From the sequence record OK570374: a stretch of DNA of 64,000 nt. The stretch is one strand, 5' to 3'. Shown piece by piece: positions 1-64,000 of this stretch. The notes under the pieces were generated by a model. That model was not told the DNA's origin. It saw nothing but the letters and a program-made list of their open reading frames with translations, and did not search any database. The position numbers were made by a program, and so were the translations under genes. The DNA is from Escherichia phage UoN_LG358_1. Numbering within the stretch: position 1 is the stretch's first letter; the number at the start of each line of letters is the position of its first letter.

Positions 1-595
1 GTTGCTGTTTTAACAAATCTAAACCAAGATATTCGTTACCAGCGCGAGACAGAATTTTTACATCATCTAATTCATCACCACGAACTTCGGCAAACGCCCT
101 TGCGCCATCGGCCTTAAGCTGTGCAAATGCAGGGAATTTAATATTCTTAAGAATATCTTTTTCGTTATAAGACGAAGCAAGCATTTGTGGTTGTTCTGGA
201 ATTAATCCAGCCCAAACTTTATTTGCAATAGAACGGGATGCACCACAACGAAGGTCACGAAGAAGAACCTTTTTCAATACTTCGCGGTCAGATTCATTCA
301 TTCGTTGTAATGTAGAAGCTAATTTGTCTAAAGCTGCATTTCCAGTTATTTTACGAGTAGCGAACAAATTCTCTAAAACATCTAAAGCAGAATTCAAAGA
401 AAATTGAGTTGCATTAGGCAGATAGCAATCTGGATTATTCCACTTCTTGATGTAATATTGAAGTTTTCCGTCATAAGTCATTCGAAATACGCGCTTTAAA
501 ACTTCATTATCTTTATTGCGACGAATGATTGCTTCTTTTTCTTTGGTAGAACCTATGGCTGCAATTTCATTAATAATATCTAAAATCATATTCAT
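1..595 (-). CDS. 30: DNA ligase (gp30), N-terminal ~198 codons; gene continues past window start
   Basis: - strand translation from ATG at 595 (MNMILDIINEIAAIGSTKEKEAI...FPAFAQLKADGARAFAEVRGDELDD) matches the T4 DNA ligase N-terminus as recalled; position next to rIII/31 region. Confidence 0.85.
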   Translation of the reverse strand, partial: MNMILDIINEIAAIGSTKEKEAIIRRNKDNEVLKRVFRMTYDGKLQYYIKKWNNPDCYLPNATQFSLNSALDVLENLFATRKITGNAALDKLASTLQRMNESDREVLKKVLLRDLRCGASRSIANKVWAGLIPEQPQMLASSYNEKDILKNIKFPAFAQLKADGARAFAEVRGDELDDVKILSRAGNEYLGLDLLKQQ

Positions 596-646
596 CTTCT
601 CTGTTTATAAGGATACAACTATTTTATCATATCCAGATTAAAGCTT

Positions 647-1267
647 TTAAATATTCACGTCATGCCAGCTTTTGACGTAATTGCACTCTAATTTAGGTTC
701 ATGGTTCCTTTCACCGCGAGGCATGTAAAACACCTTCGCTCGAGAATTATACTGTTTGAACACCGCTGCTGCGGAATCAGTATGTTTGCCCAAGTCATCA
801 ACGTAACAAACGACACGCTCACCATATTTTTCCATTACCTGGGTTAATAGAGCATCCTTAGATGCATTATAATCACATACTAATATTTCTTTAAATGCTC
901 CCGGAAAAAGCGCATTTAAATTAAACTGGCGATTTAGATGAGCATCAACTGAGTTACCTAACGCAGTAACCGCAACGAAATCATAAGTTTTCTTTAATTC
1001 GTTAACAACTTTCAACGCATCTTCATAAACTGATAGATACCGTATAAAATCTGAGTTGTTATATTTTAACAAAAGTTTGGTTGCGAATTCTTCTGAACAA
1101 TTAAAAAGAACTCCAGGAGCAATAAATTTTTCATCAACCATCATTTCAAGAATGTGGTTTAATGGAAGATTATATTTCTGGGCAAAATATGGCAAACCGC
1201 TTTGCCACTTAACCAAAATTCCATCAACGTCAGTAACAATTACTGGCTTTTCTTGTTCCAAAATCAT
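647..1267 (-). CDS. HAD-superfamily hydrolase-like protein (possible nucleotidase)
   Basis: 206 aa ORF; N-terminal VTDVDGIL resembles HAD motif I (DxDG); function inferred only from motif. Confidence 0.5.
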   Translation of the reverse strand: MILEQEKPVIVTDVDGILVKWQSGLPYFAQKYNLPLNHILEMMVDEKFIAPGVLFNCSEEFATKLLLKYNNSDFIRYLSVYEDALKVVNELKKTYDFVAVTALGNSVDAHLNRQFNLNALFPGAFKEILVCDYNASKDALLTQVMEKYGERVVCYVDDLGKHTDSAAAVFKQYNSRAKVFYMPRGERNHEPKLECNYVKSWHDVNI

Positions 1268-1461
1268 ACAAGTTCTCTTAACATTGTAATAGGAGAAAGT
1301 TCTTGTTCCATGTGCACAGACCGATTTCCGTCAACCCAATCAATTTCATATGCAGCTAAAACACCGTACTTAGCAATAGGTTTAATCACATGGCAGATAG
1401 TTCCAGGAATGCCAGATGATTTAAGTTGTACTGTCTGAAGTTCTTTGTATTTTGCTTTCAT
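1264..1461 (-). CDS. hypothetical protein (65 aa)
   Basis: ORF in operon orientation with 4-nt overlaps to neighbours. Confidence 0.4.
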   Translation of the reverse strand: MKAKYKELQTVQLKSSGIPGTICHVIKPIAKYGVLAAYEIDWVDGNRSVHMEQELSPITMLRELV

Positions 1462-1703
1462 ACTTTTTCAACCTTAGCCAAAATAACATCACTCCATATG
1501 CCAAACGGAGGGAGAGCTTCCTTAACTTTGTGGAATTCTGTTGTTTTATCTTCCCAGAACCATAGTTTTATTTCTCTAGTTACTTGGAAAGAATCCAGCC
1601 CCCGACCTGATGGTGAAACATCAATTACATCAAATGTTAACTTGTAAGTTGGATAAAGACGCTTAATTAACTTAGTCAATAATTTCATAATACAACCACC
1701 CAT
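1458..1703 (-). CDS. hypothetical protein (81 aa)
   Basis: ORF in operon orientation. Confidence 0.4.
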   Translation of the reverse strand: MGGCIMKLLTKLIKRLYPTYKLTFDVIDVSPSGRGLDSFQVTREIKLWFWEDKTTEFHKVKEALPPFGIWSDVILAKVEKV

Positions 1704-1884
1704 GACGGAATTTCAAAGAAATCGGGAGCATCAATTTCATACTCAACCGAATGATTGCGCACACGTACTTCAATTACATCAATCATTGGGCAATTAATCA
1801 TACGTTCAAATTTGGCAGCTACAGATTTAGCAACAGATACAATCATTTTAAATTCCTCAAGTGTTGGGCCCGAAGGCCCTTTAA

Positions 1885-2244
1885 TTAAAATTCAATTTCG
1901 TTAGCAACAACATCCCAAAGTGCTTCAAGTTGTTCTTCAGTAGCTCTTTTACCAATAGCCCGCCGTAGATAAAGCTTGACCAAAAGAGCCCGATTAGTTT
2001 TCCAAGAAGGATGAGTACTTAAATCGCGCCTGAATATTTCATCATGAAAACCAACCTTTATTTCTGAACCATTGAACTGAACATCTAAAGTTGGACCATT
2101 TTCAAAACTGATGAAAACGTAATTATCTTCCCAGTACATATCAATCTGTGCTACTGTACCGTTGTTATGTTCCCACAATAAAGTGGTAGAAATATCCCAA
2201 TCGTTGTTTTGAACGTATTTACGTCTAAAGTTAGTGAAGTCCAT
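1885..2244 (-). CDS. hypothetical early protein (119 aa)
   Basis: ORF preceded by an early-promoter module. Confidence 0.5.
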   Translation of the reverse strand: MDFTNFRRKYVQNNDWDISTTLLWEHNNGTVAQIDMYWEDNYVFISFENGPTLDVQFNGSEIKVGFHDEIFRRDLSTHPSWKTNRALLVKLYLRRAIGKRATEEQLEALWDVVANEIEF

Positions 2245-2282
2245 GTTATTCTCCGTTATATCTGTTTGTTTATTGAGTTTAT

Positions 2283-2312
2283 ACTATAACACATACAACG
2301 GAGGATGTAAAC
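2283..2312 (-). promoter_or_regulatory. T4-type early promoter (-35 GTTTAC, 18-nt spacer, -10 TATAGT)
   Basis: - strand GTTTAC at 2312..2307 and TATAGT at 2288..2283; member of repeated promoter family. Confidence 0.6.
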
Positions 2313-2314
2313 GG

Positions 2315-2803
2315 TTAGACAAAACTTATTTTGACAGTTTTCTTAGCTTCTAGCTTAAGCTCTGTGATAAAAACACGATAATTATCACTTGGTGCCATAC
2401 GTAGTTCTTCTGCAATTTTCTTGGCTTTTTCTAAAGTAAAGAGGTTCTTTTCATTTTCTTTAAAAACGACTGCACTTCCACATTCAAGAGAGCGAACAAC
2501 CATGAATGTTTCAGGTCCTTCAGTCTCAGATTTAAACTCAATTTTTCCTTGATATACTTCATCAAAATCAAACAGGTTCCAGCCATTCCACTGCGAACCA
2601 CAATCTGCACCATCATAACGACCGCGAAATTGAGCGTCCAAAAATTCTACTTCAGTGATACACTTTCCACCAACGGATACTTTAGTGGCTTTAAGCCAAG
2701 CATTTCCGAACAAACATTTGATTTTGGCGTCAAATGAGTTCAAATCGACATCCCATTTATCAGTCATACGGAATACATCACCAACTTCAAAACATGTTTT
2801 CAT
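2315..2803 (-). CDS. hypothetical early protein (162 aa)
   Basis: ORF preceded by early-promoter module at 2853-2882. Confidence 0.5.
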   Translation of the reverse strand: MKTCFEVGDVFRMTDKWDVDLNSFDAKIKCLFGNAWLKATKVSVGGKCITEVEFLDAQFRGRYDGADCGSQWNGWNLFDFDEVYQGKIEFKSETEGPETFMVVRSLECGSAVVFKENEKNLFTLEKAKKIAEELRMAPSDNYRVFITELKLEAKKTVKISFV

Positions 2804-2852
2804 AATTTCCTCATTAAATTTAAACTAAGGCGGTATTGGTTATTGAGTTTAT

Positions 2853-2882
2853 ACTATAACACACTTTTATGCTGATGTAAAC
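2853..2882 (-). promoter_or_regulatory. T4-type early promoter (GTTTAC-N18-TATAGT)
   Basis: - strand GTTTAC at 2882..2877, TATAGT at 2858..2853. Confidence 0.6.
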
Positions 2883-2894
2883 GGCAGACTTTAG

Positions 2895-2924
2895 AAACAA
2901 AAAAGGGACTCCCGAAGGAGTCCC
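2895..2924 (-). terminator. intrinsic terminator (GGGACUCC-UUCG-GGAGUCCC + U-run on - strand)
   Basis: perfect 8-bp GC-rich stem with UUCG loop followed by U-tract in - strand sense, just downstream of small basic ORF. Confidence 0.6.
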
Positions 2925-2934
2925 TAACATTGCT

Positions 2935-3114
2935 TTATGCTTTCTTACGCGGATTACCAAAAGCAGCATCATGAGCAAGAACTTTACGAGCACGAGATGC
3001 TAGCTGGTCAGCCAATGGATTGATACGAGAGTTAGACCCACGCTTGTAGCCAGCGCGTTTAGAGGTACCAACAACTTCTTTTACTGCGGTTTTTGCTTTA
3101 GATTGCTTAGCCAT
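2935..3114 (-). CDS. small basic protein (59 aa, Lys/Arg-rich)
   Basis: ORF below the 60-aa cutoff of the track, found by reading the - strand: MAKQSKAKTAVKEVVGTSKRAGYKRGSNSRINPLADQLASRARKVLAHDAAFGNPRKKA; own terminator. Confidence 0.45.
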   Translation of the reverse strand: MAKQSKAKTAVKEVVGTSKRAGYKRGSNSRINPLADQLASRARKVLAHDAAFGNPRKKA

Positions 3115-3267
3115 TTTAATATTCCATATTCGGAGTAATACAACGAACTGGTCTTATTGACATTGCCAGTTCTCAAGCCCTCGAAGGGTACTTAGCACTT
3201 TGGTAGCTTACACCCAAGGTTTTGAATTGTTAACGTGGTGATAACCTTGAACGTCCACATCATACAG

Positions 3268-3516
3268 TTACTTCAAAGTAACCACAAAATGACGAACTGC
3301 CTTACGAGCTGAACTGCATAAGCCTTTAGCGAATTTTAATTCGTCTTTTAAAAGAAGAGCATCACGAAAATCAGCTTGCACTGGATTAAGGTGTTTAAAC
3401 CCTTTCAGTACTTCAAGAGCTTCGGCCAATACATCAATTGATGCGCCGTAGTTTTCATGACCTGCATTCCAGGCAGTGCGTTGCAGAGAAAGAGCGTGTT
3501 CAAGTTGTTTGTTCAT
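3268..3516 (-). CDS. rIII-like protein (82 aa), positional assignment
   Basis: 82 aa ORF next to gene 31 where T4 carries rIII; same length as I recall for rIII; sequence identity not verified. Confidence 0.4.
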   Translation of the reverse strand: MNKQLEHALSLQRTAWNAGHENYGASIDVLAEALEVLKGFKHLNPVQADFRDALLLKDELKFAKGLCSSARKAVRHFVVTLK

Positions 3517-3617
3517 TTAAAAAGCCTCAAATGAGGTGAATAAAAGGAAGGCGGTATAAGAAGTTTAATCCCTGCGCCTTCCACCATGTAATCAGAAAGA
3601 TTACAATAATATTTATA

Positions 3618-3941
3618 TCACTTATAAACGCACGCTAACGATTTATAATGACAAGTAACAAATTTTTGTTTAATTTCTTTAGGCTGCTTAATGCCTAACG
3701 CAACCAATGGATGAGTTACATTGCGAATATTACCAACTGGTAGCGGAGTTAAATCACCAACTTCTACGAAGCCAGCGGGTACATCAGCACCAATTGAATA
3801 TACTTCACACATTTCAGGAAGTTGGCCCTGAATTTCTTTACCCAAGAAAATACCCGAATCTGAAATTTTTTCATCACCAGATTGTGCTGGTTCTGATACC
3901 AAAATAACAAATTCGCCTAGAGCTTTAATAGGAAGTTCCAT
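3618..3941 (-). CDS. 31: co-chaperonin GroES homologue gp31
   Basis: 107 aa; ...[18 protein letters not shown]...[39 protein letters not shown] closely matches recalled T4 gp31. Confidence 0.85.
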
Positions 3942-4002
3942 TCTTACAGTTTACCTTGCTTGTTAACATGAATTAATAATAACACGAATTTCTTAAAGCA
4001 AA

Positions 4003-4314
4003 TTACTGAGTAACCAATTGGACCAAATGTTCAGCCTTTACGCCATTAACAGAAATTAGTTTATCAAAACTAAAGGCGCGCCAACCTTCACTTTCCGTGT
4101 CATAAACTGGAAGCATATCAACAGCTTCTTTTCGTTTAACTTGAGATTCTTTGACTAATTCAAAATCACTAGGAAGAATATCTCGGTCACGAGTGCAACG
4201 CATTGAACGAATGGTTCCGTCTGCTTTTTCAAAAACCACCTGAGATTCGCCATTACTCAACACGGCTTTCAGAGTTTCACGAAGTTGTACTTTTTGTTCA
4301 GTTGTAAGTTTCAT
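4003..4314 (-). CDS. hypothetical protein (103 aa)
   Basis: ORF in operon orientation. Confidence 0.45.
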   Translation of the reverse strand: MKLTTEQKVQLRETLKAVLSNGESQVVFEKADGTIRSMRCTRDRDILPSDFELVKESQVKRKEAVDMLPVYDTESEGWRAFSFDKLISVNGVKAEHLVQLVTQ

Positions 4315-4318
4315 TTTA

Positions 4319-4552
4319 TTAACCTATAACAGTTTTAATTTTATGTGCGCCACGAACCTTTAATGCTTCATGAAGTTCTTGACAACGTTTAAGCCGCTCT
4401 TCAATTTTGGCTTTATTATCGATAGATACATAATCAGTTTGATAAAGTACTTTCCATTTAGAAAAGAAGTTTTTCTTATATTCTACTGAGTATCCAATAT
4501 TAACTTTAGCATAAGAACTCAATCCAGTTATTTGTACTAATCGAGTTTTCAT
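4319..4552 (-). CDS. hypothetical protein (77 aa)
   Basis: ORF overlapping cd stop by 4 nt. Confidence 0.4.
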   Translation of the reverse strand: MKTRLVQITGLSSYAKVNIGYSVEYKKNFFSKWKVLYQTDYVSIDNKAKIEERLKRCQELHEALKVRGAHKIKTVIG

Positions 4553-5115
4553 TCTTCAATTCCGCAGTATTCATTAATATTATGCCAGTTCAATTTACCG
4601 AGGCTTTTCTTGGGAACATTGAACACCTCTATACCAGCTGACTTCAAGATATTATCCCAGCCGGGTTCATTTTTATCGTAAGTTTCGCAATAAACTAATG
4701 TTTTAATTCCAGATTGAGCGATAGCTTTTGCACAGTCTGGACATGGAGAAAGAGTTACGTACATTGTAGCTCCTTCAATTGATGAACCATTACGAGCAGC
4801 GAACAAAATAGCATTTAATTCTGCATGAATTTCATTCACTTTTGACCAAGCGCTATGAGCTGCTCTATGTTTGCTAGATAAACCAACTCTCGTAGGTTTC
4901 CATGCATCTTGACGCTGGCCTGACCATTTTTCTGTGATTAACCAACCTTGGTCATCTGCGTGGTCGCAACAGTTAACTCCTCCTGCCGGAGAACCATTAT
5001 ATCCGGTAGAAATAATGCGACCATTTTTCTCAATAACTGCTCCTACTTTCCAAGAGCAACATTTCGATTCCTGAGAAACTAAGTAAGCAATTTGGAGCAC
5101 TGTTGAAGCTTTCAT
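4549..5115 (-). CDS. cd: dCMP deaminase
   Basis: 188 aa; cytidine/dCMP deaminase zinc motifs (H-AE...PCPDCAKAI); synteny with T4 cd. Confidence 0.85.
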   Translation of the reverse strand: MKASTVLQIAYLVSQESKCCSWKVGAVIEKNGRIISTGYNGSPAGGVNCCDHADDQGWLITEKWSGQRQDAWKPTRVGLSSKHRAAHSAWSKVNEIHAELNAILFAARNGSSIEGATMYVTLSPCPDCAKAIAQSGIKTLVYCETYDKNEPGWDNILKSAGIEVFNVPKKSLGKLNWHNINEYCGIEE

Positions 5116-5459
5116 TATTTTATCACCAAATAAGTTGAACGATGTGTTTTGACAAGACTTATTTCACTAAACAGTTTTTCAACTGAAAGTACTGTCCCAA
5201 TAATTATATAACAGCCATCTTTAAAGCGTTCTTTCTTATCTAATAACACATCGCCTGCAAATCTTTTACCTACTTCAATTTCTTCAGTAACCCAAGGAAC
5301 ATCTCCGAGCAGCACAGCATCGTATGTTGACGGGTCTATTGAATTAAAGCACCGGTCAAAATGCAAAAGAGTTTTTATTTCTTGGACGCCGTCTTCAGAC
5401 AAGTAAGGGCGATATTCAGTTTCACGAATTCTTTTAATAGCTTCAACTAGTGTAATCAT
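5115..5459 (-). CDS. hypothetical protein (114 aa)
   Basis: ORF, start/stop overlap with neighbours. Confidence 0.45.
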   Translation of the reverse strand: MITLVEAIKRIRETEYRPYLSEDGVQEIKTLLHFDRCFNSIDPSTYDAVLLGDVPWVTEEIEVGKRFAGDVLLDKKERFKDGCYIIIGTVLSVEKLFSEISLVKTHRSTYLVIK

Positions 5460-5692
5460 AAATTTCCTAAAATATTTGTCATGGTAACTGAACCATCACG
5501 ATTTAACTTTAACCCGGTGTGTTGAGATTTAAATCCTTGCTCAACTGAAATAATAACACCATTAGTTAACGGGTCATTTCGCATAGTAACTGAACCTCCA
5601 GGAATTTTGTTAGCAACCTGCTGCGCAAATTTTTTAGCAAGTTCTGTAAATTCAGTTCGACTAAATGTTTTATCTGATGTCATTATTCCCAC
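5456..5692 (-). CDS. hypothetical protein (78 aa)
   Basis: ORF in operon orientation. Confidence 0.4.
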   Translation of the reverse strand: MGIMTSDKTFSRTEFTELAKKFAQQVANKIPGGSVTMRNDPLTNGVIISVEQGFKSQHTGLKLNRDGSVTMTNILGNL

Positions 5693-5979
5693 CCATACAC
5701 TATTTTGAAACTAATAAAATCTTCATTAGAACTATTAAAATCATCATTATCGCATGGATAAACAATGAAGTCAAACGTATAAGAATATGAGTCGTATGAA
5801 GTTATGATACTATACTTTATATCTTTCCATAGAACACCAAAAATCGACTTGATATCAGCATCCATACGTAAGTACAGTGCATTACTTGGGCCTTGGTTAA
5901 TATAATTATCCATCACGTAAGAAATAATTTCTTTAGCAATGCCAGTATATGACAGACTACTATTTGCTCTTACTTTCAT
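5683..5979 (-). CDS. hypothetical protein (98 aa)
   Basis: ORF in operon orientation. Confidence 0.4.
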   Translation of the reverse strand: MKVRANSSLSYTGIAKEIISYVMDNYINQGPSNALYLRMDADIKSIFGVLWKDIKYSIITSYDSYSYTFDFIVYPCDNDDFNSSNEDFISFKIVYGWE

Positions 5980-6194
5980 TAGTGCACCGTATGTACGTTG
6001 ACTTTAACTACGAATTGAGTTACAACTTCTCCAATAGGATTAAACTCAACATGATACTCGCCCTTATAGCGAGAATTTAAATCTGTTCGAATTTGGGCAA
6101 GCTTATTGATAAGCGCTGGTGTCATACTCATACCTACGCATTGCTGTAAAAGCTTGTATGCTTCTTCTTCAACTTCATGATGTTTGTTATACAT
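5979..6194 (-). CDS. hypothetical protein (71 aa)
   Basis: ORF in operon orientation. Confidence 0.4.
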   Translation of the reverse strand: MYNKHHEVEEEAYKLLQQCVGMSMTPALINKLAQIRTDLNSRYKGEYHVEFNPIGEVVTQFVVKVNVHTVH

Positions 6195-6402
6195 TATATT
6201 CTTCCAAATATTCTAGCACAATTTCAACGGATTTAAAAATCCCGCCACCAATGAGTTCTTCATTGTCATAGTCCATTATGTCTAAACCAATAGTTCCATC
6301 GTTTAAACAATATGCACAAAACAGATATTCTTGTTTCTTTTCAATTTCTGTAATTAAATCAAAAATCTCTTTAAGATTATTCATAAGTCGTAGGTTTTCC
6401 AT
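6187..6402 (-). CDS. hypothetical protein (71 aa)
   Basis: ORF in operon orientation. Confidence 0.4.
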   Translation of the reverse strand: MENLRLMNNLKEIFDLITEIEKKQEYLFCAYCLNDGTIGLDIMDYDNEELIGGGIFKSVEIVLEYLEEYNV

Positions 6403-6584
6403 GGTAGAGGGATTTTAGTTTTCTTAACAGTTAACTCAATACCGGGATTTAATTTTCTCAACCTAAGACATTCATCCCATGCTTTAATTTCACTGGAAAA
6501 TGAATAAAACATACCATCTACAGTAACAATACGTTTTTCATTATTCATATTAACAATAGCCCAGATTTCATGATGAGTTGCCAT
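6381..6584 (-). CDS. hypothetical protein (67 aa)
   Basis: ORF in operon orientation. Confidence 0.4.
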   Translation of the reverse strand: MATHHEIWAIVNMNNEKRIVTVDGMFYSFSSEIKAWDECLRLRKLNPGIELTVKKTKIPLPWKTYDL

Positions 6585-7474
6585 TAAAAATCTCCAAAGT
6601 TAACTTGCCAGCATTCGACGCCAATACGTCGCCACATTTCTACCACTTGAGACCTGTCATCAACGGCAAGAACTACATTATACTTATCAGCAATATGGGT
6701 CCAAAAGATTTCTTCTTTAACTACATCATCTTTGCGAGAATCACCTTGTGCCCGCTGAAAATGGTCTTCTGGAACACAGATATGATTATCCCATAACCAA
6801 TGAAGAGTATGAATACGATACTTTAACGGTTCATCTTTAGTTCCAGATTCTCTACCAGATACAGTTATGATTTTATATCCTTTATCTGAAAGCATTTTAA
6901 GAAAATTAACAACCATTTCCCTAGGAGTATCTTCCCTAAGTTTTTCTAAGTCGAAAGGAGAACGACGGCTGTTATCTGCAAGTGTTCCGTCAAGGTCAAA
7001 GATAACTGCCTTTGGTTTAGACAAATCCGGAACGTACATTTTCTCAACTTCCATCAACTGATAGAAATGACGCAGAATATCGATTGGAACAGCCTTTTCA
7101 CCACGATACTGGTTACGCTTAAGAAGCTCAGTCCATGGTACACTAAATTTCTTGAACTCAATTTTATATTGTTCTTTAAAACGAAGTTCCCACTTTTCTG
7201 TGGTTTTTGGGTTCAAGTTCGTGTCTGCAATAATGACACCTTTGGTATGCTCCAAATTAAGTAAAGACTCCGCCGACGACATCTGAGCTGTAGTCACAGC
7301 TTTTTCGCGCTGCTTGGAACATTTGTAATTATTCCGCGCATTTAGGCCAAACAATTTCTCACGGAAATCATCTCGGCTTAGAATATACCAACCCTGGTTC
7401 TTTGATACAAACTCATTCGCCCAAGTGCTTTTACCTGAACCGGGGCAACCAACAGTCATAATAATCTTTTTCAT
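6584..7474 (-). CDS. pseT: polynucleotide 5'-kinase/3'-phosphatase
   Basis: 296 aa; N-terminal P-loop GCPGSGKST, HAD-like DxDGT phosphatase motif (VIFDLDGTLA), C-terminal ...RIGVECWQV; matches recalled T4 Pnk. Confidence 0.9.
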   Translation of the reverse strand: MKKIIMTVGCPGSGKSTWANEFVSKNQGWYILSRDDFREKLFGLNARNNYKCSKQREKAVTTAQMSSAESLLNLEHTKGVIIADTNLNPKTTEKWELRFKEQYKIEFKKFSVPWTELLKRNQYRGEKAVPIDILRHFYQLMEVEKMYVPDLSKPKAVIFDLDGTLADNSRRSPFDLEKLREDTPREMVVNFLKMLSDKGYKIITVSGRESGTKDEPLKYRIHTLHWLWDNHICVPEDHFQRAQGDSRKDDVVKEEIFWTHIADKYNVVLAVDDRSQVVEMWRRIGVECWQVNFGDF

Positions 7475-7599
7475 TTTTCACCTAAGAATTATTCAAGAGC
7501 TTCGATTTTATTATCCAAAGGGCCGAAGCCCTTATTTTGTAAAAAGTTTTACTGTATAATACACGGTTACACAAATAATTAAAACAACTAATGGGTCCA

Positions 7600-7890
7600 T
7601 CATTTACACCGCTCTTCATTTAAGTCTTTACGATAATAACATATCGTAGCATTAGCATCTTTTACGTATCTGCTTACATCATTTAACCAAATCCTCATTT
7701 CTTGAGATTCGGCAAAAGGCATTCCAACCCAAGCTTCTCCGTCGATAACTTTAACTTCCCACTTCCCATTCCATGCTGTTATTGGTTCGGGCCATGATGG
7801 ATGGATTAATGGTTTAGGGACAGCCTCTGGCTTGCTAGCACACCCTATTAGTAAAGCCATAGATACTATCAGTAACATGTTCCGAATCAT
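7600..7890 (-). CDS. putative lipoprotein (96 aa)
   Basis: N-terminal signal peptide with lipobox-like LLIGC. Confidence 0.45.
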   Translation of the reverse strand: MIRNMLLIVSMALLIGCASKPEAVPKPLIHPSWPEPITAWNGKWEVKVIDGEAWVGMPFAESQEMRIWLNDVSRYVKDANATICYYRKDLNEERCK

Positions 7891-8234
7891 CTAGTTGATT
7901 CCTGTAAATCTCTGGCAAATGAATTAAAACTCTCGTTGATTTGTTTTTCGACGAGTCTTGGCTTTGCAGCCACCACGTTGCTTTTCTTCGCGTCTTTATG
8001 CATTTTCGCATTAGAAGTTTCCGTGATTAATCTATTTGAACTACGTTTCTCATCTAAAATTTTTATATTTTTAAAATCTTCTTTGAGTTGGTCAATAGAT
8101 TTGGCCTGCTCATCTGCAACTTCTTTTACTGCATGCAAATCTTCTTTTAACCCTTCTACCCGCTGTGAAAGGTAAAAAATAGAACCTGCAACAACAATTC
8201 CAGCTATTGCTAGCGTTTTTATACTTATTTGCAT
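7887..8234 (-). CDS. small membrane protein
   Basis: hydrophobic segment TLAIAGIVVAGSIFYL; start placed at the internal Met to limit overlap with alc; start uncertain. Confidence 0.4.
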   Translation of the reverse strand: MQISIKTLAIAGIVVAGSIFYLSQRVEGLKEDLHAVKEVADEQAKSIDQLKEDFKNIKILDEKRSSNRLITETSNAKMHKDAKKSNVVAAKPRLVEKQINESFNSFARDLQESTR

Positions 8235-8725
8235 AATTTGACAATTACCTCTACAATATCGTCTTGAGATAATCCATTCCATAAGACGTGATTTGGAGCA
8301 TCTGACTGGGACACTTTAAATCCTTGAATTTCATCTGCCATTTCTGACGAATCCATATACGGATTATGAATACCTAAGCGATGCTTACCATAAATTGGGT
8401 CAACCGTTATATAGCATTTACAATCATTAATAAGCACGTTAGGCTGAGTGATATTAATAATCACTTCTGCTCCATATTTTGTAAGCTGATTTTCAAGAAA
8501 ATTTTTCATTTCTTCAACAGCTTCAGGCATCGCTTCTTGGCGAGCCTCTGTAACTTTATTGTTGTACTCTTTTTGCTTTTTGCGCTTTTTCTGATCCGTG
8601 GCGAATGCCTTTCTGAGGTCAGTTAAGTATCCAACCCGCCGGGAACCTTTGAATACCGAGATACCGTCGTGATGAGTACCATACTTTTCTACTAAAGCTT
8701 CGTTAGTGATAAGTTGTAAGTTCAT
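8225..8725 (-). CDS. alc: Alc-like protein (host transcription shutoff), positional
   Basis: 166 aa ORF between pseT and rnlA as in T4; preceded by early promoter; sequence identity not verified. Confidence 0.5.
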   Translation of the reverse strand: MNLQLITNEALVEKYGTHHDGISVFKGSRRVGYLTDLRKAFATDQKKRKKQKEYNNKVTEARQEAMPEAVEEMKNFLENQLTKYGAEVIINITQPNVLINDCKCYITVDPIYGKHRLGIHNPYMDSSEMADEIQGFKVSQSDAPNHVLWNGLSQDDIVEVIVKLCK

Positions 8726-8755
8726 TGTTAATCTCCGTTTAGTTGGTGTAAGAAC

Positions 8756-8785
8756 ATAGTATCATAACAAAACGGAGATGTAAAC
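8756..8785 (-). promoter_or_regulatory. T4-type early promoter (GTTTAC-N18-TACTAT)
   Basis: - strand GTTTAC 8785..8780, TACTAT 8761..8756. Confidence 0.6.
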
Positions 8786-8789
8786 GGTC

Positions 8790-9920
8790 TTATTCGTATT
8801 CTTTTGGAATGAACGTTTTGTGGTTCTTCATGAACAGTTCATTGACCTTCTTGATAGTTGTATCATAGTCCATGTTGTCATTGAACATCAACATCAAAAT
8901 TGTAAACAAGAACGGTAAACGTTCAGCATCAGCCAGTCTCTTTGCCTCGCCTGCGTATGTTTTACGGTCTAAACCACGAAGTTTTTGATACGACGTAGAG
9001 ATAAACGACAATGAACGGCGCAGATAATCAAGATAAACTTCTTCGAACTTATTAATTTTCTTTAAAGAATAAGCATCGTTAGAAAAAAGTCCTTTGAGGT
9101 CATCAGAAGCGTTATTCACAATAACTTCAAATAGTCTATCATTTTTTGTGATAGAGTCCTTGGTGTGATGTAAAGCTGTGTACCAATCAGTCTTTAACTT
9201 AAATCGAAGACCATTGTCCATCACAAAAACATAACCTTCAATCCCTTCCATTGCTTTAATATCGGATACAAAATCTCCTTCCGGAATTTCATACGACTCT
9301 ACCAAATACTGACGAAGAACAGGGTCTTTAGCGATTTCGTTGTATGGAACATAAGCTCCAGTATCGTTTTCCCGGATATTCAAAAGAATAAGGTCTTTTT
9401 TCTGATAAGCGAGAACAATACGATTTTCAGGAGATACGTATTCAAAGTTAGCTGTAAAACCATCACGAGCTAGTTCAAGAAGTCTCCACAACAACGCTTC
9501 ATGAGTAATGCTAGTAAGCATAGCAGAAGACAAATAAGCTTGTTCAGATTTAAGCGAAGACTTTGATTTAAAGCGAAGAATATTGCCATCCAAATAGCTT
9601 GACACCAAAGAACCATCTTCTTTCTTCATCATATGAACCGCGTTAGAAAGATCGAGGTTCATTGTAAATGGAGTTTCATTTAAATTAAAGAATTTTTCCA
9701 TTGGTCTAGAAGCAATTCTTACTGGTACTCCGTCAATCATTTCAAACATAATGCCTCGACACTCTAAAGCATCTGGAAGCAACCAATCTGAATATGAAGC
9801 ATAGTTATAACTAAAAATTCTGTACTTTAGCCCAGACGGAGAAATATCATCACGATAAAAGAATCGTGATTCGTCCGTATCATTACATAAATTCATCAAA
9901 TTGTTGAATAGCTCTTTCAT
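8790..9920 (-). CDS. rnlA: RNA ligase 1
   Basis: 376 aa; MKELFNNLMNLC...YRIFSYNYASYSDWLLPDALECRGIMFEM...RPMEKFFNLNE matches recalled T4 Rnl1. Confidence 0.85.
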   Translation of the reverse strand: MKELFNNLMNLCNDTDESRFFYRDDISPSGLKYRIFSYNYASYSDWLLPDALECRGIMFEMIDGVPVRIASRPMEKFFNLNETPFTMNLDLSNAVHMMKKEDGSLVSSYLDGNILRFKSKSSLKSEQAYLSSAMLTSITHEALLWRLLELARDGFTANFEYVSPENRIVLAYQKKDLILLNIRENDTGAYVPYNEIAKDPVLRQYLVESYEIPEGDFVSDIKAMEGIEGYVFVMDNGLRFKLKTDWYTALHHTKDSITKNDRLFEVIVNNASDDLKGLFSNDAYSLKKINKFEEVYLDYLRRSLSFISTSYQKLRGLDRKTYAGEAKRLADAERLPFLFTILMLMFNDNMDYDTTIKKVNELFMKNHKTFIPKEYE

Positions 9921-10330
9921 GGTTTAGCCTTGTGTTGAGTGTTCCATGGAGGATTAAATCTTTTAATAAACATAGGTTCTTCAAGAGACATCGTCTCTAC
10001 CGACATTGTACCAAGCTCATTGGTCATGCTCAAGTTAAAGCATTGACGAGCCCAGAATTCAACTTTTTTACCTTCCATTAAAGCTTCTAAAATCTTTGCT
10101 GATTTTACGGAATCTGAAGTCTGGTCTTTTCTGTTTATAGCAGTACGATAATAATTTATACGCTTACGAAGATTTTTTGTTTTTCCAATATAAACAAGTT
10201 CATCATCAACAGCAATTGCATAAACTACATTCTTCTTATTGGGAACCTCTATAGTTTTAATAGAGGCATCTTCTAGTAATTCAAGCTCAGCGTATTTTAT
10301 AAATGAAAATTCATTAGCAATATCTTTCAT
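9917..10330 (-). CDS. denA: endonuclease II (GIY-YIG family)
   Basis: VYAIAVDDELVYIGKTKNLRKRINYYRTAINRKD...VEFWARQCFNLSMTNELGT matches recalled T4 EndoII; start moved to the internal Met because the track's N-terminal extension runs through the nrdB terminator hairpin. Confidence 0.8.
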   Translation of the reverse strand: MKDIANEFSFIKYAELELLEDASIKTIEVPNKKNVVYAIAVDDELVYIGKTKNLRKRINYYRTAINRKDQTSDSVKSAKILEALMEGKKVEFWARQCFNLSMTNELGTMSVETMSLEEPMFIKRFNPPWNTQHKAKP

Positions 10331-10333
10331 ATT

Positions 10334-10352
10334 AAAAAAGGGGCCGAAGCCC
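10334..10352 (-). terminator. intrinsic terminator-like hairpin (GGGC-UUCG-GCCC + U-run)
   Basis: hairpin with U-tract in - strand sense in the 28-nt nrdB-denA spacer. Confidence 0.5.
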
Positions 10353-10358
10353 TTTACC

Positions 10359-11537
10359 TTAGAAATATTTTTTGAAACCAATAATTACATTGTCGTCAAC
10401 GTCGCTGTCGATTTGAGCTACTAAGTAACTTGAAATTTCAACTTCCTGTGGAGCAGATTGTACCGCATCTGAGTTTAAGTATTCACGAATCCATGGAATT
10501 GGATGACGAGTAGGAGCATCGACTATTGGACATGGAAGACCACAACTACGCATACGAGAAACTGTCAAATAGTCAACAAAATCATGCAGAATTTTTACAT
10601 TCAGACCTGGCAACCCGCCATCTTTGAACAAGTGAATAGCCCATTCTTTTTCTTGACGGTTGATTTCCATAAAAATATCAACCGCTTCTTGTTCGCATTC
10701 ACGAGTAATCTGAACCCATTCGTCCCCATCTGCGCCTTGTTGAAGCTGACGAATAATATATTGAGTACCCTTAAGATGCAACTGTTCATCACGAGCGATG
10801 AACTTCATAATCTTGGAGTTGCCTTCCATTATTTCCATATTCTTATGGAAGTTAAAGGTACAAGCAAAACTCACATAAAAACGAATTGCTTCAAGACCAT
10901 TGATGACATGCAAACACAAATAAAGCGCTTTCATTAAGTCATGCTTGCATTGGTCTACGTAATCTTTAGCAGCTTGAACGAATTCTTCGTCATGGTCAGT
11001 GCCTTCATAAAACTCTAAATCAGCTTTAGAATTTTCCCAGTAACGAGTTTTACGAATAACATCATCATAGTAACGGCCAATTGATTCAGCTCGAGCCATA
11101 ATAGCATCATCTAAAACAATTTCATCAAAAATTTTGGCCGGGTCCGCAAACAGGTTACGCATAATATGCGTGTAAGAACGAGAGTGAATCGTTTCAGAGA
11201 AAGTCCAAGTCTGGTTCCAAGTATCTAATGACGGGTCAGAAATCAAAGCAGAAAGAACTGCAGCAGGTGCCCGTCCTTGAATACTGTCTAAAAGAGACTG
11301 ATATTTCAAGTTGTTAATAAAAATATTTTTTTGATGCTCTGGGAGTTTATCAAATTGAGCTCTGTCAGTCATCAAGTTAACTTCTTCTGGGCGCCAGAAA
11401 AATGAGAGCTGCTTTTCAATCAGTTCTTCAAATGTACGGTGACGCTGAATATCATACCGTGCTAAACCAAGACCGCTTCCGAAGAACATCGGTTCATTCA
11501 AAACATTAACTGGTTGTGTATTAAAAACTGTACTCAT
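10359..11537 (-). CDS. nrdB: ribonucleotide reductase small subunit, intronless
   Basis: 392 aa continuous ORF; R2 family features; synteny. Confidence 0.9.
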   Translation of the reverse strand: MSTVFNTQPVNVLNEPMFFGSGLGLARYDIQRHRTFEELIEKQLSFFWRPEEVNLMTDRAQFDKLPEHQKNIFINNLKYQSLLDSIQGRAPAAVLSALISDPSLDTWNQTWTFSETIHSRSYTHIMRNLFADPAKIFDEIVLDDAIMARAESIGRYYDDVIRKTRYWENSKADLEFYEGTDHDEEFVQAAKDYVDQCKHDLMKALYLCLHVINGLEAIRFYVSFACTFNFHKNMEIMEGNSKIMKFIARDEQLHLKGTQYIIRQLQQGADGDEWVQITRECEQEAVDIFMEINRQEKEWAIHLFKDGGLPGLNVKILHDFVDYLTVSRMRSCGLPCPIVDAPTRHPIPWIREYLNSDAVQSAPQEVEISSYLVAQIDSDVDDNVIIGFKKYF

Positions 11538-12262
11538 TTATTCACCTTTGCTCTTCCTCTTATCCATCCTTCAGGAATAGTTTCAGAGGATTCAATTAAT
11601 TTATTCTTAAACCCGTCGTTTATACAAATTTTACCACGGGCTCCTTTATAATTTCGTGGTTTTATTTTATCAAAATTAGGAGTAAGCGAATACGACCATC
11701 TGAATCCGTAAGCATACTGGAAATGGCCTTCAGCGCAATATTTGATATTAGAACCGTTCCCATTAACTGATTTAGCAGCTTCGGATATAGAAGGAAATGT
11801 CTCTATGAAATTACCGTCTAAATCAAATTTGTGTATAGTTACAGAAACTTCTTCTGCCCTTTTAATTAATGGTAATTTAATCTTTTCTAAAGAATCTTTA
11901 GAGTGCTTTTTGCCAAGCATTCCCTTGGGGTGTGGGTTATTAGCTAAATATTCTTTCATATATTTAGAGGATTCTTCGGAAAATCTCTCTCGGTGCCAAG
12001 CATATAATCTATTATTAATTCTATTTCCGGATTTATCGGTGCACATTAAAGTGATAGCACATAATAAACCGTATGTTTTATGAATTTTATAAAGCAACTG
12101 ATGCGCAATAAAGTGTTCTCTTGCGCTCAATGCCACTAAGTTATCTTTATCATCTGAACCACCCATGCATCGGGGAATGATGTGGTGATTTTCGGTATAG
12201 CCGATGAAAGGAGAGGCTTTTCGCCTCTCCATTAAGCTATCATATATTCTTTGATAGTTCAT
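11534..12262 (-). mobile_element. free-standing HNH homing endonuclease (mobE-like) between nrdA and nrdB
   Basis: 242 aa; HNH motif HHIIPRCMGGSDDKDNLVALSAREHFIAH; start overlaps nrdA stop (TAATG); paralogous to ORFs at 43627 and 55322. Confidence 0.8.
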
Positions 12263-14517
12263 TATAATTTACAAGCTGCACAGTCATCTGCTTTTGGTTG
12301 CTCAACTTCATAGTCATCTGTGCCAGAACCATCTCTAGTGTTATGATAATAGAGACTTTTTCCGCCAAAATACCAGAAGTAAAGTAGGTCATCAAGCATC
12401 ACGCTCATTGGTACTTTACCCTTTTCATAATTCTGAGGGTCATAGTAAGTATTAGCGGAAGCGCTTTGACACAAGAACTTGGTCATGATAGCAACTTGAG
12501 TTAGGTAAGGTTTGTTACCCTGTTTAGCCAATTTCCACGCATAATCATAAAGGTCTATGTTGTGCTCAATATTGGGCACGACTTGATTAAAGGAACCCTC
12601 TTTTGACTCTTTAACAGAGACTGGTCCACGCGGAGGTTCGATACCGTTTGTACTATTTGATACTTGGCTGCTTGACTCGCATGGCATGAGTGCAGATAAG
12701 GTGCTATTACGGATGCCGTAGTTAACCAAGTCTTTCCGCAGGCTCTCCCAGTCACACACATAATTGGGCGCTGCGATTTGGTCAATCTTTTTATTGTACC
12801 AGTCGATAGGTAATTCGCCTCTAGACCAACGAGTTTCTGAATAATATTCGCAAGGTCCTTTTTCTTTGGCGAGTTTAATTGAGGCTTTAATAAGTGCATA
12901 TTGTAATCTCTCAAATAATTCATGAGTTAAATCATTTGCGTCGGCATATGATGCAAAATTATCAGCCAACCAAGCAGCGTAGTTTGTAACACCTACACCT
13001 AATGCCCGCCGCTTCTTAGCTTTCAATGCTTCTTTTACAGGATAACCTTGATAGTCCAATAAATTATCTAAAGCACGAACTTGAACTTCTGCAAGTTCTT
13101 CAATCTTGTCTTGGTCCTGCCAGTCAAAATTACCCAACACAAATGCAGCTAATGTGCACAACGCAATTTCAGGGTCATCACTACCAACGTCTTTGGTCGG
13201 TAAAGCAATTTCTAAACAAAGATTACTCTGTTTAATTGGCGATGTTTCACGAATGAACGGAGTATAACGGTTCATATTATCAGTGAACGCTGGATACACT
13301 CGAGCCGTGCCAGAACGTTCTGTCATGAACAATTCAAACAATTCAAGAGCTTTGATGCGTTTCTTGCGAATAATTGGATTTTTTTCTAGTTCTTCATACA
13401 ATTCACGGAATTTATCTTCATCCCGGAAATAAGAATCGAACAATTCGCCATTAGCCACATCTGGACTGAACAGTGTGATGTACCCATTTTTACCGAGACG
13501 TTCCATCATCAAATCATTGATTTGCAGACCATAGTCTAGATGACGAATACGGTTTTCATCTACGCCTTTGTTGTTCTTTAATACCAACAGGTTTTCAACC
13601 TCAAGATGCCACATTGGATAATAAAGAGTAGCTGCACCACCACGTACACCGCCTTGAGAACAAGATTTTACTGCAGTCTGAAAATGTTTCCAGAAAGGAA
13701 TTACGCCAGTATGTTTTACTTCGCCATTACCAATTTTTGAGCCTTCAGCTCGAATCATACCGGCGTTGATGCCGATACCAGCTCGCTTGCTGATATACTT
13801 AATAATACTGTTACTTGCCGCATTAATAGAATTCAGTGAATCGCCAGCTTCAATAACTACACAAGAACTAAACTGACGAGTAGGAGTACGAGCCCCTGCC
13901 ATAATCGGTGTAGGCAATGAAATCTGTCGAGTAGATACAGCGTCATAAAAGCGAATAATATGAGCCAGACGATTTTCTGGTTCTTCTTGGTGTAGTGCCA
14001 TACCAATTAGCATGAATGCAAATTGAGGTGTCTCGTAAATTTTACCAGTTGAACGGTCTTTAACCAGATATTTTTCTTTGAGCTGCATCGCCCCAGCGTA
14101 AGTTAAATCAAAATCACGTTCGTGTTTGATTTTTGATTCCAAGAAAGTGATTTCTTCAGCTGAATACTTGGAGAGTAATTCTGAATCATATTTACCCTCA
14201 TTAACACAATAAGAAATGTGGTCAATAAAAGACGGCGGTTCGAATTGCCCGTACACTTCTTTGCGTAATGCGAACATAGCCAGGTTAGAAGCAACATATT
14301 GATAATCCGGTTCTTCTTTTGAAATGGAGTTTGCAGCTACTTTAATAGCAGCTTGTTGAATATCCTTAGTGCTGATTCCATCTTGGATATGGCTTTTAAT
14401 ACGCTCATATAATTCATATGGGTCAATTGAAGTACCTTCAGCGGCCCATACTAAAATCTTTTGAAGTTTGGATGGAATAAATTCCTGTTTAATTCCCGAT
14501 GATTTTACTACTTGCAT
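12262..14517 (-). CDS. nrdA: ribonucleotide reductase large subunit
   Basis: 751 aa; class Ia RNR alpha features including C-terminal CxxC tail; synteny. Confidence 0.95.
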   Translation of the reverse strand: MQVVKSSGIKQEFIPSKLQKILVWAAEGTSIDPYELYERIKSHIQDGISTKDIQQAAIKVAANSISKEEPDYQYVASNLAMFALRKEVYGQFEPPSFIDHISYCVNEGKYDSELLSKYSAEEITFLESKIKHERDFDLTYAGAMQLKEKYLVKDRSTGKIYETPQFAFMLIGMALHQEEPENRLAHIIRFYDAVSTRQISLPTPIMAGARTPTRQFSSCVVIEAGDSLNSINAASNSIIKYISKRAGIGINAGMIRAEGSKIGNGEVKHTGVIPFWKHFQTAVKSCSQGGVRGGAATLYYPMWHLEVENLLVLKNNKGVDENRIRHLDYGLQINDLMMERLGKNGYITLFSPDVANGELFDSYFRDEDKFRELYEELEKNPIIRKKRIKALELFELFMTERSGTARVYPAFTDNMNRYTPFIRETSPIKQSNLCLEIALPTKDVGSDDPEIALCTLAAFVLGNFDWQDQDKIEELAEVQVRALDNLLDYQGYPVKEALKAKKRRALGVGVTNYAAWLADNFASYADANDLTHELFERLQYALIKASIKLAKEKGPCEYYSETRWSRGELPIDWYNKKIDQIAAPNYVCDWESLRKDLVNYGIRNSTLSALMPCESSSQVSNSTNGIEPPRGPVSVKESKEGSFNQVVPNIEHNIDLYDYAWKLAKQGNKPYLTQVAIMTKFLCQSASANTYYDPQNYEKGKVPMSVMLDDLLYFWYFGGKSLYYHNTRDGSGTDDYEVEQPKADDCAACKL

Positions 14518-14585
14518 TTTATATCCTTAGTTATCAGATAATTTATTTTATCATCAAAGACTTTTAGCTTATCGTTTCCTCAAAG

Positions 14586-14611
14586 ACTAAAATGGCAGCC
14601 CGAAGGCTGCC
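14586..14611 (-). terminator. intrinsic terminator (GGCAGCC-UUCG-GGCUGCC + U-rich)
   Basis: hairpin followed by U-rich tract in - strand sense, upstream of nrdA. Confidence 0.5.
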
Positions 14612-14631
14612 TGTAGTGTTATATTTATTAT

Positions 14632-14820
14632 TTAAGCTTCTATTAATACAACAACTTTAACTGGACTTCTGTTCATATCAATACTCAGAAATATTGATTG
14701 GATAATATAAAAATATCCATTAATCATTATTTGACCGCCTTCTTTCAATTCGCGACCAATATCACTTTCAGTTTCGGCAAATACTTTATCACCATGCTCT
14801 GATGTAAATTTAATAAGCAT
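14632..14820 (-). CDS. hypothetical protein (62 aa)
   Basis: ORF between td exon 2 and nrdA. Confidence 0.35.
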   Translation of the reverse strand: MLIKFTSEHGDKVFAETESDIGRELKEGGQIMINGYFYIIQSIFLSIDMNRSPVKVVVLIEA

Positions 14821-14903
14821 AATATTCCTCTATAGAAACAGATTCAACGAAATAATTATAATAAGAAAAATGATAAGCGCAATAGTTAGTTTGTTCATAG
14901 CAG

Positions 14904-15215
14904 TCATACGGCCATTTTTCCTTTAATTACTGGGTGGCTTTCATAGTTTTTAAGAATAAAGTCGTTTATCTTCATATGAGTACAAACCCAATATAACTGC
15001 ATTTCAGTATCCCAATCTTCAAAACTATCTGGAAAATTAATTTCCAGTTCGCATAACTCTTTTGGCTCTCTGCAAAGAATTTCTTTACACTGTTCTGTAT
15101 GGTTCAAATATATGTGGGTATTGCCGCCAGTAAATACTAGATGCCCTGGTTTTAACCCAGTCATTTTAGCTATGATATGAATTAAAGCTCCGTAAGACGC
15201 GATATTAAATGGTAG
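14904..15215 (-). CDS. td: thymidylate synthase, exon 2
   Basis: exon begins CUACCAUUUAAUAUCGCG (LPFNIASYG) immediately after the intron-terminal G; C-terminal TS sequence. Confidence 0.85.
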   Translation of the reverse strand, partial: LPFNIASYGALIHIIAKMTGLKPGHLVFTGGNTHIYLNHTEQCKEILCREPKELCELEINFPDSFEDWDTEMQLYWVCTHMKINDFILKNYESHPVIKGKMAV

Positions 15216-16227
15216 CATTGTGTTCAGCTGAGGACGTTAATCTCAGCCCGGAATTTATCCAGCTGCATGTCACCATGCAGAGCAGACTATATCTTCATCT
15301 CAATGAGATGTCTATCGTTTCGAGCCACTTGGCCCTACTCCCTAAAGGGATAGTCGTTCGGCATTTAGCAATAAAACCAGTTCCATTTATCAGATTTTAC
15401 ACGGTATGTAACTAAGCCTGAAGAAATCTCAAAATGTCTAGCAGCATCTGCGGCGCATTCAAAAATAATACCATCACATGAAATTTTCTTAATATTAGAT
15501 GGCTTTCTGCCCTTTGCCTTGTTAGACAATATTTCTCGTGTTTCTTTTGAATGTTCTTTACCGAAGAACGGATTACTTTGTCCTGAACGGTCTCTACAAT
15601 TTGAACAAGTTTTAAATGCTGGGCTTATTCTTTTCCCGCACTTGCAAAACTTATGTTTTTCTGGGTTCCACCGTCCATTTAATTCACCTGGTTTACCATA
15701 AATTACTTTACGTCCATCAATACCAAGTTTTTCCATCTTAGCTTTAACAGTAGCAGCTCGCTTTTTTATAATTTCTTTCTTTAATGGATAATTAGTAAAA
15801 ACATCTCCAAAAGAAGCATCTGCGATGTTATAACCATTTTGTTTTGAATTTAGTGTTTTAATCCAGAAATTTTCTCGTTCAATAATTATATCTTTTTCGT
15901 ATGGAACTTCTTCCAATACAGAACATTCAAATACATTACCATGTTTATTATAAGACCGTTGGAGTTTTATAGAATGATGTGCATTATTAGATAAATCGGA
16001 AAAATGACGTTTCCATCTTTTATCAAAATCCTTTGCACTTCCAACATAAATCTTATTGTTTAAAACATTTTTAATTTGATAAATTCCACTTTTCATAAAC
16101 ACCTCTAAATTATAGAAGTATTTATTAAAGGGCGGTCCTACACATTTAGCACGGGATTGTCTACGAGAGAGGTTCCCCGTTTAGATAGATTACAAGTATA
16201 AGTCACCTTATACCCAGGCCTAAATTA
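15216..16227 (-). mobile_element. group I self-splicing intron in td
   Basis: interrupts TS coding sequence; intron 5' end reads UAAUUUAGGCCUGGGUAUAAGGUGACUUAUACUUGUAAUCUAUCUAAACGGGGAACCUCUC, near-identical to the T4 td intron start as recalled; exon 1 ends ...CUUGGGU. Confidence 0.85.
15365..16102 (-). CDS. intron-encoded GIY-YIG homing endonuclease I-TevI
   Basis: 245 aa; N-terminal GIY-YIG (SGIYQIKN...KIYVGSA), C-terminal ...KISCDGIIFECAADAARHFEISSGLVTYRVKSDKWNWFY as in I-TevI. Confidence 0.9.
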   Translation of the reverse strand: MFMKSGIYQIKNVLNNKIYVGSAKDFDKRWKRHFSDLSNNAHHSIKLQRSYNKHGNVFECSVLEEVPYEKDIIIERENFWIKTLNSKQNGYNIADASFGDVFTNYPLKKEIIKKRAATVKAKMEKLGIDGRKVIYGKPGELNGRWNPEKHKFCKCGKRISPAFKTCSNCRDRSGQSNPFFGKEHSKETREILSNKAKGRKPSNIKKISCDGIIFECAADAARHFEISSGLVTYRVKSDKWNWFYC

Positions 16228-16776
16228 ACCCAAGAAAACATCGACACTGCGTTGATACCACTGGAGGTCCAGAAACCCATTTCTTACGTTAAATTGATAT
16301 ACCATATGGCATGGTGGAAGCGCCATCTTAGAGAGCTCTAGAGGGTTCCAAGCTGTCACAATCTGCCTTCGGTCTGCCGGCATTTCTTTTATTCTATCAA
16401 TGACTAACTTCAATTGGTCCACGCCCATGAAATCACGCCATTGTTTACCATAAACCGGTCCTAGTTCACCGTCAGTATAACCCATCGAAACAGCTTGATT
16501 TTCATAATTATCATCCCAGACGGTTTTCCCTTCTGTTCGAGAACCATGTTGAATTTCGCGGAGGTCATCTACATTTGTTGAGCCAGATAAGAACCACAGC
16601 AATTCAGCAATGCACGATTTCCACGCGAGTTTCTTTGTTGTTACTGCGGGAAATCCTTCTTGTAAATCAAACCGAAGCTGAGTGCCAAATACAGCAATTG
16701 TTCCCGTGCCCGTACGATCATCAGTCTCATAGCCTTCGTCAAAAATGTGTTGAATTAGTTCTTGATATTGTTTCAT
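16228..16776 (-). CDS. td: thymidylate synthase, exon 1
   Basis: MKQYQELIQHIFDEGYETDDRTGTGT...LPPCHMVYQFNV (TS active-site region); in-frame UAA at intron start. Confidence 0.9.
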
Positions 16777-17123
16777 TGTTTTCCAACTTTAAAGAGAATT
16801 TCAGCGCCTTTCTTTTCAAAACGTCCTTGCATCCAAAGGAGACCATTTTCAACTTTCATATAACCAAGATTAATATAGTCCAACATTTGACGATTACTGA
16901 AAAACGCTTTAAATGTTCCATGGTTAGAACGTACATATATACCATTAGTGCACGCAGAGTGGATATTCTCCAACGGCGCCCTAACCTCATAAAACCCGTG
17001 AGGAATAGTAACATATTTCTCTGGATTTCGTTTAAACTGGTCAATCGTAGGGGCCATTCCATCGATAACCAAAGCCCAGTTCTTTTGCTTCTCTTCAACA
17101 ATTAAATCTAATTTAGCAGTCAT
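16773..17123 (-). CDS. hypothetical protein (116 aa)
   Basis: ORF between frd and td, 4-nt overlap with td start. Confidence 0.45.
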   Translation of the reverse strand: MTAKLDLIVEEKQKNWALVIDGMAPTIDQFKRNPEKYVTIPHGFYEVRAPLENIHSACTNGIYVRSNHGTFKAFFSNRQMLDYINLGYMKVENGLLWMQGRFEKKGAEILFKVGKQ

Positions 17124-17135
17124 ATTATTTCCAGT

Positions 17136-17729
17136 TTAAATTTTTACATAAACATCTTCTGAAATATTAGTAAGTTCGTCAATATTATACCAATGAGTCT
17201 CAACAAGTTCCATATCTTCACTGATATTCCATATAAAATCTGCTGAGAGTTTAATATCAGAATTTACACGGTGTTTTTTGCGAATAGTTGTGCATATAAT
17301 TTTATCTGCGTAAATTCTTGAATGCTCAATAATATGTGCGCCACCAATAACAGAATAATTGGCATCATCGCGTTGAATAAAACAATTATACCCAAAATCA
17401 TGCCCAGAAACTTGAACTTTATTACCTTCTAAAAATTGTTGAAACTGTGTTTCATTAATATAGAGCTCGGCAGTTTGTCCTGATTTAGTTTTTGCATAAG
17501 GACGAGAAAAATCTTGCACTACAATATGAGAACGTCCATGAAGTTTTCCTCTTAAGCTCATAAATGTTTTTGCACCCATAATAAGAACAGTATCTTTAGT
17601 TCTGGAAGCAAAATTTTGCATGTCTTGCTTGATATGTCCCCATGGAAGACCAGTGTTTAACCCAAACGCAAATTCATTTTTATTGTCGACAGTTTTAGTA
17701 GGGCAATACGCAAAAATTAACTGAATCAT
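17136..17729 (-). CDS. frd: dihydrofolate reductase
   Basis: 197 aa; DHFR-like N-terminus (IQLIFAYCPTK...GLPWGHIKQDMQNFASRTK); synteny. Confidence 0.8.
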   Translation of the reverse strand: MIQLIFAYCPTKTVDNKNEFAFGLNTGLPWGHIKQDMQNFASRTKDTVLIMGAKTFMSLRGKLHGRSHIVVQDFSRPYAKTKSGQTAELYINETQFQQFLEGNKVQVSGHDFGYNCFIQRDDANYSVIGGAHIIEHSRIYADKIICTTIRKKHRVNSDIKLSADFIWNISEDMELVETHWYNIDELTNISEDVYVKI

Positions 17730-17820
17730 TATCCTTGCCTCATTTTACAATTAGGACAAATTCCACCTGCGAACAAAAGTCCGCTGCCGCAATATTTACA
17801 CTCCCAGTCGGTTAAAATTT

Positions 17821-18030
17821 TCATCTTAAGTTCCTAATACGTTCACGGATGATATTCAAAAACTGCCGTGTCATTTCGATGTTAGCTTCTCGCCATAAGA
17901 AGTTACTATTCATATCATTATATTCCGCGGTCACATTGTCGTTAAGCTCACATAATGCACACAATTTGCCGTGTTTTACTGCATCAGAAATTGCTTTATC
18001 AAACTCTTCTTTTGACATTGTAATTTGCAT
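17821..18030 (-). CDS. hypothetical protein (69 aa)
   Basis: ORF in operon orientation. Confidence 0.4.
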   Translation of the reverse strand: MQITMSKEEFDKAISDAVKHGKLCALCELNDNVTAEYNDMNSNFLWREANIEMTRQFLNIIRERIRNLR

Positions 18031-18356
18031 TATTTGTTTGAACCCTTTTTAGAGGCTAAAACCATGGTACGAAGCATTCTAAGGCCTTTATCAACAGCTT
18101 CAGCAATTTCGCCCGCCACGTTCTCATTGAATAGACCGAGAGTTCCTGATTTGATATCTTCCATTAAAATGTAGTTTATGTCATTTTCAGTTAAAGAAAT
18201 TTCTGGACCATTTCCACACGAAAAATTAATCTTACAAAATACATTCTGTCCACGTTGTTCTTGGTAGCGAATATTAATGTGTGTCACACCAGGAACATGG
18301 TCAAACTGACAACGAACATTAACTTCAGGAGCAGCAGAACACCAGATATCAGCCAT
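18030..18356 (-). CDS. hypothetical protein (108 aa)
   Basis: ORF in operon orientation. Confidence 0.45.
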   Translation of the reverse strand: MADIWCSAAPEVNVRCQFDHVPGVTHINIRYQEQRGQNVFCKINFSCGNGPEISLTENDINYILMEDIKSGTLGLFNENVAGEIAEAVDKGLRMLRTMVLASKKGSNK

Positions 18357-18631
18357 TATAATTCTTCCTTAGCTTCTTTAAATGATTTTTTGAAATCTTC
18401 AACATATTCGATAGGAATCCAGAACCCAGAACCATAACCGTCTTCATAGCATGGGCACATATCGCAAAACTGTTGCCAATGAACAGTTTTACCTTCTACG
18501 GTGAAGGGAGCTTCCATTTCGCACAAAGACTCTTCAATAAGTTCAATCATCGCTGGATTTTTATCATAGATGCAGAAATTCCAAACACCTTTAACTGTGG
18601 AATCTTTAATGCTTTCACGCTGTAATTTCAT
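18356..18631 (-). CDS. hypothetical acidic Cys-rich early protein (91 aa)
   Basis: ORF with conserved promoter/leader cassette upstream. Confidence 0.5.
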   Translation of the reverse strand: MKLQRESIKDSTVKGVWNFCIYDKNPAMIELIEESLCEMEAPFTVEGKTVHWQQFCDMCPCYEDGYGSGFWIPIEYVEDFKKSFKEAKEEL

Positions 18632-18661
18632 TTTATTATCCTCATTTGTTTTGATAGGGTT

Positions 18662-18691
18662 ATAGTATCATAACCATAACCCGTTGTAAAC
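18662..18691 (-). promoter_or_regulatory. T4-type early promoter (GTTTAC-N18-TACTAT)
   Basis: - strand GTTTAC 18691..18686, TACTAT 18667..18662. Confidence 0.6.
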
Positions 18692-18693
18692 GG

Positions 18694-19074
18694 TCATTTG
18701 AAAATTTTTTGTAAAAGTTCAATGATTTCGTCTACGTTTTGTTTTGTAACAACACAATGAATTTTAGTTACACCGTCAGTATCTTTACATTCGTCGTCAA
18801 GAACTGGTTCTTCATATTCGCGAAAGCAATAGAACTCATTATCGTAAAGTTCAAAATAACAATCACCTAGACCATCGTCGCAAAAGCACTCACCATTAGC
18901 GCAGACAATTTCAGTTACAAAATATTGGTTGTCAAATAATTCTATAGATTTTACTTCAAACCAACCGCCATTTTCGTGGATAATATCTACCATCTCAGTA
19001 TTATTCAAAGGGCTTAAGCCAATAAAATCATTAATAAGCTCTGGGACTAGTTCGTATTTTTTGCCTATTTTCAT
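18694..19074 (-). CDS. hypothetical acidic Cys-rich protein (126 aa)
   Basis: ORF; CANGECFCDDGLGDCYFELYDNEFYCF. Confidence 0.45.
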   Translation of the reverse strand: MKIGKKYELVPELINDFIGLSPLNNTEMVDIIHENGGWFEVKSIELFDNQYFVTEIVCANGECFCDDGLGDCYFELYDNEFYCFREYEEPVLDDECKDTDGVTKIHCVVTKQNVDEIIELLQKIFK

Positions 19075-19088
19075 TTTGATTTCCTCAA

Positions 19089-19316
19089 TTATTCTTTAAT
19101 CAAACCCATGTAAAACATTTTATCTTCAGGTTCCATGCCATCGCAGTACTCAATTTCCATAAAACGATTAATAGCTTTTAAAGGACCATTAATGACAACG
19201 TTCATGTTCCATGATTTGGAATTCTGTGAATTAGCGATACGAAGTTCTGGGTATCGATTACGAATAACTTCTTCAATGTATTCAAAATCTACAACATCAA
19301 TATCAACACTAGCCAT
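19089..19316 (-). CDS. hypothetical acidic early protein (75 aa)
   Basis: ORF with promoter/leader cassette upstream. Confidence 0.45.
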
Positions 19317-19346
19317 TTTATTTTCCTCGTTTGTTTTGATAGGGTT

Positions 19347-19376
19347 ATAGTATCATAACCATAACCCATTGTAAAC
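19347..19376 (-). promoter_or_regulatory. T4-type early promoter (GTTTAC-N18-TACTAT)
   Basis: - strand GTTTAC 19376..19371, TACTAT 19352..19347. Confidence 0.6.
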
Positions 19377-19378
19377 AA

Positions 19379-19636
19379 TTAATTGATATCACTCATATAC
19401 ATTTCGATATCTTCATATTCGCAAATTTCCAAATACTCACGGATATCTTCAACTTCACCAATGATTTCAACTAAAGGCCATCCGCCAGCGGGTCCACGTT
19501 CTGCTATAACGTTAAACTCCAATTTACCAGGAAGAATTTCCATGAACCGAGTGCAATCATCAAATTCTAAATCAATAATCATTCCGCCTTCGTCTTTGAT
19601 AATTTCACATACTAAGTCAAGTTCTAAACGTGCCAT
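19379..19636 (-). CDS. hypothetical acidic early protein, paralogue A
   Basis: MARLELDLVCEI...GGWPLVEI; start set at the second ATG because the first ATG lies inside the conserved leader (AUGAAGGA = SD). Confidence 0.5.
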   Translation of the reverse strand: MARLELDLVCEIIKDEGGMIIDLEFDDCTRFMEILPGKLEFNVIAERGPAGGWPLVEIIGEVEDIREYLEICEYEDIEMYMSDIN

Positions 19637-19667
19637 GATATTTTCCTTCATTTGTTTTGATAAGGTA

Positions 19668-19697
19668 ATAGTAACACAGTTTAAAGCGGATGTAAAC
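19668..19697 (-). promoter_or_regulatory. T4-type early promoter (GTTTAC-N18-TACTAT)
   Basis: - strand GTTTAC 19697..19692, TACTAT 19673..19668. Confidence 0.6.
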
Positions 19698-19840
19698 AGT
19701 TAATTGCAAATTTCTGCATCAACTTTACTCTTTCACAACTTAATTCATTGCCTAGAAAAATCATATACAATAGTCATTTGAACTCAATAACATCGTATGA
19801 GGTTATACCATAACTATAACCTCATAATGTAGTATACGTA

Positions 19841-20101
19841 TTATTGTTCCATAAATTCATCTAGCAACCAATCAATGTCTTCCCATTGATTATCTTCAAG
19901 CCATTTGCGGATATTTTTTTCAGACCCGCGAAGATAAATCACTGGCCAGCCGCCGCCGGTGCCTTCTTCGATTATAAGGTCAAAATCAAGACCATGGTCA
20001 ACATCATAAAAACGGCTTCCATCCTCAAAAATTAAATCAGTTGCAATTCCACGCTCATTGCGGTGAACTTCAGCTACAATATCAAGTTCTAAACGTGCCA
20101 T
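19841..20101 (-). CDS. hypothetical acidic early protein, paralogue B
   Basis: MARLELDIVAEV...GGWPVIYL; tandem paralogue of 19379-19636. Confidence 0.5.
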   Translation of the reverse strand: MARLELDIVAEVHRNERGIATDLIFEDGSRFYDVDHGLDFDLIIEEGTGGGWPVIYLRGSEKNIRKWLEDNQWEDIDWLLDEFMEQ

Positions 20102-20132
20102 TTTCAATTTCCTCATTTGTTTTGATGAGATA

Positions 20133-20162
20133 ATAGTAACACAGTTTTTGGAGGATGTAAAC
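20133..20162 (-). promoter_or_regulatory. T4-type early promoter (GTTTAC-N18-TACTAT)
   Basis: - strand GTTTAC 20162..20157, TACTAT 20138..20133. Confidence 0.6.
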
Positions 20163-20170
20163 GGTTAGCT

Positions 20171-20204
20171 CCAGAAACAACAAAGGAGCCCGTAGGCTCC
20201 TTTT
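20171..20204 (-). terminator. terminator hairpin downstream of gene 32 (GGAGCC-CGUA-GGCUCC)
   Basis: 6-bp GC stem flanked by U/A-rich tracts on both strands. Confidence 0.5.
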
Positions 20205-20208
20205 ATTA

Positions 20209-21114
20209 TTAAAGACCGTTCAAAATGTCGTCCAGGTCATCATCGTCAGATGAACTAACATCTGAAGTAGAATTGTTAGTTGTAGAACCAGATGAGAAAG
20301 CTTCCATATCTTTATCAAAAGCGTCCAGGTCATCAGCTACTTTATCAGCCTGTCGTTCAGCTTTTGCTGCGGCACCGCCCATAGCAGCAGTTCCCATAAC
20401 TTTCTCAAATTTCTTTTGGTTGTCGTCAAAAGATTTAAATTTATCTTTAGAGGTCATTTCAGTTAAATCAACCATCTGGTCATTGAGAGATTTCTGAACA
20501 GATTCATCGTCAATATTTGGGATTTCAGATTGGCCCAAGAATTTCGATTCGTCGTAGTTACTAAAGCCTGATACTTTCTTAACTTTCAGTACAAAGTTTG
20601 CGCCTTCATAAGGACAAGTTACATCAACTGGAGTTTCACCCATATCAGTATCAACTGCAATCATTGCGTTGATTTTGTCCCAAATTTTCTTACCAAAACG
20701 ATATTTGAAAACTTTACCTTCATTTTCTGGAGCAGCCGGGTCTTTAATAACCAGGATATTCGCCCAGTAAGAAGTTTTGCGTTTCAGTAGTTTATATTCT
20801 TCTTGGTTTGTGTTATAGCTGTCGTTTTTAGACAGATGCTGGCATACCGGGCAAGAATCGTAATCACCGTGTGTAGATGTGCAATTTTCAATATACCACT
20901 GATTATTTTTCTTAAAGCCATGATTAATCAAAATTGCAAACGGAGCAGCTTCTTCATTTTTGGAAGGCAGAAAACGAATCACCGCTTGGCCATTACCTGC
21001 ATTATCGAGCTTAAGTTTCCATTCACCTTTATCTGAATCTTGGAAACCACCTTTGTTACCAGACAGAGCGGCCAGTTGAGCTTGAAGTTGAGCGGGATTT
21101 TTGCGTTTAAACAT
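20209..21114 (-). CDS. 32: single-stranded DNA-binding protein gp32
   Basis: 301 aa; zinc site (H...C...CPVCQH), acidic C-terminal tail ([11 protein letters not shown]); synteny. Confidence 0.95.
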
Positions 21115-21128
21115 GGGTATTTACCTTA

Positions 21129-21782
21129 TTAATATTTACAGTTTTTTACAGTTTTTATGAACAGTTGTTTTGCTTCTAATGCATCAACATCAAGAATTTT
21201 CTTGTATGCGTTGAGCTTAGTTGAATAATTTGACCAAACTAAATTATCTGTCGCCTGGTCATGATTATTTATAATATCCAAAAATGAATCAAGAATTATA
21301 AAAGTTTCGAAAGAAATAATACTACTTTGAAGTAGTTTAAACACATATGATGTGTTGATTTTGTTATTATATACAAATATTTCGTTTAGCGTTTTAACTT
21401 CAACTTTTTTGCTAAAGTAATAAATGTTTCTGACATCTTCTTCAAACGTGCTTTTAATCATTTTCAATTTGCCGATATATTCTCTATAGAATACCAAAGC
21501 ATCGGCGTCACTGATATCTCCAATCCAAGCATCTTGGTTAGCAACCAGATTGCTCACGAAGATTATTGCAAGCTCTTTAAGCTTATATTTTTCTGACAGT
21601 TTTTCAAAGAAATATTTATCGCGGCGCTTCTGATACGCCTTATCAGAAACCCGCATACGCCAGTTGTATTTTATTACATCATATCTGCCAGCGAAATGAT
21701 TTTTTAACATCAAATACAGCAAATAGACTGATTTTCCATTGATGTATCTATCACCATCAGGCGGCATGCGGATTTTAATCAT
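21129..21782 (-). CDS. 59: helicase loader gp59
   Basis: 217 aa ORF directly upstream of gene 32 as in T4. Confidence 0.8.
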   Translation of the reverse strand: MIKIRMPPDGDRYINGKSVYLLYLMLKNHFAGRYDVIKYNWRMRVSDKAYQKRRDKYFFEKLSEKYKLKELAIIFVSNLVANQDAWIGDISDADALVFYREYIGKLKMIKSTFEEDVRNIYYFSKKVEVKTLNEIFVYNNKINTSYVFKLLQSSIISFETFIILDSFLDIINNHDQATDNLVWSNYSTKLNAYKKILDVDALEAKQLFIKTVKNCKY

Positions 21783-22102
21783 AACAGAAATTCTAATGTA
21801 TTAGTTTTTTCACCACGAGAAACACTAGGCCTTAACATGTGTTCATCTATAGCTTCAGACCTAATTTTTTCAATAATACCAGATGGAACAAATTTAGAGT
21901 ACATTGTTTCTGGAATAGAATTTTCTTCCATCCACATAGTAGTGGCTTCTAAATATCCCAGTCCATTTTCTTCAACTAAAGTTTCAATAATAAATCCGTT
22001 TTGCTGCTTATCTAGCAGCTCATTTAGTTTATCATTTTTTTCTTTAGCGGATGAAATCGGAGTTGTTTCGTCATTTAGTGAAAATAGAGTCATAAATTTC
22101 AA
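21779..22102 (-). CDS. 33: late transcription accessory protein gp33
   Basis: 107 aa ORF in T4 position between 59 and dsbA. Confidence 0.7.
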   Translation of the reverse strand: MKFMTLFSLNDETTPISSAKEKNDKLNELLDKQQNGFIIETLVEENGLGYLEATTMWMEENSIPETMYSKFVPSGIIEKIRSEAIDEHMLRPSVSRGEKTNTLEFLL

Positions 22103-22358
22103 CTACCTTATCTTTTTCTTCTTCAAATTGTTCACGAGTGTCTTTATGATACATCGCCAGCAGTTGGTTAAAAGCTTTTGAATCAACACCGAGGTCGTCT
22201 TTGGCGGATGTTTTCAAATCAGCAATTAGTACTCGATAACCGGAAATTTTCAGAAGATGGTCAGAAGCTTCTTTAATTTTCTTACGGAGGTCTTCACCAT
22301 GAATAGCTTCATCAAATTCTACAGCAACTTTCTTTTCTTTGGCCATTTTAAAACTCAT
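22071..22358 (-). CDS. dsbA: dsDNA-binding protein DsbA
   Basis: 95 aa ORF in T4 position. Confidence 0.65.
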   Translation of the reverse strand: MSFKMAKEKKVAVEFDEAIHGEDLRKKIKEASDHLLKISGYRVLIADLKTSAKDDLGVDSKAFNQLLAMYHKDTREQFEEEKDKVVEIYDSIFTK

Positions 22359-23277
22359 TAATATGATTAGTTAATTTAGAAAGACCCGACTTCACAAAGT
22401 AAGAATAAATCTTACCGCGAGGAGGTGTTTTGTATAATTCATAATATTCTATAATCGGTTTAGCAATTTCTTCTGGAATATAACTAAAATCGATAAGAAC
22501 TCTATTTTCAAGATAACGATTATATTCGGCTTCTGTTAAAAGCGATTTCATTCCTTCTGGACCAGCATCTAAGCACTGCTCGAGAAGCTTAGTTGAAAAT
22601 GAAGGAGTTCGTTCACCATCAATTTTAGTGTACCAATAATCAGAACGCACTTTAACAGACGCGACGTTATCTTTGCGATCGCCTTTTAATACTTTAGTTA
22701 AACATTCAAGTTCAGCGTCCCCGGTTTTGCATACAACGAATTTCTTCTGCATCGGTGACCATTGTTTAACATTAGGATATCTGTGAAGCTGTTTAAAGTC
22801 GCCATCAGAAGAAACAATCATAATTTTGTGTCCCTTCAAAGAAAGATGAGGAACAAGAATACCGATATGGTCATCCGCTTCATATTTGTCAATATTCATA
22901 ATAGTGTAAGGCATATATTTTTGAAATTCATCGATAATTGTGCGAATTCCAGTAAAATATCCTTCCCAATCCCATAATGACTCTTCCCGGCCTTGTTTAC
23001 GGTTCTTTTTATAATAATACGCAATATCGCGTCGCCAATAACCAGACTTAGCGTTATCAGTACAAATTACAACTTTTTCATAACCTTGTTTGCGAAATTG
23101 TAAAACATTCTTTTTAAGAGTGCTTAGAACCAGATGCCGCATCATTGCGGGTTGAATTTTCTCTTTATCAGAGAATGTATTCAGCGCTGCAGCCAAAGCA
23201 ATTTGGGATAAATCCACTAACACAACACCTTCTTTCGTTTGGTCTTCTTCGCCAAACAGACAATCTAGATTTGACAT
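22348..23277 (-). CDS. rnh: RNase H (5'-3' flap exonuclease)
   Basis: 309 aa; FEN-family acidic clusters; divergent from gene 34 as in T4. Confidence 0.85.
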   Translation of the reverse strand: MSNLDCLFGEEDQTKEGVVLVDLSQIALAAALNTFSDKEKIQPAMMRHLVLSTLKKNVLQFRKQGYEKVVICTDNAKSGYWRRDIAYYYKKNRKQGREESLWDWEGYFTGIRTIIDEFQKYMPYTIMNIDKYEADDHIGILVPHLSLKGHKIMIVSSDGDFKQLHRYPNVKQWSPMQKKFVVCKTGDAELECLTKVLKGDRKDNVASVKVRSDYWYTKIDGERTPSFSTKLLEQCLDAGPEGMKSLLTEAEYNRYLENRVLIDFSYIPEEIAKPIIEYYELYKTPPRGKIYSYFVKSGLSKLTNHINEF

Positions 23278-23310
23278 TGAATAATCTCATTCAGTAGTTA
23301 ACAGAACTAT

Positions 23311-23318
23311 TATAAATA
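23311..23318 (+). promoter_or_regulatory. T4 late promoter TATAAATA for gene 34
   Basis: exact TATAAATA 29 nt upstream of gene 34 ATG. Confidence 0.65.
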
Positions 23319-23346
23319 CATTCTATAATAGCAAACAGGAGCAATC

Positions 23347-26300
23347 ATGGCCGAATTAAAACGTAAATTCAGAGCGCAAGAAGGTCTGGACGCTGCGGGT
23401 GAGAAAGTCATCAATGTTGCCAAGGCAGATCGGACGGTCATGTCTGACGGTGTTAACGTTGAATATCTCATCCAAGAAAACACATTACAACAATATGACA
23501 GCACTCGTGGTTATCCTGCGCAGTTTGCAGTCATTTATGATAACCGCATTTGGGTATCAAATCGTGAAATTCCTGAACCAGCTGGTGATTTCACCGAGCT
23601 TTACTGGAATTCCGTTCGTACTGATGCAAAATGGAAAACAGTATCGTCTGGAACCACAAATTTGAAATCAGGTGATTTTATTTCGGCTGACACTGCCGGA
23701 AGAACGGATATGAAATTTATTCTTCCAAGTAATCCGCAAGATGGTGATACAATTTTTATTAAAGATATCGGCGGTCAGCCAGGTTACGCTTCTCTTACCG
23801 TAGATGCTTCAGTTCAATCAATACTTTGGCTTGGAAAACAAGTTAGAACTGTACAGATGACGCATCCATATTCACAAATGGTTTTTGTTTTTAGCAATCG
23901 TTTGTGGCAGCTTTACATAAGTGATAATGAAAGAGTAGCAATTACTATTACTCCCGCATCTATTCATGAAGCACAAGCTAATGAATTCTTAGTTCGTCGC
24001 TATACTTCTGGCGCTCCGGTACGTGTTAAATTACCTAAGTATGCCAACAATGGTGACATGATTAATTTCACTGATTTAGATGCTATGAATCCGCAATTTC
24101 ATCTTTATGTTGATACTTATGATGAGAATACAAGCATTGGTTCAGTTGGAACTCACCAGTTAATTTCACGCACTTCAGGTGATGGATTTATAATATTCGA
24201 TGATTCTGAAAACTTGTGGCGCGTATGGGATGGTGATCTTCGTACTCGTCTTCGTATTATTCGTGAAGACACTATTGTTAGGCCTAATGACCATGTTATG
24301 GTATTTGGTGTAAATAACACTGAAGTAAAAACAGTGACTGTCACTTTACCACCAACTCCTGCAATTGGTGATACTGTAAAAATTTCTCTGAACTATATGA
24401 GAAAAGGTCAAACTGTTAATATAACTGCATCTGGCACAGATACAATTGCATCAAATGTTGCTTTACTTCAATTTCCTAAGCGTTCTGAATATCCGCCAGG
24501 AACAACTTGGGTACAAAACAAGACAATTTCATTTAATGGCGATACGTCTTATGTTCCAGTATTAGAACTATCTTACATTGAAGATAGTTCTTTAAAATAT
24601 TGGGTTATTGCTGAAAATAATCCTACAGTTGAACGAGTCGATTCAACAAGCGATTCAACCCGTAATCGTCTTGGTGTAATTGCTTTAGCTACTCAAGCTC
24701 AGGCAAACGTAGATTATGAAAATAATCCAGAAAAAGAAAGAGCTATAACTCCAGAAACTTTGGCTAATCGTATTTCTACTAAAATTCGCCGAGGTATTGC
24801 TCGTTTGGCTACTCAAGCTGAGCTTGAAGTTAAAACTGGTGGAACTCTACTTGATGACGTTATCGTTACTCCGAAAGTTTTGAATGACCGTATTGCTTTA
24901 GAAGACAGACAAGGACTTGCTGAATTAGCAACTCAGTCGGAAACTAATGATGGTGTAGACGATTCAAGAATTGTCACTCCTAAGAAACTTAATAATCGTA
25001 AAGCTTCTGAAATTTTAACTGGTATTATCGCTTTAGTAAAAACTGGTATAAGCACTTTAGCTGGTATAAATCGTGATACGAAAGGCACAAACGTATATGA
25101 CTATACTGATAATGAAAAAGCTGTAACTCCTGCTTCTTTGTTTGAAAATAAAGCTACATATACTTCGCAAGGCGGTTCTTATTTAGCTACAGAAACTGAA
25201 GTTATTCAAGGTACTCCTCATGACCCTAAAGTACCTACAGTTGTAACTCCGGTTGAATTACAAAAGAAAACTGCTACTGAAACTCGTATTGGTTTTACTG
25301 AAACTGCTACTCAAGTTGAAGTTGACGCAGGTACAGATGATTTCAGATATGTTACTCCTAAAAAATTAAATGGACGTAATGCTACTGAAACTTTAACTGG
25401 TATTTCACGAATTGCTACAGACTCTGAATTTTCAGCTGGCACATTAGATAATGTTATTTCAACTCCGTTGAAAATTAAAAATTACTTTTCTTCTGTTGCT
25501 CGTCATTCTGTTATTCCTGAATCTGGACTAGTTGAAACAGGGAACTTCTGGGACCATTATAACCTCGATATTCAAAAAGCATCTGAAACCCAACGAGGCA
25601 CACTCGCGTTGGCAACTCAGGTGTTGACTGATGCTGGTGTTGATGATACTACAGCTGTTACTCCTAAAAAGCTTCAAGCTAAAAAGACATCTGAAACTTC
25701 TGAGGGTATTATTCAAATAGCAACTCAGGCTGAGACTGTAGCTGGTATCGTTGGTAATAAAGCTGTTCCGCCAAAGCATTTGAAGTATGCTATACAGGTA
25801 CAAGCGGATTGGGAAGCAACACCTTTACGTAGAGGCCCAATTAAATTAACGGAAGGCGCATTAAGTTTTGTCGGTGATAAAGTATTTGGTTCGGGTGTTC
25901 AATTTAATGCTTTAACCGGTCTCTATGAAAACGATGATGCTAAATTAGCGTTAGGAAATTATTTCAAATCAGGTTATGCTGTATCTCCGTTTGAAATGAA
26001 CAAGACACTTCAAAACTTTTTGCCGATAAATGCAATTGCTGTTAATTCACACAAGTTAGATAATCTTGATTCAACCCAGTTCATTCGAAGAGATATCGAT
26101 CAGACAGTTGAAGGTTCTTTAACGTTAACCAAACAAACCAACACCAGTGCACCTCTAGTATCCTCTAGTACTGCGAAGTTTGTTAGTATGTTGGTTACCA
26201 CAGAAGCTACTATCGGTGACTCTACAAGTCACTCTGTGATTAATTTGGATGCGAAAACCAATAAATGGGTTATTGATGGCCAAGCTGATTCTTTATACTT

Positions 26301-27168
26301 GGATTTCACAGCAGGCGCTACTGATGTCCTTAAGCTGAAACGTGATGGTGATGTTAACGTAGCTCAAACACTTTATGCTGGAAATAAAGTAGATGCTTCT
26401 AAAGGCTTTAGCGTTGAAGGTGGTACAATGGTTATTAACCCTACCGCCACTAATATTCAAATTGGTTCTCAATCTAAAGCTACCAATATCCAAACAACGG
26501 ATGCTGGTAATTTACAAGTAACTGACCCGTCTGGCTCGTCTGTAGTTCTGACTACGAAAAACGCAATTACTATCGTCGGTAATAATTTCGTTAATAAAGC
26601 CGGAGACTCCATGTTTGGCCGATTGGATGTTTCTGCTGCTGTGAGCGCGGTTATTACTCAGGCTAAAGCTACTGGTCCTCTTACTAATGAAACGGTAGGT
26701 AGTTGGTCTTCTGAAATAATTGACCCGTTAATTTATAACACTTTGCCTGGATTTATGGTTCCGATTTATTCAGATGAAGACGGCGGGAAAGTTATAGTTG
26801 GATACGTTGATTATGACCCGGCAGATGCTTCTAAACGTGGTATAAGAGCTCCAGGTATACTGTCTCAGATTGGAACGAGTAAAAAGGAATTTACATATCA
26901 AATATGGAACCCTCGTCCAGCTACGGCTTATCCAGATGCTAAATCTTCTCTGTGGATTAGAACTTATGACCCAGTTAAAGGCGCATTTAACGAATGGGGA
27001 AGAGTTTATACTACGGAAGCACCAGTTACATCTGCTGAAATAGGAGCTGTTTCTACTGCTGGTTCTGCGTTTAATAACTTAACAATCAGAGATTGGTTAC
27101 AGATTGGTAATGTTCGTATTACTCCTAATCCTGCAACGCAATCTGTTGATTTTACTTGGGTGCCTTAA
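23347..27168 (+). CDS. 34: long tail fibre proximal subunit gp34
   Basis: 1273 aa; internal repeats (LATQAE...VTPKKL); SD AGGAG upstream; synteny. Confidence 0.95.
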   Translation: MAELKRKFRAQEGLDAAGEKVINVAKADRTVMSDGVNVEYLIQENTLQQYDSTRGYPAQFAVIYDNRIWVSNREIPEPAGDFTELYWNSVRTDAKWKTVSSGTTNLKSGDFISADTAGRTDMKFILPSNPQDGDTIFIKDIGGQPGYASLTVDASVQSILWLGKQVRTVQMTHPYSQMVFVFSNRLWQLYISDNERVAITITPASIHEAQANEFLVRRYTSGAPVRVKLPKYANNGDMINFTDLDAMNPQFHLYVDTYDENTSIGSVGTHQLISRTSGDGFIIFDDSENLWRVWDGDLRTRLRIIREDTIVRPNDHVMVFGVNNTEVKTVTVTLPPTPAIGDTVKISLNYMRKGQTVNITASGTDTIASNVALLQFPKRSEYPPGTTWVQNKTISFNGDTSYVPVLELSYIEDSSLKYWVIAENNPTVERVDSTSDSTRNRLGVIALATQAQANVDYENNPEKERAITPETLANRISTKIRRGIARLATQAELEVKTGGTLLDDVIVTPKVLNDRIALEDRQGLAELATQSETNDGVDDSRIVTPKKLNNRKASEILTGIIALVKTGISTLAGINRDTKGTNVYDYTDNEKAVTPASLFENKATYTSQGGSYLATETEVIQGTPHDPKVPTVVTPVELQKKTATETRIGFTETATQVEVDAGTDDFRYVTPKKLNGRNATETLTGISRIATDSEFSAGTLDNVISTPLKIKNYFSSVARHSVIPESGLVETGNFWDHYNLDIQKASETQRGTLALATQVLTDAGVDDTTAVTPKKLQAKKTSETSEGIIQIATQAETVAGIVGNKAVPPKHLKYAIQVQADWEATPLRRGPIKLTEGALSFVGDKVFGSGVQFNALTGLYENDDAKLALGNYFKSGYAVSPFEMNKTLQNFLPINAIAVNSHKLDNLDSTQFIRRDIDQTVEGSLTLTKQTNTSAPLVSSSTAKFVSMLVTTEATIGDSTSHSVINLDAKTNKWVIDGQADSLYLDFTAGATDVLKLKRDGDVNVAQTLYAGNKVDASKGFSVEGGTMVINPTATNIQIGSQSKATNIQTTDAGNLQVTDPSGSSVVLTTKNAITIVGNNFVNKAGDSMFGRLDVSAAVSAVITQAKATGPLTNETVGSWSSEIIDPLIYNTLPGFMVPIYSDEDGGKVIVGYVDYDPADASKRGIRAPGILSQIGTSKKEFTYQIWNPRPATAYPDAKSSLWIRTYDPVKGAFNEWGRVYTTEAPVTSAEIGAVSTAGSAFNNLTIRDWLQIGNVRITPNPATQSVDFTWVP

Positions 27169-28355
27169 TGGAAAAAATGATGGCGAGTTTTGGTAATGGA
27201 TATACCAAAACTCAAGTTATTTCTGAAAATAATTCCATCAAATACAAAATTTCATTTGCTGCGGGGTCGGTATTTTCGACCCCATCTTCTGCATATTTCA
27301 CCTTTCAGGATACTCCTATAGGTGACCAGCAAGATGGTGCTGGTATAAATGTTAGAATTTTTAACCCAGCATTGAATACTGTATCTACAAAGAAAACATT
27401 CTTATTAACGGCTAATGATGCTGATCCAGGAAATACCGCGTTTATTGATTATTTGGCATCGTTTACACAAGATAATACAAATTTGTTAATATTCACTACA
27501 TCAGGTGATATTAAAACTAGTACTTTAATAGAGAATAAATTTAAGTCAATTTATTCAACTATGTGGCCTAATAAATGGATAACTTCACGATATAGCTGTA
27601 CTTATTGCGGATTGTTTTCTATTAAAAATAACAAAATGATTGCTGAAAACGTAACTTATTCTGATGGGGTTCTTCGTGATGAAGATATAAGGCCTGCGTT
27701 AGAATTTGTTTACGATAAAGCAAATGATATAGGAGCTACCGGATTTTCTTATAGAGCGTTGGAAGATTTTAATGAATATACTAGTTCTTCTGCTACAATA
27801 AAAAGATATCCAATAGATTCAGTGTCAGGTGTAGACATTAGTACTATCGGAATAACACCAGGAGATATTCTTTTTTGGTCATTTGAATTTTTACACGGAG
27901 ACAATATGCCTCCAGAAGTACCCGGAACAAATGACAATAAAATAAGAATAGAAATAAGATGGTTGAATTCAGCTGGAAATTGGATTAAATCTGTTAACGT
28001 AGATTCTAATCATGCAAATGCTGGAAAATGGATAAAGCATGAGCAAACCGTTGAAGTTCCAGCTGACGCAGCTCGAATAGTTGTTCTTGCTTCTAAAACT
28101 ACTCCTAGCGATACTGTCGGAACAGGCGGGGTCCGCAACATGATATTAACTGAGACTTCGAGAGCAGTTGAACCAATGACTTCTCCGGCGGCAATATCGG
28201 TCAACGGAATTCGTTTGAATTCTATAGTATCCGGCACTTACCCAACATTGCTTATTTTACCAGCAAATGAATTTGATTCATCGGGTAAACCATTACCTGG
28301 CGAAGATATTTCTGGTATAATTTATAGCTCCGATTGGAGAGAGTTTGAAAAATAA
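27168..28355 (+). CDS. 35: long tail fibre hinge connector gp35
   Basis: ORF starting at ATG overlapping gene 34 stop (TAATG); track start is an upstream TTG. Confidence 0.8.
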   Translation: MEKMMASFGNGYTKTQVISENNSIKYKISFAAGSVFSTPSSAYFTFQDTPIGDQQDGAGINVRIFNPALNTVSTKKTFLLTANDADPGNTAFIDYLASFTQDNTNLLIFTTSGDIKTSTLIENKFKSIYSTMWPNKWITSRYSCTYCGLFSIKNNKMIAENVTYSDGVLRDEDIRPALEFVYDKANDIGATGFSYRALEDFNEYTSSSATIKRYPIDSVSGVDISTIGITPGDILFWSFEFLHGDNMPPEVPGTNDNKIRIEIRWLNSAGNWIKSVNVDSNHANAGKWIKHEQTVEVPADAARIVVLASKTTPSDTVGTGGVRNMILTETSRAVEPMTSPAAISVNGIRLNSIVSGTYPTLLILPANEFDSSGKPLPGEDISGIIYSSDWREFEK

Positions 28356-28357
28356 TT

Positions 28358-28380
28358 AAGGGCCGCAAGGCCCTTTTTTC
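28358..28380 (+). terminator. intrinsic terminator after gene 35 (AAGGGCC-GCAA-GGCCCUU + U6)
   Basis: GC-rich hairpin followed by TTTTTT on + strand. Confidence 0.6.
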
Positions 28381-28395
28381 TTTTATAAAATAGCA

Positions 28396-28403
28396 AATAA
28401 ATA
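28396..28403 (+). promoter_or_regulatory. candidate late promoter for gene 36 (AATAAATA, 7/8 match)
   Basis: near-consensus late motif 25 nt upstream of gene 36 ATG. Confidence 0.35.
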
Positions 28404-28427
28404 TGAATATACTCTAGAGGACTTCAT

Positions 28428-29093
28428 ATGGCCGATTTAAAATCAAATAGTACAGTAGGCGGAGCTCCTATATGGCATAAAGGAAATTTTCCTTTATCTC
28501 CAGTAGGTGACACTCTGCTTTATAAGACTTTTAAAGTCTACACAGAATTCGATAAACCTCAGGCAGTAGATAACGATTTTGTTTCTAAAGCTGCTGGAGG
28601 AGAATATTTAAAAAACGTTAATTTTAAAGAAGGTTTATCATTTAGTGATAAAGCTGGTGCTCCGATTTTTATTGGAGTTCCTAAAAATACCACGGCGGCA
28701 GCTACTTATACAGCATCGATAAAATTAACTGGGTCATTCGCTTTAGAAACTCCCGATAATAAGCCATTTATCATATTCAACCCAATAGAAACATTCGGTC
28801 CTGATATATACCGGTTGACTGTCATGGGTGATATGATTGCTCGTCAAATTTATGACGAATCAGGTAGAGTTTTTTCTCCAGGAAATACTCCATCTAAAGC
28901 GCAGGTCGGTTTAGGATTAGTTGATAACGCAAAACAAGTTCAACTTGAGCAATCAGCCGTACAAACAATGACAGGTGTTTTGGCTGCACCGAACTTTATA
29001 AGTACTAATCCGGCGACAGCTGATAACCACGTAGCTCGTTTTGACCAGATTGTAATAAAAGACTCAATTCAAGATTTTGGATATTATAGCTAA
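28428..29093 (+). CDS. 36: long tail fibre distal connector gp36
   Basis: 221 aa ORF; synteny. Confidence 0.85.
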   Translation: MADLKSNSTVGGAPIWHKGNFPLSPVGDTLLYKTFKVYTEFDKPQAVDNDFVSKAAGGEYLKNVNFKEGLSFSDKAGAPIFIGVPKNTTAAATYTASIKLTGSFALETPDNKPFIIFNPIETFGPDIYRLTVMGDMIARQIYDESGRVFSPGNTPSKAQVGLGLVDNAKQVQLEQSAVQTMTGVLAAPNFISTNPATADNHVARFDQIVIKDSIQDFGYYS

Positions 29094-29101
29094 GAGGACA
29101 T

Positions 29102-31321
29102 ATGGCTACTATAAAGCAAATTCAATTTAAAAGAACAAAAGTAGCAGGCTCTCGTCCTACTGCAGCTCAACTCGCTGAAGGCGAACTTGCTATTAACTTA
29201 AAAGACCGCACTATTTTTACAAAAGATGATTTGAACCAAATTATCGATTTAGGTTTTGCTAAAGGCGGCGAAGTATCAGGAGATATCACGCAGGTTGGTA
29301 ATTATACCCAAACCGGAAATTATAATCTAACTGGTGATGCTAATGTATCTGGTAAAATTACCACCAACGCATTAGATGTCAGTACTATTTCAGACCTAAG
29401 ACAAACTAACTTTAGACCTGTATTAAGCACAACAGCGGGTTCTAATTTTATTATATCAAACTCCGGCGGTTTAATCAAACCAATTACTTTGACAGTAGAA
29501 GGAACAGCAACAAGCTCAAACACTATTCTTCGTCATACTGTTGATACTACTGTGGCTGCTAGCGGATTTATTGATTCAATTAATGTTTCTCTTAATCCCA
29601 CTGACGGGGCTCTGGTTACAGCTCTTAATGGTACGGTGAATATCGGTAGTTCCCTTAAAACTCCTAAACTTTCTGTTTCCGGCGCCGAAACTATTTTAGG
29701 AGATTATAGCATTTCAATCGGTGATAATGATACCGGATTTAGATGGTCTTCTGATGGAATATTCAATACAGTAACTAATGGAACTTCGATTTACACTCAT
29801 TCTAATGGGATTACTTATTCTAACCGTCCAACACATTTCCGCTATACATCAGATAATGATGCTATGACGCCAACCGCCGTGTTTGATGGCGGTTATTTAG
29901 CTTTGGTAGATACTTCCACTGATGGCAATGCTTATGGCGACGCAATGAGCTATCTCGGTTATAAAGATGCTGCTGGTTATAGTTTTTATTTCCGTGGCGG
30001 TGGAACATTTAATGTAGCTTCTAAAGGCGGATTTAATGTAGATACAGCTGCTGCTTTTTCCAAAACGGTTGATGTATCTGATATTCTAACATGCAGCTCT
30101 ATTATTAAAGCTAAAGGCCCAGGTCAAGTTGACGTTACTAGTGCTGGTAATATTGCACTTGGCGGAACTATTCAATGGGTGCCTTCGTATATGAGCGGAA
30201 GCCCAAGTAAAGCACGAGATACTATAGCTATGGCGGCGTGGGGCGATGGGGCGCAACGAGTAAACGTACTTGAGACATCTGATTCATCTGGCTGGTGGTA
30301 TTATATTCAGCGAGCGTCTCCTAGTATTTCTCCTACCGGTGTAGAAGGTCGTATTAACGGGACGTGGCAAGCTTCAGATTTAATTTCTGATAATACTCTT
30401 AAAGTGGCAGGAGCTTTCACCTGCACTAGAAGAAACTCAGCGTCATGGGGTGATAACGCTGGATGGTATGCAGGAGCAACTCCTGTTGTAGTTAATCAAG
30501 GAAACATCCAAGAAATGGACCCGGGCGTAGGAGGTTTTTATCCTGGATTTGCCCAATATAACGTGAATGGAACCGGATGGAAACAAGCGTTTATGCTAGG
30601 TTTATTAGGTCAAGGTGTACAAAGATGGCGGCGAGGAGTATTAGCTCTTAGAGGTGATGGTCCCGTTGATGCTGGACAACAAATAGCACGTTGGTATTTT
30701 AGTCAAGAAGACGGAAGTTTAGAATCAGAAGGTCCACTGAAAGCTCCTAGCGTTCAGGCCGGTCAAATAACATCTTTTGGTGTGAACGTTACAAACGCGT
30801 TAGGTAGTGCGTCTATAGCCATTGGCGATAATGATAGCGGGTTGCGCTGGGTCAGTGACGGTATTATACAACTTATGGCGAATGGAGGACCTGTTGCAAC
30901 ATGGGATTCGGGTTCATTTTATACGGCAGAGGGAAAAGGGCTTTCATCTAACGGAGCAATGTGGTGCCGCGATAACTTAGACGTCAATGATGTTTATATT
31001 CGTTCTGACATTAGAGCTAAATCAAATATCAAACTGATTGAAAATGCTCAAGAAAAATCTAAGAAATTAGGCGGTTACACTTATCTGCTGAAAAACACTG
31101 AATCTGGTGAAATAAAACCTTCTGCTGGATTGATAGCTCAAGAAGTTCAAGATGTTTTACCTGAGTTGGTCACTAAAGACAAAGACACTGGGTATTTGCG
31201 TCTGAACTATAACGGTATTATTGGTTTAAATACTGCTACAATCAACGAACATACAGATGAAATTAATTCACTTAAATCTGAAATCGCTGAACTTAAAGCA
31301 CTTATTAAATCATTAATGTAA
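29102..31321 (+). CDS. 37: long tail fibre distal subunit gp37 with C-terminal intramolecular chaperone-like domain
   Basis: 739 aa; N-terminus MATIKQIQFKRTKVAGSRPTAAQLAEGELAINL; C-terminus contains DVYIRSDIRAKSNI and coiled-coil tail typical of auto-processing IMC (S74-like) domains. Confidence 0.85.
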   Translation: MATIKQIQFKRTKVAGSRPTAAQLAEGELAINLKDRTIFTKDDLNQIIDLGFAKGGEVSGDITQVGNYTQTGNYNLTGDANVSGKITTNALDVSTISDLRQTNFRPVLSTTAGSNFIISNSGGLIKPITLTVEGTATSSNTILRHTVDTTVAASGFIDSINVSLNPTDGALVTALNGTVNIGSSLKTPKLSVSGAETILGDYSISIGDNDTGFRWSSDGIFNTVTNGTSIYTHSNGITYSNRPTHFRYTSDNDAMTPTAVFDGGYLALVDTSTDGNAYGDAMSYLGYKDAAGYSFYFRGGGTFNVASKGGFNVDTAAAFSKTVDVSDILTCSSIIKAKGPGQVDVTSAGNIALGGTIQWVPSYMSGSPSKARDTIAMAAWGDGAQRVNVLETSDSSGWWYYIQRASPSISPTGVEGRINGTWQASDLISDNTLKVAGAFTCTRRNSASWGDNAGWYAGATPVVVNQGNIQEMDPGVGGFYPGFAQYNVNGTGWKQAFMLGLLGQGVQRWRRGVLALRGDGPVDAGQQIARWYFSQEDGSLESEGPLKAPSVQAGQITSFGVNVTNALGSASIAIGDNDSGLRWVSDGIIQLMANGGPVATWDSGSFYTAEGKGLSSNGAMWCRDNLDVNDVYIRSDIRAKSNIKLIENAQEKSKKLGGYTYLLKNTESGEIKPSAGLIAQEVQDVLPELVTKDKDTGYLRLNYNGIIGLNTATINEHTDEINSLKSEIAELKALIKSLM

Positions 31322-31325
31322 TAAA

Positions 31326-31339
31326 GGGCCTTCGGGCCC
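31326..31339 (+). promoter_or_regulatory. stable stem-loop (GGGCC-UUCG-GGCCC) in 37-38 intergenic leader
   Basis: perfect 5-bp GC stem with UUCG tetraloop, no U-tract, immediately before SD GGAGG of gene 38. Confidence 0.4.
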
Positions 31340-31350
31340 TGGAGGTTATT

Positions 31351-32130
31351 ATGGCAGTTGTAGGAATTCCAGGAAATATAGGGTCATCCGCCAAGGCAGA
31401 AACAGGACAAGCAAGCATGTCAGCTGCTGCGGTACAATTAAGACTACCTGCTACCGATGTATGGATGTCGCAATTTGCTGGTCTCTCTAAAGAAGAAATT
31501 TGGGAATGGACTGGTCCAAATCACAGTTTTAATAAAGATTGGTTAATAGGCGAACTTCGTAATAGAGGCGGTACTCCTGTGGTAATTAATATAAGAGCTG
31601 ACCAGGTTTCGCATACAGCAGGAGTTCCCTTGTTTGAATTTCCTGGAGACCTTCCAAACGCGTATGTTACACTCAACATTTATGCTACTATATACGGTAG
31701 AGGCGGTAATGGAGGAGGTCGCGGTAATGGAGATAAAGGCGGCGATTGTATTCATAACTGGATAGGGAATCGGTTAAGAATTAATAACCAAGGATGGATA
31801 TGCGGCGGTGGCGGCGGCGGCGGCGGGTCATATTGGGACCCAGGTTGGGGAAATCCGCAATACGGAGCCGGTGGTGGCGGCAGACCATTTGGTGTAGCTC
31901 CTTGGACTAATTTTAATACCCCAGCAACCAATGGTACACTCGAAGCGCCAGGCCATGGTTCAAGAGGAGGCAACTTTGGCGGTGGCGACGGTGGTCAGAC
32001 TGGCGCAAATGGCGGAGGTGCTTGGGGCCCGTCTGGAGAATTATATGGCGGTGGCGCATCTGGACACGCAGTAGTAGGAACCTCTCCTCAATGGATAAAC
32101 ACTGGTAATATTGCTGGTCCTTGGTTATAA
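31351..32130 (+). CDS. 38: receptor-binding adhesin gp38 (T2-type, glycine-rich motifs)
   Basis: 259 aa; several poly-Gly motifs (GGGGGGGGS, GGGG, GGGDGG) separated by variable segments. Confidence 0.8.
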   Translation: MAVVGIPGNIGSSAKAETGQASMSAAAVQLRLPATDVWMSQFAGLSKEEIWEWTGPNHSFNKDWLIGELRNRGGTPVVINIRADQVSHTAGVPLFEFPGDLPNAYVTLNIYATIYGRGGNGGGRGNGDKGGDCIHNWIGNRLRINNQGWICGGGGGGGGSYWDPGWGNPQYGAGGGGRPFGVAPWTNFNTPATNGTLEAPGHGSRGGNFGGGDGGQTGANGGGAWGPSGELYGGGASGHAVVGTSPQWINTGNIAGPWL

Positions 32131-32133
32131 ATA
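32126..32133 (+). promoter_or_regulatory. T4 late promoter TATAAATA for holin gene t
   Basis: exact TATAAATA overlapping gene 38 stop codon, 17 nt upstream of t ATG. Confidence 0.5.
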
Positions 32134-32149
32134 TCTCTAAGGAGATAAT

Positions 32150-32806
32150 ATGGCTTCAAAAATTTCGTTACCAATAACGGATATAATTTTTGGAGTATGG
32201 GACAGAGTTTTTAAAGATAATGCATCCGGGAGGGTTTTAGTCTCCCGGGTTGTTGTTGTAATTATTTTCTTTGTACTTGGATTAGTTTGGTCAAAAAGCG
32301 ATGCAATACTAACCACTTACAGAGATTCGTCTTACGATACGTACGCGAAAATTATACAACAAGAACGCGAATCACGCTTTGAAACAACTGCTCTGGAACA
32401 GCTTCAAATAGTTCACATATCCAGCGGAGCAGATTTCACTGCTGTGTATTCGTTTAGACCCAAAAATTTAAATTATTTTGTTGATTTAATAGCGTATGAG
32501 GGTAGATTACCTTCAACCGTTTCGGAAAAAAGTCTTGATGGTTTCCCGGTTGATAAAACTACTAATGAATATTCTACACATTTAGGAGGAAGAGTTTTTA
32601 AATCATCACAAGAATTTGCTTTTCTACCGTCAAAGAAAAAAACAACTGAATTAAAATACATGTTCAGTTGTCCTTACTTCAATTTAGATAATATATATGC
32701 CGGGACTGTTTCTATGTACTGGTACGATGGAGCTCCAAGTGTAAGCCCGGAACGACTTGAATCGATATGCGGTCAAGCCGCTCGTACATTAGGAAGGTCA
32801 CGTTAG
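32150..32806 (+). CDS. t: holin
   Basis: 218 aa; one N-terminal TM segment; ...LEQLQIVHISSGADFTAVYSFRPKNLNYFVDLIAYEG...CPYFNLDNIYAG matches recalled T4 holin T. Confidence 0.9.
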   Translation: MASKISLPITDIIFGVWDRVFKDNASGRVLVSRVVVVIIFFVLGLVWSKSDAILTTYRDSSYDTYAKIIQQERESRFETTALEQLQIVHISSGADFTAVYSFRPKNLNYFVDLIAYEGRLPSTVSEKSLDGFPVDKTTNEYSTHLGGRVFKSSQEFAFLPSKKKTTELKYMFSCPYFNLDNIYAGTVSMYWYDGAPSVSPERLESICGQAARTLGRSR

Positions 32807-33075
32807 TTGTTTGTGTGCATCGTCAGATGACGATAGATATCTTCAAACCCTTCATTAAATTCTTCAACGAGCATTCCTTTCTCTTCCGCAGTTAAATCAG
32901 AAATTATTTTTCTAAAGCTACTCTGATTTAACTGCTTCCAATTTTTATCATTACTCATTGTTTCATTAATAAAAGCAATAAAGTTATCTCGTTTATCAAC
33001 AATATCATCGCGACCAAATTTAATTAACAAAGACGCAATAGTAACAACTTCACGAGCAACTTCAAACTTAGTCAT
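32803..33075 (-). CDS. asiA: anti-sigma70 factor AsiA
   Basis: 90 aa; ...TIASLLIKFGRDDIVDKRDNFIAFINE...LNQSSFRKIISDLT...EEFNEGFE matches recalled T4 AsiA. Confidence 0.9.
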   Translation of the reverse strand: MTKFEVAREVVTIASLLIKFGRDDIVDKRDNFIAFINETMSNDKNWKQLNQSSFRKIISDLTAEEKGMLVEEFNEGFEDIYRHLTMHTNN

Positions 33076-33125
33076 CTTATATCCTTTAGTATTTAATTTT
33101 TAAATCAGTAAAACAGTATAGAAGT

Positions 33126-33155
33126 ATAGTATCAAAATTTTATGATGTTGTAAAC
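33126..33155 (-). promoter_or_regulatory. T4-type early promoter (GTTTAC-N18-TACTAT), asiA
   Basis: - strand GTTTAC 33155..33150, TACTAT 33131..33126. Confidence 0.6.
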
Positions 33156-33166
33156 GGTTAAGTGAA

Positions 33167-33427
33167 CTAATTTAAAACTTCCCAACGAACCATCAGATGC
33201 TCAGGTTGAGTTACGTACTCATTTCCAGAATTGTTCACTCGAATGGCGTAGCGACCATCAATCATCGAAGCTGATATATACCATTCGGCTCCTACCGGAC
33301 GAATCCTACGTCCCATCCAGTGACAGATTTCCATGGCCTCATGAAAAGAGTAATATTCTTTGTCCATTGCCAAATTAATCATCATAGTTTCAATATAACG
33401 CTGAATTTCTACAGTTTGGTTGCTCAT
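33167..33427 (-). CDS. hypothetical protein (86 aa), in the position of T4 arn
   Basis: ORF adjacent to asiA; identity not established. Confidence 0.4.
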   Translation of the reverse strand: MSNQTVEIQRYIETMMINLAMDKEYYSFHEAMEICHWMGRRIRPVGAEWYISASMIDGRYAIRVNNSGNEYVTQPEHLMVRWEVLN

Positions 33428-33786
33428 AATTTTCCATTCAATTCTTTAGATAAAATATTATCAAAATAAATCACGGCAGCTTCGAGAATGCTTGGATTTT
33501 GATAAGTAGAAAATTTGAAATTGCATCCAGAATAAGACCCTCCCATGTACTTCACCTGAACACCGTATTTTTTATAGACCTTTTCTTCTGCCCTCTCAAT
33601 TTCGTCAGGAAAATCACTTCCAAACTTTCCAAATTTAATTACTTCAGAATTGTGTAAATAACTGTGTTCTGTAACAATATTTTTATGCTTGAAAGTCATT
33701 TGGCTTTCCTTTATGTTTTTGTTTACGTCTGGAGTCATTAGTGGATTTCTTTTTATCTTTATGAAATCCACCTTTGTTAAAATCAT
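33424..33786 (-). CDS. hypothetical protein (120 aa)
   Basis: ORF in operon orientation. Confidence 0.45.
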   Translation of the reverse strand: MILTKVDFIKIKRNPLMTPDVNKNIKESQMTFKHKNIVTEHSYLHNSEVIKFGKFGSDFPDEIERAEEKVYKKYGVQVKYMGGSYSGCNFKFSTYQNPSILEAAVIYFDNILSKELNGKL

Positions 33787-33800
33787 TTTTTGCTACTAAG

Positions 33801-33998
33801 TTATTCAACTAATTTTCCTCTTGCGTTTTTAAGCTGTTTAACTTGGTGAGCCAAATGTTGCAGTGGAATATTTTCCTCTTGGTTAAGATTTCGTCTAATT
33901 AATTCAACAAACCACTCATATTTCGGTCTTTTTGATAATTCAGCTTTAAGCTTAGCATTTTCTTGTTCAGCTATAGTAGCTCTTTGTCTATAATCCAT
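33801..33998 (-). CDS. hypothetical protein (65 aa)
   Basis: ORF in operon orientation. Confidence 0.4.
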   Translation of the reverse strand: MDYRQRATIAEQENAKLKAELSKRPKYEWFVELIRRNLNQEENIPLQHLAHQVKQLKNARGKLVE

Positions 33999-34032
33999 TT
34001 AAAATGCCTTAAGTTTTTAATTTCTTTAATAA

Positions 34033-34404
34033 TTATTTGAACCACATTTTAATTCTCATCCATAGGGATTTCTGAACAGATTTGTTTACCCCATAAGAAC
34101 GAATTACTGGTTGAGATTCTTGTAGTTCCTTATAATCAGCTTTATACACTTCACATGCTGCAGGAATAAATGAACTAATTGCTGCCATAAAGTTTTTACG
34201 TTCGCATAAAAGATTCACTGAACTATCACGAATAATCAAATATTTTCCCGCTTTAACCTTCACAATAGTTCCAAGATACGCGCCATGATACCAAATATCC
34301 CAACCTTCTGAAGTAGGTTCTACACAACGCTGAAGTTCATTCATAATTGCAAAACGGTTCATATATTCCTCACAGTGTGTCAACGGAGTTAATGATAGTT
34401 TCAA
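34033..34404 (-). CDS. hypothetical protein (up to 123 aa; start uncertain)
   Basis: ORF overlapping motA 3' end; an internal Met start would remove most of the overlap. Confidence 0.4.
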   Translation of the reverse strand: MKLSLTPLTHCEEYMNRFAIMNELQRCVEPTSEGWDIWYHGAYLGTIVKVKAGKYLIIRDSSVNLLCERKNFMAAISSFIPAACEVYKADYKELQESQPVIRSYGVNKSVQKSLWMRIKMWFK

Positions 34405-35014
34405 TATTTTCTTGAGTGCGAGCGATATCTAAGTAAATATTTCCATTTTTTGAATGCTTGGCAGTCATACCAAGGTCTTCAAAGTGCTTAACTTGGTCGT
34501 CAGTCATTTTATAACCGGAAATACGGAAGTTACCTTTATTACTAACTTCAAAACTACGAATACCAAAAGTACGTTTTTCGAGAACCGCGATAAAGTTACT
34601 ACGATAAACATCAAGTTTTTTGATTTTGAAAAGTTCTTCTTTAGTTCCAAGAAGCTCCATCATAAAATCTTTATCTGCTTCCATGTCGCCAGTAATTGGG
34701 CGGGCTTTACGAGTATTACGTTTTTCTAAAAGTTCAGGAGCATTTTCCTGCGCATAAAGTACCGCCGCGTTTGAAATGATGTCCTGTGCTTCACCTGTGA
34801 TTACTAAACCATCACCAGATTTTTCAATTAATCCCTTCTTAATCAAAACACCAATATTACTGTTAACTGAAGATGATGTCATTTTATCTTCTAACTGCTC
34901 ACGAAGTTCAGCTGAAGTAACGAAATCTTGTTTAGCGACTTTAACTAAAATCGATGCAGTTTTTTCATTAAGAACATCATTAGAAGCTTTGATGATATAA
35001 GTTACTTTTGACAT
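34370..35014 (-). CDS. motA: middle transcription activator MotA
   Basis: MSKVTYIIKASNDVLNEKTA...NSNIGVLIKKGLIEKSGDGL...AQENAPELL matches recalled T4 MotA; start set at MSKVTY rather than the track's upstream Met. Confidence 0.9.
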   Translation of the reverse strand: MSKVTYIIKASNDVLNEKTASILVKVAKQDFVTSAELREQLEDKMTSSSVNSNIGVLIKKGLIEKSGDGLVITGEAQDIISNAAVLYAQENAPELLEKRNTRKARPITGDMEADKDFMMELLGTKEELFKIKKLDVYRSNFIAVLEKRTFGIRSFEVSNKGNFRISGYKMTDDQVKHFEDLGMTAKHSKNGNIYLDIARTQENIETIINSVDTL

Positions 35015-35052
35015 TTTATTTCTCCGATAATCTATTTGTTTGGTATGAAGTA

Positions 35053-35082
35053 ATAGTAACACAGTTTAAAGCAGATGTAAAC
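35053..35082 (-). promoter_or_regulatory. T4-type early promoter (GTTTAC-N18-TACTAT), motA
   Basis: - strand GTTTAC 35082..35077, TACTAT 35058..35053. Confidence 0.6.
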
Positions 35083-35084
35083 GG

Positions 35085-35363
35085 TTAGTTGTAAAATTTT
35101 ACGATAACTGCATTACCGTCTTTGAAGAGACCGTATTCAACACCATCAATTGTGATGATTTTACAAGGATACAAACAGTTGTTAATGAAAACTTTAGATT
35201 TGCCACGAACTGCTTTAATTTCAGTCCCGACACGGTTTGCATCAACTGTTTCTTTAAAGTTATTGTAGTAAAAACCATCTTCTTTAATTACAGAAACAGT
35301 CATTACACCACCGAAAGAACGATTGAAAGCGATAAGTTTAGTAGCCATAATTTTATTCTCCAA
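35085..35363 (-). CDS. hypothetical protein (92 aa)
   Basis: ORF with early promoter upstream. Confidence 0.45.
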   Translation of the reverse strand: MENKIMATKLIAFNRSFGGVMTVSVIKEDGFYYNNFKETVDANRVGTEIKAVRGKSKVFINNCLYPCKIITIDGVEYGLFKDGNAVIVKFYN

Positions 35364-35397
35364 GTTGTTTTGTTTACCATTTATTTGGTATGAAGTA

Positions 35398-35427
35398 ATA
35401 GTATCAAATCTTAAAGCAGAAGTAAAC
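35398..35427 (-). promoter_or_regulatory. T4-type early promoter (GTTTAC-N18-TACTAT)
   Basis: - strand GTTTAC 35427..35422, TACTAT 35403..35398. Confidence 0.6.
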
Positions 35428-35664
35428 GGCTGAAGTGAAATTTTTTAAAGTTAACCAGAACGGTTTAGAGGAACGCGGAAGAAAGGATGATTAATTATAT
35501 GGACCGGGCTCTAGAATTTACTAGAGCCGTATAGAGTTATAGCAAAATGAAGAGAAGTGCAAGAATAAGGGCTAAACCGCCTAAAACTACGACGATTGAC
35601 AACAACCCAGCCACCAAGACCGGACTCGCATACCAAAGAAAAACCGCTAATGAAATTATCAGAG

Positions 35665-37002
35665 CTATTCGCATAGCTCCTCCAAATCCTTCATAAACTC
35701 AACTTCCGGAGTGGTATCTTTCCAGTACTGATATTCTTTCTTAAGCTCTTTGGCAGCCTCTACGAGTTTTTTGGCTTCATCTGACGTGATGTGATAAATG
35801 TTCATACCAACCAATTTATCAATATGAGCCTTGAACAATTCAGTTTTCTCTAGTTCTGTTACAAGCTGCTTACGAGTTTTTCCTTGAATAACAATTTCGC
35901 CCGAAATCACTTGTTTGATGAATTGAGCTTTAGCTACTGCCAAGTTCAACTGAGTCAAAACGTCTTCACGCTTAAATTCAATTCGTTTTTCAACGAAAGT
36001 CTTACGGACTTCAACAAAATGTTTAATGAGTTCAGACGCTTTTTGAAACTTGTCGTTTAACTTGCCATTTTCGTCGATGACCACAATGAACTGTGAAAGT
36101 TTTTCAATTAATTTGAAATCTCGCATTACAGCATCATGTCGTTTATCTTCGTCTGCAGGTAACCCGTAATCTTTCTTGAATTTTACTTTAAAGCCAAAAC
36201 CGGATTTTGAACAGTCATCCGTATAAGTAATAAAACCTTTGTCTTCTAATGGGTCGAGTACTTTTTCAATGTAAGTATCGCGGTCAAATTTATATGGAAT
36301 TTCACTGATATACATCTGTGTAGCTGAAGTGAATTTATATACACCATGTAATTCAACCCCGCCGTCATCAGTTGGAACTATTTTGCCATTAAATTTTGGA
36401 AATTCAACTTCCGGCTCTTTATCAAGCTTTCCTTGCAAAGCGAGTTTAGTGCATTCTACAACTGACTTAAAACTGTGCGGAAGAATATTAGTTGCATATC
36501 CAGTAGCAATACCACGAACACCATTCAATAATACGGTAGGAATAACCGGAAGATAAAAAGCTGGTGGTGTATGTTCTTCGTCTTTGTGCTTTGGAGCAAT
36601 CTCTAAGTCTTTATAAACTTTACGGAAATTGTCAGAAATACGGCAAAAGATATAACGAGACGCGGCGGCTTTTTGTACTAAACGCGAACCAAAGTTACCT
36701 TGCCCGTCCAATAAAGGGAAATTGTTATTCCATGTATTAGCCATTAATGCCCCTGCGTCTTGAGCAGAGCCTTCACCATGATGATACCCTAAATCAGCTA
36801 CTCCGCCGGCGACTGATGCAAGCTTATGAAATTTTTCTTTATTACCTTTACTGAGGTCCAATGCTCGACGAATAACAAATCGCTGCACTGGTTTAAATCC
36901 GTCAATCATGTTAGGAATTGCACGATTTTCTACCGTGTAGATTGCGAATTCTTTAGCTTCAGTGTCAATAATACTTTGTAAACTTCTTTCATTTAATTGC
37001 AT
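35665..37002 (-). CDS. 52: DNA topoisomerase II medium subunit gp52 (GyrA-like)
   Basis: MQLNERSLQSIIDTEAKEFAIYTVENRAIPNMIDGFKPVQRFVI... matches recalled T4 gp52; start set at MQLN. Confidence 0.9.
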   Translation of the reverse strand: MQLNERSLQSIIDTEAKEFAIYTVENRAIPNMIDGFKPVQRFVIRRALDLSKGNKEKFHKLASVAGGVADLGYHHGEGSAQDAGALMANTWNNNFPLLDGQGNFGSRLVQKAAASRYIFCRISDNFRKVYKDLEIAPKHKDEEHTPPAFYLPVIPTVLLNGVRGIATGYATNILPHSFKSVVECTKLALQGKLDKEPEVEFPKFNGKIVPTDDGGVELHGVYKFTSATQMYISEIPYKFDRDTYIEKVLDPLEDKGFITYTDDCSKSGFGFKVKFKKDYGLPADEDKRHDAVMRDFKLIEKLSQFIVVIDENGKLNDKFQKASELIKHFVEVRKTFVEKRIEFKREDVLTQLNLAVAKAQFIKQVISGEIVIQGKTRKQLVTELEKTELFKAHIDKLVGMNIYHITSDEAKKLVEAAKELKKEYQYWKDTTPEVEFMKDLEELCE

Positions 37003-37144
37003 ATTATTTCCAATTACCAAATGTATGAACTGATGTCAATTATAACACGTGCGAAGAAAAGCGTCATCTGTAGTGCTATAAAATACGAACTTGCGAGAAT
37101 TATTCCAAATATCACTAAACAAATTGCGAGAATTGACAAAATTT

Positions 37145-37330
37145 TCATTTAATCATGCCAGTATAAAAGAACAGACGTTCAACCGCCAAAGCAGCTATTC
37201 CGAAACACACAGCTCCAAGAACTCTTGGCGGAGGGGCTAACCCCTCCCAAATAAACATCCCAGAAACTATAAATAACGGTATCATTATAATAAACATGGT
37301 CACCCATATAGTTTTAATTGCGTCATTCAT
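37145..37330 (-). CDS. small membrane protein (61 aa)
   Basis: two hydrophobic segments. Confidence 0.4.
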   Translation of the reverse strand: MNDAIKTIWVTMFIIMIPLFIVSGMFIWEGLAPPPRVLGAVCFGIAALAVERLFFYTGMIK

Positions 37331-37347
37331 AATGTTTCCTAGATAAT

Positions 37348-37491
37348 TTAAAATTGTTTAAGCGCGGAAACAACTAAAACTACGCCAAGAGTCAATTGAG
37401 CAACAAACTGAGCCACGAATGAAGACTCTCGTGTAACTGCAGTGTAAATTGCTAAACCAAACCACACCGACGCGATTAATAATGTCAACAT
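37348..37491 (-). CDS. small membrane protein (47 aa), possibly ac-like
   Basis: hydrophobic 47-aa ORF read from - strand (MLTLLIASVWFGLAIYTAV...); below track cutoff; position of T4 ac. Confidence 0.3.
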   Translation of the reverse strand: MLTLLIASVWFGLAIYTAVTRESSFVAQFVAQLTLGVVLVVSALKQF

Positions 37492-37502
37492 TTCAAATCC
37501 TC

Positions 37503-37949
37503 TTAATATTTCTGCAGAATAAATTTAAAATTATCATTTAACATGCGATTCATTTCTTCGAGGTTCTGAAATGCATCTTCGTGCTTACGAGTGAAAGCTA
37601 AAGACAATTGACCTTTACCATAGCCCGTTGTAAGAAGTTTCATTTTTTCAGCTGGAACGAATACCACACTATAAACTTGATGATTATTGCTCAAAGTGCG
37701 GCCAAGTTGAGAGCGTCCTTGACGAAATTGCGACAAAGTATTAGAAAACCCTGTTTTAGACCGTTGACGACCAACGTAACTACGAGATACTGCAAAACCG
37801 CCGTTATTCATAATAAAATAAAACCCTGGGCGAGATAGTTCTTCTTCCATAGGAACACCACACAGCCAGTTTGCGTTTTTAATCGTGCCAATTACAGTTG
37901 CGCCAGCTTTTGATAAAGTTTCGATAGACAAAAATGTACGACGGGTCAT
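37503..37949 (-). CDS. ndd: nucleoid disruption protein Ndd
   Basis: 148 aa; ...AGATVIGTIK...PGFYF...YVGRQRSKTGFS...RSQLGRT...KMKLLTTGYGKGQLSLAFTR...LEEMNRMLNDNFKF matches recalled T4 Ndd. Confidence 0.8.
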   Translation of the reverse strand: MTRRTFLSIETLSKAGATVIGTIKNANWLCGVPMEEELSRPGFYFIMNNGGFAVSRSYVGRQRSKTGFSNTLSQFRQGRSQLGRTLSNNHQVYSVVFVPAEKMKLLTTGYGKGQLSLAFTRKHEDAFQNLEEMNRMLNDNFKFILQKY

Positions 37950-38114
37950 ATTGATATCCTCAAGTTAAGTAATTTATTATCCTATAGTATCACATCTTTC
38001 AATTGTTGTAAACAGTTATGATAGTTTCCACAACAATAAGCTAAAACAAACGCAAATCAATGGGATAGATAATATCCAAATTAAACACCAAGCTTTACTG
38101 CTCATGATTATCTC

Positions 38115-38324
38115 TTAGTAATCTGCTAGCATGTCAACAATAGAATCGCGAAAATATTTAATGTTAATACGCTTAAAATCAATATCGCACTGTTTCGCCC
38201 CGGAAATAATCATTGAATTAAGTTCAGCTTCCAAAAATTGAAGTTCTTTCACGCATTCATTTTTATACTTAGCCATACCATGTTTTGCTTTGGCTTTCTT
38301 AAGATTAGATGAAGTGAATTCCAT
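38115..38324 (-). CDS. hypothetical early protein (69 aa)
   Basis: start set at MEFTSS; the track's MCYYYLIKTNE N-terminus is the translated promoter/leader cassette. Confidence 0.45.
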   Translation of the reverse strand: MEFTSSNLKKAKAKHGMAKYKNECVKELQFLEAELNSMIISGAKQCDIDFKRINIKYFRDSIVDMLADY

Positions 38325-38354
38325 TGGTTTATCCTCATTTGTTTTGATGAGATA

Positions 38355-38384
38355 ATAGTAACACATCCTTCCATGGATGTAAAC
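38355..38384 (-). promoter_or_regulatory. T4-type early promoter with palindromic spacer (GTTTAC-N18-TACTAT)
   Basis: - strand GTTTAC 38384..38379, TACTAT 38360..38355; spacer contains CATCC-AUGGAA-GGAUG inverted repeat. Confidence 0.6.
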
Positions 38385-38393
38385 GGCTGATAG

Positions 38394-38960
38394 TCAAATC
38401 ATTAAGTACCAACCTTGATACTTACTTCTTTTGACAATTTTCTTGGTGTCTTCTGGGTCTCCAACGAACACTGGGGTAAACTCGAAGCTTCCAGTTAAAT
38501 TCTCTACCACATCTAATATAATTATACAGTCCGCAACTTGATGGTTCAGGAACGGCCCTAGATTAACCCCATACCCATAGGGAAAGTCGCCAGAGTATCC
38601 CGTAGTAACTGAAATCCACTTAGACTCTGATTGATGTGTTTTTACTTCAATGCGGAGACCACAGTATCTTGGATGCGCAAGTACATCCCATGCGAAGGTG
38701 TAAGGGTCATCATGATTTTCTTGACCATGCATTACATAACCATCAACCCATTCTGCGACGGCCTTTTCAGCTAATTGCGCTATCATGCACCTTTTAACCG
38801 CGGCCTCTTTATCTTGGCCTGGGTCTTTTGACATCGTGTAATTTACGGTGTCTTTTATTTTAACTCTATCTTCTGGAGTTAAATCATTCTTCCCGCGGAT
38901 AAATGTCGGCAGTTTCTTCAGTCTCAACAACCCCGGATTGTTCTTGTTCATTTTGCTCAC
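38394..38960 (-). CDS. denB: endonuclease IV-like protein (denB), positional
   Basis: 188 aa ORF between ndd and rIIB as in T4; identity not verified. Confidence 0.55.
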   Translation of the reverse strand: MSKMNKNNPGLLRLKKLPTFIRGKNDLTPEDRVKIKDTVNYTMSKDPGQDKEAAVKRCMIAQLAEKAVAEWVDGYVMHGQENHDDPYTFAWDVLAHPRYCGLRIEVKTHQSESKWISVTTGYSGDFPYGYGVNLGPFLNHQVADCIIILDVVENLTGSFEFTPVFVGDPEDTKKIVKRSKYQGWYLMI

Positions 38961-39210
38961 CTGTATAAACGTCTTTTACCCGAAGAATACCACAATAAAT
39001 TCGGTCATCAAAATTTAAACTTTCTTTGTTTGAGAGAGCAAATTGTATGTGTTCTTTACCAATAAAAACATCATCGCAAGTCAGTACACCATCAACATTA
39101 GGGTCAATCACCAAATCCAAAGCATATACATTTTGAGCTTTGTGATTGCCGTGCAATCGTGATTCATTAATTTTCGAATCAGAAACGTTAATCCAATTAA
39201 TCATAATCAT
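38884..39210 (-). CDS. hypothetical protein (108 aa)
   Basis: ORF downstream of rIIB terminator; overlaps denB start by 77 nt so one of the two starts is probably internal. Confidence 0.35.
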   Translation of the reverse strand: MIMINWINVSDSKINESRLHGNHKAQNVYALDLVIDPNVDGVLTCDDVFIGKEHIQFALSNKESLNFDDRIYCGILRVKDVYTGEQNEQEQSGVVETEETADIYPREE

Positions 39211-39214
39211 CTCT

Positions 39215-39239
39215 TAAAGAAAAAGGGACCGAAGTCCCT
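39215..39239 (-). terminator. intrinsic terminator after rIIB (GGGAC-UUCG-GUCCC + U5)
   Basis: hairpin with UUCG loop and U-tract in - strand sense. Confidence 0.6.
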
Positions 39240-39266
39240 TAGAATTAAATTAGCGATGCGACGGTA

Positions 39267-40175
39267 TTAGAACGTGCACCATTTGCTAGTTACATCTTCA
39301 ATTACTTGGTATTTACATGTACGCATTTTAGCATCGCCGTAATCAACCGGGATAGATACTACATCTCGCGGATGAACTTTAACTGAAACGATACGGTCAC
39401 TAGAACCACGGAAATAGCTAATATAACTCTTAGAGCAAACATGCAATCCAGCTGAACATGTACGTTCGTCATCTTCATCAACCTGGTTACGAGCCATTTC
39501 TACAGTAACCCCAGGGGAGTTATCAAAAGTGCGGCTATGGCAATCTTTGTAGTTTTCAGTAACAACTTTCCAAGCGATAAAATGGCCGTCATCAGTGATT
39601 TCAATATCGTTCGCAACCAAGAAATCAAACAGACGAGCTACAGCTTTGCGACTTGGGTTTTCCATCAAATTTTCAAGGAAAGGCATATAGAATTCGAAGT
39701 TCTCGCCCTGTTCCATGGATTTCAGGATACGCTCTGTGAGACCTGATTTAATTTCGATGTCTTTATAGAACAGACGGCCTTCGTCAATTTTAACATTACC
39801 TTTAACGTAAGAGGTCAAACCTTTTTCAGCGTTAACGATTTCCAATGCGCCTTCAATATCACCATCAATCAGGCGCTGCAGAGCAATTTTAAAACCGGGT
39901 AGTTTATCATCTGCCGGATAAGTTTTGTGAGTGCTCAAATCGGTAATTGAGATAAATTTATTAGAAGCGTTCCAGATATATTCTGGCGCAGCAACCGGAG
40001 TTTCAACTGCTTCAATTTCTTCTACTTTAGTTTCTTGAGCCATTTCTTTAACTACGCGGCGGATAGTATCTACTGAACAGTTGAAGTGCTTAGCAATCCA
40101 GTCTCGTTTGTAGCCTGAATCAACATAATCAACGATAGACAATTTCTGAGAACGAGTAAACATTTGTACGGCCAT
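39267..40175 (-). CDS. rIIB: rIIB protein
   Basis: 302 aa; ...IWNASNKFISIT...GENFEFYMPFLENLMENPSRKAVARLFDFLVANDIEIT...CSAGLHVCSKSYI...KVHPRDVVSIPVDYGDAKMRTC matches recalled T4 rIIB. Confidence 0.9.
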   Translation of the reverse strand: MAVQMFTRSQKLSIVDYVDSGYKRDWIAKHFNCSVDTIRRVVKEMAQETKVEEIEAVETPVAAPEYIWNASNKFISITDLSTHKTYPADDKLPGFKIALQRLIDGDIEGALEIVNAEKGLTSYVKGNVKIDEGRLFYKDIEIKSGLTERILKSMEQGENFEFYMPFLENLMENPSRKAVARLFDFLVANDIEITDDGHFIAWKVVTENYKDCHSRTFDNSPGVTVEMARNQVDEDDERTCSAGLHVCSKSYISYFRGSSDRIVSVKVHPRDVVSIPVDYGDAKMRTCKYQVIEDVTSKWCTF

Positions 40176-40184
40176 AATTACCTC

Positions 40185-42377
40185 TTAGATGGCGCCCTGG
40201 AGCGCCGCAATTTTCATGATGTCAGTGTAGTATTCTTCTCGAGAAATGTAGTATTCTTCAAGCATATACCAAATCACTGGGTATTTTTTAGCAAATTCGT
40301 CAGAAGCTTTATTAAAATCAGACTTTGACGATAAGATGAGTTTATTATAAATCTTATAACATAAAGCAATTTTTTTAGCAGCTTTTGACTGTTTCACTAC
40401 TGTGTTAATAGAGCGGCAATTTAATGCTTCAGCCATCTGGTTGAGAACTAAAGACTTTTCCCAGTTATCACCGGAGATAAAATTCTTCAGCAACGGATTA
40501 AGTGCCTTTATATTAATCATAGCATTGAAGCGTCTGATATTAAACAAATGCGGATGAATTAAATCATCAAGTACGTCGTCAATCAAATCTGCATAACTAT
40601 CAGCTAAAATATTAAAAACTGAAGTTAGAGAATTATTGTCTTTGACATATTTCATTGCGCTAGGACGAATAGTATAAAATTCTTTTATATCTGCCGCTTT
40701 ACATGCTTGTCTAATATTTTCAATGCTGTAACTCGTAGAGCATTCTGTTCTTAATTCAACAATGTCTTCTCGATTAATTCCAACTGCTAAACCTTCCAAT
40801 TCACGAACTTCATTTGCAGTTAAAAACAAATTAGTCGATTCCCAATGAAGTTCTGAATCCAATTTCCATAGATGAACATTCGGAGATTTTGGACGTTTAA
40901 CCGCATCTGAATTATCTGGCTTATTGATTTCAGCATCTTTGGCACGGGCTTGTTCCATATCAGAAGCTTTAAAAATAACTACTTCATCGCCTTCAAACAA
41001 CTTCTTGGCAAGTTCTACAACTTCTAAATGGTCTTCATTATTCGGGTCAATTAAAATAACTTGACAGCCTTTATGAATATTAAGGTAACTCATCCCACGA
41101 ATAGTGCTTGCTCTGCGGTTTGGCTTATCGTCAATCATAAAAACAATCTTTTTCTGATTAACATGAATTAAGCCAGATGCCGAATATCGATTACGCGTGC
41201 TCCATGAATTACTAATTTTGCGGCGTTCAGCCATATCGCCGACAAAGTAAGTATACATATTAGATGAATACATTTTATTTTCGAGAGCACGTTGGTCGAA
41301 ATAATCAAGCCATTCGCGGCAAGTTTTGCCTTGAATTTTTGATTGGCTATTACCAATAATAGCAAGAGACCTGCTGGAAAATTTCTTTAACTCACGGACC
41401 AGTTCTCGCTTATTGGTTATACTTTCAAGATGTTTGATATCGTCTCTTAGATTTGTTTCTTCGATTTTATTAATTTTATTGCGAATAGCTTCGATAGTTT
41501 CTTCATTGTAAGAAAGCTCTTCACGGCTAGGAGTAATATCAAGTTCACCTAATTCAAAATTAACATAAACTGTGTTATACTTATTATTCAACCATTCGCA
41601 TTTGATACCAGGAACTTCTTGAACCTTAATCGGATAAACAATTCGTCCATAAATCGCATATAAATTCGAATCAGTATCAAAATAAGAGCGTTGTTTATCA
41701 AACCACTGCTTTTCTGGAGTAAACTCTTCGAAATAATCAATATTGATATTAGCACCTTGAATTTCTGGTTCAACACCAGCAAATGTGCGCAAAGTACGAC
41801 GGACTTCATGATGCCACTTATCAATATCGTCAGTTTTTACCGGGACAGTAATTTCAATACCGGTGTATTCATCTTCTTCCATTGCTGTGTCAAACAGCGG
41901 AATAATTTCTGGGCCAGTATTTTTCATTATAGCGGTGTAACCGCGCTTACGGCCCTTATGACAAGAAACGACTGTAAAAGTTTTTGTATAGCTAAATGGA
42001 GATTTTGAGCCAAGACCCATTGCCCCGATGAAATCATTTGAGTCGGCTTTAGTTGAAGCAAAATAAGTATTATACAAGCCTGGAGCATCATCAGTTCCAC
42101 GAATTTGTTCATCGCTCATACCTGGGCCAAAATCGCGAATTACGAAGCGCGGGTCTATACGAGTAGGAACTTTAATAGTGAACGGACGAGTTTGACCATT
42201 CAGTTTATGAGCATCGAGACAGTTAGTAGATAATTCACGAACGATAGCGTAAATTTTATTGGTGTACAACTTGTCTGAAAGAACCATGAACGCTTTCATG
42301 TTGTTCTCAATGCCAAACTTACTTGCCTTTTGATTGGCTGAACCAAAAATCTGCTCTTCTTCTTGTTTAATAATCAT
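40185..42377 (-). CDS. rIIA: rIIA protein
   Basis: 730 aa; N-terminal GHKL-like ATPase region; adjacent to rIIB. Confidence 0.9.
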   Translation of the reverse strand: MIIKQEEEQIFGSANQKASKFGIENNMKAFMVLSDKLYTNKIYAIVRELSTNCLDAHKLNGQTRPFTIKVPTRIDPRFVIRDFGPGMSDEQIRGTDDAPGLYNTYFASTKADSNDFIGAMGLGSKSPFSYTKTFTVVSCHKGRKRGYTAIMKNTGPEIIPLFDTAMEEDEYTGIEITVPVKTDDIDKWHHEVRRTLRTFAGVEPEIQGANINIDYFEEFTPEKQWFDKQRSYFDTDSNLYAIYGRIVYPIKVQEVPGIKCEWLNNKYNTVYVNFELGELDITPSREELSYNEETIEAIRNKINKIEETNLRDDIKHLESITNKRELVRELKKFSSRSLAIIGNSQSKIQGKTCREWLDYFDQRALENKMYSSNMYTYFVGDMAERRKISNSWSTRNRYSASGLIHVNQKKIVFMIDDKPNRRASTIRGMSYLNIHKGCQVILIDPNNEDHLEVVELAKKLFEGDEVVIFKASDMEQARAKDAEINKPDNSDAVKRPKSPNVHLWKLDSELHWESTNLFLTANEVRELEGLAVGINREDIVELRTECSTSYSIENIRQACKAADIKEFYTIRPSAMKYVKDNNSLTSVFNILADSYADLIDDVLDDLIHPHLFNIRRFNAMINIKALNPLLKNFISGDNWEKSLVLNQMAEALNCRSINTVVKQSKAAKKIALCYKIYNKLILSSKSDFNKASDEFAKKYPVIWYMLEEYYISREEYYTDIMKIAALQGAI

Positions 42378-42399
42378 CTTTTTCTCTCATTCACTTAAA

Positions 42400-42603
42400 T
42401 TAATCTTGGTTACGCTTAATCAATTCTGCAACTTCTAGAAGTTCTTCTGCCGTTGCGGTGTTGTTTTGTATTTTAAACCGTATTTCCTTAAAGCGTTCTT
42501 TAAAATCTTCAGCTTCACTCATGTCAAAAAATCTTTGAATGATGCGGTACTCTTTATATACAGCGTCATCAAATAATACCATACAAACGTTAAAGCTTTT
42601 CAT
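42400..42603 (-). CDS. hypothetical protein (67 aa)
   Basis: ORF upstream of rIIA. Confidence 0.4.
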   Translation of the reverse strand: MKSFNVCMVLFDDAVYKEYRIIQRFFDMSEAEDFKERFKEIRFKIQNNTATAEELLEVAELIKRNQD

Positions 42604-42889
42604 TTCCTACCTCTCTGAGGATGGCTGCAAACTGGCTCATAGTGTGTTTTTCACGTACAGAGTAAACCAGCCTCAAAGCGGTTTGTTGTAGGTTCACCGG
42701 AATGATCTGGTTGTTTTCAACTAATACAGCAATATGTTCTATCATATTAGAGAATTTATTTAACCAGATTTCATCTGGTGTATTCTCTGTTTTATTCAGA
42801 AACATATCTTTACTATCTCTAATTGTTGCTGCTACGTTGTATAAATTAACATAACTTCCGTTAAGCATTTTCATAGCTGTAATCACCAT
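42590..42889 (-). CDS. hypothetical protein (99 aa)
   Basis: ORF. Confidence 0.4.
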   Translation of the reverse strand: MVITAMKMLNGSYVNLYNVAATIRDSKDMFLNKTENTPDEIWLNKFSNMIEHIAVLVENNQIIPVNLQQTALRLVYSVREKHTMSQFAAILREVGNEKL

Positions 42890-42890
42890 A

Positions 42891-42917
42891 CTAAAAAGGG
42901 ACTCCCGAAGGAGTCCC
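42891..42917 (-). terminator. intrinsic terminator (GGGACUCC-UUCG-GGAGUCCC + U-run)
   Basis: same hairpin sequence as at 2905-2924; U-tract in - strand sense. Confidence 0.55.
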
Positions 42918-43112
42918 TGTTATTACCATGTGGCTTTTGACACCATACCTGTAACTTTCTTCAAAGAGTTGTCCGGCTGACGAACACGAATAGTAGCTAT
43001 ATCGCCAGGGAGAGGAAGAGCATCTCCCCACATATAACCGAAACTTCCATCTACAAGCGTTACCCAGATTTGTGACATATACTCTCCTATACGGGCGGAA
43101 TGCCCGTATTAT

Positions 43113-43460
43113 TTATTCACTCATCCAGACCTTGCGAGGAGCCGCATCATTACCCATAACCATTTCAAAAAGTTCTTTCCAATTTGGCGGCAATGACACT
43201 ACGTCATAAACCGGTTGCTGAATAACTCGTTCATATTCATCTTCTTCCAAAGAACCAAGTCCTTTGATGTAACGAAGTTTCCATCCAGCAAGTTTATCTT
43301 TTTCAGCTTCATATTCGGCGGCATTGTAATACCATTTTTGTTCAGAGCCCTTTGACATAATAATCACTGGGGTTTTAACAAACCGAATACGTCCTTCTTC
43401 GAACAATTTCGGCCAATTAGCAAAGAACGCTAGCAGGCTTGGATAAATTGACCCTGTGCC
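43113..43460 (-). CDS. 60: gp60 (topoisomerase II subunit) distal coding segment, starting at landing codon GGC 43460..43458
   Basis: ...TGSIYPSLLAFFANWPKLFEEGRIRFVKTPVII...RYIKGLGSLEEDEYERVIQQPVYDVV...ELFEMVMGNDAAPRKVWMSE matches recalled T4 gp60 after the bypass; has no ATG, the track uses an in-gap TTG. Confidence 0.7.
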   Translation of the reverse strand, partial: GTGSIYPSLLAFFANWPKLFEEGRIRFVKTPVIIMSKGSEQKWYYNAAEYEAEKDKLAGWKLRYIKGLGSLEEDEYERVIQQPVYDVVSLPPNWKELFEMVMGNDAAPRKVWMSE

Positions 43461-43505
43461 AAATATCTCTATTGTGAGGTATATCAATGATTAGCCCGAA
43501 GGCTA
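43461..43505 (-). other. 60: untranslated coding gap of gene 60 (translational bypass), begins with UAG inside a UUCG-capped hairpin
   Basis: mRNA GAU GGU UAG CCUUCGGGCUAAUCAUUGAUAUACCUCACAAUAGAGAUAUUU GGC ACA GGG UCA; near-identical in layout to the T4 gene 60 gap as recalled. Confidence 0.6.
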
Positions 43506-43640
43506 ACCATCAACATCAGCATCAGTCATGATGGCAATGTTTTTATAATTCAAAGAAGAAGTTGATGTACGACGTACAATTGTCTGGGCTTTATATGATT
43601 TCATATCAATTTCAGTTTCTTTAACTTTAGCAAATTTCAT
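43506..43640 (-). CDS. 60: gp60 proximal coding segment (45 codons, ends at take-off codon GGU)
   Basis: MKFAKVKETEIDMKSYKAQTIVRRTSTSSLNYKNIAIMTDADVDG then UAG; resembles recalled T4 gp60 N-terminus including the basic nascent-peptide signal. Confidence 0.65.
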
Positions 43641-44425
43641 TTAAAACCTCATAAAATTTTTCATCAGGAGTCCAACCGTTTTTAAACTGATTGAACGCGA
43701 TTTTGAACAGTTTCGTTTTGATAGTTATATTATTAACCGTTTTCCATTTAGCAATTCCGGTTTTCTTATAACTAACTGGGTCATAAACGTTAGCATACCA
43801 ATCATAAAGGGACGGAATCAACTTAACTGCGTCTGGATTGGTTTTAGATTTGTTATACCAAGGTTTAGATTTTTCAAGGGCGGCTGCTACTTTTGTAGCG
43901 TTTAACGTGTTACCAACTCCGCATAAACCAAGGTCCTTTATTAAAGGGTCGTCCGTTCTTAGTCTATAGGTTGTGTTATCTTTATCCTTGTAAACTCCGT
44001 ATCCTTTCACACCTTCAAATTTTCTTCCGTAATTTACGCCAACCCAATCTTCTTCAGTGTATTCGCCTTTCGTCAGTAATCGACATTCTCCAGTTTCTTT
44101 ATTTCTAAGTAAAATTTTGTCACGCATGAACTCAGCAGACCAATCTGAAATCATATTAACATAATTTTTCCTGGCTATTTCATAAAGTTTAGAACGAAAT
44201 ATTGTTCCAGAATTCATTATCCGGTTCAAAGCATAAGACATTTCTTTGTTTTTATGAATTTTAAACAATAACCAGTGCGCAATAAAATGTTCGCGATATG
44301 TCAATTTTACCAAATTATCTGAAGTATCTAATCCACCCATGCTTCTTGGAAGTATATGATGAATTTCTCCTTTAACCGGCGGAACCCTGGTTTTACCCCG
44401 GGAAATTAGTTTTTCTATAATTCAT
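43627..44425 (-). pseudogene. mobA-like HNH homing endonuclease, frameshifted
   Basis: ATG at 44425 (MNYRKTNFPG, stop) is +1 out of frame with the HNH body (…KTRVPPVKGEIHHILPRSMGGLDTSDNLV…); frames cross at a CCCGGGG run; the in-frame ORF of the track starts after the first His of the HNH motif. Confidence 0.55.
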
Positions 44426-45975
44426 ACTAAGTCTTTTACTTTTTTCCAGACGCCATCAATAAAAATTTCGTCATTGATATTAACTACAATATCTTCACCG
44501 GCAACATTTACAGTATACCATTGTTCGCCGGCTTCAACTTCCGTGAATGGGTCTTCACCAATGACTAACCCAGTAATTGCACAAATATCAAAGATTTCTT
44601 TGTTTTTCAAAGCATCACCTGCAGACATTCCCCAGGTGTTCATCACTTTACCACGTAATGGATAACCGCCATGAAGGGCACGGTCACGAGTATTAATTAG
44701 ATAACCAATAGCAGAATCACCTTCTGTTAAAAACAAAGTTGTTTCTACTTTATCATTACCATATTCGCCAGCTTTGATGTGTTTATGAACTTTAGCTTTG
44801 GCCGCCTTTTTCGCTGCTTTGGTTTCTGCTGCTTTCTCTGCCGCTAGTTTACGTGCTAATGCAGCTTCAATAATCGGCATTAAAATAGCATCAGATTTCA
44901 TAATCTGATTAGAAATTTTCTTTGCATCGAGATTTAAGTGAGATTTAATTTCGCCCCATGGACTTGTAAGACGCTCTTTGGTTTGCGAGTCAAAGCGCAA
45001 GTTACTCATATCTCGAATAAACATCAACACAGTAAAACACTCTTTAATACGAGCTTTGTTTACTTCAATTTTGTGTTTACGTTTAATAGCCGGAATTAAT
45101 TCATTAGCAATTTCGTCAATAACATAATCAATATGCGAACCGCCATTCTTTGTATGAATGTTGTTAACATAAGTCATTTGACGAAAACCATCTGGAGAAT
45201 TACCTATAGCCAAAGAATAATTTTCTTCATCAATAATGATAGCATTTTTATCATACTGCTTAGAATATTTTTTGAAATTACTATCAACTTTTTTATTGTT
45301 AAATTTAAATTCAATTTTTGGATAAACGACTGCCAATGTCTGTAAACGGTCCAACATAATATCAAAATAAACATCATCAAAATTGTTCATTTCGAAATGG
45401 CTAAAATCTGGAATAAATTCTACCTTAGTTCCTTTATAAGAGGATTTTTTGGATTTCCAAGAAACATTGTCAGAATTATTGCTACAAGAAACTGTTAATT
45501 CATTTTCTCCATCAGATGTTGTACCTTTAAACATAACAGAGAAAATATTAGTCAATGAAGAACCAACACCGTTTTGCCCGCCAGTTTTACGCTCTTCATC
45601 AGCTCCAAAGTTTCCGCCTGCCTTAGTTTTCGTCCATGCTGCTACTGGACCAGGAATTTCTTCACCTTCAGGAGTAGTAACCATAGCCTGTGGAATTCCA
45701 CGGCCATTATCTTCTACGGTCACTTTGCTTGTGGAAGAATCGATATTGACTGAAATTTTATTAGCAAATTTAAAACTTGTACGGATAGCTTCATCAACAG
45801 AGTTATCGATAATTTCATCAATAAGTTTGAGAACGCCAGCTACGTATTGTACCCGCTTAAATTCGCCAAAAACAAAACGCTCATGAAATTCGTTAGATAC
45901 ACTTCCGATGTACATTCCAGGACGCTTAAGAACGTGTTCCTTGTCAGAGAGCATTTGAATTTTATTTTCAATCAT
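44422..45975 (-). CDS. 39: DNA topoisomerase II large subunit gp39 (GyrB ATPase-like)
   Basis: 517 aa; GHKL ATPase motifs (EDNGRGIP, GGQNGVGSS); stop overlaps HNH ATG (ATGA). Confidence 0.9.
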   Translation of the reverse strand: MIENKIQMLSDKEHVLKRPGMYIGSVSNEFHERFVFGEFKRVQYVAGVLKLIDEIIDNSVDEAIRTSFKFANKISVNIDSSTSKVTVEDNGRGIPQAMVTTPEGEEIPGPVAAWTKTKAGGNFGADEERKTGGQNGVGSSLTNIFSVMFKGTTSDGENELTVSCSNNSDNVSWKSKKSSYKGTKVEFIPDFSHFEMNNFDDVYFDIMLDRLQTLAVVYPKIEFKFNNKKVDSNFKKYSKQYDKNAIIIDEENYSLAIGNSPDGFRQMTYVNNIHTKNGGSHIDYVIDEIANELIPAIKRKHKIEVNKARIKECFTVLMFIRDMSNLRFDSQTKERLTSPWGEIKSHLNLDAKKISNQIMKSDAILMPIIEAALARKLAAEKAAETKAAKKAAKAKVHKHIKAGEYGNDKVETTLFLTEGDSAIGYLINTRDRALHGGYPLRGKVMNTWGMSAGDALKNKEIFDICAITGLVIGEDPFTEVEAGEQWYTVNVAGEDIVVNINDEIFIDGVWKKVKDLV

Positions 45976-46014
45976 GTTATTATCCCAGTTTGAATTTGTC
46001 TGATAATTATATCA

Positions 46015-46380
46015 TCAATTTAATTTAGCAATTAATTCATCACGATATTTCATGAGATGATGAAGCGCCGGAGCCCCATATATAGGAGAACACAAACTTG
46101 AATTAGGTTTTTTACAAAATATGGTGTGAATAGCTTGCTCTTCACTTTCGTATGAAAACGTCAAAGTTTGGCTATACCGGTCATCATAATAGGCAGCATA
46201 ATTATTTTCTTCAATTACGATAAATTCTTGAACAACTTTATAATATTTTTGTAACCAGATGCACCGTCCGTTATCCAATTTAGTCGGGAACAATGCGAAT
46301 TTATATTTTCCAATCGCTCGTTCAACTAATCTAAGCTTGCTGGCGGCATTCTTTTGAATTGAAGATTTTCCAAATATCAT
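46015..46380 (-). CDS. hypothetical protein (121 aa)
   Basis: ORF. Confidence 0.4.
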   Translation of the reverse strand: MIFGKSSIQKNAASKLRLVERAIGKYKFALFPTKLDNGRCIWLQKYYKVVQEFIVIEENNYAAYYDDRYSQTLTFSYESEEQAIHTIFCKKPNSSLCSPIYGAPALHHLMKYRDELIAKLN

Positions 46381-46401
46381 AATATTTTTCTCACTTAGCT
46401 G

Positions 46402-46581
46402 TTAAGAATAATCGCGATTTTTGTATCCGTTGTAATGAACAGCGGGCGCAGCGGTTTCTCGGAACATTTTTCCTTCACAATTCAGAAATGAACATTCAAT
46501 TGGTTCATCACGTTCTGAGACCTTGCGCATCTTTTCTACCTTTTCACCGCAGGCTTCGCACGTGTAATCATAAATTGGCAT
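46402..46581 (-). CDS. small zinc-ribbon protein (about 59 aa)
   Basis: read from - strand: MPIYDYTCEACGEKVEKM...ECSFLNCEGKMF; CxxC...CxxC; below track cutoff. Confidence 0.35.
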   Translation of the reverse strand: MPIYDYTCEACGEKVEKMRKVSERDEPIECSFLNCEGKMFRETAAPAVHYNGYKNRDYS

Positions 46582-47036
46582 TATAGTAATCCTTTTAACA
46601 TTTCAATAGCCGCTTTGACTTGATTTTTATTAGTAATTGCTAAAGTGATATGAGGAATTTCATTTTCTTCTGAAGCTTCATATTCGTCATCGTTTGCTGC
46701 TAAATTAGGTGTTTCAAACTTAAAATATTTAGCTTCTTCACGCAGGATAAGGAAATATTCATCGCTGACTTTAGCATTCAAGTATCCAGGCAATCCATTG
46801 ACTGTATCTTGGTCACCAACCAGTACGCCATTACACATTATAGCTGCTTCGGCATTACCGGTCTCGGGATTGACATAAATTACTCTAAAAAATCCGCCGT
46901 TTTTCTCAATAAAGTCAATAATTTCCTCATTGTACTTATGAGCTTTAGCAAATCCAACGTAATCGCGGATTGAATACCATTTATCTTCTACAAATTCTTC
47001 TAAATTCTGTGTAGTCATTAGATAGTTTCCTTCCAA
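46581..47036 (-). CDS. hypothetical protein (151 aa)
   Basis: ORF. Confidence 0.45.
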   Translation of the reverse strand: MEGNYLMTTQNLEEFVEDKWYSIRDYVGFAKAHKYNEEIIDFIEKNGGFFRVIYVNPETGNAEAAIMCNGVLVGDQDTVNGLPGYLNAKVSDEYFLILREEAKYFKFETPNLAANDDEYEASEENEIPHITLAITNKNQVKAAIEMLKGLL

Positions 47037-47212
47037 TAAGAAGTTCCGTTTTCATTGATGTAACGAACTACCGCATAGATTGCACGGCTGTTTTCGTAAA
47101 CGTAGGCGTATGTGTGATGTTCTAGATGTCCTTGAACTTCTTTTTGCACAATAGTCAACTCTGGATTGAACAAGATATCTTCAAACTGCTCTTGTGTTAA
47201 AATGCGGTTCAT
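47018..47212 (-). CDS. hypothetical early protein (about 64 aa)
   Basis: start set at second ATG; first ATG is part of the conserved leader. Confidence 0.4.
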   Translation of the reverse strand: MNRILTQEQFEDILFNPELTIVQKEVQGHLEHHTYAYVYENSRAIYAVVRYINENGTSYWKETI

Positions 47213-47243
47213 TTTATTTTTCCTCATTTATTTTGATAGGGTT

Positions 47244-47273
47244 ATAGTATCATAACCCTCAAGGAAAGTAAAC
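47244..47273 (-). promoter_or_regulatory. T4-type early promoter (GTTTAC-N18-TACTAT)
   Basis: - strand GTTTAC 47273..47268, TACTAT 47249..47244. Confidence 0.6.
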
Positions 47274-47275
47274 GG

Positions 47276-47728
47276 TTAAACTTTTACGCTCAGAAAACGG
47301 GTTGAACGGATTACTGCTGGGATAACTAAATCCAAATCTTTAGTAGCCATTAAAGCGTATTCACCCTGATAAACCACGTTCGCAACTTCTTCGCCGTCAA
47401 TATCATAAACCAAGGTAACTAATCCACACTTACGGTCACAAATGTGACAGTCTCCCTGACCGCCGGAATGCTCGATTGCTGCATCTGCGTTTCGAATTCG
47501 TACAATATCGCCAATTTCAATAACACAACGCTGAGAAGCTTCTTTCGTATAAGTGTTGTTTTCAGACACATAGTAGTCTTTTACATAAATTGTGTTATTA
47601 GTTTTAACATCGCGCAGACGATATCCATCACGCTTTGAATGACCTAGAACAATACCAACACGACCAGCATTTTTACCACTAATTACACGAAGTTCAGTAC
47701 CTTTAACAAACATATTATCACCTTTCAA
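47276..47728 (-). CDS. hypothetical protein (150 aa)
   Basis: ORF. Confidence 0.45.
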   Translation of the reverse strand: MKGDNMFVKGTELRVISGKNAGRVGIVLGHSKRDGYRLRDVKTNNTIYVKDYYVSENNTYTKEASQRCVIEIGDIVRIRNADAAIEHSGGQGDCHICDRKCGLVTLVYDIDGEEVANVVYQGEYALMATKDLDLVIPAVIRSTRFLSVKV

Positions 47729-47779
47729 TTTTCAGTATCAGATTTGAGAAATTATTTTATATCAAAATATTTAAAGTTG

Positions 47780-48475
47780 TTATCCACGACCTTTTGGAAG
47801 TGAAAGAGGGTCAACTTCATCACCGACCGGAGCTTCTTCTAATCCAAGCGCATATCGTTGAGCATATTTCAGCATCAGAATATCTTTAGCACAATCATGA
47901 ATACTATCATGAGCGATGAACCCGTCGAGTACACCATTACGCAATGGAGTTGTTGTTAAATTTCTAGTCATCAAAAGAGCTTCTATTGCTGTACGAATGT
48001 CTCGTTGATTCCAGAATTTACACGGTTCCAAATTAAATGTGTCAATATCTTTATCTTCAATTCCTTTCCGGAGTTCACCTTCACGTAGGATATCAACAAG
48101 AATAGGAAAGTCAAATGACTGTCCGCGGCACCATCCGAATGAGTTCCATGCATCTACTCCGTTATCTTTCAGGAATTTAAGAAGTTTATAAAGTCCTTCG
48201 ACGTGGTCAATGTCATCATCAGACGGTGCAAGGTTAGCTCTAGCTTCAGCTGACTGCTTTTTCCACCAAGCTAAAGTACTTGCACCGAATAACCGAAATG
48301 GACGCTGAGACCGGAGGTCAAACTTTAGTTTCATTCCCCTGGAAACTAGTTCGTCGAACGTTTCGATAACTTCCGGATTAGGGTCAAAAACTACCACCGC
48401 ACAGTCAATAACTGCTGATCGAGAAACGTTACCGAATGTCTCCCAATCAATAATAAAATCTTTTACGCCCGGCAT
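47780..48475 (-). CDS. dexA: exonuclease A (DnaQ-like 3'-5' exonuclease)
   Basis: 231 aa; N-terminal FIIDWETFG (Exo I motif DxE); position next to dda as in T4. Confidence 0.75.
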   Translation of the reverse strand: MPGVKDFIIDWETFGNVSRSAVIDCAVVVFDPNPEVIETFDELVSRGMKLKFDLRSQRPFRLFGASTLAWWKKQSAEARANLAPSDDDIDHVEGLYKLLKFLKDNGVDAWNSFGWCRGQSFDFPILVDILREGELRKGIEDKDIDTFNLEPCKFWNQRDIRTAIEALLMTRNLTTTPLRNGVLDGFIAHDSIHDCAKDILMLKYAQRYALGLEEAPVGDEVDPLSLPKGRG

Positions 48476-48696
48476 AGATATTCCTTAAATTCATTAATCT
48501 GTTTAGATATTTTATCATTAATTGATATAAGCGGTACTTGTCCTTGGAACCAAGCGATACTCATAGCTTCGTCGCGAATCTCGTTTAGTTGAAGCAATAA
48601 CGTAGATTGATGACCGCGCCACCAAGCATCTTCGGGTTTGTTAATTTCAATAGCATTAATCAACTTATCAAAATCATCAATATCAAGAGTAAACAT
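48463..48696 (-). CDS. hypothetical protein (77 aa)
   Basis: ORF. Confidence 0.4.
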   Translation of the reverse strand: MFTLDIDDFDKLINAIEINKPEDAWWRGHQSTLLLQLNEIRDEAMSIAWFQGQVPLISINDKISKQINEFKEYLCRA

Positions 48697-48705
48697 ATTT
48701 GTTCC

Positions 48706-50031
48706 TTATACAAAGAAAACATCATGGCGGCCACGAGTTGCACCCACATAAAGAAGTTCTAGCTTAAACTTATTATCGCTGCTTACGTGAATACACGGAG
48801 TATAAATGAAACTACTATCTACAGAAATACCCTGAGCTTTATGGAACGTTGAACAAGGTAAAGCTTTAACCTTATGAAATTTTCGTTTAGCATCCCAGAA
48901 TTCTGACCAAGGAGCTTTACCGCCTTTATTCCAGTTTTTATAAGTATCTGCCGTCTTTGCCAAGAAAAACTGAAATTTGTTCATTTCTTGTTCGTCAGAT
49001 ATTACATTAATTTTCTCACGAGCATATTCTTCATCGTCATAAGTTTCTACATCTAAAACCCAGTGACGAATTAGATGTTCACCAGATACTCCCTTTGCTC
49101 CCAAGAATGAAGATGTGTAATCTGCACTTAGAATACGAACATATTGACCATTAGTAAATAATGTTTCATGGAATTTTTTTCCCTCAAATACAAGTTCCCT
49201 CATTAAAGGTTCTTGCATAACAATAACTTCTCCTACTACGAACGCTTCTTCCGTTTGATATAAACGTCTACGAATGATAGAGTTTAATTTATCAACCGAC
49301 TTATTTGTGAATGCGAGCATTCGGTTTTCAAACAAATCTTCCGGTGATTTGACGATACTAAAATATTGCATCATAAAATCTTTAAGTGCCGTTGTACTTG
49401 TAAATCCATGCACACCATGACCATCAACAGTTTTTTCGTAAATCCATGAACCGTTTCTTATATCAGTAGCAACATCAATAATCGGAGCGTTACTGCGCAT
49501 TACTTCAGTAAGATTTAATTGTTTAAAATCTTTATGAATAAAGAAAGGAGATATATGAGCTTCTGTTTCTCCAGGGTCAACCGGACGAATTTGAGCGACA
49601 TCTCCAATAGCGACTATAGTACACCATTTAGGAATTGAAGCCATTAGTATTTTAAATAATTTGCGGTCCCACATTGAAGCTTCGTCACATATTAGCACTC
49701 GGCATGATGCTAAATCTGGCACTTCTTTTTGTTCAAACAACATACTTTCTTCATATGTTGTGGGGTTAATTTTTAAAATTTTATGAATAGTATTAGCTTC
49801 CATGCCGGACAATTTGGTTAATACTTTTTTGGCTGCATGTGTAGGAGCCGTCAAAATAATACCAGTTTCGCCAGTAGAAACTAAATGCTCCATGATAAAT
49901 TTTGTTAACGTAGTTTTACCAGTACCCGCTGGACCGTTGATAGTAACATGGTTTTTCTTTTCTTTTATAGCTCTAATAGTTTCATCAAATGCTAGTTTCT
50001 GGCCAGAAGTCAGCTGCTCAAATGTAATCAT
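48706..50031 (-). CDS. dda: Dda DNA helicase (SF1B)
   Basis: 441 aa; Walker A GPAGTGKTT; ...VLICDEASM...NKSVDKLNSIIRR...FHKAQGISVD...LLYVGATRGRHDVFFV matches recalled T4 Dda. Confidence 0.9.
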   Translation of the reverse strand: MITFEQLTSGQKLAFDETIRAIKEKKNHVTINGPAGTGKTTLTKFIMEHLVSTGETGIILTAPTHAAKKVLTKLSGMEANTIHKILKINPTTYEESMLFEQKEVPDLASCRVLICDEASMWDRKLFKILMASIPKWCTIVAIGDVAQIRPVDPGETEAHISPFFIHKDFKQLNLTEVMRSNAPIIDVATDIRNGSWIYEKTVDGHGVHGFTSTTALKDFMMQYFSIVKSPEDLFENRMLAFTNKSVDKLNSIIRRRLYQTEEAFVVGEVIVMQEPLMRELVFEGKKFHETLFTNGQYVRILSADYTSSFLGAKGVSGEHLIRHWVLDVETYDDEEYAREKINVISDEQEMNKFQFFLAKTADTYKNWNKGGKAPWSEFWDAKRKFHKVKALPCSTFHKAQGISVDSSFIYTPCIHVSSDNKFKLELLYVGATRGRHDVFFV

Positions 50032-50327
50032 ACCACTGATACCCTTTTAACACTTAATGTGTTCATAATTTGTCTGTTCATTCTACTTTCAATTTCAGAA
50101 AGCTTTTTAAACTTCATTTCAACTTTATCGAACCAGAAACGACGTTTCTTAATTGTAGTTTCTACTTTACCGACATTCAATATATGAGTAAGATAAGTTT
50201 TTAGCTGCTCATAATGCTTCACAGCATCATCAAATTTTTCATAGATTGTAGCCTTTCCAGATTCGAAGTACGGGAGTTCAAACCCGTCTTTATCTTTGTA
50301 GACTAACATGTATCCATAGTGCATCAC
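50028..50327 (-). CDS. hypothetical protein (99 aa)
   Basis: ORF upstream of dda. Confidence 0.4.
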   Translation of the reverse strand: MMHYGYMLVYKDKDGFELPYFESGKATIYEKFDDAVKHYEQLKTYLTHILNVGKVETTIKKRRFWFDKVEMKFKKLSEIESRMNRQIMNTLSVKRVSVV

Positions 50328-51106
50328 ATTTTGCCTCGGATAAGTTGTAACAATGTTGCAGAAAGTGGAAGACCTTTTTTCAGCTTCGCTTTATCCAAAC
50401 GAGATAAATTTTGGAAACGAGTAAGACCTTGAATAATAATATCATAATCTTTCACGGTGATTTCTGCTTTGCTATTCTTTTTGGATGCAGCGCCTGAAGT
50501 TACAGCTTCAGAAGACGGGTATTTTTCAAATATTCTCTTTAATGTTTTAATTCCGCCTTTGATGCGAGTTTCTAGAGAATCGCGAGTGTCTTTCTGTATT
50601 CCGGCTTGCTTAAGATGACTGCGGCGGGCCTGCACGTTTGCCCAAATGCGTTTAGCTTCTTCACGGCGGACACCGGAAATTTTAGACCAATCAGGCTCTT
50701 TGTTCCAATCATGAGTTTCTAATACAAAGTCAGAATGATTGAGGTCAACAGCAGGTTCTACAACTTTGTTTTTAGAGTCAACGGCGGAAACGATGCGCGC
50801 AGCTAGTTCTTCTTGCTTTTTAATGAGGTCATCAATTTCGAAGTTGGCGCGCAGTTTATTGTACTTCATTTTAACAGGAATAACGTTGCCTTCTACATAT
50901 CCTTTGTTGTTATCAAACCGCTCGAGAGTCATTTGGTCAGGTCCAAGTTCCTTCTTGAACTTTTCTCCTGAATATGCACAAGTATCTTGCTCCATGATGT
51001 TCATCAAGTACTTCAAAGAAAGATTAAATTCTTTACTTCTAGAAGAAGCACTTTTGTATGTATGAACCAAACGTTGAGCGATAACAATTTCACGAGGCAT
51101 GGCCAT
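50324..51106 (-). CDS. hypothetical protein (260 aa), in the position of T4 srd
   Basis: ORF with early promoter upstream; identity not verified. Confidence 0.4.
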   Translation of the reverse strand: MAMPREIVIAQRLVHTYKSASSRSKEFNLSLKYLMNIMEQDTCAYSGEKFKKELGPDQMTLERFDNNKGYVEGNVIPVKMKYNKLRANFEIDDLIKKQEELAARIVSAVDSKNKVVEPAVDLNHSDFVLETHDWNKEPDWSKISGVRREEAKRIWANVQARRSHLKQAGIQKDTRDSLETRIKGGIKTLKRIFEKYPSSEAVTSGAASKKNSKAEITVKDYDIIIQGLTRFQNLSRLDKAKLKKGLPLSATLLQLIRGKM

Positions 51107-51161
51107 AACGATATTCCTTATTTGCTTTTTATGCGAAGATGGTATAATGGTTTCAAGGATT

Positions 51162-51191
51162 ATTCTAATACACTCTATCCGGAAAGTAAAC
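51162..51191 (-). promoter_or_regulatory. early promoter-like element (GTTTAC-N18-TAGAAT)
   Basis: - strand GTTTAC 51191..51186 with weaker -10. Confidence 0.4.
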
Positions 51192-51193
51192 GG

Positions 51194-51826
51194 TTAGAAT
51201 GAATAAAAATCCAAATGATATACAGTATATGACGGAGATAAAGGGTCATACTGTAACTCTTCAATCTCCACTATCTCAAATTGTGTTCCAATAGGGAACA
51301 TCCATTCATCTTCTCCATTGACCATTTCAAGTTTATCCAGTCTTTCATCAAAAATAAAATCTGGGTCTATGCTGTGCATAAATTCTGTGTCTGGCGCAGC
51401 CAGAAGCATATTCAGTGCGTGCTCTTGATAGTTAAAAGCAAATGGGCAATTACGTAATGACAAAATAGTATGAGTACCATACACACTCCCTCCAGCGAAT
51501 TGTCTTGCTGTGGAAAAATCTGATGTAAATGACGTAACTCGGTCATCAGCAATAATTCTTCCTACAGCCATATTTTTCAACCAAGCTTCGGTACGTTTTG
51601 ACACTCCTCTGTAGAGTTCAACTGGAACGTCAGAACTAATATGCTTACGTATAATTTTGTCCAGTTCTACATGCAAAGTTTTGTCAATTTTATCATTCAT
51701 ACACTGCCAAAGTATGCTCTGTTCAAAATCACTGAACATCTTAATTTTTTCTTCATACAATCCATAGAGATTGTTATCAACTATGTTACAAACGATTTCA
51801 TTAAGCTGAGAATTTGTGTATAACAT
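51194..51826 (-). CDS. ADP-ribosyltransferase (ModA/ModB-like)
   Basis: 210 aa; R-S-E triad candidates: LYRGVS, FTSDFSTA, FEIVEIEE; position of T4 modA/modB. Confidence 0.55.
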   Translation of the reverse strand: MLYTNSQLNEIVCNIVDNNLYGLYEEKIKMFSDFEQSILWQCMNDKIDKTLHVELDKIIRKHISSDVPVELYRGVSKRTEAWLKNMAVGRIIADDRVTSFTSDFSTARQFAGGSVYGTHTILSLRNCPFAFNYQEHALNMLLAAPDTEFMHSIDPDFIFDERLDKLEMVNGEDEWMFPIGTQFEIVEIEELQYDPLSPSYTVYHLDFYSF

Positions 51827-51852
51827 AATAGCCTCCGTAGTTTACAGAAGCT

Positions 51853-51882
51853 ATCATAACACATTTTGACTGGGATGTAAAC
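51853..51882 (-). promoter_or_regulatory. T4-type early promoter (GTTTAC-N18-TATGAT)
   Basis: - strand GTTTAC 51882..51877, TATGAT 51858..51853. Confidence 0.55.
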
Positions 51883-51884
51883 GG

Positions 51885-52079
51885 TTATTCTGTCCACGGA
51901 GCCCAAGGAGGAGGGTCTAACCAGATAGAAGAGAGTTCTTCTACGAAAGTGTCGTTGAGTTTTACACCGTGCCGTAAGGCAAGAACAAAAAGCTCTTGTT
52001 TGATTTCAGCACGTCGGTTGCCAAATGCTTCTGAATTTTTTGACTGGTCTTCTTCAAATAAATCAAATAAATCCGACAT
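51885..52079 (-). CDS. hypothetical protein (64 aa)
   Basis: ORF. Confidence 0.4.
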   Translation of the reverse strand: MSDLFDLFEEDQSKNSEAFGNRRAEIKQELFVLALRHGVKLNDTFVEELSSIWLDPPPWAPWTE

Positions 52080-52564
52080 TACATACCTCTGATGTATTTG
52101 ACAGCAGTTACGGACATAGTTTTTTCTTCAAATCCATTACGACGAATTCCAGTATCATTAAAATGATGCCAAATGAATTTTTCCAATTCAACGATGTGTT
52201 CAGGAGTATTTACAATAAATTTTTTGAAGATTTTTGTGCCATATCCATCTGTATGACACAAAGCTTCGCTAAAATTGAATTCTGGAAAAATGTATTTCTG
52301 ACTGAGCAAAGTTTCTACCATACCAAACGGTGAATTTTCGCATTTGTCGATATTACAATCATGAATGATTTCTAACAATGCATTTTCGGGAATTCGCATT
52401 TTCATAAACTGCTTTTCTAGATTATTATAATGCTCGTTTGAAAAAGGTGCAGGTTCACCATACTGAGTTAGAACAACTTCAAACTTTTCTCGAGTTTCTT
52501 CTACTCGTCGATTAGTTCTTTTATAGAATTTCACTACAAATGACTTTGTTTTCATATTTTTCAT
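52079..52564 (-). CDS. hypothetical protein (161 aa)
   Basis: ORF. Confidence 0.45.
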   Translation of the reverse strand: MKNMKTKSFVVKFYKRTNRRVEETREKFEVVLTQYGEPAPFSNEHYNNLEKQFMKMRIPENALLEIIHDCNIDKCENSPFGMVETLLSQKYIFPEFNFSEALCHTDGYGTKIFKKFIVNTPEHIVELEKFIWHHFNDTGIRRNGFEEKTMSVTAVKYIRGM

Positions 52565-52578
52565 GATATTCTCTTATT

Positions 52579-52782
52579 TTATGACTTATCGCCGTAAATG
52601 TTAGTTAAAAGCTTTTTAGCTTCTATTGAAATACGTTTAGCTTCTTGTTCATTGCGCCAATTTCTAGCGTATTCTTCCGCTTCATGTTGAAGTTCTTGCT
52701 CAACTTTAGCAACCCATTCATCATCTAAATGAGTAGGTGTTTCAAACCAATTTTTGAATTCTTCGTACCATCGTTTAATCAT
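52579..52782 (-). CDS. hypothetical protein (67 aa)
   Basis: ORF. Confidence 0.4.
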   Translation of the reverse strand: MIKRWYEEFKNWFETPTHLDDEWVAKVEQELQHEAEEYARNWRNEQEAKRISIEAKKLLTNIYGDKS

Positions 52783-53018
52783 AACCAGGATGTCCCAAAG
52801 CGAATAACAGATTTTTCACCTACAAAGTGAAAGTGAGCCTCATATACGACACGTAAAGCAGTACCTTCCTCACGGTAGCAATGAATAAAGATGTCTACTA
52901 AATCATACAGATTTGGGCTATTTGTGATAAACAAATGTTCATGAATTAAGCGATTTGCAATAAGACTATTGATACCACCAACTTCTTCAACTGGCTTCAT
53001 CCAGTTAGATGTTTTCAT
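52779..53018 (-). CDS. hypothetical protein (about 79 aa)
   Basis: start moved to the internal Met; the track's N-terminus runs through the soc terminator hairpin. Confidence 0.4.
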   Translation of the reverse strand: MKTSNWMKPVEEVGGINSLIANRLIHEHLFITNSPNLYDLVDIFIHCYREEGTALRVVYEAHFHFVGEKSVIRFGTSWL

Positions 53019-53054
53019 AATATTATCCTCATTTGATAAAAGAATTATATCATA

Positions 53055-53082
53055 TCGTTTAAAAGCAAAAAAGGGACTCCCG
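53055..53082 (-). terminator. intrinsic terminator after soc (GGGACUCC-UUCG-GGAGCCCC + U-run)
   Basis: hairpin and U-tract in - strand sense 16 nt after soc stop. Confidence 0.6.
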
Positions 53083-53097
53083 AAGGAGCCCCTGCAA

Positions 53098-53343
53098 TCA
53101 ACCACCTGGTACTACTGGCGGTACGCCTTTAAACATATCAGCGTTTTTGGCAATCCAAGCGTCTCTTTGAGCTTCTTCAAAAACGGTAGAATACGCCGCT
53201 TTTTCGGAAGGGAAGAGTTGATAATGAGAACCAGCAATTTGATGCACGTCGGAGTAAAGCTTAAAAGCTACAGAAACTTCCATACCTTTTACTTCACCGT
53301 CGGCATTTGTATGGTCAAACGTTTTTACGTTAACATAACTCAT
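53098..53343 (-). CDS. soc: small outer capsid protein Soc
   Basis: 81 aa; ...YVNVKTF...EVSVAFKLYSDVHQIAGSHYQLFPSEKAAYSTVFEE matches recalled T4 Soc. Confidence 0.8.
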   Translation of the reverse strand: MSYVNVKTFDHTNADGEVKGMEVSVAFKLYSDVHQIAGSHYQLFPSEKAAYSTVFEEAQRDAWIAKNADMFKGVPPVVPGG

Positions 53344-53370
53344 GTAATTCTCCTTTGTTGATTACATGAG

Positions 53371-53378
53371 TATTTATT
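53371..53378 (-). promoter_or_regulatory. candidate late promoter for soc (AATAAATA, 7/8)
   Basis: near-consensus late motif 28 nt upstream of soc ATG. Confidence 0.3.
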
Positions 53379-53529
53379 AATAGTTATTTAAAGCCTCTAC
53401 TATATCTGCTATGATATCTTCAGAATCGCCAATAAGTTCTCGAAGAGATTTGTACTTATCTTCTGGACTTAGAGGATTTAAGCCCCAATATTTTATTAAA
53501 GCATTTTCAATATCAGAATATGAAATCAT
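53377..53529 (-). CDS. hypothetical small protein (about 50 aa)
   Basis: read from - strand (MISYSDIENALIKYWGL...); ATG overlaps gene 56 stop. Confidence 0.3.
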   Translation of the reverse strand: MISYSDIENALIKYWGLNPLSPEDKYKSLRELIGDSEDIIADIVEALNNY

Positions 53530-54047
53530 TAGTATCCTCGGTTTTGCCGCTCAAAGTTTTCAGCATTTTTCAGATAGTAAAGTTTAAAGATTTCTTCAGC
53601 CGACATGCCTAATCCTTGGAACATATTCAACACAAAGTGAAGAATATCAATCATTTCAAATTTAATTTCTAATTGGTCTTTTGAAGACATTTCAGAAATA
53701 AGACGATTGCGTAATTCTGCATGTTGTGCTTTCCATGGTTTCCAGACAGAAGAAGCAGCCTTCTCGCCATTAGACATACCGCCCAGAGAAGTCAACAGCT
53801 CACGGAATTCGTCATCGATATAATCTTTCTGATTACGTAGCCAATCAACAACTTCACCAGCTTTAGCTAAGTCATCTGGATTGCGGTTATAGTCAGGTTT
53901 ATCATTTGCTAGACGCACTTGCAATGATTTTTGCATGTCAAGCATCACTTGAAGCGGGTCAATACCAGCATTCACAGCATCATAATACGCATTTTCTGCT
54001 TTTTCATTGCCAGAGATGAGTTGAGAACATTCATTAAAATGGGCCAT
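53529..54047 (-). CDS. 56: dCTP pyrophosphatase gp56
   Basis: MAHFNEC...DPLQVMLDMQ...IDDEFRELLTSLG...DQLEIKFE...ILHFVLNMF.GLGM.AEEIFKLYYLKN.ENF.RQ.RGY matches recalled T4 gp56; start set at MAHFNE. Confidence 0.85.
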   Translation of the reverse strand: MAHFNECSQLISGNEKAENAYYDAVNAGIDPLQVMLDMQKSLQVRLANDKPDYNRNPDDLAKAGEVVDWLRNQKDYIDDEFRELLTSLGGMSNGEKAASSVWKPWKAQHAELRNRLISEMSSKDQLEIKFEMIDILHFVLNMFQGLGMSAEEIFKLYYLKNAENFERQNRGY

Positions 54048-54087
54048 TATATTTCCTGTCAAAGTATTAAATAGTTTAGGAGGATTT

Positions 54088-54297
54088 ATGTCTGAAAAAA
54101 TTAAAACCCCAGAAAATAAAAATCTGAAGTCTCAATTCGTTGAGAACAAAGGTAAATTAATCTTAGTTGGAGTTATTACAGCTGTAATAACAGCATGGAA
54201 CTATATTATCATCCCTTTCGCATTAGCATATGGGTTTACTTTACCTCCAATTCCATTGGATAAAGTTATTCATTTCATTATGCTCGGAGGATTTTAA
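54088..54297 (+). CDS. small membrane protein (69 aa) on the + strand
   Basis: strong SD AGGAGG 6 nt before ATG; two hydrophobic segments; no - strand ORF exists in this 230-nt interval. Confidence 0.35.
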   Translation: MSEKIKTPENKNLKSQFVENKGKLILVGVITAVITAWNYIIIPFALAYGFTLPPIPLDKVIHFIMLGGF

Positions 54298-55322
54298 ACT
54301 CCAATCTTTGAGTAATTCTTAAGGCGAAGTTGAGCCATCAAACCCGAAGATATATTTTCGGAAATATATTTTTCGATGTCTTCAACTTTCGCCCCTTCAT
54401 TTTTTATCATATCATTAATGTCTTTTTCTTTCCATTGAGATTTATCCCAAAACACAACTCTTTCGCCAGCGTCTATCAAACGCTTCATTCGCTTGATTGT
54501 GTCTTCTTTTCTTGGTTCATGGTCCATAATCCATACTCTATCTTCTTTAAATGGAACCAAATCCAAATCAATAGCGCCACCGGTGATGGCAATAGCATTG
54601 CCCAAGAACAATGAGTCTATCGGGCCTTCTAATACAAAAATATTTTGACCGGTCTTTGCTGTGTCTAATCCGTATATTTTTGTTGCATGTTCGTTTCGTT
54701 TAATTGTTATGTATTTTTGAGGGGCGTCTTTACGCAATGCTCTTCCTTGAAAACTTTCAATAATACCTTTCTCATTAAAGATTGGAATTACTAAACGAGG
54801 CTCATTACGTTCTGTTTTATAAGTTCCGGGATTAACGGAATTCACCAAAGCTGGCCATTCCATCGTAAAATACAAACGGTTCCAACGAGATTTTGGAATA
54901 CAACGATGTTTAACGTATTTTATAATAGGATGCTCTTCTGACAAACTATCTAAGCGGCTGCAATGAACTAATTTAATTCCTTCTGGTTCTTTAATTTCAA
55001 CTTTTTTCACCTCTGGTTTTGTATCAGGCTTAAAAGTCATTTTGTCCTTTCTGAGTTCTAAAATAAACTCACGGTATAAATCAGGTTCATATTCCTTTAA
55101 ATACACCCCAATTGGTTTTCCATAATCACAGTTATAACACTTCAAAAATACATCATCGCCCGTGCCATAAGCCCAAAAACGAGCTTTTAATGCGTCTTTC
55201 TGTGAGTCGCCACAGACTGGGCAGCGGCAGTTTAACTTGAATTGGGATACGTTGTTTACTTGACGAAAGCGAGGTAAGTGAGATAATGCACGAAATGCAT
55301 ACTCGTTATGGACCCATGACAT
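54294..55322 (-). CDS. 61: DNA primase gp61
   Basis: 342 aa; zinc ribbon CRCPVCGDS...CYNCDY; ...YLKEYEPDLYREFI matches recalled T4 gp61. Confidence 0.9.
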   Translation of the reverse strand: MSWVHNEYAFRALSHLPRFRQVNNVSQFKLNCRCPVCGDSQKDALKARFWAYGTGDDVFLKCYNCDYGKPIGVYLKEYEPDLYREFILELRKDKMTFKPDTKPEVKKVEIKEPEGIKLVHCSRLDSLSEEHPIIKYVKHRCIPKSRWNRLYFTMEWPALVNSVNPGTYKTERNEPRLVIPIFNEKGIIESFQGRALRKDAPQKYITIKRNEHATKIYGLDTAKTGQNIFVLEGPIDSLFLGNAIAITGGAIDLDLVPFKEDRVWIMDHEPRKEDTIKRMKRLIDAGERVVFWDKSQWKEKDINDMIKNEGAKVEDIEKYISENISSGLMAQLRLKNYSKIGV

Positions 55323-55954
55323 TATACTCTCCTAAAATCGTCTATAATTTTTTGATAACTAATATCCGGATATCCCAATTTAATTGCTAATTTTCTAAAT
55401 TTAACATATCCTATATTACCATTAGAGTTCCAAAGCTCTTTTAATTCATCGTAGTATTTCCATTGAGGGCCTCTTTTCATTTCTGAAATTATTTTAGAAA
55501 CATGTGGTCTACGTTTGCCATATGTTGCGCTTCCACTACCCTTTCTTTTTTCTGACCACATCTTTTTGGTTTCAATGGAATGTGTTTTTCCATAAAATGG
55601 GTTTCCTTTACCGGAGTAAAGACTAGATTGAGTTTTTGATAATTGAGTTCTAATCCAACTATATTCCTTATTGTTTCTGCTAGTATATTTTCCATTTATA
55701 GTTAATTGCTTAGCAGCGCATAATAACGAATAATATTGCTTTGTGTTCAATTTTTTATATATTTTTGATAACAATTGATGAACTACGAAATGTTCTGATG
55801 CTGTAAGCAAAACCAAATTATCATCACTATCTAGTCCTCCAATAGATTTTGGAATTATATGATGTTTTTCTGAATAAAAATTTAATTTAGATTTATCCAG
55901 TCCTCGTAATTTAGCTTTGTTGATAATAGAATCATGTATCTTTTGATAATTCAA
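55322..55954 (-). mobile_element. free-standing HNH homing endonuclease between genes 41 and 61
   Basis: 210 aa; HNH motif HHIIPKSIGGLDSDDNLVLLTASEHFVVH; start codon is TTG (AGGAGA-N5-TTG AAT TAT) where paralogues have ATG AAT TAT. Confidence 0.75.
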
Positions 55955-55966
55955 TGCATTCTCCTA

Positions 55967-55990
55967 AGTGGCCTTATTTCTAAGGCCACT
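55967..55990 (-). promoter_or_regulatory. perfect 10-bp hairpin (AGUGGCCUUA-GAAA-UAAGGCCACU) abutting the HNH SD
   Basis: inverted repeat read directly; 3' arm ends 1 nt before AGGAGA. Confidence 0.4.
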
Positions 55991-55993
55991 ATA

Positions 55994-56464
55994 TTACAAT
56001 TTCTTAAGATTAACTTTAATGCGCTTACGTTTTGAGGGGATTTGTTCTGGACCCTTGTTGGTTATTGCTCCGGTTGTGGTACCAGAGGCGATATTCTGGA
56101 CACTTCCACCGGAATCACCGGCTACCATGTCCTCGAACATAGGGAGAGCATCAAATATCTCTTTCTGTTCGGATTCGGTTATATTGTATCTAGAAGCGAT
56201 TGAAGACCAAGCCGACATCATAGAAGCTATTCCATTTAAACCGGGAACAGTTGACATCATTCGCTTCATTGAACGAACCGCAGCATGAAACGGAGTATAC
56301 GCTGCCTTTTCTTCAGGGGTTGATGGTCGTTTAAGCACGCTGCCTTTTTCGTCAATGATTTTTGCTTCATATGCGTTCCATTCGGTGAATGGTTTTTGCA
56401 TTAGACGAATAAACTTATATGCATAAACGGCATCTATACCGTTTTTAATAGTGCTCATAAACAC
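55994..56464 (-). CDS. hypothetical protein (156 aa)
   Basis: ORF. Confidence 0.45.
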   Translation of the reverse strand: MFMSTIKNGIDAVYAYKFIRLMQKPFTEWNAYEAKIIDEKGSVLKRPSTPEEKAAYTPFHAAVRSMKRMMSTVPGLNGIASMMSAWSSIASRYNITESEQKEIFDALPMFEDMVAGDSGGSVQNIASGTTTGAITNKGPEQIPSKRKRIKVNLKKL

Positions 56465-56476
56465 CTCCTACGATAT

Positions 56477-56674
56477 TTAATCAATAACAAAAACGGCTTT
56501 ATTTCCGTTTGCGTCTGTTACTTCATAAGTATCTTCGTCATAGAGAGGTATAAACCATTCTACATCAGTATCTGACATAACAGAAATAATATTTTCTGAA
56601 ATTTTTGTCATTTCGTATTCTTCAAATAAACGAAACACTTCGATATTTGTACTTGTGCAAGTTGCAGTAGACAT
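56477..56674 (-). CDS. hypothetical acidic protein (65 aa)
   Basis: ORF. Confidence 0.4.
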   Translation of the reverse strand: MSTATCTSTNIEVFRLFEEYEMTKISENIISVMSDTDVEWFIPLYDEDTYEVTDANGNKAVFVID

Positions 56675-56686
56675 TTAGCCTCTCAT

Positions 56687-56977
56687 TTAAAGTCCAATCC
56701 ATTCCAGCACTTCAGGAACTGATTTATTTTCACAATAAAGATTAGTGCCAGCAACTACCAAATCATTCTGGTCGACATCTTCAATGAGCATCTTTTGATT
56801 CGCATTAGCTCCAGCAAGAAGGTCTTTAATTAGCTTAGGTTTTACCGTATCCCAATCACCTTCGACAAATTTAAGGCATTGAATAGAATTATAATCAGCT
56901 ACTCCCGGAGTTGCATGGGCTGGAACTGCTGAACATGATGCTACTACCAATACGAGACTTGCAATTAACTTTTTCAT
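56687..56977 (-). CDS. secreted/periplasmic protein with signal peptide (about 96 aa)
   Basis: MKKLIASLVLVVASCSAVPAHA signal peptide; start set after promoter at 57006-57035. Confidence 0.45.
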   Translation of the reverse strand: MKKLIASLVLVVASCSAVPAHATPGVADYNSIQCLKFVEGDWDTVKPKLIKDLLAGANANQKMLIEDVDQNDLVVAGTNLYCENKSVPEVLEWIGL

Positions 56978-57005
56978 TATTACTCTCCAGTTTGTTGATA
57001 AAGTA

Positions 57006-57035
57006 ATAGTATCACATCCTTCCATGGATGTAAAC
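57006..57035 (-). promoter_or_regulatory. T4-type early promoter with palindromic spacer
   Basis: - strand GTTTAC 57035..57030, TACTAT 57011..57006. Confidence 0.6.
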
Positions 57036-57037
57036 GG

Positions 57038-57262
57038 TCAACTCAAACTTTTCATTGCTTCTTCAAACGTTAATTTTTTAACTGAAAGATACCGCGCCGA
57101 GCTAATTTTCTTACCATTGCTAAGGACGACCAGTGTCCCGTAGTCCCATCCTGATAAATCTATTGAGTTCCATATATCAACACATACTTGTAGTGACTCA
57201 TCCGCTACTATGAACTTCTCGTGACCATCTCGGTCACGATTGGCAATTAAAACATAAATCAA
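57038..57262 (-). CDS. hypothetical protein (74 aa)
   Basis: ORF overlapping gene 41 stop. Confidence 0.4.
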   Translation of the reverse strand: MIYVLIANRDRDGHEKFIVADESLQVCVDIWNSIDLSGWDYGTLVVLSNGKKISSARYLSVKKLTFEEAMKSLS

Positions 57263-58698
57263 AATTTAAGTTCCTCTGCAAGTGCGTCCAGCTTAGCTCG
57301 GGCTGATGTCTGGTCCGCGCGTTGTTGTCTATTAGCCTCGGCTTTTCGTTGCTGAGCTCCGGATGTTTCAGTAACTGGAGTTGGCTGAGTTCCACCTTCC
57401 TGTGCAATTTCAACCCAGCGTTGATTTCCTTTCTTAACGCCTACCGCAAACTTATTCCAAATATTTTTATCGCCATAACGAGATTTAATCTGCTTGATGA
57501 GTTGTTGTCCCATCTGAGCAAGTTCTTCTGTCTCAATCACAGCAAGCATGAAGTCCGCCGTTGCCGGTAAGCCAGCTGATTCTGCAATGTCGGACATATT
57601 CATATCAGAAGCATCCCATGCACCACGACCAACCTGAGCCGCAGACCAGACGACAGTTTCTGATTCTACCGCCAGCGCACGGAGTTCTTCGGCAATTGCT
57701 TTCACTAAAGTGTAACTGTTTTCAGTATAAACACGAATACGGCAAGAACCACATATTCCTAGATAGTCAATCATAATGATATCAGGAACAAAATTCTTTT
57801 TAAGTTTTAACTCATTTAGTAAAGCTCTAAATGTGTTCGCATTAGCTCCGCCGGTAGGATATTGTTTAATGATTAAACGGCCAAGAGTATTTTTATCTCG
57901 CCATTTTTCCATCTTACCTTTGTATTCTGCATATGACACATTGCCGTCATCAATATCATCCAAAGATACATCAAGTAAGTTAGCATCAATACGTTTAGCG
58001 CAGACCTCCTCGGCCATCTCCATGGAGATATAAAGAACATTCTTACCAGTTTGAAGATAATCAGCTGCTAAAGAACACAATCCAAGAGACTTACCAACGT
58101 TAACACCAGCCATGAGAATGTTGAGAGTGCCAGTTTCTGCCCCGCCCTTAGTGATACGGTTCAAAATATTCATCAAGAATGGAACTTTACGAGCCTTGTT
58201 CTGATACGCTAACCAACGAGCTTCATAATCTTCCATCCAATCATGACCGACATAAGAGTCAAAACTAATAGAAAGAGCTTGACGCATAATGTCTGGAATT
58301 GCTCCAACATCCGGTAATTTTTTGTTTCTTTTTTCTGGCGGTAGTTCAGCGTTCGTTTGAATTTCAATGATTTTTGATGTTGCATTATACATCGCATGAG
58401 ACTGTACATATTTCTCAGTCTCTTTTACCAACCATGCTTGGTCTTCTGGCGTATCTGCTAATTTATCAATTAATTTTTTGGCTTGTTCAGCTTCAGATTC
58501 ACCTAGAGTTGAATTGTCTAACGCAATATTCAAAGCATTGATTGAAGGGACAGATTGATATTCGTTGATATGTTTTTGTAATAAGTTAAACACATTTTTA
58601 GCCGGGCCATGTTCAAAATATTCTGAATCCATATATGGCCAAACTTTTGCGAAATATCCTTGATTAAAAATAAGATGCGATAATATTGTTTCTACCAC
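57259..58698 (-). CDS. 41: replicative DNA helicase gp41 (DnaB-like)
   Basis: 479 aa; Walker A GVNVGKS; RecA-like core. Confidence 0.9.
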   Translation of the reverse strand: MVETILSHLIFNQGYFAKVWPYMDSEYFEHGPAKNVFNLLQKHINEYQSVPSINALNIALDNSTLGESEAEQAKKLIDKLADTPEDQAWLVKETEKYVQSHAMYNATSKIIEIQTNAELPPEKRNKKLPDVGAIPDIMRQALSISFDSYVGHDWMEDYEARWLAYQNKARKVPFLMNILNRITKGGAETGTLNILMAGVNVGKSLGLCSLAADYLQTGKNVLYISMEMAEEVCAKRIDANLLDVSLDDIDDGNVSYAEYKGKMEKWRDKNTLGRLIIKQYPTGGANANTFRALLNELKLKKNFVPDIIMIDYLGICGSCRIRVYTENSYTLVKAIAEELRALAVESETVVWSAAQVGRGAWDASDMNMSDIAESAGLPATADFMLAVIETEELAQMGQQLIKQIKSRYGDKNIWNKFAVGVKKGNQRWVEIAQEGGTQPTPVTETSGAQQRKAEANRQQRADQTSARAKLDALAEELKF

Positions 58699-58708
58699 GG
58701 TAACCTCA

Positions 58709-59068
58709 TTAAAATAATTTGAAACGTTTTTTATTACGCTCAGCTAACGCTTGCTCAATTTGAATTTTAACACATTTTTCAACATGCGGAGCTAGTTCTG
58801 CTTTTCTATCTTCGGATAATGTAGAAAAATCTACAGAAATTTCGTTTCCATTGTGATTTATTGATGTGACATAAACTATATGCGAAGACCCATCTTCTAA
58901 TGTTAGCAAAATTTCTTGTACTATATTAGCCATTGCCTTTTTGACAATATCTAATGATTTTTGGTAAACTCTTTCTGTCCTCTCAAATTCCCCCTCCTGA
59001 GAGGGGGCTTCTTCGACGACTTCAAGATTTAAATCTAATTCGCTTAAATCATAATCGTCTTGTTTCAT
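58709..59068 (-). CDS. 40: gp40-like protein (head vertex assembly), positional
   Basis: 119 aa ORF between uvsX and 41 as in T4. Confidence 0.5.
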   Translation of the reverse strand: MKQDDYDLSELDLNLEVVEEAPSQEGEFERTERVYQKSLDIVKKAMANIVQEILLTLEDGSSHIVYVTSINHNGNEISVDFSTLSEDRKAELAPHVEKCVKIQIEQALAERNKKRFKLF

Positions 59069-60231
59069 TATTCGTCCATCATAGAGTCAAGGTCATCTTC
59101 AATTGCTGCCGGAGACGGAGCATGAGAACCTTCGGGAGCTTTGAAAACCTCAGTTTTTGAATTAATCAATGCATCAACTTCAGCATCAACAACCGCATTA
59201 CTATCAATTGCGCCCAGTTGATATTTACGTTTAATTGCATCACGGAATGGTTGATGCTTGAACATCGGTCCCCAGAAATCTACGCATGATGTAGCTGCGG
59301 CGCGCCATGATTTTTCTTCACGAACCATTTCACCGGTTTCAATGTCCAAATATTCGCGAGCATACCAACCATTTTTTGGTTTAACTACAAACCCAAGCTC
59401 CAATGCCATTTCAAGCAAACCGGAATACGGGTCAATACCACCATCAAATTTAACATCAATAAAGAACTTAGATTTCTCTTTAACTGTACGAGATTTTTCT
59501 GCGTTTAAAACAAACTGATAACCTTGCAAATCAGTACCGTCTTTAATCTGACGTTTGCCGATAATGAACACGGTATCTGCAGAATACATCGGGCCAGTAC
59601 CACCGGTCATTACCGTTTTACTGAACATTTCAATAGTTTCAATTGTATGGTTAACTGCAACACATGGAATGTTCTTAATACTGAAATATGGAGTAACGAT
59701 ACGGAACAGAGATTTCAATGCTTTCGCACGTGTCATATCTGCAACCGATTTTTCATTCAACGCGTCTTCAGTTTCTTTCTTGGAAGCGAGGTTACCAATT
59801 GAGTCGATGAATACAATAACCTTTTCACCACGCTCAATTTCTTCCAGCTGATTTACCATATCAATCTTAAGTTGTTCAACAGACTGAACAGGAGTATGAA
59901 CAACACGGTCAGGGTCAACGCCCATAGATTTCAGATAAGCCGGAGTAATACCGAATTCACTATCATAGAACAGACAAATTGCATCTGGATGTTTTGTCAT
60001 ATAAGCACTGACCATTGTCAGAGACATATTCGATTTAAAGTGCTTTGACGGACCAGCAAAGATTGTTAAACCAGACTGCATACCACCATCTAATGCCCCA
60101 CTGATTGCAATGTTCAGCATCGGAATTTTAGTACGGATAACGTCTTTTTCGTTGAAGAATTTTGACTTAGTTAGTTCCGCGGTCATTTTAGAAGTGGATG
60201 CTTTAATCAGACGAGATTTTAAATCAGACAT
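59068..60231 (-). CDS. uvsX: UvsX recombinase (RecA-like)
   Basis: 387 aa; Walker A GPSKHFKS; acidic C-terminus. Confidence 0.9.
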   Translation of the reverse strand: MSDLKSRLIKASTSKMTAELTKSKFFNEKDVIRTKIPMLNIAISGALDGGMQSGLTIFAGPSKHFKSNMSLTMVSAYMTKHPDAICLFYDSEFGITPAYLKSMGVDPDRVVHTPVQSVEQLKIDMVNQLEEIERGEKVIVFIDSIGNLASKKETEDALNEKSVADMTRAKALKSLFRIVTPYFSIKNIPCVAVNHTIETIEMFSKTVMTGGTGPMYSADTVFIIGKRQIKDGTDLQGYQFVLNAEKSRTVKEKSKFFIDVKFDGGIDPYSGLLEMALELGFVVKPKNGWYAREYLDIETGEMVREEKSWRAAATSCVDFWGPMFKHQPFRDAIKRKYQLGAIDSNAVVDAEVDALINSKTEVFKAPEGSHAPSPAAIEDDLDSMMDE

Positions 60232-60512
60232 TCATTTTTTCCATAAGTCTCCATTATATTTTTCTCATAGGTTTAAAGGATAGAGTAATTATATCAAAAC
60301 AAATTTAAAGCGATTTAACTTTTATTACGCACTTAATTGGTGAGTTGACCATAGATTTTCGGGGTTTAGCCATTTTAACCTCAGGTACATCCTCAGTTCT
60401 TTTAATCCAACTTTTGTATGGACAGTATTTTTCTTTCTTGGTCATGATATTTCCGGTTTAAATTTTTGAAAGAAGGTACACTAGAAGTATACCTTCGCGA
60501 AAATTTTTAAAC

Positions 60513-61589
60513 TTACAGGTCAATAGCCTTGCGGAACTCTTCTTGCCAAATTGGTTTTTCATCAAGATATTTTTGAAGAATTTTGTGCTGATATTTCAAA
60601 GTTTCAACACGGAACTCTTCATCTTCTTTAATCTTGTTGATTTTATCTACTAATTCTTGACGATTACTCACATAAAAGAAATCATTACCTTCCATGATAT
60701 TCATGTCAGGGTCAAACGTGCTATCGAAGAATGCCACTGCAGTAGATGCTAGAGCTTCCCATACACGAGGAGTGATTTGGTTGTTATCGTAGGTTTTATC
60801 ACCTAATACAATAGTAGCATACGCGGTTGAGTTGCGTTGAACCATTTCACGAGAGTCTACTTTACCGGGGAATACCGGCGGAGTCGTCCAAGGAAATTCT
60901 GGGTTCTTGAACTGTTCTGCTTTCACTGAACCAAAGAATTCAACATCCAATCCAGTATCAAATAGGTATTCAACCATTTTAGCTTCACGGTTACCAGAAC
61001 GGAAAGTGCCGCCATAAATCAGGTCTCGCATTTTGATGCCATCTGCGGCAATCTTAAAGACACTATGATACATTTTATGACGGTCCAAAGCAAAATGAAC
61101 GAATTCTAGTTTATCGGATAAACATCCAACTAAACGATCAGAATGAATTTTCTTGCATTGCTCTAGATTTCTTCCTTGAGATACAATACGCATTGGAGAT
61201 GTTACAATGAATTGTTCTTCTTTATATTTACTGGACCATTTCTTTTTAGACATCCTTCGCCAAGCTTGCTCAAACGGAAGACGAATATCGGTGAACAAAT
61301 AATAAATTTTTGATTTATACTTATTCATGAACATATAAGCTTCTTTGTTCATCTTATTTTCTTCGCCGCCATAGAAGTTCAGAGCAGCATTAACGACCAA
61401 TAAGCGGTCATACACATTCGGGTCTTTTACTGAATCGAAAGAAATTCCATACTGTGTATTTTTCATTGAAATAAGGTCAACATCAAGACCCATATCTTTT
61501 AAACATTCGGACAAATAAATTGTTTCTGAAGCAGGGGTTGTTTTAAACCCCTGGATGTTATTGCCCATATTAATAATAGCAATTTTCAT
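60513..61589 (-). CDS. bgt: DNA beta-glucosyltransferase
   Basis: 358 aa; MKIAIINMGNN...ETIYL...KYKSKIYYLFTDIRLPF...IYGG.FRSG.RE.KMVE.LFDTGL...KAIDL matches recalled T4 BGT. Confidence 0.85.
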   Translation of the reverse strand: MKIAIINMGNNIQGFKTTPASETIYLSECLKDMGLDVDLISMKNTQYGISFDSVKDPNVYDRLLVVNAALNFYGGEENKMNKEAYMFMNKYKSKIYYLFTDIRLPFEQAWRRMSKKKWSSKYKEEQFIVTSPMRIVSQGRNLEQCKKIHSDRLVGCLSDKLEFVHFALDRHKMYHSVFKIAADGIKMRDLIYGGTFRSGNREAKMVEYLFDTGLDVEFFGSVKAEQFKNPEFPWTTPPVFPGKVDSREMVQRNSTAYATIVLGDKTYDNNQITPRVWEALASTAVAFFDSTFDPDMNIMEGNDFFYVSNRQELVDKINKIKEDEEFRVETLKYQHKILQKYLDEKPIWQEEFRKAIDL

Positions 61590-62422
61590 AGTGTCGGTTC
61601 AATCTCGCTAAATTTATGAAAAGCATCTGACTTCTGCTTTTTAGCAACACACATACGAAGTACTTTCAAAGGTTCATCAGTACCAAACATAGTTTTGGTT
61701 GGGTCACCTTCTGATTTCCACCGAGCTTGAGTTGGGAAGTCAGCATGAATTTTTTCCAGCGCTCTGTTCTGTTTAGCAGCATTACGCATAGATGATACAC
61801 CGCCTGGAGCTTGTCCTTTACCTGATTTAACGAGATATTTAAAAATCGCCAAATGAGGATAACCCATATTAATGAGTTTAAGAAACGCGTATGTATCTTC
61901 GGATAGGTCTACTATACCATATCCAATGTCATCGGCAGAAAGTTTGCTTAAATCATAAAAAGTATTTGTAAACCCGTAAGAGTTCTCACGGAAATGACCC
62001 CATTTAGAGTCAATCTTGAATATTGGCAAGCGAGCGTGACCATGATAAAAGCCGCAGTCCATCGCTGTTTCAACATAAAGACAAAGATTATTAAATTCAT
62101 CCCAGGTCATTCCAACATCATGGAGAATGCGCCGGTCATCTTTTTCGCGAATTTCCGTTGTATGAATAGTAGTATCATCATCCAACATCCAAATTCGTTG
62201 TCCTTGATACATTTCGGTGATTAAACGACGAGTACCAGCAATCCCATTTACATCATCCGGGATAGTTACTATTTTAGCAATTGTGCTATATCGAGTTTCG
62301 TATTCTTCTTTTTGAGACTCGCGAACTACAAGATGAGCGACATAACCTTCAGGGAACATGTCTAGGGCAGTAACTGCCCCGGCACGATTATAACTTGGAA
62401 TTACAAATTGAATCATTTCCAA
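61586..62422 (-). CDS. GT-A fold glycosyltransferase (second DNA glycosyltransferase candidate)
   Basis: 278 aa; FVIPSYNRAG start and DxD-type motif IWMLDDDTT. Confidence 0.5.
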   Translation of the reverse strand: MEMIQFVIPSYNRAGAVTALDMFPEGYVAHLVVRESQKEEYETRYSTIAKIVTIPDDVNGIAGTRRLITEMYQGQRIWMLDDDTTIHTTEIREKDDRRILHDVGMTWDEFNNLCLYVETAMDCGFYHGHARLPIFKIDSKWGHFRENSYGFTNTFYDLSKLSADDIGYGIVDLSEDTYAFLKLINMGYPHLAIFKYLVKSGKGQAPGGVSSMRNAAKQNRALEKIHADFPTQARWKSEGDPTKTMFGTDEPLKVLRMCVAKKQKSDAFHKFSEIEPTL

Positions 62423-63150
62423 TAACCTTTGTAATCTTTCTTTGGTATATGAGTTTCACCAGTGTGATAAAAATGGTCAACTAGATAAAATTGATTTTCA
62501 TATACATGGAGGCTTCCGGCGTTCCAAATAATGTCACCAACTACATATTTTTTATCGCGACCGCAGTTAAGTGTCTGTACTAATAATTCTAATACATGTT
62601 TTTGCCAAGCATAGTCATTACGATAACCTGCCCAGCAATCGTTGCTTCTCATACTCACAACAGCATGAACTTGCTCATCGCGAATTAAGTATTGAACCGT
62701 GTTTGTACACATGAAATCACTCATACCGTCACGGTTATAATCAGTCTGCATACTTGGACGAGTATAAATCATAATTCCACGGCGAGAATCTGGATTGACA
62801 CTCAGTTCAGCCGCACAACTTGCAAATTGGCTATAATTATCTTTATTCCAAATCGCCCATCCGTAGTTTGAGTTAATCTCGCCGTTTTTGGATGAAATCT
62901 GGTCCCAAATTGCTGGAGTTTTTCCTGGAATGTCTTTAACGAATAAACTTTGAGACTTATACCATTCTAATTCGCGGGCTACATACTCATCATTAACTGA
63001 ACCAAAAATAAGTTCTTCATCTGCAACAAAAGACGCGCCGATAATTTCAATAGTTTTTACGCCAGTTTTGTCAATAACAAACTCTTCATTTTCGAGAGCT
63101 ACAGCAAATTCCTGACGAATGTCTTGTACTGTCAAAGGTGTGATAATCAT
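62413..63150 (-). CDS. 42: dCMP hydroxymethylase gp42
   Basis: 245 aa; ...DKTGVKTIEIIGASFVADE...RELEWYKSQSLFVKDIPG...PDSRRGIMIYTRPSMQ.DYN.DGMSDFMCTNTVQYLIRD matches recalled T4 gp42. Confidence 0.9.
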   Translation of the reverse strand: MIITPLTVQDIRQEFAVALENEEFVIDKTGVKTIEIIGASFVADEELIFGSVNDEYVARELEWYKSQSLFVKDIPGKTPAIWDQISSKNGEINSNYGWAIWNKDNYSQFASCAAELSVNPDSRRGIMIYTRPSMQTDYNRDGMSDFMCTNTVQYLIRDEQVHAVVSMRSNDCWAGYRNDYAWQKHVLELLVQTLNCGRDKKYVVGDIIWNAGSLHVYENQFYLVDHFYHTGETHIPKKDYKGYWK

Positions 63151-63434
63151 TTTGCCTCTTTAATTACGATAATTTGTTGAGGTTGGTTATTTTTTCGCTC
63201 GGCGACGAATGCCCAAATTAAAGCAACCAACCATCCAATGAAAGTCCAACCAAAAATAAGATTTAAAAAGAAAATTCCAACATTAGATTTTGTCCCACGA
63301 AGAAGAGCAATAATCCACGGAAGAAAATACGCTAAAAACGCTAAGAACAATGAACCAAAACCAAGTGCCGCTGTACCCAATACGATAGTTTCCATTATAA
63401 TTTCCTCTATTTTATCAAATGATTTATTTAGCAT
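63147..63434 (-). CDS. small two-TM membrane protein, Imm-like by position
   Basis: two hydrophobic helices; directly upstream of gene 42. Confidence 0.45.
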   Translation of the reverse strand: MLNKSFDKIEEIIMETIVLGTAALGFGSLFLAFLAYFLPWIIALLRGTKSNVGIFFLNLIFGWTFIGWLVALIWAFVAERKNNQPQQIIVIKEAK

Positions 63435-63870
63435 TTTTAGCCATACATTTATTAAAAGCTTTCACTTTTCCGCCTGAACGATAATGAATAACTGCCAGAC
63501 GAGTTTTATTATTTGGATTTTTGAAGTATTGTTCACGAAGAACTTCTTCATGAGCTTCTACCACAAATTCACACATTCTGATAGCTTTTTCCTTTTTATC
63601 GAGTGCAGCTTGACGTTCATCACCTTCAGCTACTGATTTTTTAATTGCAGCTTCAAGCGGACTATTCGCGCGCCGTTCTTCAATTTCTTTAATAGCGTTA
63701 AGAGTTTCCTGCGAGACTTGAGAAGTTGCACGAGTATAAACCATCCCAGAAGCTGGTTTGTAAACCAAATTACCTTCACTTCCATAATGTGGTTGCGAAT
63801 AAGGTTGAATAGAACAACCTGCTAAAGTAGTTGCTGCTAGAACAATCAGTGATTTCAAATTAAATTTCAT
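63424..63870 (-). CDS. putative lipoprotein
   Basis: MKFNLKSLIVLAATTLAGCS signal/lipobox; start set at MKFNL. Confidence 0.45.
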   Translation of the reverse strand: MKFNLKSLIVLAATTLAGCSIQPYSQPHYGSEGNLVYKPASGMVYTRATSQVSQETLNAIKEIEERRANSPLEAAIKKSVAEGDERQAALDKKEKAIRMCEFVVEAHEEVLREQYFKNPNNKTRLAVIHYRSGGKVKAFNKCMAKNAK

Positions 63871-63900
63871 TTTATTTTCCTCATTTGTTTTGATGAGATA

Positions 63901-63930
63901 ATAGTAACACATCCTTCCATGGATGTAAAC
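63901..63930 (-). promoter_or_regulatory. T4-type early promoter with palindromic spacer
   Basis: - strand GTTTAC 63930..63925, TACTAT 63906..63901. Confidence 0.6.
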
Positions 63931-63945
63931 GGTTAGAAGTCAAAC

Positions 63946-64000
63946 ATATCTTCTAACGATGCTTTCTCTTCGTAGTCCATACCAGCAGCCTCACACATGC
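63946..64000 (-). CDS. 43: DNA polymerase gp43, C-terminal fragment (gene starts beyond window end)
   Basis: - strand reads ...MDYEEKASLEDMFDF-stop, resembling the clamp-binding C-terminal tail of T4 gp43 as recalled. Confidence 0.55.

Follow-up and report, generated by a model that had tools for sequence, protein, structure and literature searches.

The window, the whole stretch of 64,000 nt (64 kb) of Escherichia phage UoN_LG358_1 DNA that was analysed, contains two neighbouring genes, 37 and 38, both of which are called 'hypothetical protein' in the deposited record. Their positions and lengths, as given in the original prediction, were confirmed by the ORF coordinates. The provenance is borne out by exact matches of proteins to UFK27105, UFK27107 and UFK27108 and by an entry in a table of PMC13119998. 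The gene order 37-38-t in the window is the same in STP4-a, S16, T2 and T6, and STP4-a matches the window over the longer order 34-35-36-37-38-t. From the beginning of gene 37 to the holin gene, the locus comprises the following features.

29102-31321, + strand: gene 37, ORF of 739 aa
29102-31003, + strand: part of gene 37 encoding the predicted mature gp37 (residues 1-634), the distal half-fibre subunit (trimer), ending ...CRDNLDVNDVYIR634
31004-31321, + strand: part of gene 37 encoding the predicted C-terminal intramolecular chaperone (IMC; Peptidase_S74, PF13884; residues 635-739, 105 aa), with the stop codon
30931-32697, + strand: tip module shared with Salmonella phage STP4-a, with 1 mismatch in 1,767 nt (synonymous, at 31569)
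31325-31340, + strand: hairpin A-GGGCC-(UUCG)-GGCCC-U, 3 nt past the gene 37 stop (RNAfold)
31351-32130, + strand: gene 38, ORF of 259 aa
31351-31491, + strand: part of gene 38 encoding the N-terminal gp37-attachment domain (about residues 1-47), of the 'MAVVGIPGNIGSS' class; PF21721 Gp38_N
31492-32130, + strand: part of gene 38 encoding the receptor-binding domain (RBD), with the stop codon; a beta-helix core and two Gly-rich extensions; PF05268
31804-31827, + strand: Gly8 run in gp38 (residues 152-159); it corresponds to glycine-rich motif 3, which is the central polyglycine-II (PGII) helix
32126-32133, + strand: T4-type late-promoter consensus TATAAATA from a pattern search, overlapping the gene 38 stop and upstream of holin gene t
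32150-32806: holin gene t (PF11031, E 6e-80)

At the position equivalent to 32126-32133, a late promoter is annotated in the SEA1 record. An Rfam gathering scan and a tRNA scan of the whole window returned no matches. Elsewhere, a match of gp35 to ILEI (E 0.004) did not reach the Pfam cut-off and was dismissed as noise.

The chaperone domain and the shaft of gp37

The product of gene 37 matched phrog_1699, 'long tail fiber protein distal subunit', with E 7e-185. An auto-cleaving, S74-like chaperone had been predicted at its C-terminus, and a search for a Peptidase S74/IMC domain was positive: PF13884 matched residues 635-691 (E 9.6e-14; 51.9 bits, cut-off 22) over profile positions 1-58 of 58. 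The S74 domain comprises the last 105 of the 739 residues and thus lies at the extreme C-terminus of the distal long-tail-fibre subunit. DVYIRSDIRAKSNI begins at residue 630. The IMC itself starts with S635-D-I-R-A-K640, an instance of the general motif S-D-x-R-x-K, and the S, D, R and K of this motif do not vary among 11 aligned gp37 tails, one of them that of S16, for which the cleavage site is published. Ser635 and Lys640 are the predicted catalytic residues. Alignment to the sites of S16 (DLNVS^SDRRIKK) and fPS (DVYIR^SDGRLKI) would place the cut in gp37 between DVYIR634 and S635. A long C-terminal helix follows at residues 703-738.

Upstream of this site, residues 565-634 align to chain A of the S16 gp37-gp38 tip structure (6F45_A; PDB 6F45, Dunne et al. 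2018, as cited in PMC6851490). The IMC alone, used as a query, returned 6F45_A with E 5.9e-22 and MyRF 7DC3 with E 0.015. In an AF2 model, the IMC part had a pLDDT of 83-96, and Foldseek matched it to MyRF ICA 7DC3 (E 1.4e-4, prob 1.0) and to 3GW6 'Intramolecular Chaperone' (prob 0.9). As the model is monomeric and its alignment shallow (11 sequences), we take it as moderate evidence for the IMC fold. Taken together, the Pfam match, the invariant motif and the fold matches bear out the chaperone domain. For S16 gp37, autoproteolytic release of a 113-aa IMC has been reported (PMC7917993), and the gp37 chains modelled in 6F45, at 68-72 residues, are far shorter than the deposited sequence of 204, which fits loss of the IMC. 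The gp37 of the window would likewise be made as a 739-aa precursor whose last 105 residues drive trimerisation of the fibre. By homology to S16, the IMC would then remove itself after DVYIR634 through cleavage mediated by Ser635/Lys640, and its loss would expose a docking surface at the end of the gp37 trimer.

A megablast search of the 'phages' collection returned STP4-a as the best match for the locus (90.7%). Relative to STP4-a, gp37 is 87% identical over residues 101-610 and 100% identical over residues 611-739, and the gp38 proteins are 100% identical. The shared tip module contains the last 24 mature gp37 residues, the IMC, the hairpin, gene 38 and most of the holin gene t. In contrast, the fibre shaft (gp37 residues 1-610 and genes 34-36) is a divergent allele with 76-87% nucleotide identity to that of STP4-a, whereas over most of the 64 kb the backbone matches at 97-100% identity. 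As most of the window is this close to STP4-a, the simplest history is a replacement of the shaft: an STP4-a-like backbone and tip would have had an 8.4-kb block, from gene 34 to codon ~610 of gene 37, exchanged. We infer this direction, shaft replaced rather than tip acquired, from parsimony only. The opposite event, a recent transfer in which a phage with a divergent shaft gained the STP4-a-type gp37 tail, gp38 and t, would account for the sharp jump in identity at 30931 (from ~85% to 99.9%), and swapping of tips or RBDs among such phages is evident in SEA1 and Melville. We nevertheless consider it unlikely, given the STP4-a-like remainder of the window and a shaft whose closest database relative, CGG4-1, is only 89.8% identical.

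STP4-a reportedly fails to lyse E. coli, whereas the window phage entered the databases under the label 'Escherichia phage'; the shaft is the main difference between the two. If these host labels are real, the gp38 tip might not be what sets host range in this lineage, a proposal that we regard as distinctly improbable. Were it true, the determinant could lie in the shaft allele, in fibre geometry, in other receptor-binding proteins or in post-adsorption factors, and the adaptive event would be shaft swapping, not adhesin swapping. With identical tips and different shafts, the window phage and STP4-a form a usable pair for testing the influence of the shaft on host range.

The hairpin between genes 37 and 38

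A UUCG-capped hairpin had been predicted between gene 37 and the SD of gene 38. It is present, with the core GGGCC-UUCG-GGCCC at 31326-31339, to which RNAfold adds an A-U pair, but it is not special to this locus. Across the window we counted 10 C(UNCG)G hairpins, intercistronic and on the coding strand, where 0.23 were expected; besides the 37/38 hairpin there are nine, of which eight lie in intergenic spacers elsewhere. In 9/9 phages compared, an equivalent hairpin with a UNCG loop was found, and the stem sequences differ (GAGCC/GGCUC in S16, AGAGGGC in T2 and AGGGGC in T6). A MAFFT alignment of the nine spacers lost the hairpin register, and each spacer was folded separately instead. Folding of the 76-nt hairpin context against shuffled sequences gave z = -0.35; since shuffling moves the few G and C bases around, this value carries no information, and support for the hairpin thus comes from conservation and enrichment, not from thermodynamics. 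As judged by this comparison of sequences, the 37/38 hairpin is real and conserved through compensatory changes.

As S16 gp37 and gp38 assemble in a 3:1 architecture (PMC6851490), a terminator or attenuator at this position would offer a way of lowering gene 38 expression relative to that of gene 37 to match. A GC-rich hairpin directly behind the gene 37 stop in all nine phages, with its compensatory changes, is consistent with such a role, as is the result of a pattern search that found no consensus late promoter between the two genes. The record of fPS-65 even has a terminator annotated at the equivalent place, but on the opposite strand. We consider this role quite unlikely. No T-run follows the hairpin and a terminator scan gave no call for it, and by its sequence it does not look like an intrinsic terminator. 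The nine similar hairpins elsewhere in the window argue against a function specific to the 37/38 pair. Moreover, the SD of gene 38 (GGAGG, 31341-31345, 5 nt ahead of the ATG) lies directly 3' of the hairpin, 1 nt downstream, and requires transcripts that read through it. The 37/38 hairpin is most likely a generic mRNA structure or stability element ahead of the gene 38 ribosome-binding site. C(UUCG)G hairpins were reportedly described in the intercistronic regions of T4 by Tuerk et al. (1988). Like these, the hairpins of the window have a GC stem, a C-G closing pair and a UNCG tetraloop and lie on the coding strand of intergenic spacers; the 37/38 instance differs in that it abuts the SD of gene 38.

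The gp38 adhesin and its glycine run

The product of gene 38 matched PF05268 GP38 (E 1.7e-68) over profile positions 1-218 of 218, PF21721 Gp38_N (E 1.1e-14) over positions 1-40 of 40 and phrog_2056 (E 3.8e-91) over positions 1-267. A sequence search of the PDB returned 6F45_D, with E 2.6e-91, and 9V85, with E 2.6e-32. When an AF2 model of gp38 (pLDDT 91.1, pTM 0.83) was compared with S16 gp38, Foldseek gave a match to 6F45_D with E 2.8e-27, TM 0.86/0.89 and 62% identity; for 9V85, the PP01 RBD, TM was 0.76/0.89. In the model, gp38 adopts a three-domain fold of attachment domain, beta-helix and PGII sandwich. The sandwich is formed, together with hypervariable loops, by the Gly-rich extensions at about residues 116-133 and 152-238. 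Ten Gly-rich motifs, G(2-8), lie in the stretch from residue 116 to residue 238, in which 48 of the 123 residues are Gly. In an alignment of 84 gp38 sequences, the Gly positions of the motifs are invariant or nearly so and the segments between them vary.

The attachment domain of S16 gp38 has been described as plugging into gp37 with three highly conserved tryptophan prongs. At the prong positions, gp38 of the window has N9/S22/W38, keeping one of the three. A census of 95 gp38 sequences showed WWW to be frequent, with 74 of them, but not general: RAR, NQK or YYY stand in its place in other lineages, and N/S/W occurs only in the sequence of the window and STP4-a. With one of three prong tryptophans, the details of docking may differ from those in S16. 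By analogy to the S16 and T2 relatives, one copy of gp38 would dock on the end of the gp37 trimer via its small N-terminal helical domain, and would present a beta-helix and a PGII sandwich, the five distal hypervariable loops of the sandwich contacting an outer-membrane receptor. A virion-bound, receptor-binding role of gp38 has been reported in the literature for S16, T2 and PP01.

The Gly8 run had originally been described as a perfect GGC run at about 31800-31825 that could act as a slippage site for adhesin length variation. Its position was correct, give or take a few bases. The 24-nt run, however, is not perfect. It reads GGC GGT GGC GGC GGC GGC GGC GGG and thus includes a GGT and a GGG codon, with a perfect (GGC)5 at 31810-31824. 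If this were a contingency locus, replication slippage would vary the Gly count and with it the loop length of the adhesin and the host range. In favour of such a locus, (GGC)5 is the only triplet repeat of at least 4 units in the 64 kb, at least five consecutive GGC among 8 Gly codons have a chance of ~0.017 under the codon usage of the gene itself, SEA1 carries an even longer GGC repeat, and the run spans 6-9 residues across genera. We nonetheless hold slippage to be very improbable. In 7/7 Gelderlandviruses the run is exactly 8 Gly long even though its codons differ synonymously, and 126 near-identical gp38 sequences, grouped in ten clusters at 90% identity, showed no indels in the run. Of the 11 RBD differences between the window and SEA1, 2 fall inside the run (0.4 expected), but both are substitutions and the hotspot test is not convincing; five units are also a short tract for efficient slippage. 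Finally, Gly8 is the buried central PGII helix, which in S16 (helix 3, '151-GGGGGGGG-158') has a saturated hydrogen-bond network (PMC6851490).

With its fixed length, its lack of indels and its place in the sandwich, the run does not support the predicted length variation. Instead, the Gly8 helix would be a central structural element of the PGII sandwich whose length is held constant. The glycine motifs may rather diversify the adhesin as short homologies through which the loops between them are recombined or duplicated, with no triplet slippage. We count an 18-aa tandem duplication, GGGGGGYYSPFSQMRLTF, in gp38 of Yersinia phage PYps47T as support for motif-mediated duplication. If the length of the Gly8 helix is constrained in this way, adhesin engineering should aim at the loops, not at the glycine runs.

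That gp38 is a T4-type assembly chaperone absent from the virion, with gp37 itself binding the receptor, is extremely unlikely: its N-terminal 58 residues do match phrog_1121 (181-aa profile, E 2.4e-16) and homologues in some database records are named 'distal long tail fiber assembly catalyst', but the full-length matches are to the adhesin family, S16 gp38, to which the model is so similar, was crystallised in complex with the gp37 tip, a gp37 with its own IMC has no need of such a chaperone, and a protein of 259 aa with ten Gly motifs is unlike the short phrog_1121 profile. We therefore rejected this class, which predicts ~180 aa, no Gly-rich RBD and a gp37 without an IMC, and retain gp38 as the fibre-capping adhesin of the T2/S16 type that had been proposed.

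Overall, the whole is best explained, with a probability of about 0.9, by a locus for the long-tail-fibre tip, of the T2/S16 type, at the distal end of the fibre of a Gelderlandvirus. This reading was upheld by sequence matches in Pfam, PHROGs and the PDB, by the predicted structures and their fold matches, and by the literature on S16; the E-values of the domain matches lie well outside the range of chance. For annotation, both genes can be named with confidence, gp37 as the distal long-tail-fibre subunit with an S74 intramolecular chaperone and gp38 as the adhesin. For S16, T2 and PP01 it has already been established how the tip is built and folded, what the glycine motifs do and that the IMC is cleaved. 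There is nothing new in the tip itself, as the adhesin is identical to the deposited one of STP4-a, and little is added for biology.

Comparison with known fibre tips and chaperones

By analogy, the tip of the window would be built like that of S16, with a trimeric gp37 carrying an autocleaving IMC and a monomeric gp38 cap. Both gp38 proteins have the N-terminal attachment domain, the beta-helix and the PGII sandwich of ten Gly motifs, and the Gly8 central helix is common to the two. Segments of the gp38 beta-helix are 0.90-1.00 identical between them, whereas the PGII/HVS parts are only 0.43-0.58 identical, and the hypervariable loops of the window are much more aromatic (10 residues versus 3). 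The receptor of S16 is OmpC. The two phages also differ in interface class. S16 gp37 ends in DLNVS^SD and that of the window in DVYIR^SD; the last 24 mature gp37 residues are 27% identical and the IMC 50%, the IMC being 105 aa long in the window and 113 aa in S16. The gp38 N-domain of the window is 49% identical to that of S16 and has one Trp prong, compared with three.

The T2/T6/PP01-type gp38 (Tequatrovirus, PDB 9V85) and gp37 IMC belong to the same Pfam families as those of the window. The cleavage-site context DVYIR^SD is shared with gp37 of the T2-like fPS phages, and the IMC together with the start of gene 38 is ~79% identical at the nucleotide level to Dhakavirus and Tequatrovirus phages. 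In contrast, overall identity to gp38 of the T2/T6/PP01 type is only 45-53%, and the beta-helix core is S16-like, not T2-like. Gp38 of SEA1 combines an S16-type N-domain with a window-type RBD, and that of Melville a window-type N-domain with an S16-type RBD, combinations that we count as modular exchange. Two interface classes, each consisting of gp37 tail, IMC and gp38 N-domain, co-segregate in Gelderlandviruses, and the RBD swaps independently. This pattern is one of three modest points of the analysis that may be of use.

Beyond the T-even fibres, the gp37 IMC shares its S-D-x-R-x-K Ser/Lys motif with the endosialidase/K1F-type IMC (3GW6) and the MyRF ICA (7DC3). Like them, it sits at the C-terminus of a trimeric fibre, and its predicted fold, in which short helices and beta-hairpins are combined with a long C-terminal helix, is also the same. 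In sequence, the gp37 IMC is distant from both, with 24% identity to MyRF and 11-12% to 3GW6. The cargo differs too: a tailspike or a transcription factor in their case, a T-even long tail fibre in that of gp37.

Architecture of the long-tail-fibre tip

The fibre genes and the holin gene t were recovered in a six-frame ORF list, and a pattern search gave two matches to the late promoter consensus:

23311, late promoter consensus TATAAATA, before gene 34
23347-27168, + strand, gene 34
27156-28355, + strand, gene 35
28428-29093, + strand, gene 36
29102-31321, + strand, gene 37 (739 aa)
31351-32130, + strand, gene 38 (259 aa)
32126, late promoter consensus TATAAATA, before t and overlapping the gene 38 stop
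32150-32806, + strand, holin gene t

The original prediction had placed a fibre tip of the T2/S16 type here, and all of its elements were found where it had put them or a few bases off, confirming the observation. The distal fibre subunit gp37 matched phrog_1699, 'long tail fiber protein distal subunit' (E 7e-185). Its predicted C-terminal intramolecular chaperone (IMC) was borne out by a Pfam Peptidase_S74 match at residues 635-691 (E 9.6e-14, 51.9 bits, cut-off 22); DVYIRSDIRAKSNI begins at residue 630. The S16 gp37 construct (PDB 6F45) aligned with residues 565-738 (E 1.9e-42), and a search with the last 105 residues alone recovered 6F45_A (E 5.9e-22) along with a weak match to 7DC3, the autoprocessing domain of MyRF (E 0.015). 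In an AF2 model of residues 560-739, the IMC (pLDDT 83-96) consists of short helices, beta-hairpins and a terminal helix of 36 residues. Foldseek with this model returned the MyRF ICA 7DC3 (probability 1.0, E 1.4e-4), the S16 gp37 tip and 3GW6, an 'Intramolecular Chaperone' (probability 0.9).

S16 gp37 cleaves itself between the serines of DLNVS^SDRRIKK to free an IMC of 113 residues, and the equivalent site in T2-like Yersinia phages is DVYIR^SDGRLKI (PMC7917993). At this site gp37 of the window reads DVYIR634|S635DIRAK640, and the four named residues of the S-D-x-R-x-K motif were invariant across 11 aligned gp37 tails of phages in Gelderlandvirus, Tequatrovirus and Dhakavirus. From homology to the S16 and T2-like cleavage sites, we predict a mature gp37 of 634 aa and an IMC of 105 aa.

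For gp38, the Pfam GP38 profile matched over its full length (E 1.7e-68). [quoted passage not shown] An AF2 model built with 84 homologues (pLDDT 91.1) superposed on 6F45_D with TM scores of 0.86/0.89, and residues 116-238 hold ten Gly motifs, the same number as in S16 gp38 (PMC6851490). The profile and structure matches argue for a T2/S16-type adhesin, as had been proposed. A chaperone gp38 of the T4 type was rejected: its short profile, phrog_1121, resembles the first 58 residues only, and gp37 has a chaperone domain of its own. Together, these data support the core interpretation of a T2/S16 tip. The hypervariable loops (residues 152-238; 31804-32064) carry 10 aromatic residues versus 3 in S16. 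When 5.8 billion protein clusters were searched, this RBD type turned up, besides the window's own phage, in two deposited phages only, STP4-a and SEA1.

Glycine run and modularity of gp38

The Gly8 run spans gp38 codons 152-159 (31804-31827; GGC GGT GGC GGC GGC GGC GGC GGG) and contains a perfect (GGC)5 at 31810-31824, the sole triplet repeat of at least 4 units in the 64 kb. Its S16 counterpart, 151-GGGGGGGG-158, forms helix 3, the central polyglycine-II (PGII) helix, whose hydrogen-bond network is saturated (PMC6851490). The run is exactly 8 Gly long in each of the seven Gelderlandvirus genes, written in differing synonymous codons (S16, GGT GGC GGA GGC GGC GGC GGT GGC; CGG4-1, GGA GGC GGC GGT GGT GGC GGT GGT), which is a signature of purifying selection on length. 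Run length was mostly 6-9 residues across 95 sequences compared, and no indel in the run was found within ten 90%-identity clusters of 126 near-full-length gp38 sequences. A single event touched the run: an 18-aa tandem duplication, GGGGGGYYSPFSQMRLTF, in gp38 of Yersinia phage PYps47T (P0104, 278 aa). It takes in hypervariable loop B and part of the long Gly run, and reflects recombination between glycine motifs rather than triplet slippage. Between the window and SEA1, 2 substitutions fall in the run versus 0.4 expected, which is not persuasive. Given the constant 8 Gly in 7/7 genes and the lack of indels among the 126 sequences, the suggestion that the GGC run is a slippage site driving adhesin length variation is not supported.

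Across Gelderlandviruses there are two linked classes, in each of which one type of gp37 tail goes with one type of gp38 N-domain. S16, STML-198 and SEA1 combine a gp37 ending in ...DLNVS|SD with a gp38 starting MAVQGPWVGSS; the window, STP4-a, Melville, CGG4-1 and Dhakavirus VR5 combine ...DVYIR|SD with MAVVGIPGNIGSS, in which VR5 has W for N. The RBD assorts independently of this interface class: SEA1 gp38 joins an S16-class N-domain to a window-class RBD (99-100% identical), and Melville gp38 joins a window-class N-domain to an S16-class RBD, with crossovers in the conserved segment SKEEIWEW...NHSFNKDW. Modular evolution of this kind is already known for gp38 adhesins. In the window and STP4-a, the N-domain retains one of the three S16 prong tryptophans (N9, S22, W38; 31375-31416 spans residues 9 and 22). 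Among 95 sequences, 74 have WWW at these positions, N/S/W is confined to the sequence shared by the window and STP4-a, and other lineages have no tryptophan at any of the three. The one-tryptophan attachment domain is a family variant and not an anomaly.

The hairpin between genes 37 and 38

The predicted UUCG hairpin between gene 37 and the gene 38 SD is present, as GGGCC-UUCG-GGCCC at 31326-31339 (31325-31340 with an A-U pair added by RNAfold), directly 5' of the SD GGAGG (31341-31345). All nine phages compared have a GC-rich hairpin of 6-8 bp right after the gene 37 stop, with mostly UNCG loops (UUCG, UACG, UCCG) and stems that vary yet stay complementary (GGGCC/GGCCC, GAGCC/GGCUC, AGAGGGC/GCCCUCU, AGGGGC/GCCCCU). 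The feature is also generic, as ten C(UNCG)G hairpins with a stem of at least 5 bp occur in the window, where 0.23 were expected and no more than 2 arose in any of 200 shuffles. Each is on the strand that codes locally, and nine fall outside ORFs of at least 60 aa. The nine further copies have stems of 5-9 bp, and eight are intergenic:

1866-1879, - strand, C(UNCG)G hairpin
2904-2925, - strand, C(UNCG)G hairpin
7518-7533, - strand, C(UNCG)G hairpin
14594-14611, - strand, C(UNCG)G hairpin
20182-20203, - strand, C(UNCG)G hairpin
39223-39240, - strand, C(UNCG)G hairpin
42897-42918, - strand, C(UNCG)G hairpin
43491-43506, - strand, C(UNCG)G hairpin
55606-55621, - strand, C(UNCG)G hairpin

The 22-nt hairpin AGGGACTCCTTCGGGAGTCCCT occurs in two identical copies 40 kb apart (2904, 42897). 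This class has long been known from T4 intercistronic regions, where it was reportedly described by Tuerk et al. in 1988. Conservation in nine phages with complementary stems and enrichment in the window indicate that the 37/38 hairpin is a real, selected RNA structure and a member of this genome-wide class.

The 37/38 hairpin is without a T-run and drew no call in a terminator scan, and a pattern search for the consensus late promoter TATAAATA found none between genes 37 and 38. The gene 35/36 spacer (28358-28400) holds a terminator-like hairpin, AAGGGCC-GCAA-GGCCCTT followed by a T-run, and then TATAAAATA, which departs from the T4 late-promoter consensus at one base. Co-transcription of genes 36-38 is therefore probable.

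Mosaic relation to STP4-a and known systems

UoN_LG358_1 has been tabulated as OK570374.1, a Gelderlandvirus (PMC13119998). Most of the window shares 97-100% identity with Salmonella phage STP4-a. A 242-aa ORF (11534-12262, - strand), which has NUMOD1 and matches HNH weakly and is probably a homing endonuclease, lies in a stretch unaligned to STP4-a, between ORFs resembling nrdB and nrdA. Neither 43460-44550 nor 35100-35380 aligned to STP4-a; the 237-aa (43627-44340, - strand) and 92-aa (35085-35363, - strand) ORFs there gave no Pfam match. At 15365-16102 (- strand), an ORF encodes an I-TevI-like GIY-YIG endonuclease (DNA-binding domain E 3.5e-30); because the matching STP4-a position lies between two 'thymidylate synthase' fragments, this suggests a td intron. 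An Rfam gathering scan of the whole window found no group I intron and no other family.

The largest divergent patch is the fibre shaft, which runs from gene 34 into gene 37 as far as codon ~610 (22500-30930; 76-87% identity to STP4-a), with most flanks at 97-100%; its closest database relative is CGG4-1 (89.8%). Within gp37, residues 101-610 are 87% and residues 611-739 100% identical to STP4-a, and the tip module (30931-32697) differs from STP4-a only by one synonymous change at base 31569. Replacement of the shaft block in an STP4-a-like genome is the simplest history; the reverse, in which recombination brought in the tip, is possible but less parsimonious.

In the public record, an exact-sequence look-up found gp34, gp36 and gp37 of UoN_LG358_1 as 'hypothetical proteins' (UFK27105, UFK27107, UFK27108), and gp38 is 100% identical to STP4-a gp38, both accessions being grouped as one sequence. 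Some novelty attaches only to the reading that the same adhesin is carried on differing shafts by phages named for different hosts; this reading rests on the record name, as UoN_LG358_1 was deposited as an Escherichia phage, and on one host-range statement, that STP4-a does not lyse E. coli. Overall, this kind of system is textbook, and its exact adhesin was already deposited.

Follow-up and report, generated by a model that had tools for sequence, protein, structure and literature searches.

The T-even phages serve as the reference for studying conflict between phage and host, and most genes of their arn cluster have no known function. Arn of T4 (PF22134, PDB 3WX4) is a DNA mimic that inhibits McrBC. 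Annotation of the T4-like phage ime09 gives the gene order asiA, asiA.1, arn, a 39-aa DUF7230 gene, arn.1, arn.2, arn.3, arn.4, motA, motA.1, and 52, where gene 52 encodes a topoisomerase subunit. The genes from arn.4 to arn form one transcript in phage T2, and the roles of those other than Arn are not known (bioRxiv 10.64898/2026.06.19.733364). A second relevant system is the Tad2 family (DUF2829/PF11195), which includes SPO1 Gp34.65, HgmTad2 (AcrIIA7, 8kbi), and ModTad2 (9eib), and whose members are sponges with which phages take up the signals of Thoeris, CBASS, and Pycsar. The ligand of SPO1 Tad2 is held mainly by W25 and N26 of the GWNGK loop, together with W73 and D79 (bioRxiv 10.1101/2023.05.01.538930). 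Across the family, many signals are bound in different pockets, among them 3'cADPR, His-ADPR, N7-cADPR, cUMP/cCMP, and cGAMP (bioRxiv 10.1101/2025.08.24.671296).

The locus compared with these systems lies in a 64,000-nucleotide stretch of phage DNA (the window). On its minus strand, in order of falling coordinates, it carries gene 52, a 92-aa ORF, motA, an interval of small genes, and asiA; past asiA, the holin gene t and the glycine-rich gp38 are found on the plus strand. The neighborhood of the interval (2.5 kb) shares 92-94% nucleotide identity with S16, CGG4-1, Melville, and other phages, and this similarity (about 93%) identifies the source as a T4-type phage of the genus Gelderlandvirus, the S16-like Salmonella phage group. 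Its MotA is 97% identical to S16-type MotA. The relevant features are as follows.

35053-35081, minus strand: early-type promoter upstream of motA (TTTACA-17-TACTAT with TG), containing the MotA box TGCTTTA at 35067-35073.
34370-35014, minus strand: motA, 214 aa, upstream anchor of the cluster (Pfam MotA_activ 6.8e-47, MotCF 4.2e-36).
34033-34362, minus strand: ORF4, 109 aa (trimmed from 123 aa), T4 arn.4 homologue by sequence (phrog_1594; PF26821, Phage_T4_Y16F).
33801-33998, minus strand: ORF3, 65 aa, basic (phrog_10768).
33683-33808, minus strand: DUF7230 gene (PF23876), 41 aa, highly basic, with Pfam and phrog_1359 matches; absent from the initial annotation.
33424-33699, minus strand: ORF2, 91 aa (trimmed from 120 aa), a Gelderlandvirus-only orphan in the place of T4 arn.
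33167-33427, minus strand: ORF1, 86 aa, at the asiA.1 position, adjoining asiA on its 5' side, with a predicted N-terminal helix followed by a predicted Tad2/DUF2829-like core.
33126-33154, minus strand: early-type promoter of asiA (TTTACA-17-TACTAT with TG), from the consensus scan.
32803-33075, minus strand: asiA, 90 aa, downstream anchor of the cluster (Pfam AsiA 2e-25).

The interval holds five small genes, namely the arn.4 homologue ORF4, ORF3, a DUF7230 micro-protein, ORF2, and ORF1. The initial annotation had reported four ORFs, and they were recovered on the minus strand with exactly the stated coordinates and lengths, namely 33167-33427 (86 aa), 33424-33786 (120 aa), 33801-33998 (65 aa), and 34033-34404 (123 aa, with a TTG start). 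The flanks were also as it had said, since the Pfam AsiA, MotA_activ, and MotCF profiles all matched. All four ORFs have orthologues in seven related phages, and the dN/dS ratios of all five small genes in pairwise comparisons with five relatives were 0.03-0.37, against 0.04-0.07 for motA and asiA. All five are under purifying selection, and the four ORFs are therefore more than chance reading frames. What did not hold was the count, which is five genes, and two of the lengths, which had been over-extended (120 to 91 aa and 123 to 109 aa). The annotation is corrected by the addition of a conserved 41-aa gene and by new start codons for two others. Neighboring genes overlap by 8 nt (ORF3 and the DUF7230 gene), by 17 nt (the DUF7230 gene and ORF2), and through a shared ATGA (ORF2 and ORF1).

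ORF4 adjoins motA on its 3' side, a position that was the same in 19 loci. Its homologues all begin MN(R/K) and are 109-114 aa long, and GAGGAA precedes the ATG at 34362, so that the gene was set to 34033-34362 (109 aa); the TTG extension runs into the end of motA. With 71.6% identity to ime09 Arn.4 over 109 aa and a match to phrog_1594 at 2.7e-48, the sequence identifies ORF4 as the homologue of T4 arn.4. The PF26821 assignment was seen on an ORF4 homologue through precomputed annotation. The label "anti-restriction nuclease" carried by Arn.4 homologues in GenBank is misleading. The initial annotation had called all four ORFs unassignable by sequence, which holds for the 86-, 91-, and 65-aa ORFs, without a named function in the libraries searched, and fails for ORF4 (72% identity to Arn.4). 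ORF3 matched phrog_10768 (1.9e-42), was 75% identical to a protein of Citrobacter phage Moon, had no match in Pfam or NCBIfam, and was missing from phage SEA1; its dN/dS was 0.03-0.05. For ORF2, ORF3, Arn.4, and the DUF7230 peptide, the searches yielded no clue to function.

The micro-protein gene begins with TTG, 8 nt after GAGGA, and its 41-aa product matched DUF7230 in Pfam with 32.8 bits (gathering cut-off 27, E 7.5e-8) and phrog_1359 at 1.4e-18. It was found in every T4-type locus examined. The starts across 25 loci were ATG, GTG, or TTG, each with a Shine-Dalgarno sequence, and the peptide MNNLVAKhDFNK..vHKDKKK.....RKQKHKGK is kept in T4-like, RB69-like, Moon-like, and S16-like phages. 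The first 29 codons of the 120-aa ORF overlap this gene in another frame. The overlap has 12 variable sites. Read in the frame of DUF7230, 7 of them are synonymous, where 17.6% would be expected (binomial p=0.0018); read in the frame of the ORF2 extension, 3 are (p=0.38). Since the extension overlaps a gene whose own frame shows the synonymous excess, ORF2 is taken to start at the ATG at 33699 (91 aa), which has AAGGA 7 nt upstream and is the start in most related records. Phage Moon has no ORF2 homologue and its DNA still aligns to the ORF2 "extension"; judged from these sequences, that alignment is a shadow of the DUF7230 gene. The lysine-rich stretch KDKKK...RKQKHKGK had raised by eye a suspicion of the ribosome-rescue factor ArfA, which was rejected (hhalign against E. 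coli ArfA, P=0.2, 7 columns). The DUF7230 profile found nothing in the PDB at E<=10, though ArfA chains are present there, and a literature search returned no paper mentioning DUF7230.

Consensus scans of 33100-34400 detected neither a terminator-like site on the minus strand nor a MotA-box core. Judging by these scans, the five small genes are probably co-transcribed with motA in both the early and the middle period, and their tight packing and overlaps suggest that they are probably translated from the motA read-through transcript. Another MotA-box core (35412-35418) is present upstream of the 92-aa ORF in sequence resembling an early-type promoter. This third early-type promoter was read by eye and is missing from the consensus-scan list.

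For synteny, the window and T4-type genes were mapped onto 26 loci, and the ORFs from the DUF7230 gene to asiA were then listed. Two elements were constant in the loci examined, arn.4 adjoining motA and the DUF7230 gene. The initial view of the interval as the counterpart of the T4 arn neighborhood holds. The same view had placed motA.1 here, which in the T4-type order sits on the other side of motA, beside gene 52. Content between arn.4 and the DUF7230 gene differs, being either arn.3/arn.2/arn.1 or ORF3. By gene content, the segment from the DUF7230 gene to asiA is a variable cassette slot. Tequatrovirus (T4-like) phages carry Arn (92 aa) and then AsiA.1 (50 aa); RB69-like and other phages carry an AsiA.1-like protein of 52-58 aa (MSHNLEN...), alone or after a very acidic protein of 93-99 aa; the source phage and its genus carry ORF2 (91 aa) and then ORF1 (86 aa). 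On a BLASTP match to the C-terminal half of T4-type Arn (E 0.002), those very acidic proteins, whose net charge is -11 to -16, are classed as divergent Arn relatives. Distant ORF1 relatives from metagenomes (33-43% identity) occupy the same slot.

Close relatives also differ in which genes they carry. Seven of them share, with 100% conservation, a gene of 51 aa between motA and arn.4 that is missing in the window. On either side of it, their initiation region occurs as a direct repeat (GAGGAAtTATGAAC ... GAGGAAGTATTATGAAC), and of this sequence the window has one copy. An arn.3-fragment gene (75 aa) is extra in CGG4-1 and STP4-a and missing in the window. Within the block, ORF1 evolves fastest, with 74% amino acid identity to STP4-a against 93% for asiA (dN 0.15 against 0.033). 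Genes in conflict with host defences would be expected to show such rapid turnover and fast amino acid change, which is no proof of that role.

ORF1 belongs to a small family, with 10 clusters in a large collection and 10 matches among 1.84 billion representatives, three of these ten being long repeat proteins that were rejected as relatives, as their summed matches to Tudor/Agenet or PKD repeats were spurious. Weak matches of ORF1 to EgtB/SenA were far below cut-offs. A confident AF2 model built on a 10-sequence alignment (pLDDT 87, pTM 0.74) contains helices at residues 3-20, 28-38, and 75-78 and strands at 41-44, 51-56, 59-64, 69-70, and 82-85. The Tad2 fold is defined by alpha1, an antiparallel beta1-beta5 sheet, and alpha3 in the beta4-beta5 loop, and all of these are present in the model; from residue 28 onward they follow in the Tad2 order, without helix alpha2, which in Tad2 lies in the beta2-beta3 loop. 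ORF1 is thus predicted to have a Tad2-like fold and may act like a sponge. For the initial annotation, homology of these ORFs to unrelated known functions would count against its reading. The predicted fold of ORF1 does lead away from Arn, to the Tad2 sponges, and the idea of an anti-defence gene at this position survives.

Foldseek with the ORF1 model found nothing in the PDB, none of 14 ORF1-family members matched PF11195 at E<=10, and hmmsearch with the DUF2829 HMM against all ORFs of the window returned noise. The ORF1 family was also compared with real PF11195 proteins by profile-profile alignment, as a single pre-specified test. Against 42 PF11195 proteins, hhalign gave P=0.0056 over 21 columns (probability 6.5%), and with a larger set of 103, of which 67 were extracted from viral contigs, P was 0.0023 (63 colinear columns, probability 12.7%). 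The 63-column alignment spans the whole ORF1 core. These alignments pair 'ySF.EAm.iCHw.GrrVr' with 'mnFGEAi.aLK.G.rVaR' and 'T.P.Hi..rWEV' with 'SQTDmLAeDWe.V'. Weak by itself, this similarity nevertheless falls in the same register as the independent structural match.

The residues that contact the ligand in SPO1 Tad2 (W25, N26, W73, D79, and T78) are not clearly retained in ORF1. The GWNGK loop carrying W25 and N26 is a gap in the hhalign alignment, W73 has no clear equivalent, possibly Y71, and D79 pairs with a variable E/G/D position. Residues invariant in the ORF1 family are A31, C35, H36, R59, Y60, E70, T73, and W82. With a pocket re-modelled in this way, a ligand would not be predictable. 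Such re-modelling is not disqualifying, given that the Tad2 family has diversified to very different signals bound in different pockets. Since the ligand residues have no clear equivalents and the model lacks alpha2 and adds a helix at the N-terminus, ORF1 was not filed as a Tad2-family member. A literature search found no paper linking Tad2 to T4-type phages.

Taken together, the interval is the form that the T-even "arn cluster" takes in Gelderlandvirus, with five small genes that are most likely transcribed with motA from its early/middle promoter immediately after infection. In the slot from the DUF7230 gene to asiA, a candidate anti-defence protein of predicted Tad2 fold and the orphan ORF2 take the place of Arn. 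ORF1 itself would consist of an AsiA.1-like N-terminal helix and a minimal Tad2/DUF2829-like core (alpha1, beta1-beta4, alpha3, beta5), and as an early-made, abundant small protein it would neutralize a host defence by binding. Most plausibly it would work in the manner of Tad2-family sponges, sequestering an immune signal derived from a nucleotide, in a pocket unlike that of SPO1 Tad2. The descriptive parts of this account (gene structure, conservation, synteny, absence of Arn, and fold similarity) we regard as established, with high confidence. The sponge mechanism is put forward as somewhat less likely than not, the anti-defence role and co-transcription are likewise proposals, and the account as a whole, which blends the two, we consider evenly balanced between right and wrong.

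The alternative that survives best is that the Tad2 resemblance reflects convergence of a small alpha/beta domain, and that the five genes have other roles, or dispensable ones, as ordinary "host-takeover" genes that are early and lineage-specific. The core of ORF1 spans about 60 residues, the structure search was empty, Pfam is blind to the protein, and the hhalign probability is at most 13%; ORF2 and ORF3 also have no detectable relatives of known function. We judge convergence to be on the unlikely side. If ORF1 is not a sponge, the interval would be an ordinary block of lineage-specific early genes.

A further reading extends the sponge proposal. The ORF1 family could be a minimal, highly divergent, new branch of the Tad2 sponge fold confined to T4-type enterobacterial phages, in which the AsiA.1 helix is fused to a DUF2829-like core and the pocket serves another signal or target. 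That pocket would lack the WNG loop and feature the invariant C35-H36, R59-Y60, E70, and T73. The DUF7230-to-asiA slot of Tevenvirinae would then be a site for exchangeable anti-defence cassettes, among them Arn, the hyper-acidic Arn-likes, the Tad2-likes, and orphans such as ORF2. As a whole this extended reading is unlikely, and if the part concerning the slot is true, the site could be mined for new counter-defence genes.

ORF1 could instead be an elaborated AsiA.1 that acts as a partner or modulator of AsiA, of sigma-70, or of the MotA takeover of transcription, with the beta-rich core as a protein-binding module and no role in immune signaling. Even relatives at 33-39% identity keep strictly to the neighborhood of asiA, and ORF1 does not conserve the residues that hold the ligand in Tad2. 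T4 AsiA.1, T4-type AsiA.1-likes, and ORF1-family members have in common the N-terminal motif MSHNLE.V.E: family members of Moon and of metagenomes start with MSHNLE(N/S)VVE, and T4-type AsiA.1 starts with MSHNLEKVIE. One family member is identical to T4-type AsiA.1 at 8 of 10 N-terminal residues (pairwise E 2e-4), but the likeness is confined to these first 10 residues, and hhalign gave P=0.49. Neither AsiA.1 against phrog_7272 (the ORF1 family) nor ORF1 against phrog_3762 (AsiA.1) gave a match. In one lineage, two other genes stand between the ORF1 homologue and asiA, asiA has its own promoter, and AsiA.1 itself is without an established function. We consider this reading quite improbable.

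The initial annotation had expected Arn among the ORFs between asiA and motA and had named the 86-aa ORF as its positional candidate. That ORF occupies the asiA.1 position, has no PF22134 match, and carries a net charge of -3, and the homology check found no Arn orthologue at all. ORF1, ORF2, ORF3, and ORF4 had no match to PF22134 (DM_Arn) at E<=1-10, where the control ime09 Arn scored 4.4e-54. Profiles of ORF1, ORF2, and ORF4 did not retrieve 3WX4 at E<=10 from a PDB sequence copy that contains it, and the predicted model of ORF1 did not retrieve the Arn structure. Nothing Arn-like was found by sequence in the 64-kb window. Net charges were -3 for ORF1 (pI 5.5, weakly acidic) and +1 for ORF2 (pI 7.8, neutral), compared with -9 for Arn and -11 to -16 for the divergent Arn-likes. 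ORF2 is the closer case by position, as it comes after the DUF7230 gene and overlaps it, just like arn in T4, and its 91 aa compare with 92 aa for Arn. It aligned to Arn and Arn-likes with P=0.35 in hhalign, and it matched nothing in Pfam, NCBIfam, or PDB sequences. Among 5.8e9 proteins ORF2 forms a single 90%-identity cluster, which makes it a genus-restricted orphan; its dN/dS was 0.18-0.28. Weak matches of ORF2 to the FEKKY domain and Spx were far below cut-offs. Both proteins were rejected as Arn homologues on Pfam, PDB sequence search, net charge, and hhalign, and ORF1 on fold search as well. By sequence, the source phage is without an Arn orthologue in the asiA-motA interval. That ORF1 or, by strict position, ORF2 might still be a functional analogue of Arn, a DNA-mimic inhibitor of McrBC-type restriction, is scarcely credible: both do sit in the slot that holds arn in T4 and ORF2 matches arn exactly in its overlap and nearly in its length, but the DNA-mimic mechanism is already largely refuted.

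Arn is replaced in the source phage by other genes, one of which has the predicted fold of immune-signal sponges. A site that swaps cassettes between close relatives, as the DUF7230-to-asiA site does, would provide a positional rule for counter-defence genes in Tevenvirinae.

In comparison with Tad2, the preferred model of ORF1 as a Tad2-like protein includes an extra 20-residue N-terminal helix and is without alpha2, which forms the dimer interface in Tad2, and without the GWNGK loop. With T4 Arn, the source phage shares the neighborhood and, in ORF2, the position and near-equal length, whereas ORF1 and ORF2 resemble it neither in sequence nor by profile and lack the acidic charge of a DNA mimic, and the predicted fold of ORF1 is a different one. 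ORF1 resembles T4 AsiA.1 in its position and N-terminal motif. Relative to the T-even arn cluster, the source phage carries ORF3, ORF2, and ORF1 instead, while arn.4 (72% identity, beside motA) and the DUF7230 peptide are common to both. The single "arn transcript" of T2 agrees with the probable read-through from the motA promoter in this phage.

Very acidic Arn-like proteins are encoded directly after the DUF7230 gene in other T4-type phages. The genes are listed here by the handle of the phage locus that carries each.

L012, 4521-4802: acidic protein gene
L015, 4518-4814: acidic protein gene
L020, 4364-4645: acidic protein gene
L023, 4358-4657: acidic protein gene

The encoded proteins are 93-99 aa long, with a net charge of -11 to -16, and they match one another (BLASTP E 6e-15) as well as the C-terminal half of the T4-type Arn protein (BLASTP E 0.002). 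By these similarities, they are divergent relatives of Arn. None of them matched Pfam PF22134, and because such divergent acidic relatives escape it, this Arn model is narrow.

Across genera, few small genes in the arn cluster are as well conserved as that of the DUF7230 peptide itself.

33683-33808, minus strand: DUF7230 gene, 41 aa, pI 10.4, 12 K/R

A resemblance to the ribosome-rescue factor ArfA, suspected by eye, gained no support when tested. In Salmonella phage STML-198 (L008, JX181825), an A6 run in this gene carries a 1-nt deletion that shifts the frame after codon 7, joining the 41-aa gene to the extended ORF2 frame, which could be either a homopolymer sequencing error or a genuine inactivation.

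Gene content also differs between motA and the arn.4 homologue, where all seven relatives carry a 51-aa gene with 100% amino acid identity that the window lacks (site 34357-34372, minus strand). Direct repeats of the RBS/start sequence flank this gene in the relatives (L001, L004, and L006; GAGGAAtTATGAAC ... GAGGAAGTATTATGAAC), and the window site holds only one copy of the repeat sequence, which suggests that the 51-aa gene is a cassette gained or lost through recombination between gene-start repeats.

At the other end of the cluster, the gene directly 5′ of asiA begins with MSHNLE.V.E in many T4-type phages (loci L002, L007, L010-L016, L020, and L023), both where it encodes AsiA.1 (50 aa) and where its product belongs to the ORF1 family.

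L002, 1498-1650: asiA.1, an example of the gene 5′ of asiA

The N-terminus of ORF1 in the window (33400-33427) reads MSNQTVEIQR, a degenerate version of this start, suggesting that AsiA.1 and the ORF1 family have an ancestral N-terminal helix in common.

Across the whole window there are 45 copies of the MotA-box core TGCTTYA, relative to 28.4 ± 5.5 expected, and none of 100 shuffles gave as many. This excess is consistent with many putative middle promoters in the 64-kb segment. Two further ORFs were identified near gene 52.

35085-35363, minus strand: 92-aa ORF, between gene 52 and motA
35537-35674, minus strand: 45-aa ORF, extremely hydrophobic, overlapping the 3′ end of gene 52

The 92-aa ORF had no match in Pfam, PHROG, or NCBIfam; the CGG4-1 annotation has an ORF at the same place. 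An early-type promoter of its own, which includes a MotA-box core (35412-35418), was read by eye and is not listed by the consensus scan. The 45-aa ORF, with no detectable sequence similarity to T4 motA.1, is the positional analogue of that predicted membrane peptide.

Follow-up and report, generated by a model that had tools for sequence, protein, structure and literature searches.

A probable gene 60-type translational bypass cassette of the S16 type in Escherichia phage UoN_LG358_1

The window analysed here is a stretch of 64,000 nucleotides from Escherichia phage UoN_LG358_1 (sequence record OK570374). On its minus strand the C-terminal part of a topoisomerase II large subunit is encoded in two segments. 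Segment 1 (43506..43640) comprises 45 codons, an N-terminal extension followed by a homology region, and translates as MKFAKVKETEIDMKSYKAQTIVRRTSTSSLNYKNIAIMTDADVDG (45 aa). It starts at an ATG (43640-43638) and ends with GAT and then, as codon 45, the GGT that would serve as take-off codon (43508-43506). Directly adjoining this GGT is a TAG stop (43505-43503), which lies inside the 5′ arm of a hairpin with the tip TAGCC-TTCG-GGCTA (43505-43492). The non-coding gap measures 45 nt (43461..43505), holds in-frame UAG and UAA codons and is AU-rich in its 3′ part. A GAG, the candidate mini Shine-Dalgarno (43467..43469), stands 6 nt upstream of the putative landing codon GGC (43458..43460), at the site where uninterrupted relatives have the single Gly of DVDG-TGS. 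Segment 2 (43113..43457) supplies the topoisomerase C-terminal part in 114 codons, TGSIYPSLL...WMSE, none of them ATG, and closes with a stop at 43115-43113. The start, tip and final stop were read directly from the strand. From GGT to GGC the hop would cover 48 nt, so both codons lie in the same frame. The initial annotation had described this order of ATG 43640, 45 codons, GAU GGU, UAG, hairpin, 45 nt, GAG, GGC and 114 codons, and its layout proved exact to the base. It had also observed that the open reading frame list reaches the distal part only by way of a TTG in the gap; in that list the distal part does begin at TTG 43487.

Only two GGN triplets occur in the gap, GGG at gap nucleotides 9-11 and GGC at 10-12, both within the hairpin, and inspection of the gap sequence found no GG in its 3′ part. 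The internal GGC (43494-43496) sits in the 3′ arm of the take-off hairpin and is followed by TAA (43491-43493). It is a decoy fully cognate for the tRNA taking off, and landing there would be unproductive, with UAA next. This hidden GGC of the S16 type parallels the internal GGG 9-11 of T4, which the T4 literature describes as becoming a landing site once the normal site is destroyed. A tRNA scan of the 64-kb window found none, hence no phage tRNA-Gly lies within it.

A blastn search of about 50,700 phage genomes matched the region to Salmonella phage S16 and its relatives (genus Gelderlandvirus), and also to T4 gene 60, where the T4 record labels the aligned stretch "non-coding translational bypass region". 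In the nucleotide alignment with T4 gene 60 that the initial annotation had proposed as a check, both segments prove homologous to gp60, and the gap can be matched to the T4 coding gap base for base, minus 2 nt. The gap is identical to that of T4 at 39 of 48 aligned positions (81%), as against 68% for the flanking coding DNA; with Proteus phage Pm5461 it shares 41 of 48 aligned positions. Between clades more generally, the gap is 81-85% identical (T4, Proteus) and the flanking coding DNA 65-71%. Conservation is tighter still within the S16 clade, where the gap shows no differences in 45 positions and the adjacent element-encoded coding segment differs at 6 of 45 third positions. The gap is identical in the window, S16 and SEA1, and the independent isolates S16, UTK0003, AKM_NP4 and SEA1 all carry it unchanged. 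The alignments show that this gap and the coding gap of T4 gene 60 are homologues.

Both gp60 coding segments are intact. In S16 and SEA1 the segment 1 peptide is unchanged (100% identity), and in T4 it is 59% identical; all 6 nucleotide differences of segment 1 from S16 are synonymous, and across both segments the differences fall mostly in third codon positions. Segment 1 also contains the nascent-peptide signal, KSYKAQTIVRRTSTSS...MT. Its residues Y16, Q19, V22, R24, Y32, M38 and T39 match residues reported as conserved, which in T4 are numbered Y16, Q19, V22, R24, Y33, M39 and T40 in the part of the Manning & Atkins preprint available to us (bioRxiv 10.1101/2022.08.31.505936). The segment 2 protein is 100% identical to the STP4-a C-terminus, which bears out the assignment of the distal reading frame to the C-terminal part of a topoisomerase; its TOPRIM_C match (E 8e-6) lies just under the Pfam cutoff.

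The insertion falls at the Gly codon of the DADxDG Toprim motif, and a hop from GGT to GGC restores the uninterrupted sequence. Two close relatives without the interruption, STP4-a and Melville, read DADVDGTGSIYPS continuously, with GAT GTT GAC GGA ACA GGG TCA (DVDG-TGS) at the insertion site, and the topoisomerase gene of STML-198 is likewise in one piece. For the predicted junction, ...DADVDG|TGSIYPS..., the junction peptide would be ...MTDADVDGTGSIYPSLL... and the spanning stretch IAIMTDADVDGTGSIYPSLLAFFANWPK. This junction had been foreseen in the initial annotation and is the exact sequence of the uninterrupted orthologues. Over residues 478-608 of the STP4-a Topo2L protein, the hop product is identical at 131 of 131 positions, and the alignment crosses the junction without a gap. 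No other single observation speaks as strongly for the junction as this match, a comparison of predicted proteins. For annotation it would mean that gene 60 should be entered as a single joined CDS, not as two ORFs or as a fragment started at TTG.

The take-off stem-loop (43486..43511, minus strand) has a stem of 10-11 bp capped by a UUCG tetraloop and a predicted folding energy of -14.2 kcal/mol. It contains both the take-off GGT and the UAG, with the take-off codon in its 5′ arm. The hairpin first described was thus correct in sequence and too short in extent, since the stem (43511-43486) reaches past the tip to include the take-off codon. When six cassette types are compared, every cell of the 10-bp stem is paired (100%), 4 of the 10 pairs have undergone compensatory changes, and none of 500 shuffles equalled the observed covariation score. 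The third base of the take-off codon forms a U-A pair in the window and S16, Thanatos-1 and the KARL-1 group, an A-U pair in T4 and HY01, and a G-C pair in the Proteus phages. The initial annotation had seen covariation in the GGU/GGC pair itself; the true covariation links the third base of the take-off codon to the base it pairs with in the 3′ arm.

The architecture as a whole goes far beyond what chance would give. The window has a single exact copy of the 14-mer hairpin; when up to 2 mismatches are allowed there are 2 matches, with 0.2 expected. The sole other near match is a second UUCG-tetraloop hairpin, CAGCCTTCGGGCTG, at 14596-14609, probably a T4-like stabilising hairpin or terminator of generic type. 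We considered whether the hairpin at the gap is itself an intrinsic terminator and rejected this: no T-run stands behind the stem (the tail is AATCATTGATAT) and the terminator scan was silent. Nor was a minus-strand promoter found near the gap. An Rfam scan of 43000-44000 at a permissive threshold gave sub-threshold snoRNA-like noise only, with no family for the element.

Directly upstream of the take-off stem-loop, a 5′ stem-loop (43512..43541, minus strand) is predicted at -8.3 kcal/mol in the window, -9.5 in S16 and -8.7 in Pm5461, whereas the parental STP4-a/Melville DNA for the same residues folds at only -2.4 kcal/mol. A further structure, a 9-bp GC-rich hairpin (ATACGGGC-ATT-GCCCGTAT, minus strand, 43089-43109), lies right behind the gene 60 stop and just ahead of the AGGAG ribosome-binding site of the next ORF; the scan scored it as terminator-like on the plus strand only.

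Alignment with S16, SEA1, STP4-a and Melville places the cassette at the end of a larger MobA mobile element (43462..44551, minus strand). The element combines a C-terminal extension, the mobA gene, an N-terminal extension that includes a replacement homology region, and the bypass cassette, a layout that agrees with the one given in the preprint of Manning & Atkins. The uninterrupted relatives either lack this whole stretch or have other sequence in its place. Upstream, a gene 39-type ORF1 of 517 aa (44422..45975, minus strand) encodes the N-terminal part of the topoisomerase II large subunit, with Pfam matches to DNA_gyraseB and HATPase_c. Its similarity to the uninterrupted STP4-a/Melville gene breaks at 44551, and its C-terminal extension (about 44551-44425) is encoded by the element.

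The mobA homing-endonuclease gene (43627..44425, minus strand) is disrupted by an 11-nt deletion with its junction at 44416/44415. Relative to S16, GTTTGATATAT is lost after ATGAATTATA (44415-44425, minus strand), and the frame shifts after 3 codons when compared with the 269-aa S16 MobA. The remnant ORF (43627-44340) has its first canonical start at ATG 44340, past the histidines of EIHHILPRS. It matches the phrog_655 homing endonuclease family (E 7e-34) only from profile position 59. A Pfam search of MobA gave no match at E 0.01; weak, sub-threshold HNH matches span the lost start in the N-terminal stretch. Either mobA is a recently inactivated homing endonuclease or the deletion is a sequencing error; the bypass cassette beside it is intact. 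Frameshifted mobA genes are also known from the literature in T4, KARL-1 and Aes012, and SEA1 has lost most of mobA and kept the gap. An intact bypass next to a freshly broken mobA would agree with published accounts in which the endonuclease decays and the gap is kept.

Over 3.1 kb the element shares 98% identity with S16, while for 24 kb of the backbone no Gelderlandvirus in the phage collection comes closer than about 90-91%, a pattern that fits a mobile element. STP4-a, itself without the insert, matches the topoisomerase flanks at 99.1% identity. Compared with the same collection, window positions 20000-46000 form a mosaic, which suggests, from these identities, a recent transfer of the element or recombination in an otherwise distinct phage. 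The element boundaries, like the homology, the junction, the signals and the covariation, can be read directly in the sequence.

From these comparisons we consider it very probable that an S16-like Salmonella phage (Gelderlandvirus) has here a MobA homing-endonuclease element in its gene for the topoisomerase II large subunit, and that the locus is the bypass cassette of this element. By its organization this is the same element that separates genes 39 and 60 in T4. The features that had suggested a T4 gene 60 architecture, namely the take-off Gly, the adjacent UAG, the UUCG stem-loop, the GAG and the nascent-peptide residues, are all present. The bypass interpretation is supported, as far as sequence comparison can carry it, because the gap and both segments are homologous to T4 gp60 and the hop product equals the uninterrupted protein.

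What the ribosome would do at this locus is modelled at every step on T4, where bypassing of the gap on unspliced mRNA is established in the literature. On reaching GGU at codon 45, the ribosome would hold peptidyl-tRNA-Gly (anticodon GCC) in the P site, with UAG occupying the A site. Termination would be hindered by the nascent peptide (KSYKAQTIVRR...MT) inside the exit tunnel and by the UUCG stem-loop forming at the A site. The tRNA would then let go of GGU and remain on the ribosome, which would slide across the 45 nt without decoding, in T4 by means of EF-G-driven pseudotranslocation (described in PMC6551183). Upstream of the landing site, GAG may act in the role described for it in T4 bypassing, both in the accessible part of the Manning & Atkins preprint and in the T4 literature. 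The tRNA would re-pair at GGC and decoding would restart at ACA, giving a single protein of 159 aa, ...DADVDG-TGSIYPS..., with its Toprim motif restored. At the level of DNA, the gap in T4 keeps a genome that carries the element safe from cleavage by the MobA it encodes. With mobA broken in the window, this protective role may no longer matter here. Our literature search found no experimental demonstration of bypassing on the S16-type GGU/GGC pair.

The alternative that survives best has the 45-aa ORF stop at UAG and a distal ORF of 124 aa begin independently at TTG 43487. The two polypeptides would join gp39 and gp52 non-covalently, much as the split gp39 and gp60 already do, and the distal product would begin M(L)IYLTIEIFGTGS... 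The TTG shares the frame of the distal ORF, and no stop intervenes ahead of the landing codon, as is also the case in the Proteus phages; many GenBank records of S16-type, Proteus and Acinetobacter cassettes annotate two CDSs, and about half of T4 ribosomes are reported to terminate at the gap. However, TTG 43487 has no upstream Shine-Dalgarno, and its first base is held in the 3′ arm of the -14 kcal/mol stem. T4, in which bypass is proven, has no TTG at this place, and by our count the TTG of HY01 is out of frame with the landing codon. An independent start would also leave unexplained the codon pairs read by the same tRNA, the spacing of GAG and the absence of GG from the gap's 3′ part, and the distal piece alone would miss the DADVDG metal-binding motif. 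We therefore regard an independent start as unlikely, and give this account little weight.

Still less credible is a pseudogene or assembly artefact, in which a 48-nt insertion has broken the topoisomerase C-terminal gene and no functional protein is made. Decay does occur in this element, as the true disruption of neighbouring mobA attests, but a dead gene would not be expected to keep a gap identical among S16, UTK0003, AKM_NP4 and SEA1, intact coding segments that differ mostly at third positions, and a distal protein 100% identical to that of STP4-a; the cassette has, moreover, been kept across six phage clades with compensatory changes in its stem. Removal of the gap from the RNA by splicing or processing, leaving the ribosome a continuous mRNA to read, is the most remote of these accounts: T-even phages do carry self-splicing introns in other genes, but 45 nt is far below the size of a group I or group II intron, the region matches no Rfam family, and the homologous T4 gap is bypassed, according to the literature, on unspliced mRNA.

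Returning to translational bypassing, programmed long-range bypassing is among the most extreme departures from triplet decoding, and to our knowledge T4 gene 60 was its only phage example for decades. The cassette resembles that of T4 in its insertion at the Gly of DADxDG followed by UAG, an identical TAGCC-TTCG-GGCTA tip, a GAG 6 nt before landing (GAG-AUUAUU-GGA in T4), a homologous nascent-peptide motif and the MobA context. It differs in its codons, GGU/GGC read by tRNA-Gly(GCC), where T4 has GGA/GGA, the pair given in the initial annotation, read by tRNA-Gly(UCC). Between the codons T4 has 47 nt and the window 45, so that the T4 hop is 50 nt and that of the window 48 nt and in frame. The T4 N-terminal peptide has 46 aa compared with 45, and the lower-stem pairs differ in a compensatory manner.

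The closest counterpart is S16, whose cassette has the same 45-nt gap, GGT take-off, GGC landing and 45-aa N-terminal peptide. S16 differs in that its mobA lacks the 11-nt frameshifting deletion, and the topoisomerase flanks of the window are nearer to STP4-a (99.1%) than to S16. Related cassettes in Proteus phages Pm5461 and SJ_PmiM, Acinetobacter phages KARL-1, fHyAci03 and Stupor, Thanatos-1 and Aes012 share the element, the site, the logic of the stem-loop and codon pairs read by one tRNA. These cassettes from Proteus, Acinetobacter, Shewanella and Aeromonas phages have other codon pairs and spacings, with the S16 type as one point in the range. Outside phages, the literature describes programmed bypassing of 'byp' elements in Magnusiomyces capitatus mitochondria, with inserts of 27-55 nt and matched or wobble-tolerant codons; by description these stand apart, being unrelated in sequence, belonging to another mobile element and having no MobA or topoisomerase context.

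Such diversity has been surveyed by Manning & Atkins (bioRxiv 10.1101/2022.08.31.505936, 2022), whose tally stands at 28 cassettes from genomes and 13 from metagenomes. Their preprint covers the MobA element, the stem-loop covariation, the mini Shine-Dalgarno and the conservation of the peptide, and it names "GGU/GGC in ... S16". Hence the natural variant of a rare recoding element that the initial annotation proposed is not a new one: the S16-type GGU/GGC cassette is real and already known. Natural variants reveal which signals are essential, and the S16 type has a different tRNA, another gap length and another relation between the frames, with the rest kept. This comparative point has already been made for the S16 cassette in the literature. 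The addition made by the window is modest, namely one more genome with the element, its backbone sharing about 90% identity with known Gelderlandviruses.

The GenBank phage collection yielded 17 cassettes from six clades. T4 and HY01 use GGA/GGA, and the Proteus phages (Pm5461, SJ_PmiM) use GGG/GGA with 48 nt between the codons and a hop of 51 nt. In the S16 type, GGU/GGC are separated by 45 nt and the hop is 48 nt. By our counts, Stupor and LemonAid pair GGU (next codon AGG) with GGC across 39 nt, the Acinetobacter KARL-1 group GAU with GAC across 40 nt, and Shewanella phage Thanatos-1 GGU with GGU across 49 nt. The Aeromonas phages (Aes012) have GAC/GAC, which we count as 14 nt apart. The Aes012 record annotates a bypass region of 17 nt, landing codon included, and the available part of the preprint gives 20 nt for the Aeromonas clade (Manning & Atkins, bioRxiv 10.1101/2022.08.31.505936). 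Hops in the remaining clades range, as counted, from 17 to 52 nt. We rejected the idea that an in-frame hop of 48 nt is special, given that the 51-nt hop of Proteus and the 54-nt hop of metagenomic locus L142 (see below) are also in frame and that lengths vary widely.

In all 17 cassettes, one tRNA can read both codons. GGU and GGC are both decoded by tRNA-Gly(GCC), which agrees with the initial remark that a single tRNA-Gly suffices here. Where the two codons are unmatched, every cassette examined goes from a take-off codon read by wobble to a landing codon read by Watson-Crick pairing: GGU to GGC in the S16 type and in Stupor and LemonAid, GGG to GGA in Proteus and L142, and GAU to GAC in the KARL-1 group. 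It is tempting to speculate that unmatched pairs are tuned and not merely tolerated, in that they would help the tRNA to leave the take-off codon and to be caught at the landing codon. We regard this as rather doubtful. The unmatched pairs represent few independent events, and pairing in the stem sets a further limit on the take-off base. If true, the S16 type would offer a natural experiment on bypassing with tRNA-Gly(GCC), its fully cognate decoy GGC hidden in the hairpin. We did not find the wobble to Watson-Crick direction remarked on in the accessible part of the 2022 preprint by Manning & Atkins.

Metagenomic data added little to this collection. Scanning IMG/VR for the 14-mer hairpin returned at least 120 loci, in which the UUCG hairpin was generic and the gene 60 context was found only in Pm5461; more specific patterns gave Pm5461 again or nothing. 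IMG/VR is therefore poor in gene 60-type cassettes. A metagenome scan for MTDADxDG followed by TAG found 4 loci, T4 itself and those we call L139, L141 and L142. Two of these were rejected as cassettes, both being bacterial-type gyrB with no hairpin or gap: L139 (3067-3093) has an in-frame TAG after DADVDG, and L141 (3527-3553) has a 2-nt insertion after DADVDG. These lesions are probably errors or pseudogenes.

The remaining locus, L142 (Ga0209174_10012078, 480-860, minus strand), is a genuine though divergent cassette in a split topoisomerase, with ORFs at 842-2431, 625-780 and 205-558. Its C- and N-terminal extensions are recognisable, and it has a GGG take-off, a TAGCC-TTCG-GGCTA hairpin, a 51-nt gap and GAG 6 nt before a GGA landing codon. 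The junction would read DADVDG|FHITGLILN after an in-frame hop of 54 nt. No endonuclease gene lies between its split-topoisomerase ORFs, and an upstream ORF of 422 aa (2501-3769) has sub-threshold DUF559/Vsr-like matches. L142 may belong to one of the metagenomic clades of the preprint, the available part of which lists GGG/GGA only for Proteus.

Public annotations of these cassettes vary. The halves of gene 60 are entered as separate CDSs in S16 (HQ331142; our locus L001, 3021-3548), Pm5461 (L004), AC4 (L005) and SEA1 (L006), and also in Stupor, LemonAid, KARL-1, DLP2, phi1_092060 and Thanatos-1. Bypassing is mentioned only in T4-type records, Aes012, HY01 and fHyAci03. On the bypass reading, most records of S16-type, Proteus and Acinetobacter cassettes would misannotate gene 60, and in the two-CDS records the distal CDS is often begun at an internal TTG or ATG.

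Follow-up and report, generated by a model that had tools for sequence, protein, structure and literature searches.

A single, predicted ModB-like ADP-ribosyltransferase gene in the early region of an S16-type phage

The ADP-ribosyltransferase (ART) set of bacteriophage T4 consists of three enzymes, and the genes for two of them, modA and modB, lie next to each other. In the stretch of DNA analyzed here (64,000 nucleotides of sequence record OK570374, Escherichia phage UoN_LG358_1; hereafter, the window), the initial annotation had noticed one ModA/ModB-like gene at the place where T4 has this pair. Such an arrangement raises the question of which of the two enzymes, if either, the lone gene represents, and whether its product can be expected to be an active ADP-ribosyltransferase.

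A Mod-family gene at the T4 modA/modB position

The ORF call returned an ATG-initiated ORF of 210 aa on the minus strand, precisely where the initial annotation had placed it (51194–51826; Table 1). The DNA around it (window positions 50000–53400) is 99.9% identical to that of Salmonella phage STP4-a and 99.5% identical to that of S16, both of which belong to the genus Gelderlandvirus of the Straboviridae, and the public protein collection holds a protein 100% identical to the ORF product (P0001). The RefSeq record of STP4-a labels the gene (STP4a_016) “RNA polymerase ADP-ribosylase”; in S16, the same gene (AEO97013.1) carries the label “ADP-rybosylase; gp11; ModB”. The gene, its family assignment, and the ModB label are already known in GenBank/RefSeq for these two phages. 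Judged from its sequence, the ORF is very probably the single Mod-family gene of a Salmonella phage of the S16/STP4-a type (Gelderlandvirus), encoding an NAD+:arginine mono-ADP-ribosyltransferase of ~24 kDa with the R-S-ExE signature.

When compared by BLASTP, the 210-aa protein was 40% identical to T4 ModB over 187 residues (138 bits, E 8e-46) and 31% identical to T4 ModA over the full length (74 bits, E 3e-21); the score between the two T4 proteins themselves was only 60 bits. Its match to phrog_832 (E 1.4e-43, 149.8 bits) scored above those of both T4 ModB (143.6 bits) and T4 ModA (116.4 bits), and each of its database homologues (33 of 33) carries the precomputed family assignment PF26816.1. 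As an exhaustive HMMER search through 1.84 billion representative proteins found only 38 related clusters, nearly all with members of 160–230 aa, the Mod family is small and compact. Scanning the 210-aa protein against Pfam and NCBIfam yielded sub-threshold matches only (DRAT, 0.074; XopAI, 0.15). This result is uninformative, because T4 ModA and T4 ModB likewise match nothing in the Pfam and NCBIfam sets scanned. That neither the 210-aa protein nor the two T4 enzymes hit a significant Pfam family is due to the absence of PF26816, the precomputed family of all the database homologues, from the set scanned.

The order of genes, taken from the annotation of STP4-a, S16, and T4 and from BLASTP of the neighbors, is dda, dda.1, srd, mod, modA.2, modA.3/mrh, srh, (gp14.1), soc, 56, 61, which is the order in T4. 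The mod gene sits between srd and modA.2, within the early region extending from dda to gene 61, and the claim that it occupies the T4 modA/modB position is, thus, borne out. The flanking ORFs between 51885 and 53018, which the initial annotation had left unassigned, can mostly be named: T4 homologues exist for three of the four (modA.2, modA.3/Mrh, and Srh). Taken together, the full-length homology to T4 ModA and ModB, the match to phrog_832, the R-S-ExE signature (see below), the synteny, and the existing GenBank annotation uphold the original call of a single ModA/ModB-like ADP-ribosyltransferase gene.

Table 1. Features predicted in and around the mod gene, given in positions of the window.
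Feature	Position	Strand	Remarks
Second early promoter, GTTTAC-N18-TAGAAT	51162..51191	−	Starts just past the mod stop codon
Mod-family (ModB-like) ADP-ribosyltransferase CDS	51194..51826	−	210 aa; equals S16 gp11 / STP4a_016
Codons E172-D173-E174 (GAA GAT GAA), ExE in GEDEWMFP	51305..51313	−	Family conservation
Codon S99 (TCA), first Ser of S-x-S/T (S99-F100-T101)	51530..51532	−	Invariant in 34 representatives
Codons R73-G74 (AGA GGA), NAD-binding Arg of R-S-ExE	51605..51610	−	Invariant in three family alignments
Shine-Dalgarno sequence GGAGG	51832..51836	−	5 nt upstream of ATG, read from sequence
T4-type early promoter, GTTTAC-N18-TATGAT	51853..51882	−	Best sigma-70-like site in the region, 10/12 matches, extended TG
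modA.2 homologue	51885–52079		Match to T4 modA.2, E 1e-15
Mrh/modA.3 family	52079–52564		PF24070, E 1.3e-40
Srh	52579–52782		E 2e-12 to T4; phrog_2441, 1.2e-30
ORF 52779–53018	52779–53018		phrog_6057; the only one of the four flanking ORFs without known function

Next to mod, the Srd homologue is encoded on the minus strand (50324–51106; phrog_1400, E 5.6e-88). Its N-terminal ~100 residues also matched PHROGs of HNH endonucleases and endonuclease VII (E 6e-17 to 8e-9), and Srd, described as an “anti-sigma / RNase E activator”, may hold a degenerate HNH-like domain. Farther along the locus, a strong hairpin resembling an intrinsic terminator (minus strand, 53072–53093; 9-bp stem with six GC pairs, followed by a T-run) lies just downstream of soc (53098–53343) and ahead of gp14.1; records of related phages have a terminator annotated at the corresponding place. 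Between gene 56 and the primase gene 61, a lone plus-strand ORF of 69 aa (54088–54297; gp16.1 of S16, annotated as hypothetical) is surrounded by early genes that are all on the minus strand, and the C-terminal half of its product is hydrophobic and membrane-like.

Only one copy of mod had been noted initially, and this held: tblastn with T4 ModA, T4 ModB, and the ORF itself found no second Mod locus in the 64-kb window, and the record of the S16-like phage vB_SenM-AKM_NP4 (100% identical) contains one Mod place genome-wide. A single Mod copy is common among T4-like phages and not unusual. Mod matches were present in 1080 phage records, with 1781 Mod places in total, and copy number was surveyed by genus in 60 records sampled from the 1080. 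Within this sample, records with two places came from Escherichia and Shigella phages (those checked were Tequatrovirus, Mosigvirus, and Dhakavirus), and records with a single place included Gelderlandvirus, Moonvirus (Citrobacter), Karamvirus, Jiaodavirus, Tegunavirus, and Krischvirus; wherever examined, the single-place genera had the same synteny. A lone Mod gene flanked by srd and modA.2, as here, is also found in Serratia phage LC53, Enterobacter phage PG7, and Citrobacter phages CkP1, Moon, and Merlin. These other single-Mod phages differ from the present one in host range and by sequence divergence (the Mod protein of CkP1 is 63–65% identical to the one studied here), but are alike in architecture. 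For LC53, one “modB” (gp19), with identities of 30.5% to T4 ModA and 42.5% to T4 ModB, and an “absence of ModA” were reported (PMC10132071); these identities are nearly those of the window protein (31% and 40%). As a discovery, the present gene carries little weight, because it is annotated already and a single-modB arrangement has been published for another T4-like phage. Gelderlandvirus also encodes an Alt homologue (48% identity, full length; located outside the window), and its ART set appears to consist of Alt and one Mod.

Catalytic signature and relation to other ADP-ribosyltransferases

In the family alignments, the R-S-ExE signature of the window protein is intact (R73/G74, S99, and E172-x-E174). 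M1, R73, G74, and S99 do not vary among 34 family representatives, which extend down to ~23% identity; E172 and E174 do not vary in the alignments of close homologues, and their conservation across the 34 representatives is at least 90%. The initial annotation had sought the R, S, and E residues in LYRGVS, FTSDFSTA, and EIVEIEE. The first of these motifs (residues 71–76) stands, as it contains the invariant R73-G74. The second (residues 100–107) is one residue off, the true serine being S99 (in TSFTS), directly before that string. The third (residues 184–190) has to be abandoned, as it is not conserved except for I185 (invariant in the close-homologue alignment); the family-conserved ExE is, instead, E172-D173-E174 in GEDEWMFP (residues 171–178).

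This ExE aligns with E171-Q172-E173 of T4 ModB and with E163-Q164-E165 of T4 ModA, and R73/G74 and E174 correspond to R73/G74 and E173 of T4 ModB. Double mutation of R73/G74 in T4 ModB is described as abolishing both ADP-ribosylation and RNAylation (PMC10468400), and E173 is reported to be essential (bioRxiv 10.1101/2025.07.11.664405). In general build, the window protein is close to the RNAylating T4 ModB (P39423): the lengths are 210 and ~207 aa, R73-G74, S99, and ExE are at the same or adjacent positions, the N-terminal motif FxDFEQSxLWQCM is common to both, and both genes are early, each immediately downstream of modA.2. It differs from T4 ModB in being more acidic (pI 4.6 versus 5.3; 17 versus 26 Lys+Arg), in that its gene has no adjacent paralogue, and in the host, which is Salmonella here.

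Profile searches against the wider ART superfamily, named as a check in the initial annotation, gave a mixed result: the motifs align collinearly with those of ART families, but every match is marginal. When 177,635 PDB sequences were searched with the Mod-family profile, the best match was the Arg-specific ART Vis (4xzj; E 0.016, which is marginal); one stretch of the alignment pairs Y-R-G and S-x-S with Y-R-G and S-T-S, and a second pairs ExE with E-A-E. The ART-like effector XopAI came next (E 0.27), and the PDB links as a whole were marginal (E 0.016 to 0.47). A single-sequence PDB search with the 210-aa protein gave no match at E ≤ 10, and its single-sequence AlphaFold model, with a pLDDT of 32, was too low in confidence for a fold search. 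Among 34 Mod members scanned against Pfam, the only recurrent families were DRAT (11 of 34; best 4.9e-5) and PF01129 (2 of 34), both below the gathering thresholds. The ART domain of T4 Alt is a member of PF03496 (5.8e-36). Global hhalign of the Mod family with an eight-phage alignment of the Alt PF03496 domain aligned all three motifs (E 0.0011, at a probability of only 8%); hhalign of Mod alignments with the single T4 Alt sequence aligned the ExE segment alone, at a probability below 1%. Phrog_832 was rejected as a bridge between Mod and Alt, because Alt falls in phrog_802 and others.

Irrespective of these scores, Vis (4xzj), XopAI, T4 Alt (PF03496), and DRAT (PF07357) have their motifs in the same order as Mod: Y-R-G, S-x-S/T, E-x-E, and a hydrophobic stretch plus Pro. 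The counterpart of S99-F100-T101 in the alignments is S-T-S in both the Vis toxin and the ART domain of Alt, and the ExE of the window protein aligns with that of Vis, XopAI, and Alt. The likeness in sequence to Vis, XopAI, Alt, and DRAT is marginal and confined to the neighborhoods of the motifs. Unlike these, Mod proteins are minimal, single-domain enzymes of ~200 aa; their synthesis takes place in the infected cell, and domains for secretion, translocation, or capsid targeting are absent. Membership in the ART superfamily is, thus, supported mainly by homology to the biochemically characterized T4 enzymes and by the motif pattern, with which the more distant matches are consistent but marginal.

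Relation to T4 ModA and ModB

The relation to the two T4 enzymes was examined with NJ trees of 11 and 50 sequences and by pairwise scores. T4-type ModA is among the weaker matches of the window protein (T4 ModA, 74 bits; the ModA-type representative P0050, 62.9 bits). In the tree of 50 sequences, T4 ModA and P0050 form a clade of 100% bootstrap on a long branch, and the window protein lies outside it, grouped with CkP1 and P0002 (100%), Serratia X20 (79%), and EcS1 (71%). At the deep nodes, bootstrap values range from 2 to 13%, and the grouping of the window protein with T4 ModB reaches at most 13%. T4 ModA and the window protein do share phrog_832, the R-S-ExE signature, and a gene position directly upstream of srd, but T4 ModA represents a separate, fast-evolving lineage. 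In particular, its N-terminal motif has diverged, whereas the form FxDxEQSxLWxC is common to the window protein and T4 ModB. Overall, the sequence comparison supports placing the window protein among the core, ModB-like Mod enzymes and outside the T4-type ModA lineage. Whether it is a strict orthologue of ModB or of ModA, and hence which targets it has, cannot be read from the sequence, given the deep bootstraps of 2–13% and the equal scores with the two Dhakavirus paralogues (154 and 154 bits for IME08).

In Dhakavirus (IME08) and Mosigvirus (NBG1), both Mod paralogues fall into the core group with T4 ModB, T4-type ModA alone being divergent and lying apart. In these genera, “modA” and “modB” are labels by position, and the genes that bear them may, perhaps, not be orthologous to their T4 namesakes.

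An alternative, which we regard as doubtful but worth stating, is that the window protein is an unduplicated generalist, combining ModA-type activity (on RNA polymerase alpha) with ModB-type activities (on S1 and translation factors, possibly including RNAylation), and that the T4 pair arose by a later, lineage-specific duplication and subfunctionalization. Extended, just as tentatively, to all the phages concerned, the lone Mod of the S16-like phages and of the other single-copy genera would be such a generalist, and the pairs of T4 and of Dhakavirus/Mosigvirus would be independent, lineage-specific duplications with subfunctionalization. In the sample compared, most other family members have the window protein as their best match outside their own paralogues (T4 ModB, 138 bits; the IME08 paralogues as above; the two NBG1 paralogues, 164 and 139 bits; PG7 Mod, 160 bits; Kp15882 Mod, 118 bits), which counts for this alternative because it is expected of a slowly evolving, ancestral-like sequence. 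Several T4-like genera being single-copy with the same synteny points in the same direction, and so does the grouping of the Dhakavirus and Mosigvirus paralogues with T4 ModB, with T4 ModA as outlier, which suggests more than one history of duplication or divergence. All of this is, however, comparative evidence, and the low deep bootstraps are compatible with loss of one paralogue, too. Moreover, Alt, which is retained, also modifies RNA polymerase alpha and could cover the RNA polymerase function without any ModA activity of the lone Mod. If the generalist reading were true, S16 gp11 would offer a minimal, naturally occurring system for studying what in the sequence makes a Mod protein competent for RNAylation.

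It is unlikely that the window protein is instead a functional equivalent of T4 ModA, which would modify Arg265 of RNA polymerase alpha in both subunits and shut down early and host transcription, with little modification of S1 and the ribosome and little RNAylation. The slot adjacent to srd is the place of modA in T4; in Dhakavirus IME08, the best full-length tblastn match falls on the gene closer to srd, which is annotated as modA; the RefSeq label names RNA polymerase as the substrate; and the tree does not settle the place of the window protein relative to the paralogues. Similarity to T4 ModA is, however, only about half that to T4 ModB (74 versus 138 bits), and both the exclusion from the long-branch, 100%-bootstrap clade of T4-type ModA and the N-terminal motif common to T4 ModB and diverged in T4 ModA argue against such equivalence.

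Early expression, selection, and proposed role

The T4-type early promoter of mod lies 27 nt upstream of the ATG (Table 1). GTTTAC is the early −35 sequence of T4 (PMC1524935), and T4 modA and modB are early units with their own promoters (PMC10468400). Because GTTTAC-N18-TATGAT and GGAGG-N5-ATG are present upstream and a second promoter follows the stop codon, the mod gene appears to be an early unit with its own promoter, too. That second promoter is predicted to drive srd and to mark the 3′ boundary of the Mod unit. The pattern GTTTAC-N18-TAnnAT occurs at 15 sites in the window, compared with 0.26 expected, and 15 of 15 are on the minus strand.

Compared with the orthologue of phage CGG4-1, dN/dS of the mod gene is 0.09; the gene is, therefore, under purifying selection. 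It is full length in 14 of 15 closely related records. In the CGG4-1 orthologue (NC_031065.1, 2424–3056), TGG is replaced by TAG at codon W82 (window positions 51581–51583), and two CDS fragments are annotated. As dN/dS beyond this stop is still 0.066, the stop would either have arisen very recently, as a natural knock-out, or be a sequencing error; it may also mean that mod is dispensable under laboratory conditions. Altogether, it is highly improbable that the gene is a remnant, inactive or in decay (a pseudoenzyme or a relic that the phage can do without), or that the ORF is due to chance: the premature stop in CGG4-1 and the lack of a significant match in the Pfam set scanned (where T4 ModA and ModB match no model either) stand against fully intact catalytic residues, low dN/dS both overall and past the stop, a dedicated promoter with a Shine-Dalgarno sequence, and full length in nearly all close relatives, and both a chance ORF and a pseudogene were rejected on dN/dS, intact motifs, and the gene's own promoter.

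For the preferred reading, a core ModB-like enzyme, the following course of events can be proposed, largely by analogy with T4. Judging from its promoter sequence, mod would be transcribed early by the host sigma-70 RNA polymerase and, if T4 biochemistry is a guide, the protein would be made in the first minutes of infection. ExE-type ARTs of the R-S-ExE clade transfer to arginine. As in T4 ModB, NAD+ would be bound via R73 and the S99-x-T101 strand, and E174, like E173 there, would catalyze cleavage of the nicotinamide–ribose bond; E172 would steer transfer to the guanidinium groups of arginines, as T4 biochemistry suggests. The substrates would be proteins of the host gene-expression machinery, as in T4. 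Since the window protein is far more similar to T4 ModB than to T4 ModA, its targets would most likely be of the ModB type, that is, ribosomal protein S1 and further S1/OB-fold proteins, along with rL2, EF-Tu, and trigger factor, and NAD-capped RNA could possibly serve as a donor as well (RNAylation). To our knowledge, T4 ModB is the only enzyme known to RNAylate proteins. Its targets are S1 (at R139/R142), rL2, and other OB-fold proteins, and it accepts NAD-capped RNA; when it is inactivated, burst size falls about fourfold and lysis is delayed (PMC10468400). An accessory but fitness-relevant role like that of T4 ModB would fit both the purifying selection and the possible natural knock-out in CGG4-1. 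Together with the virion-delivered Alt homologue, Mod would form a host-takeover set of two ARTs in place of the three of T4.

The practical value of the window protein is modest: it would be a naturally occurring enzyme of the ModB-like kind, encoded by a Salmonella phage and sharing 40% identity with T4 ModB, and could serve as a comparison point for the residues that set the use of NAD-RNA and the choice of targets. It could also help to find out if RNA polymerase and the ribosome are both still modified by phages that have a single Mod.

The 15 early promoter sites span positions 8756–63930 of the window (e.g., 38355–38384, 57006–57035, and 63901–63930). Three of the 15 are near-identical 30-mers (GTTTACATCCATGGAAGGATGTG[T/A]TACTAT), which suggests duplicated promoter cassettes.
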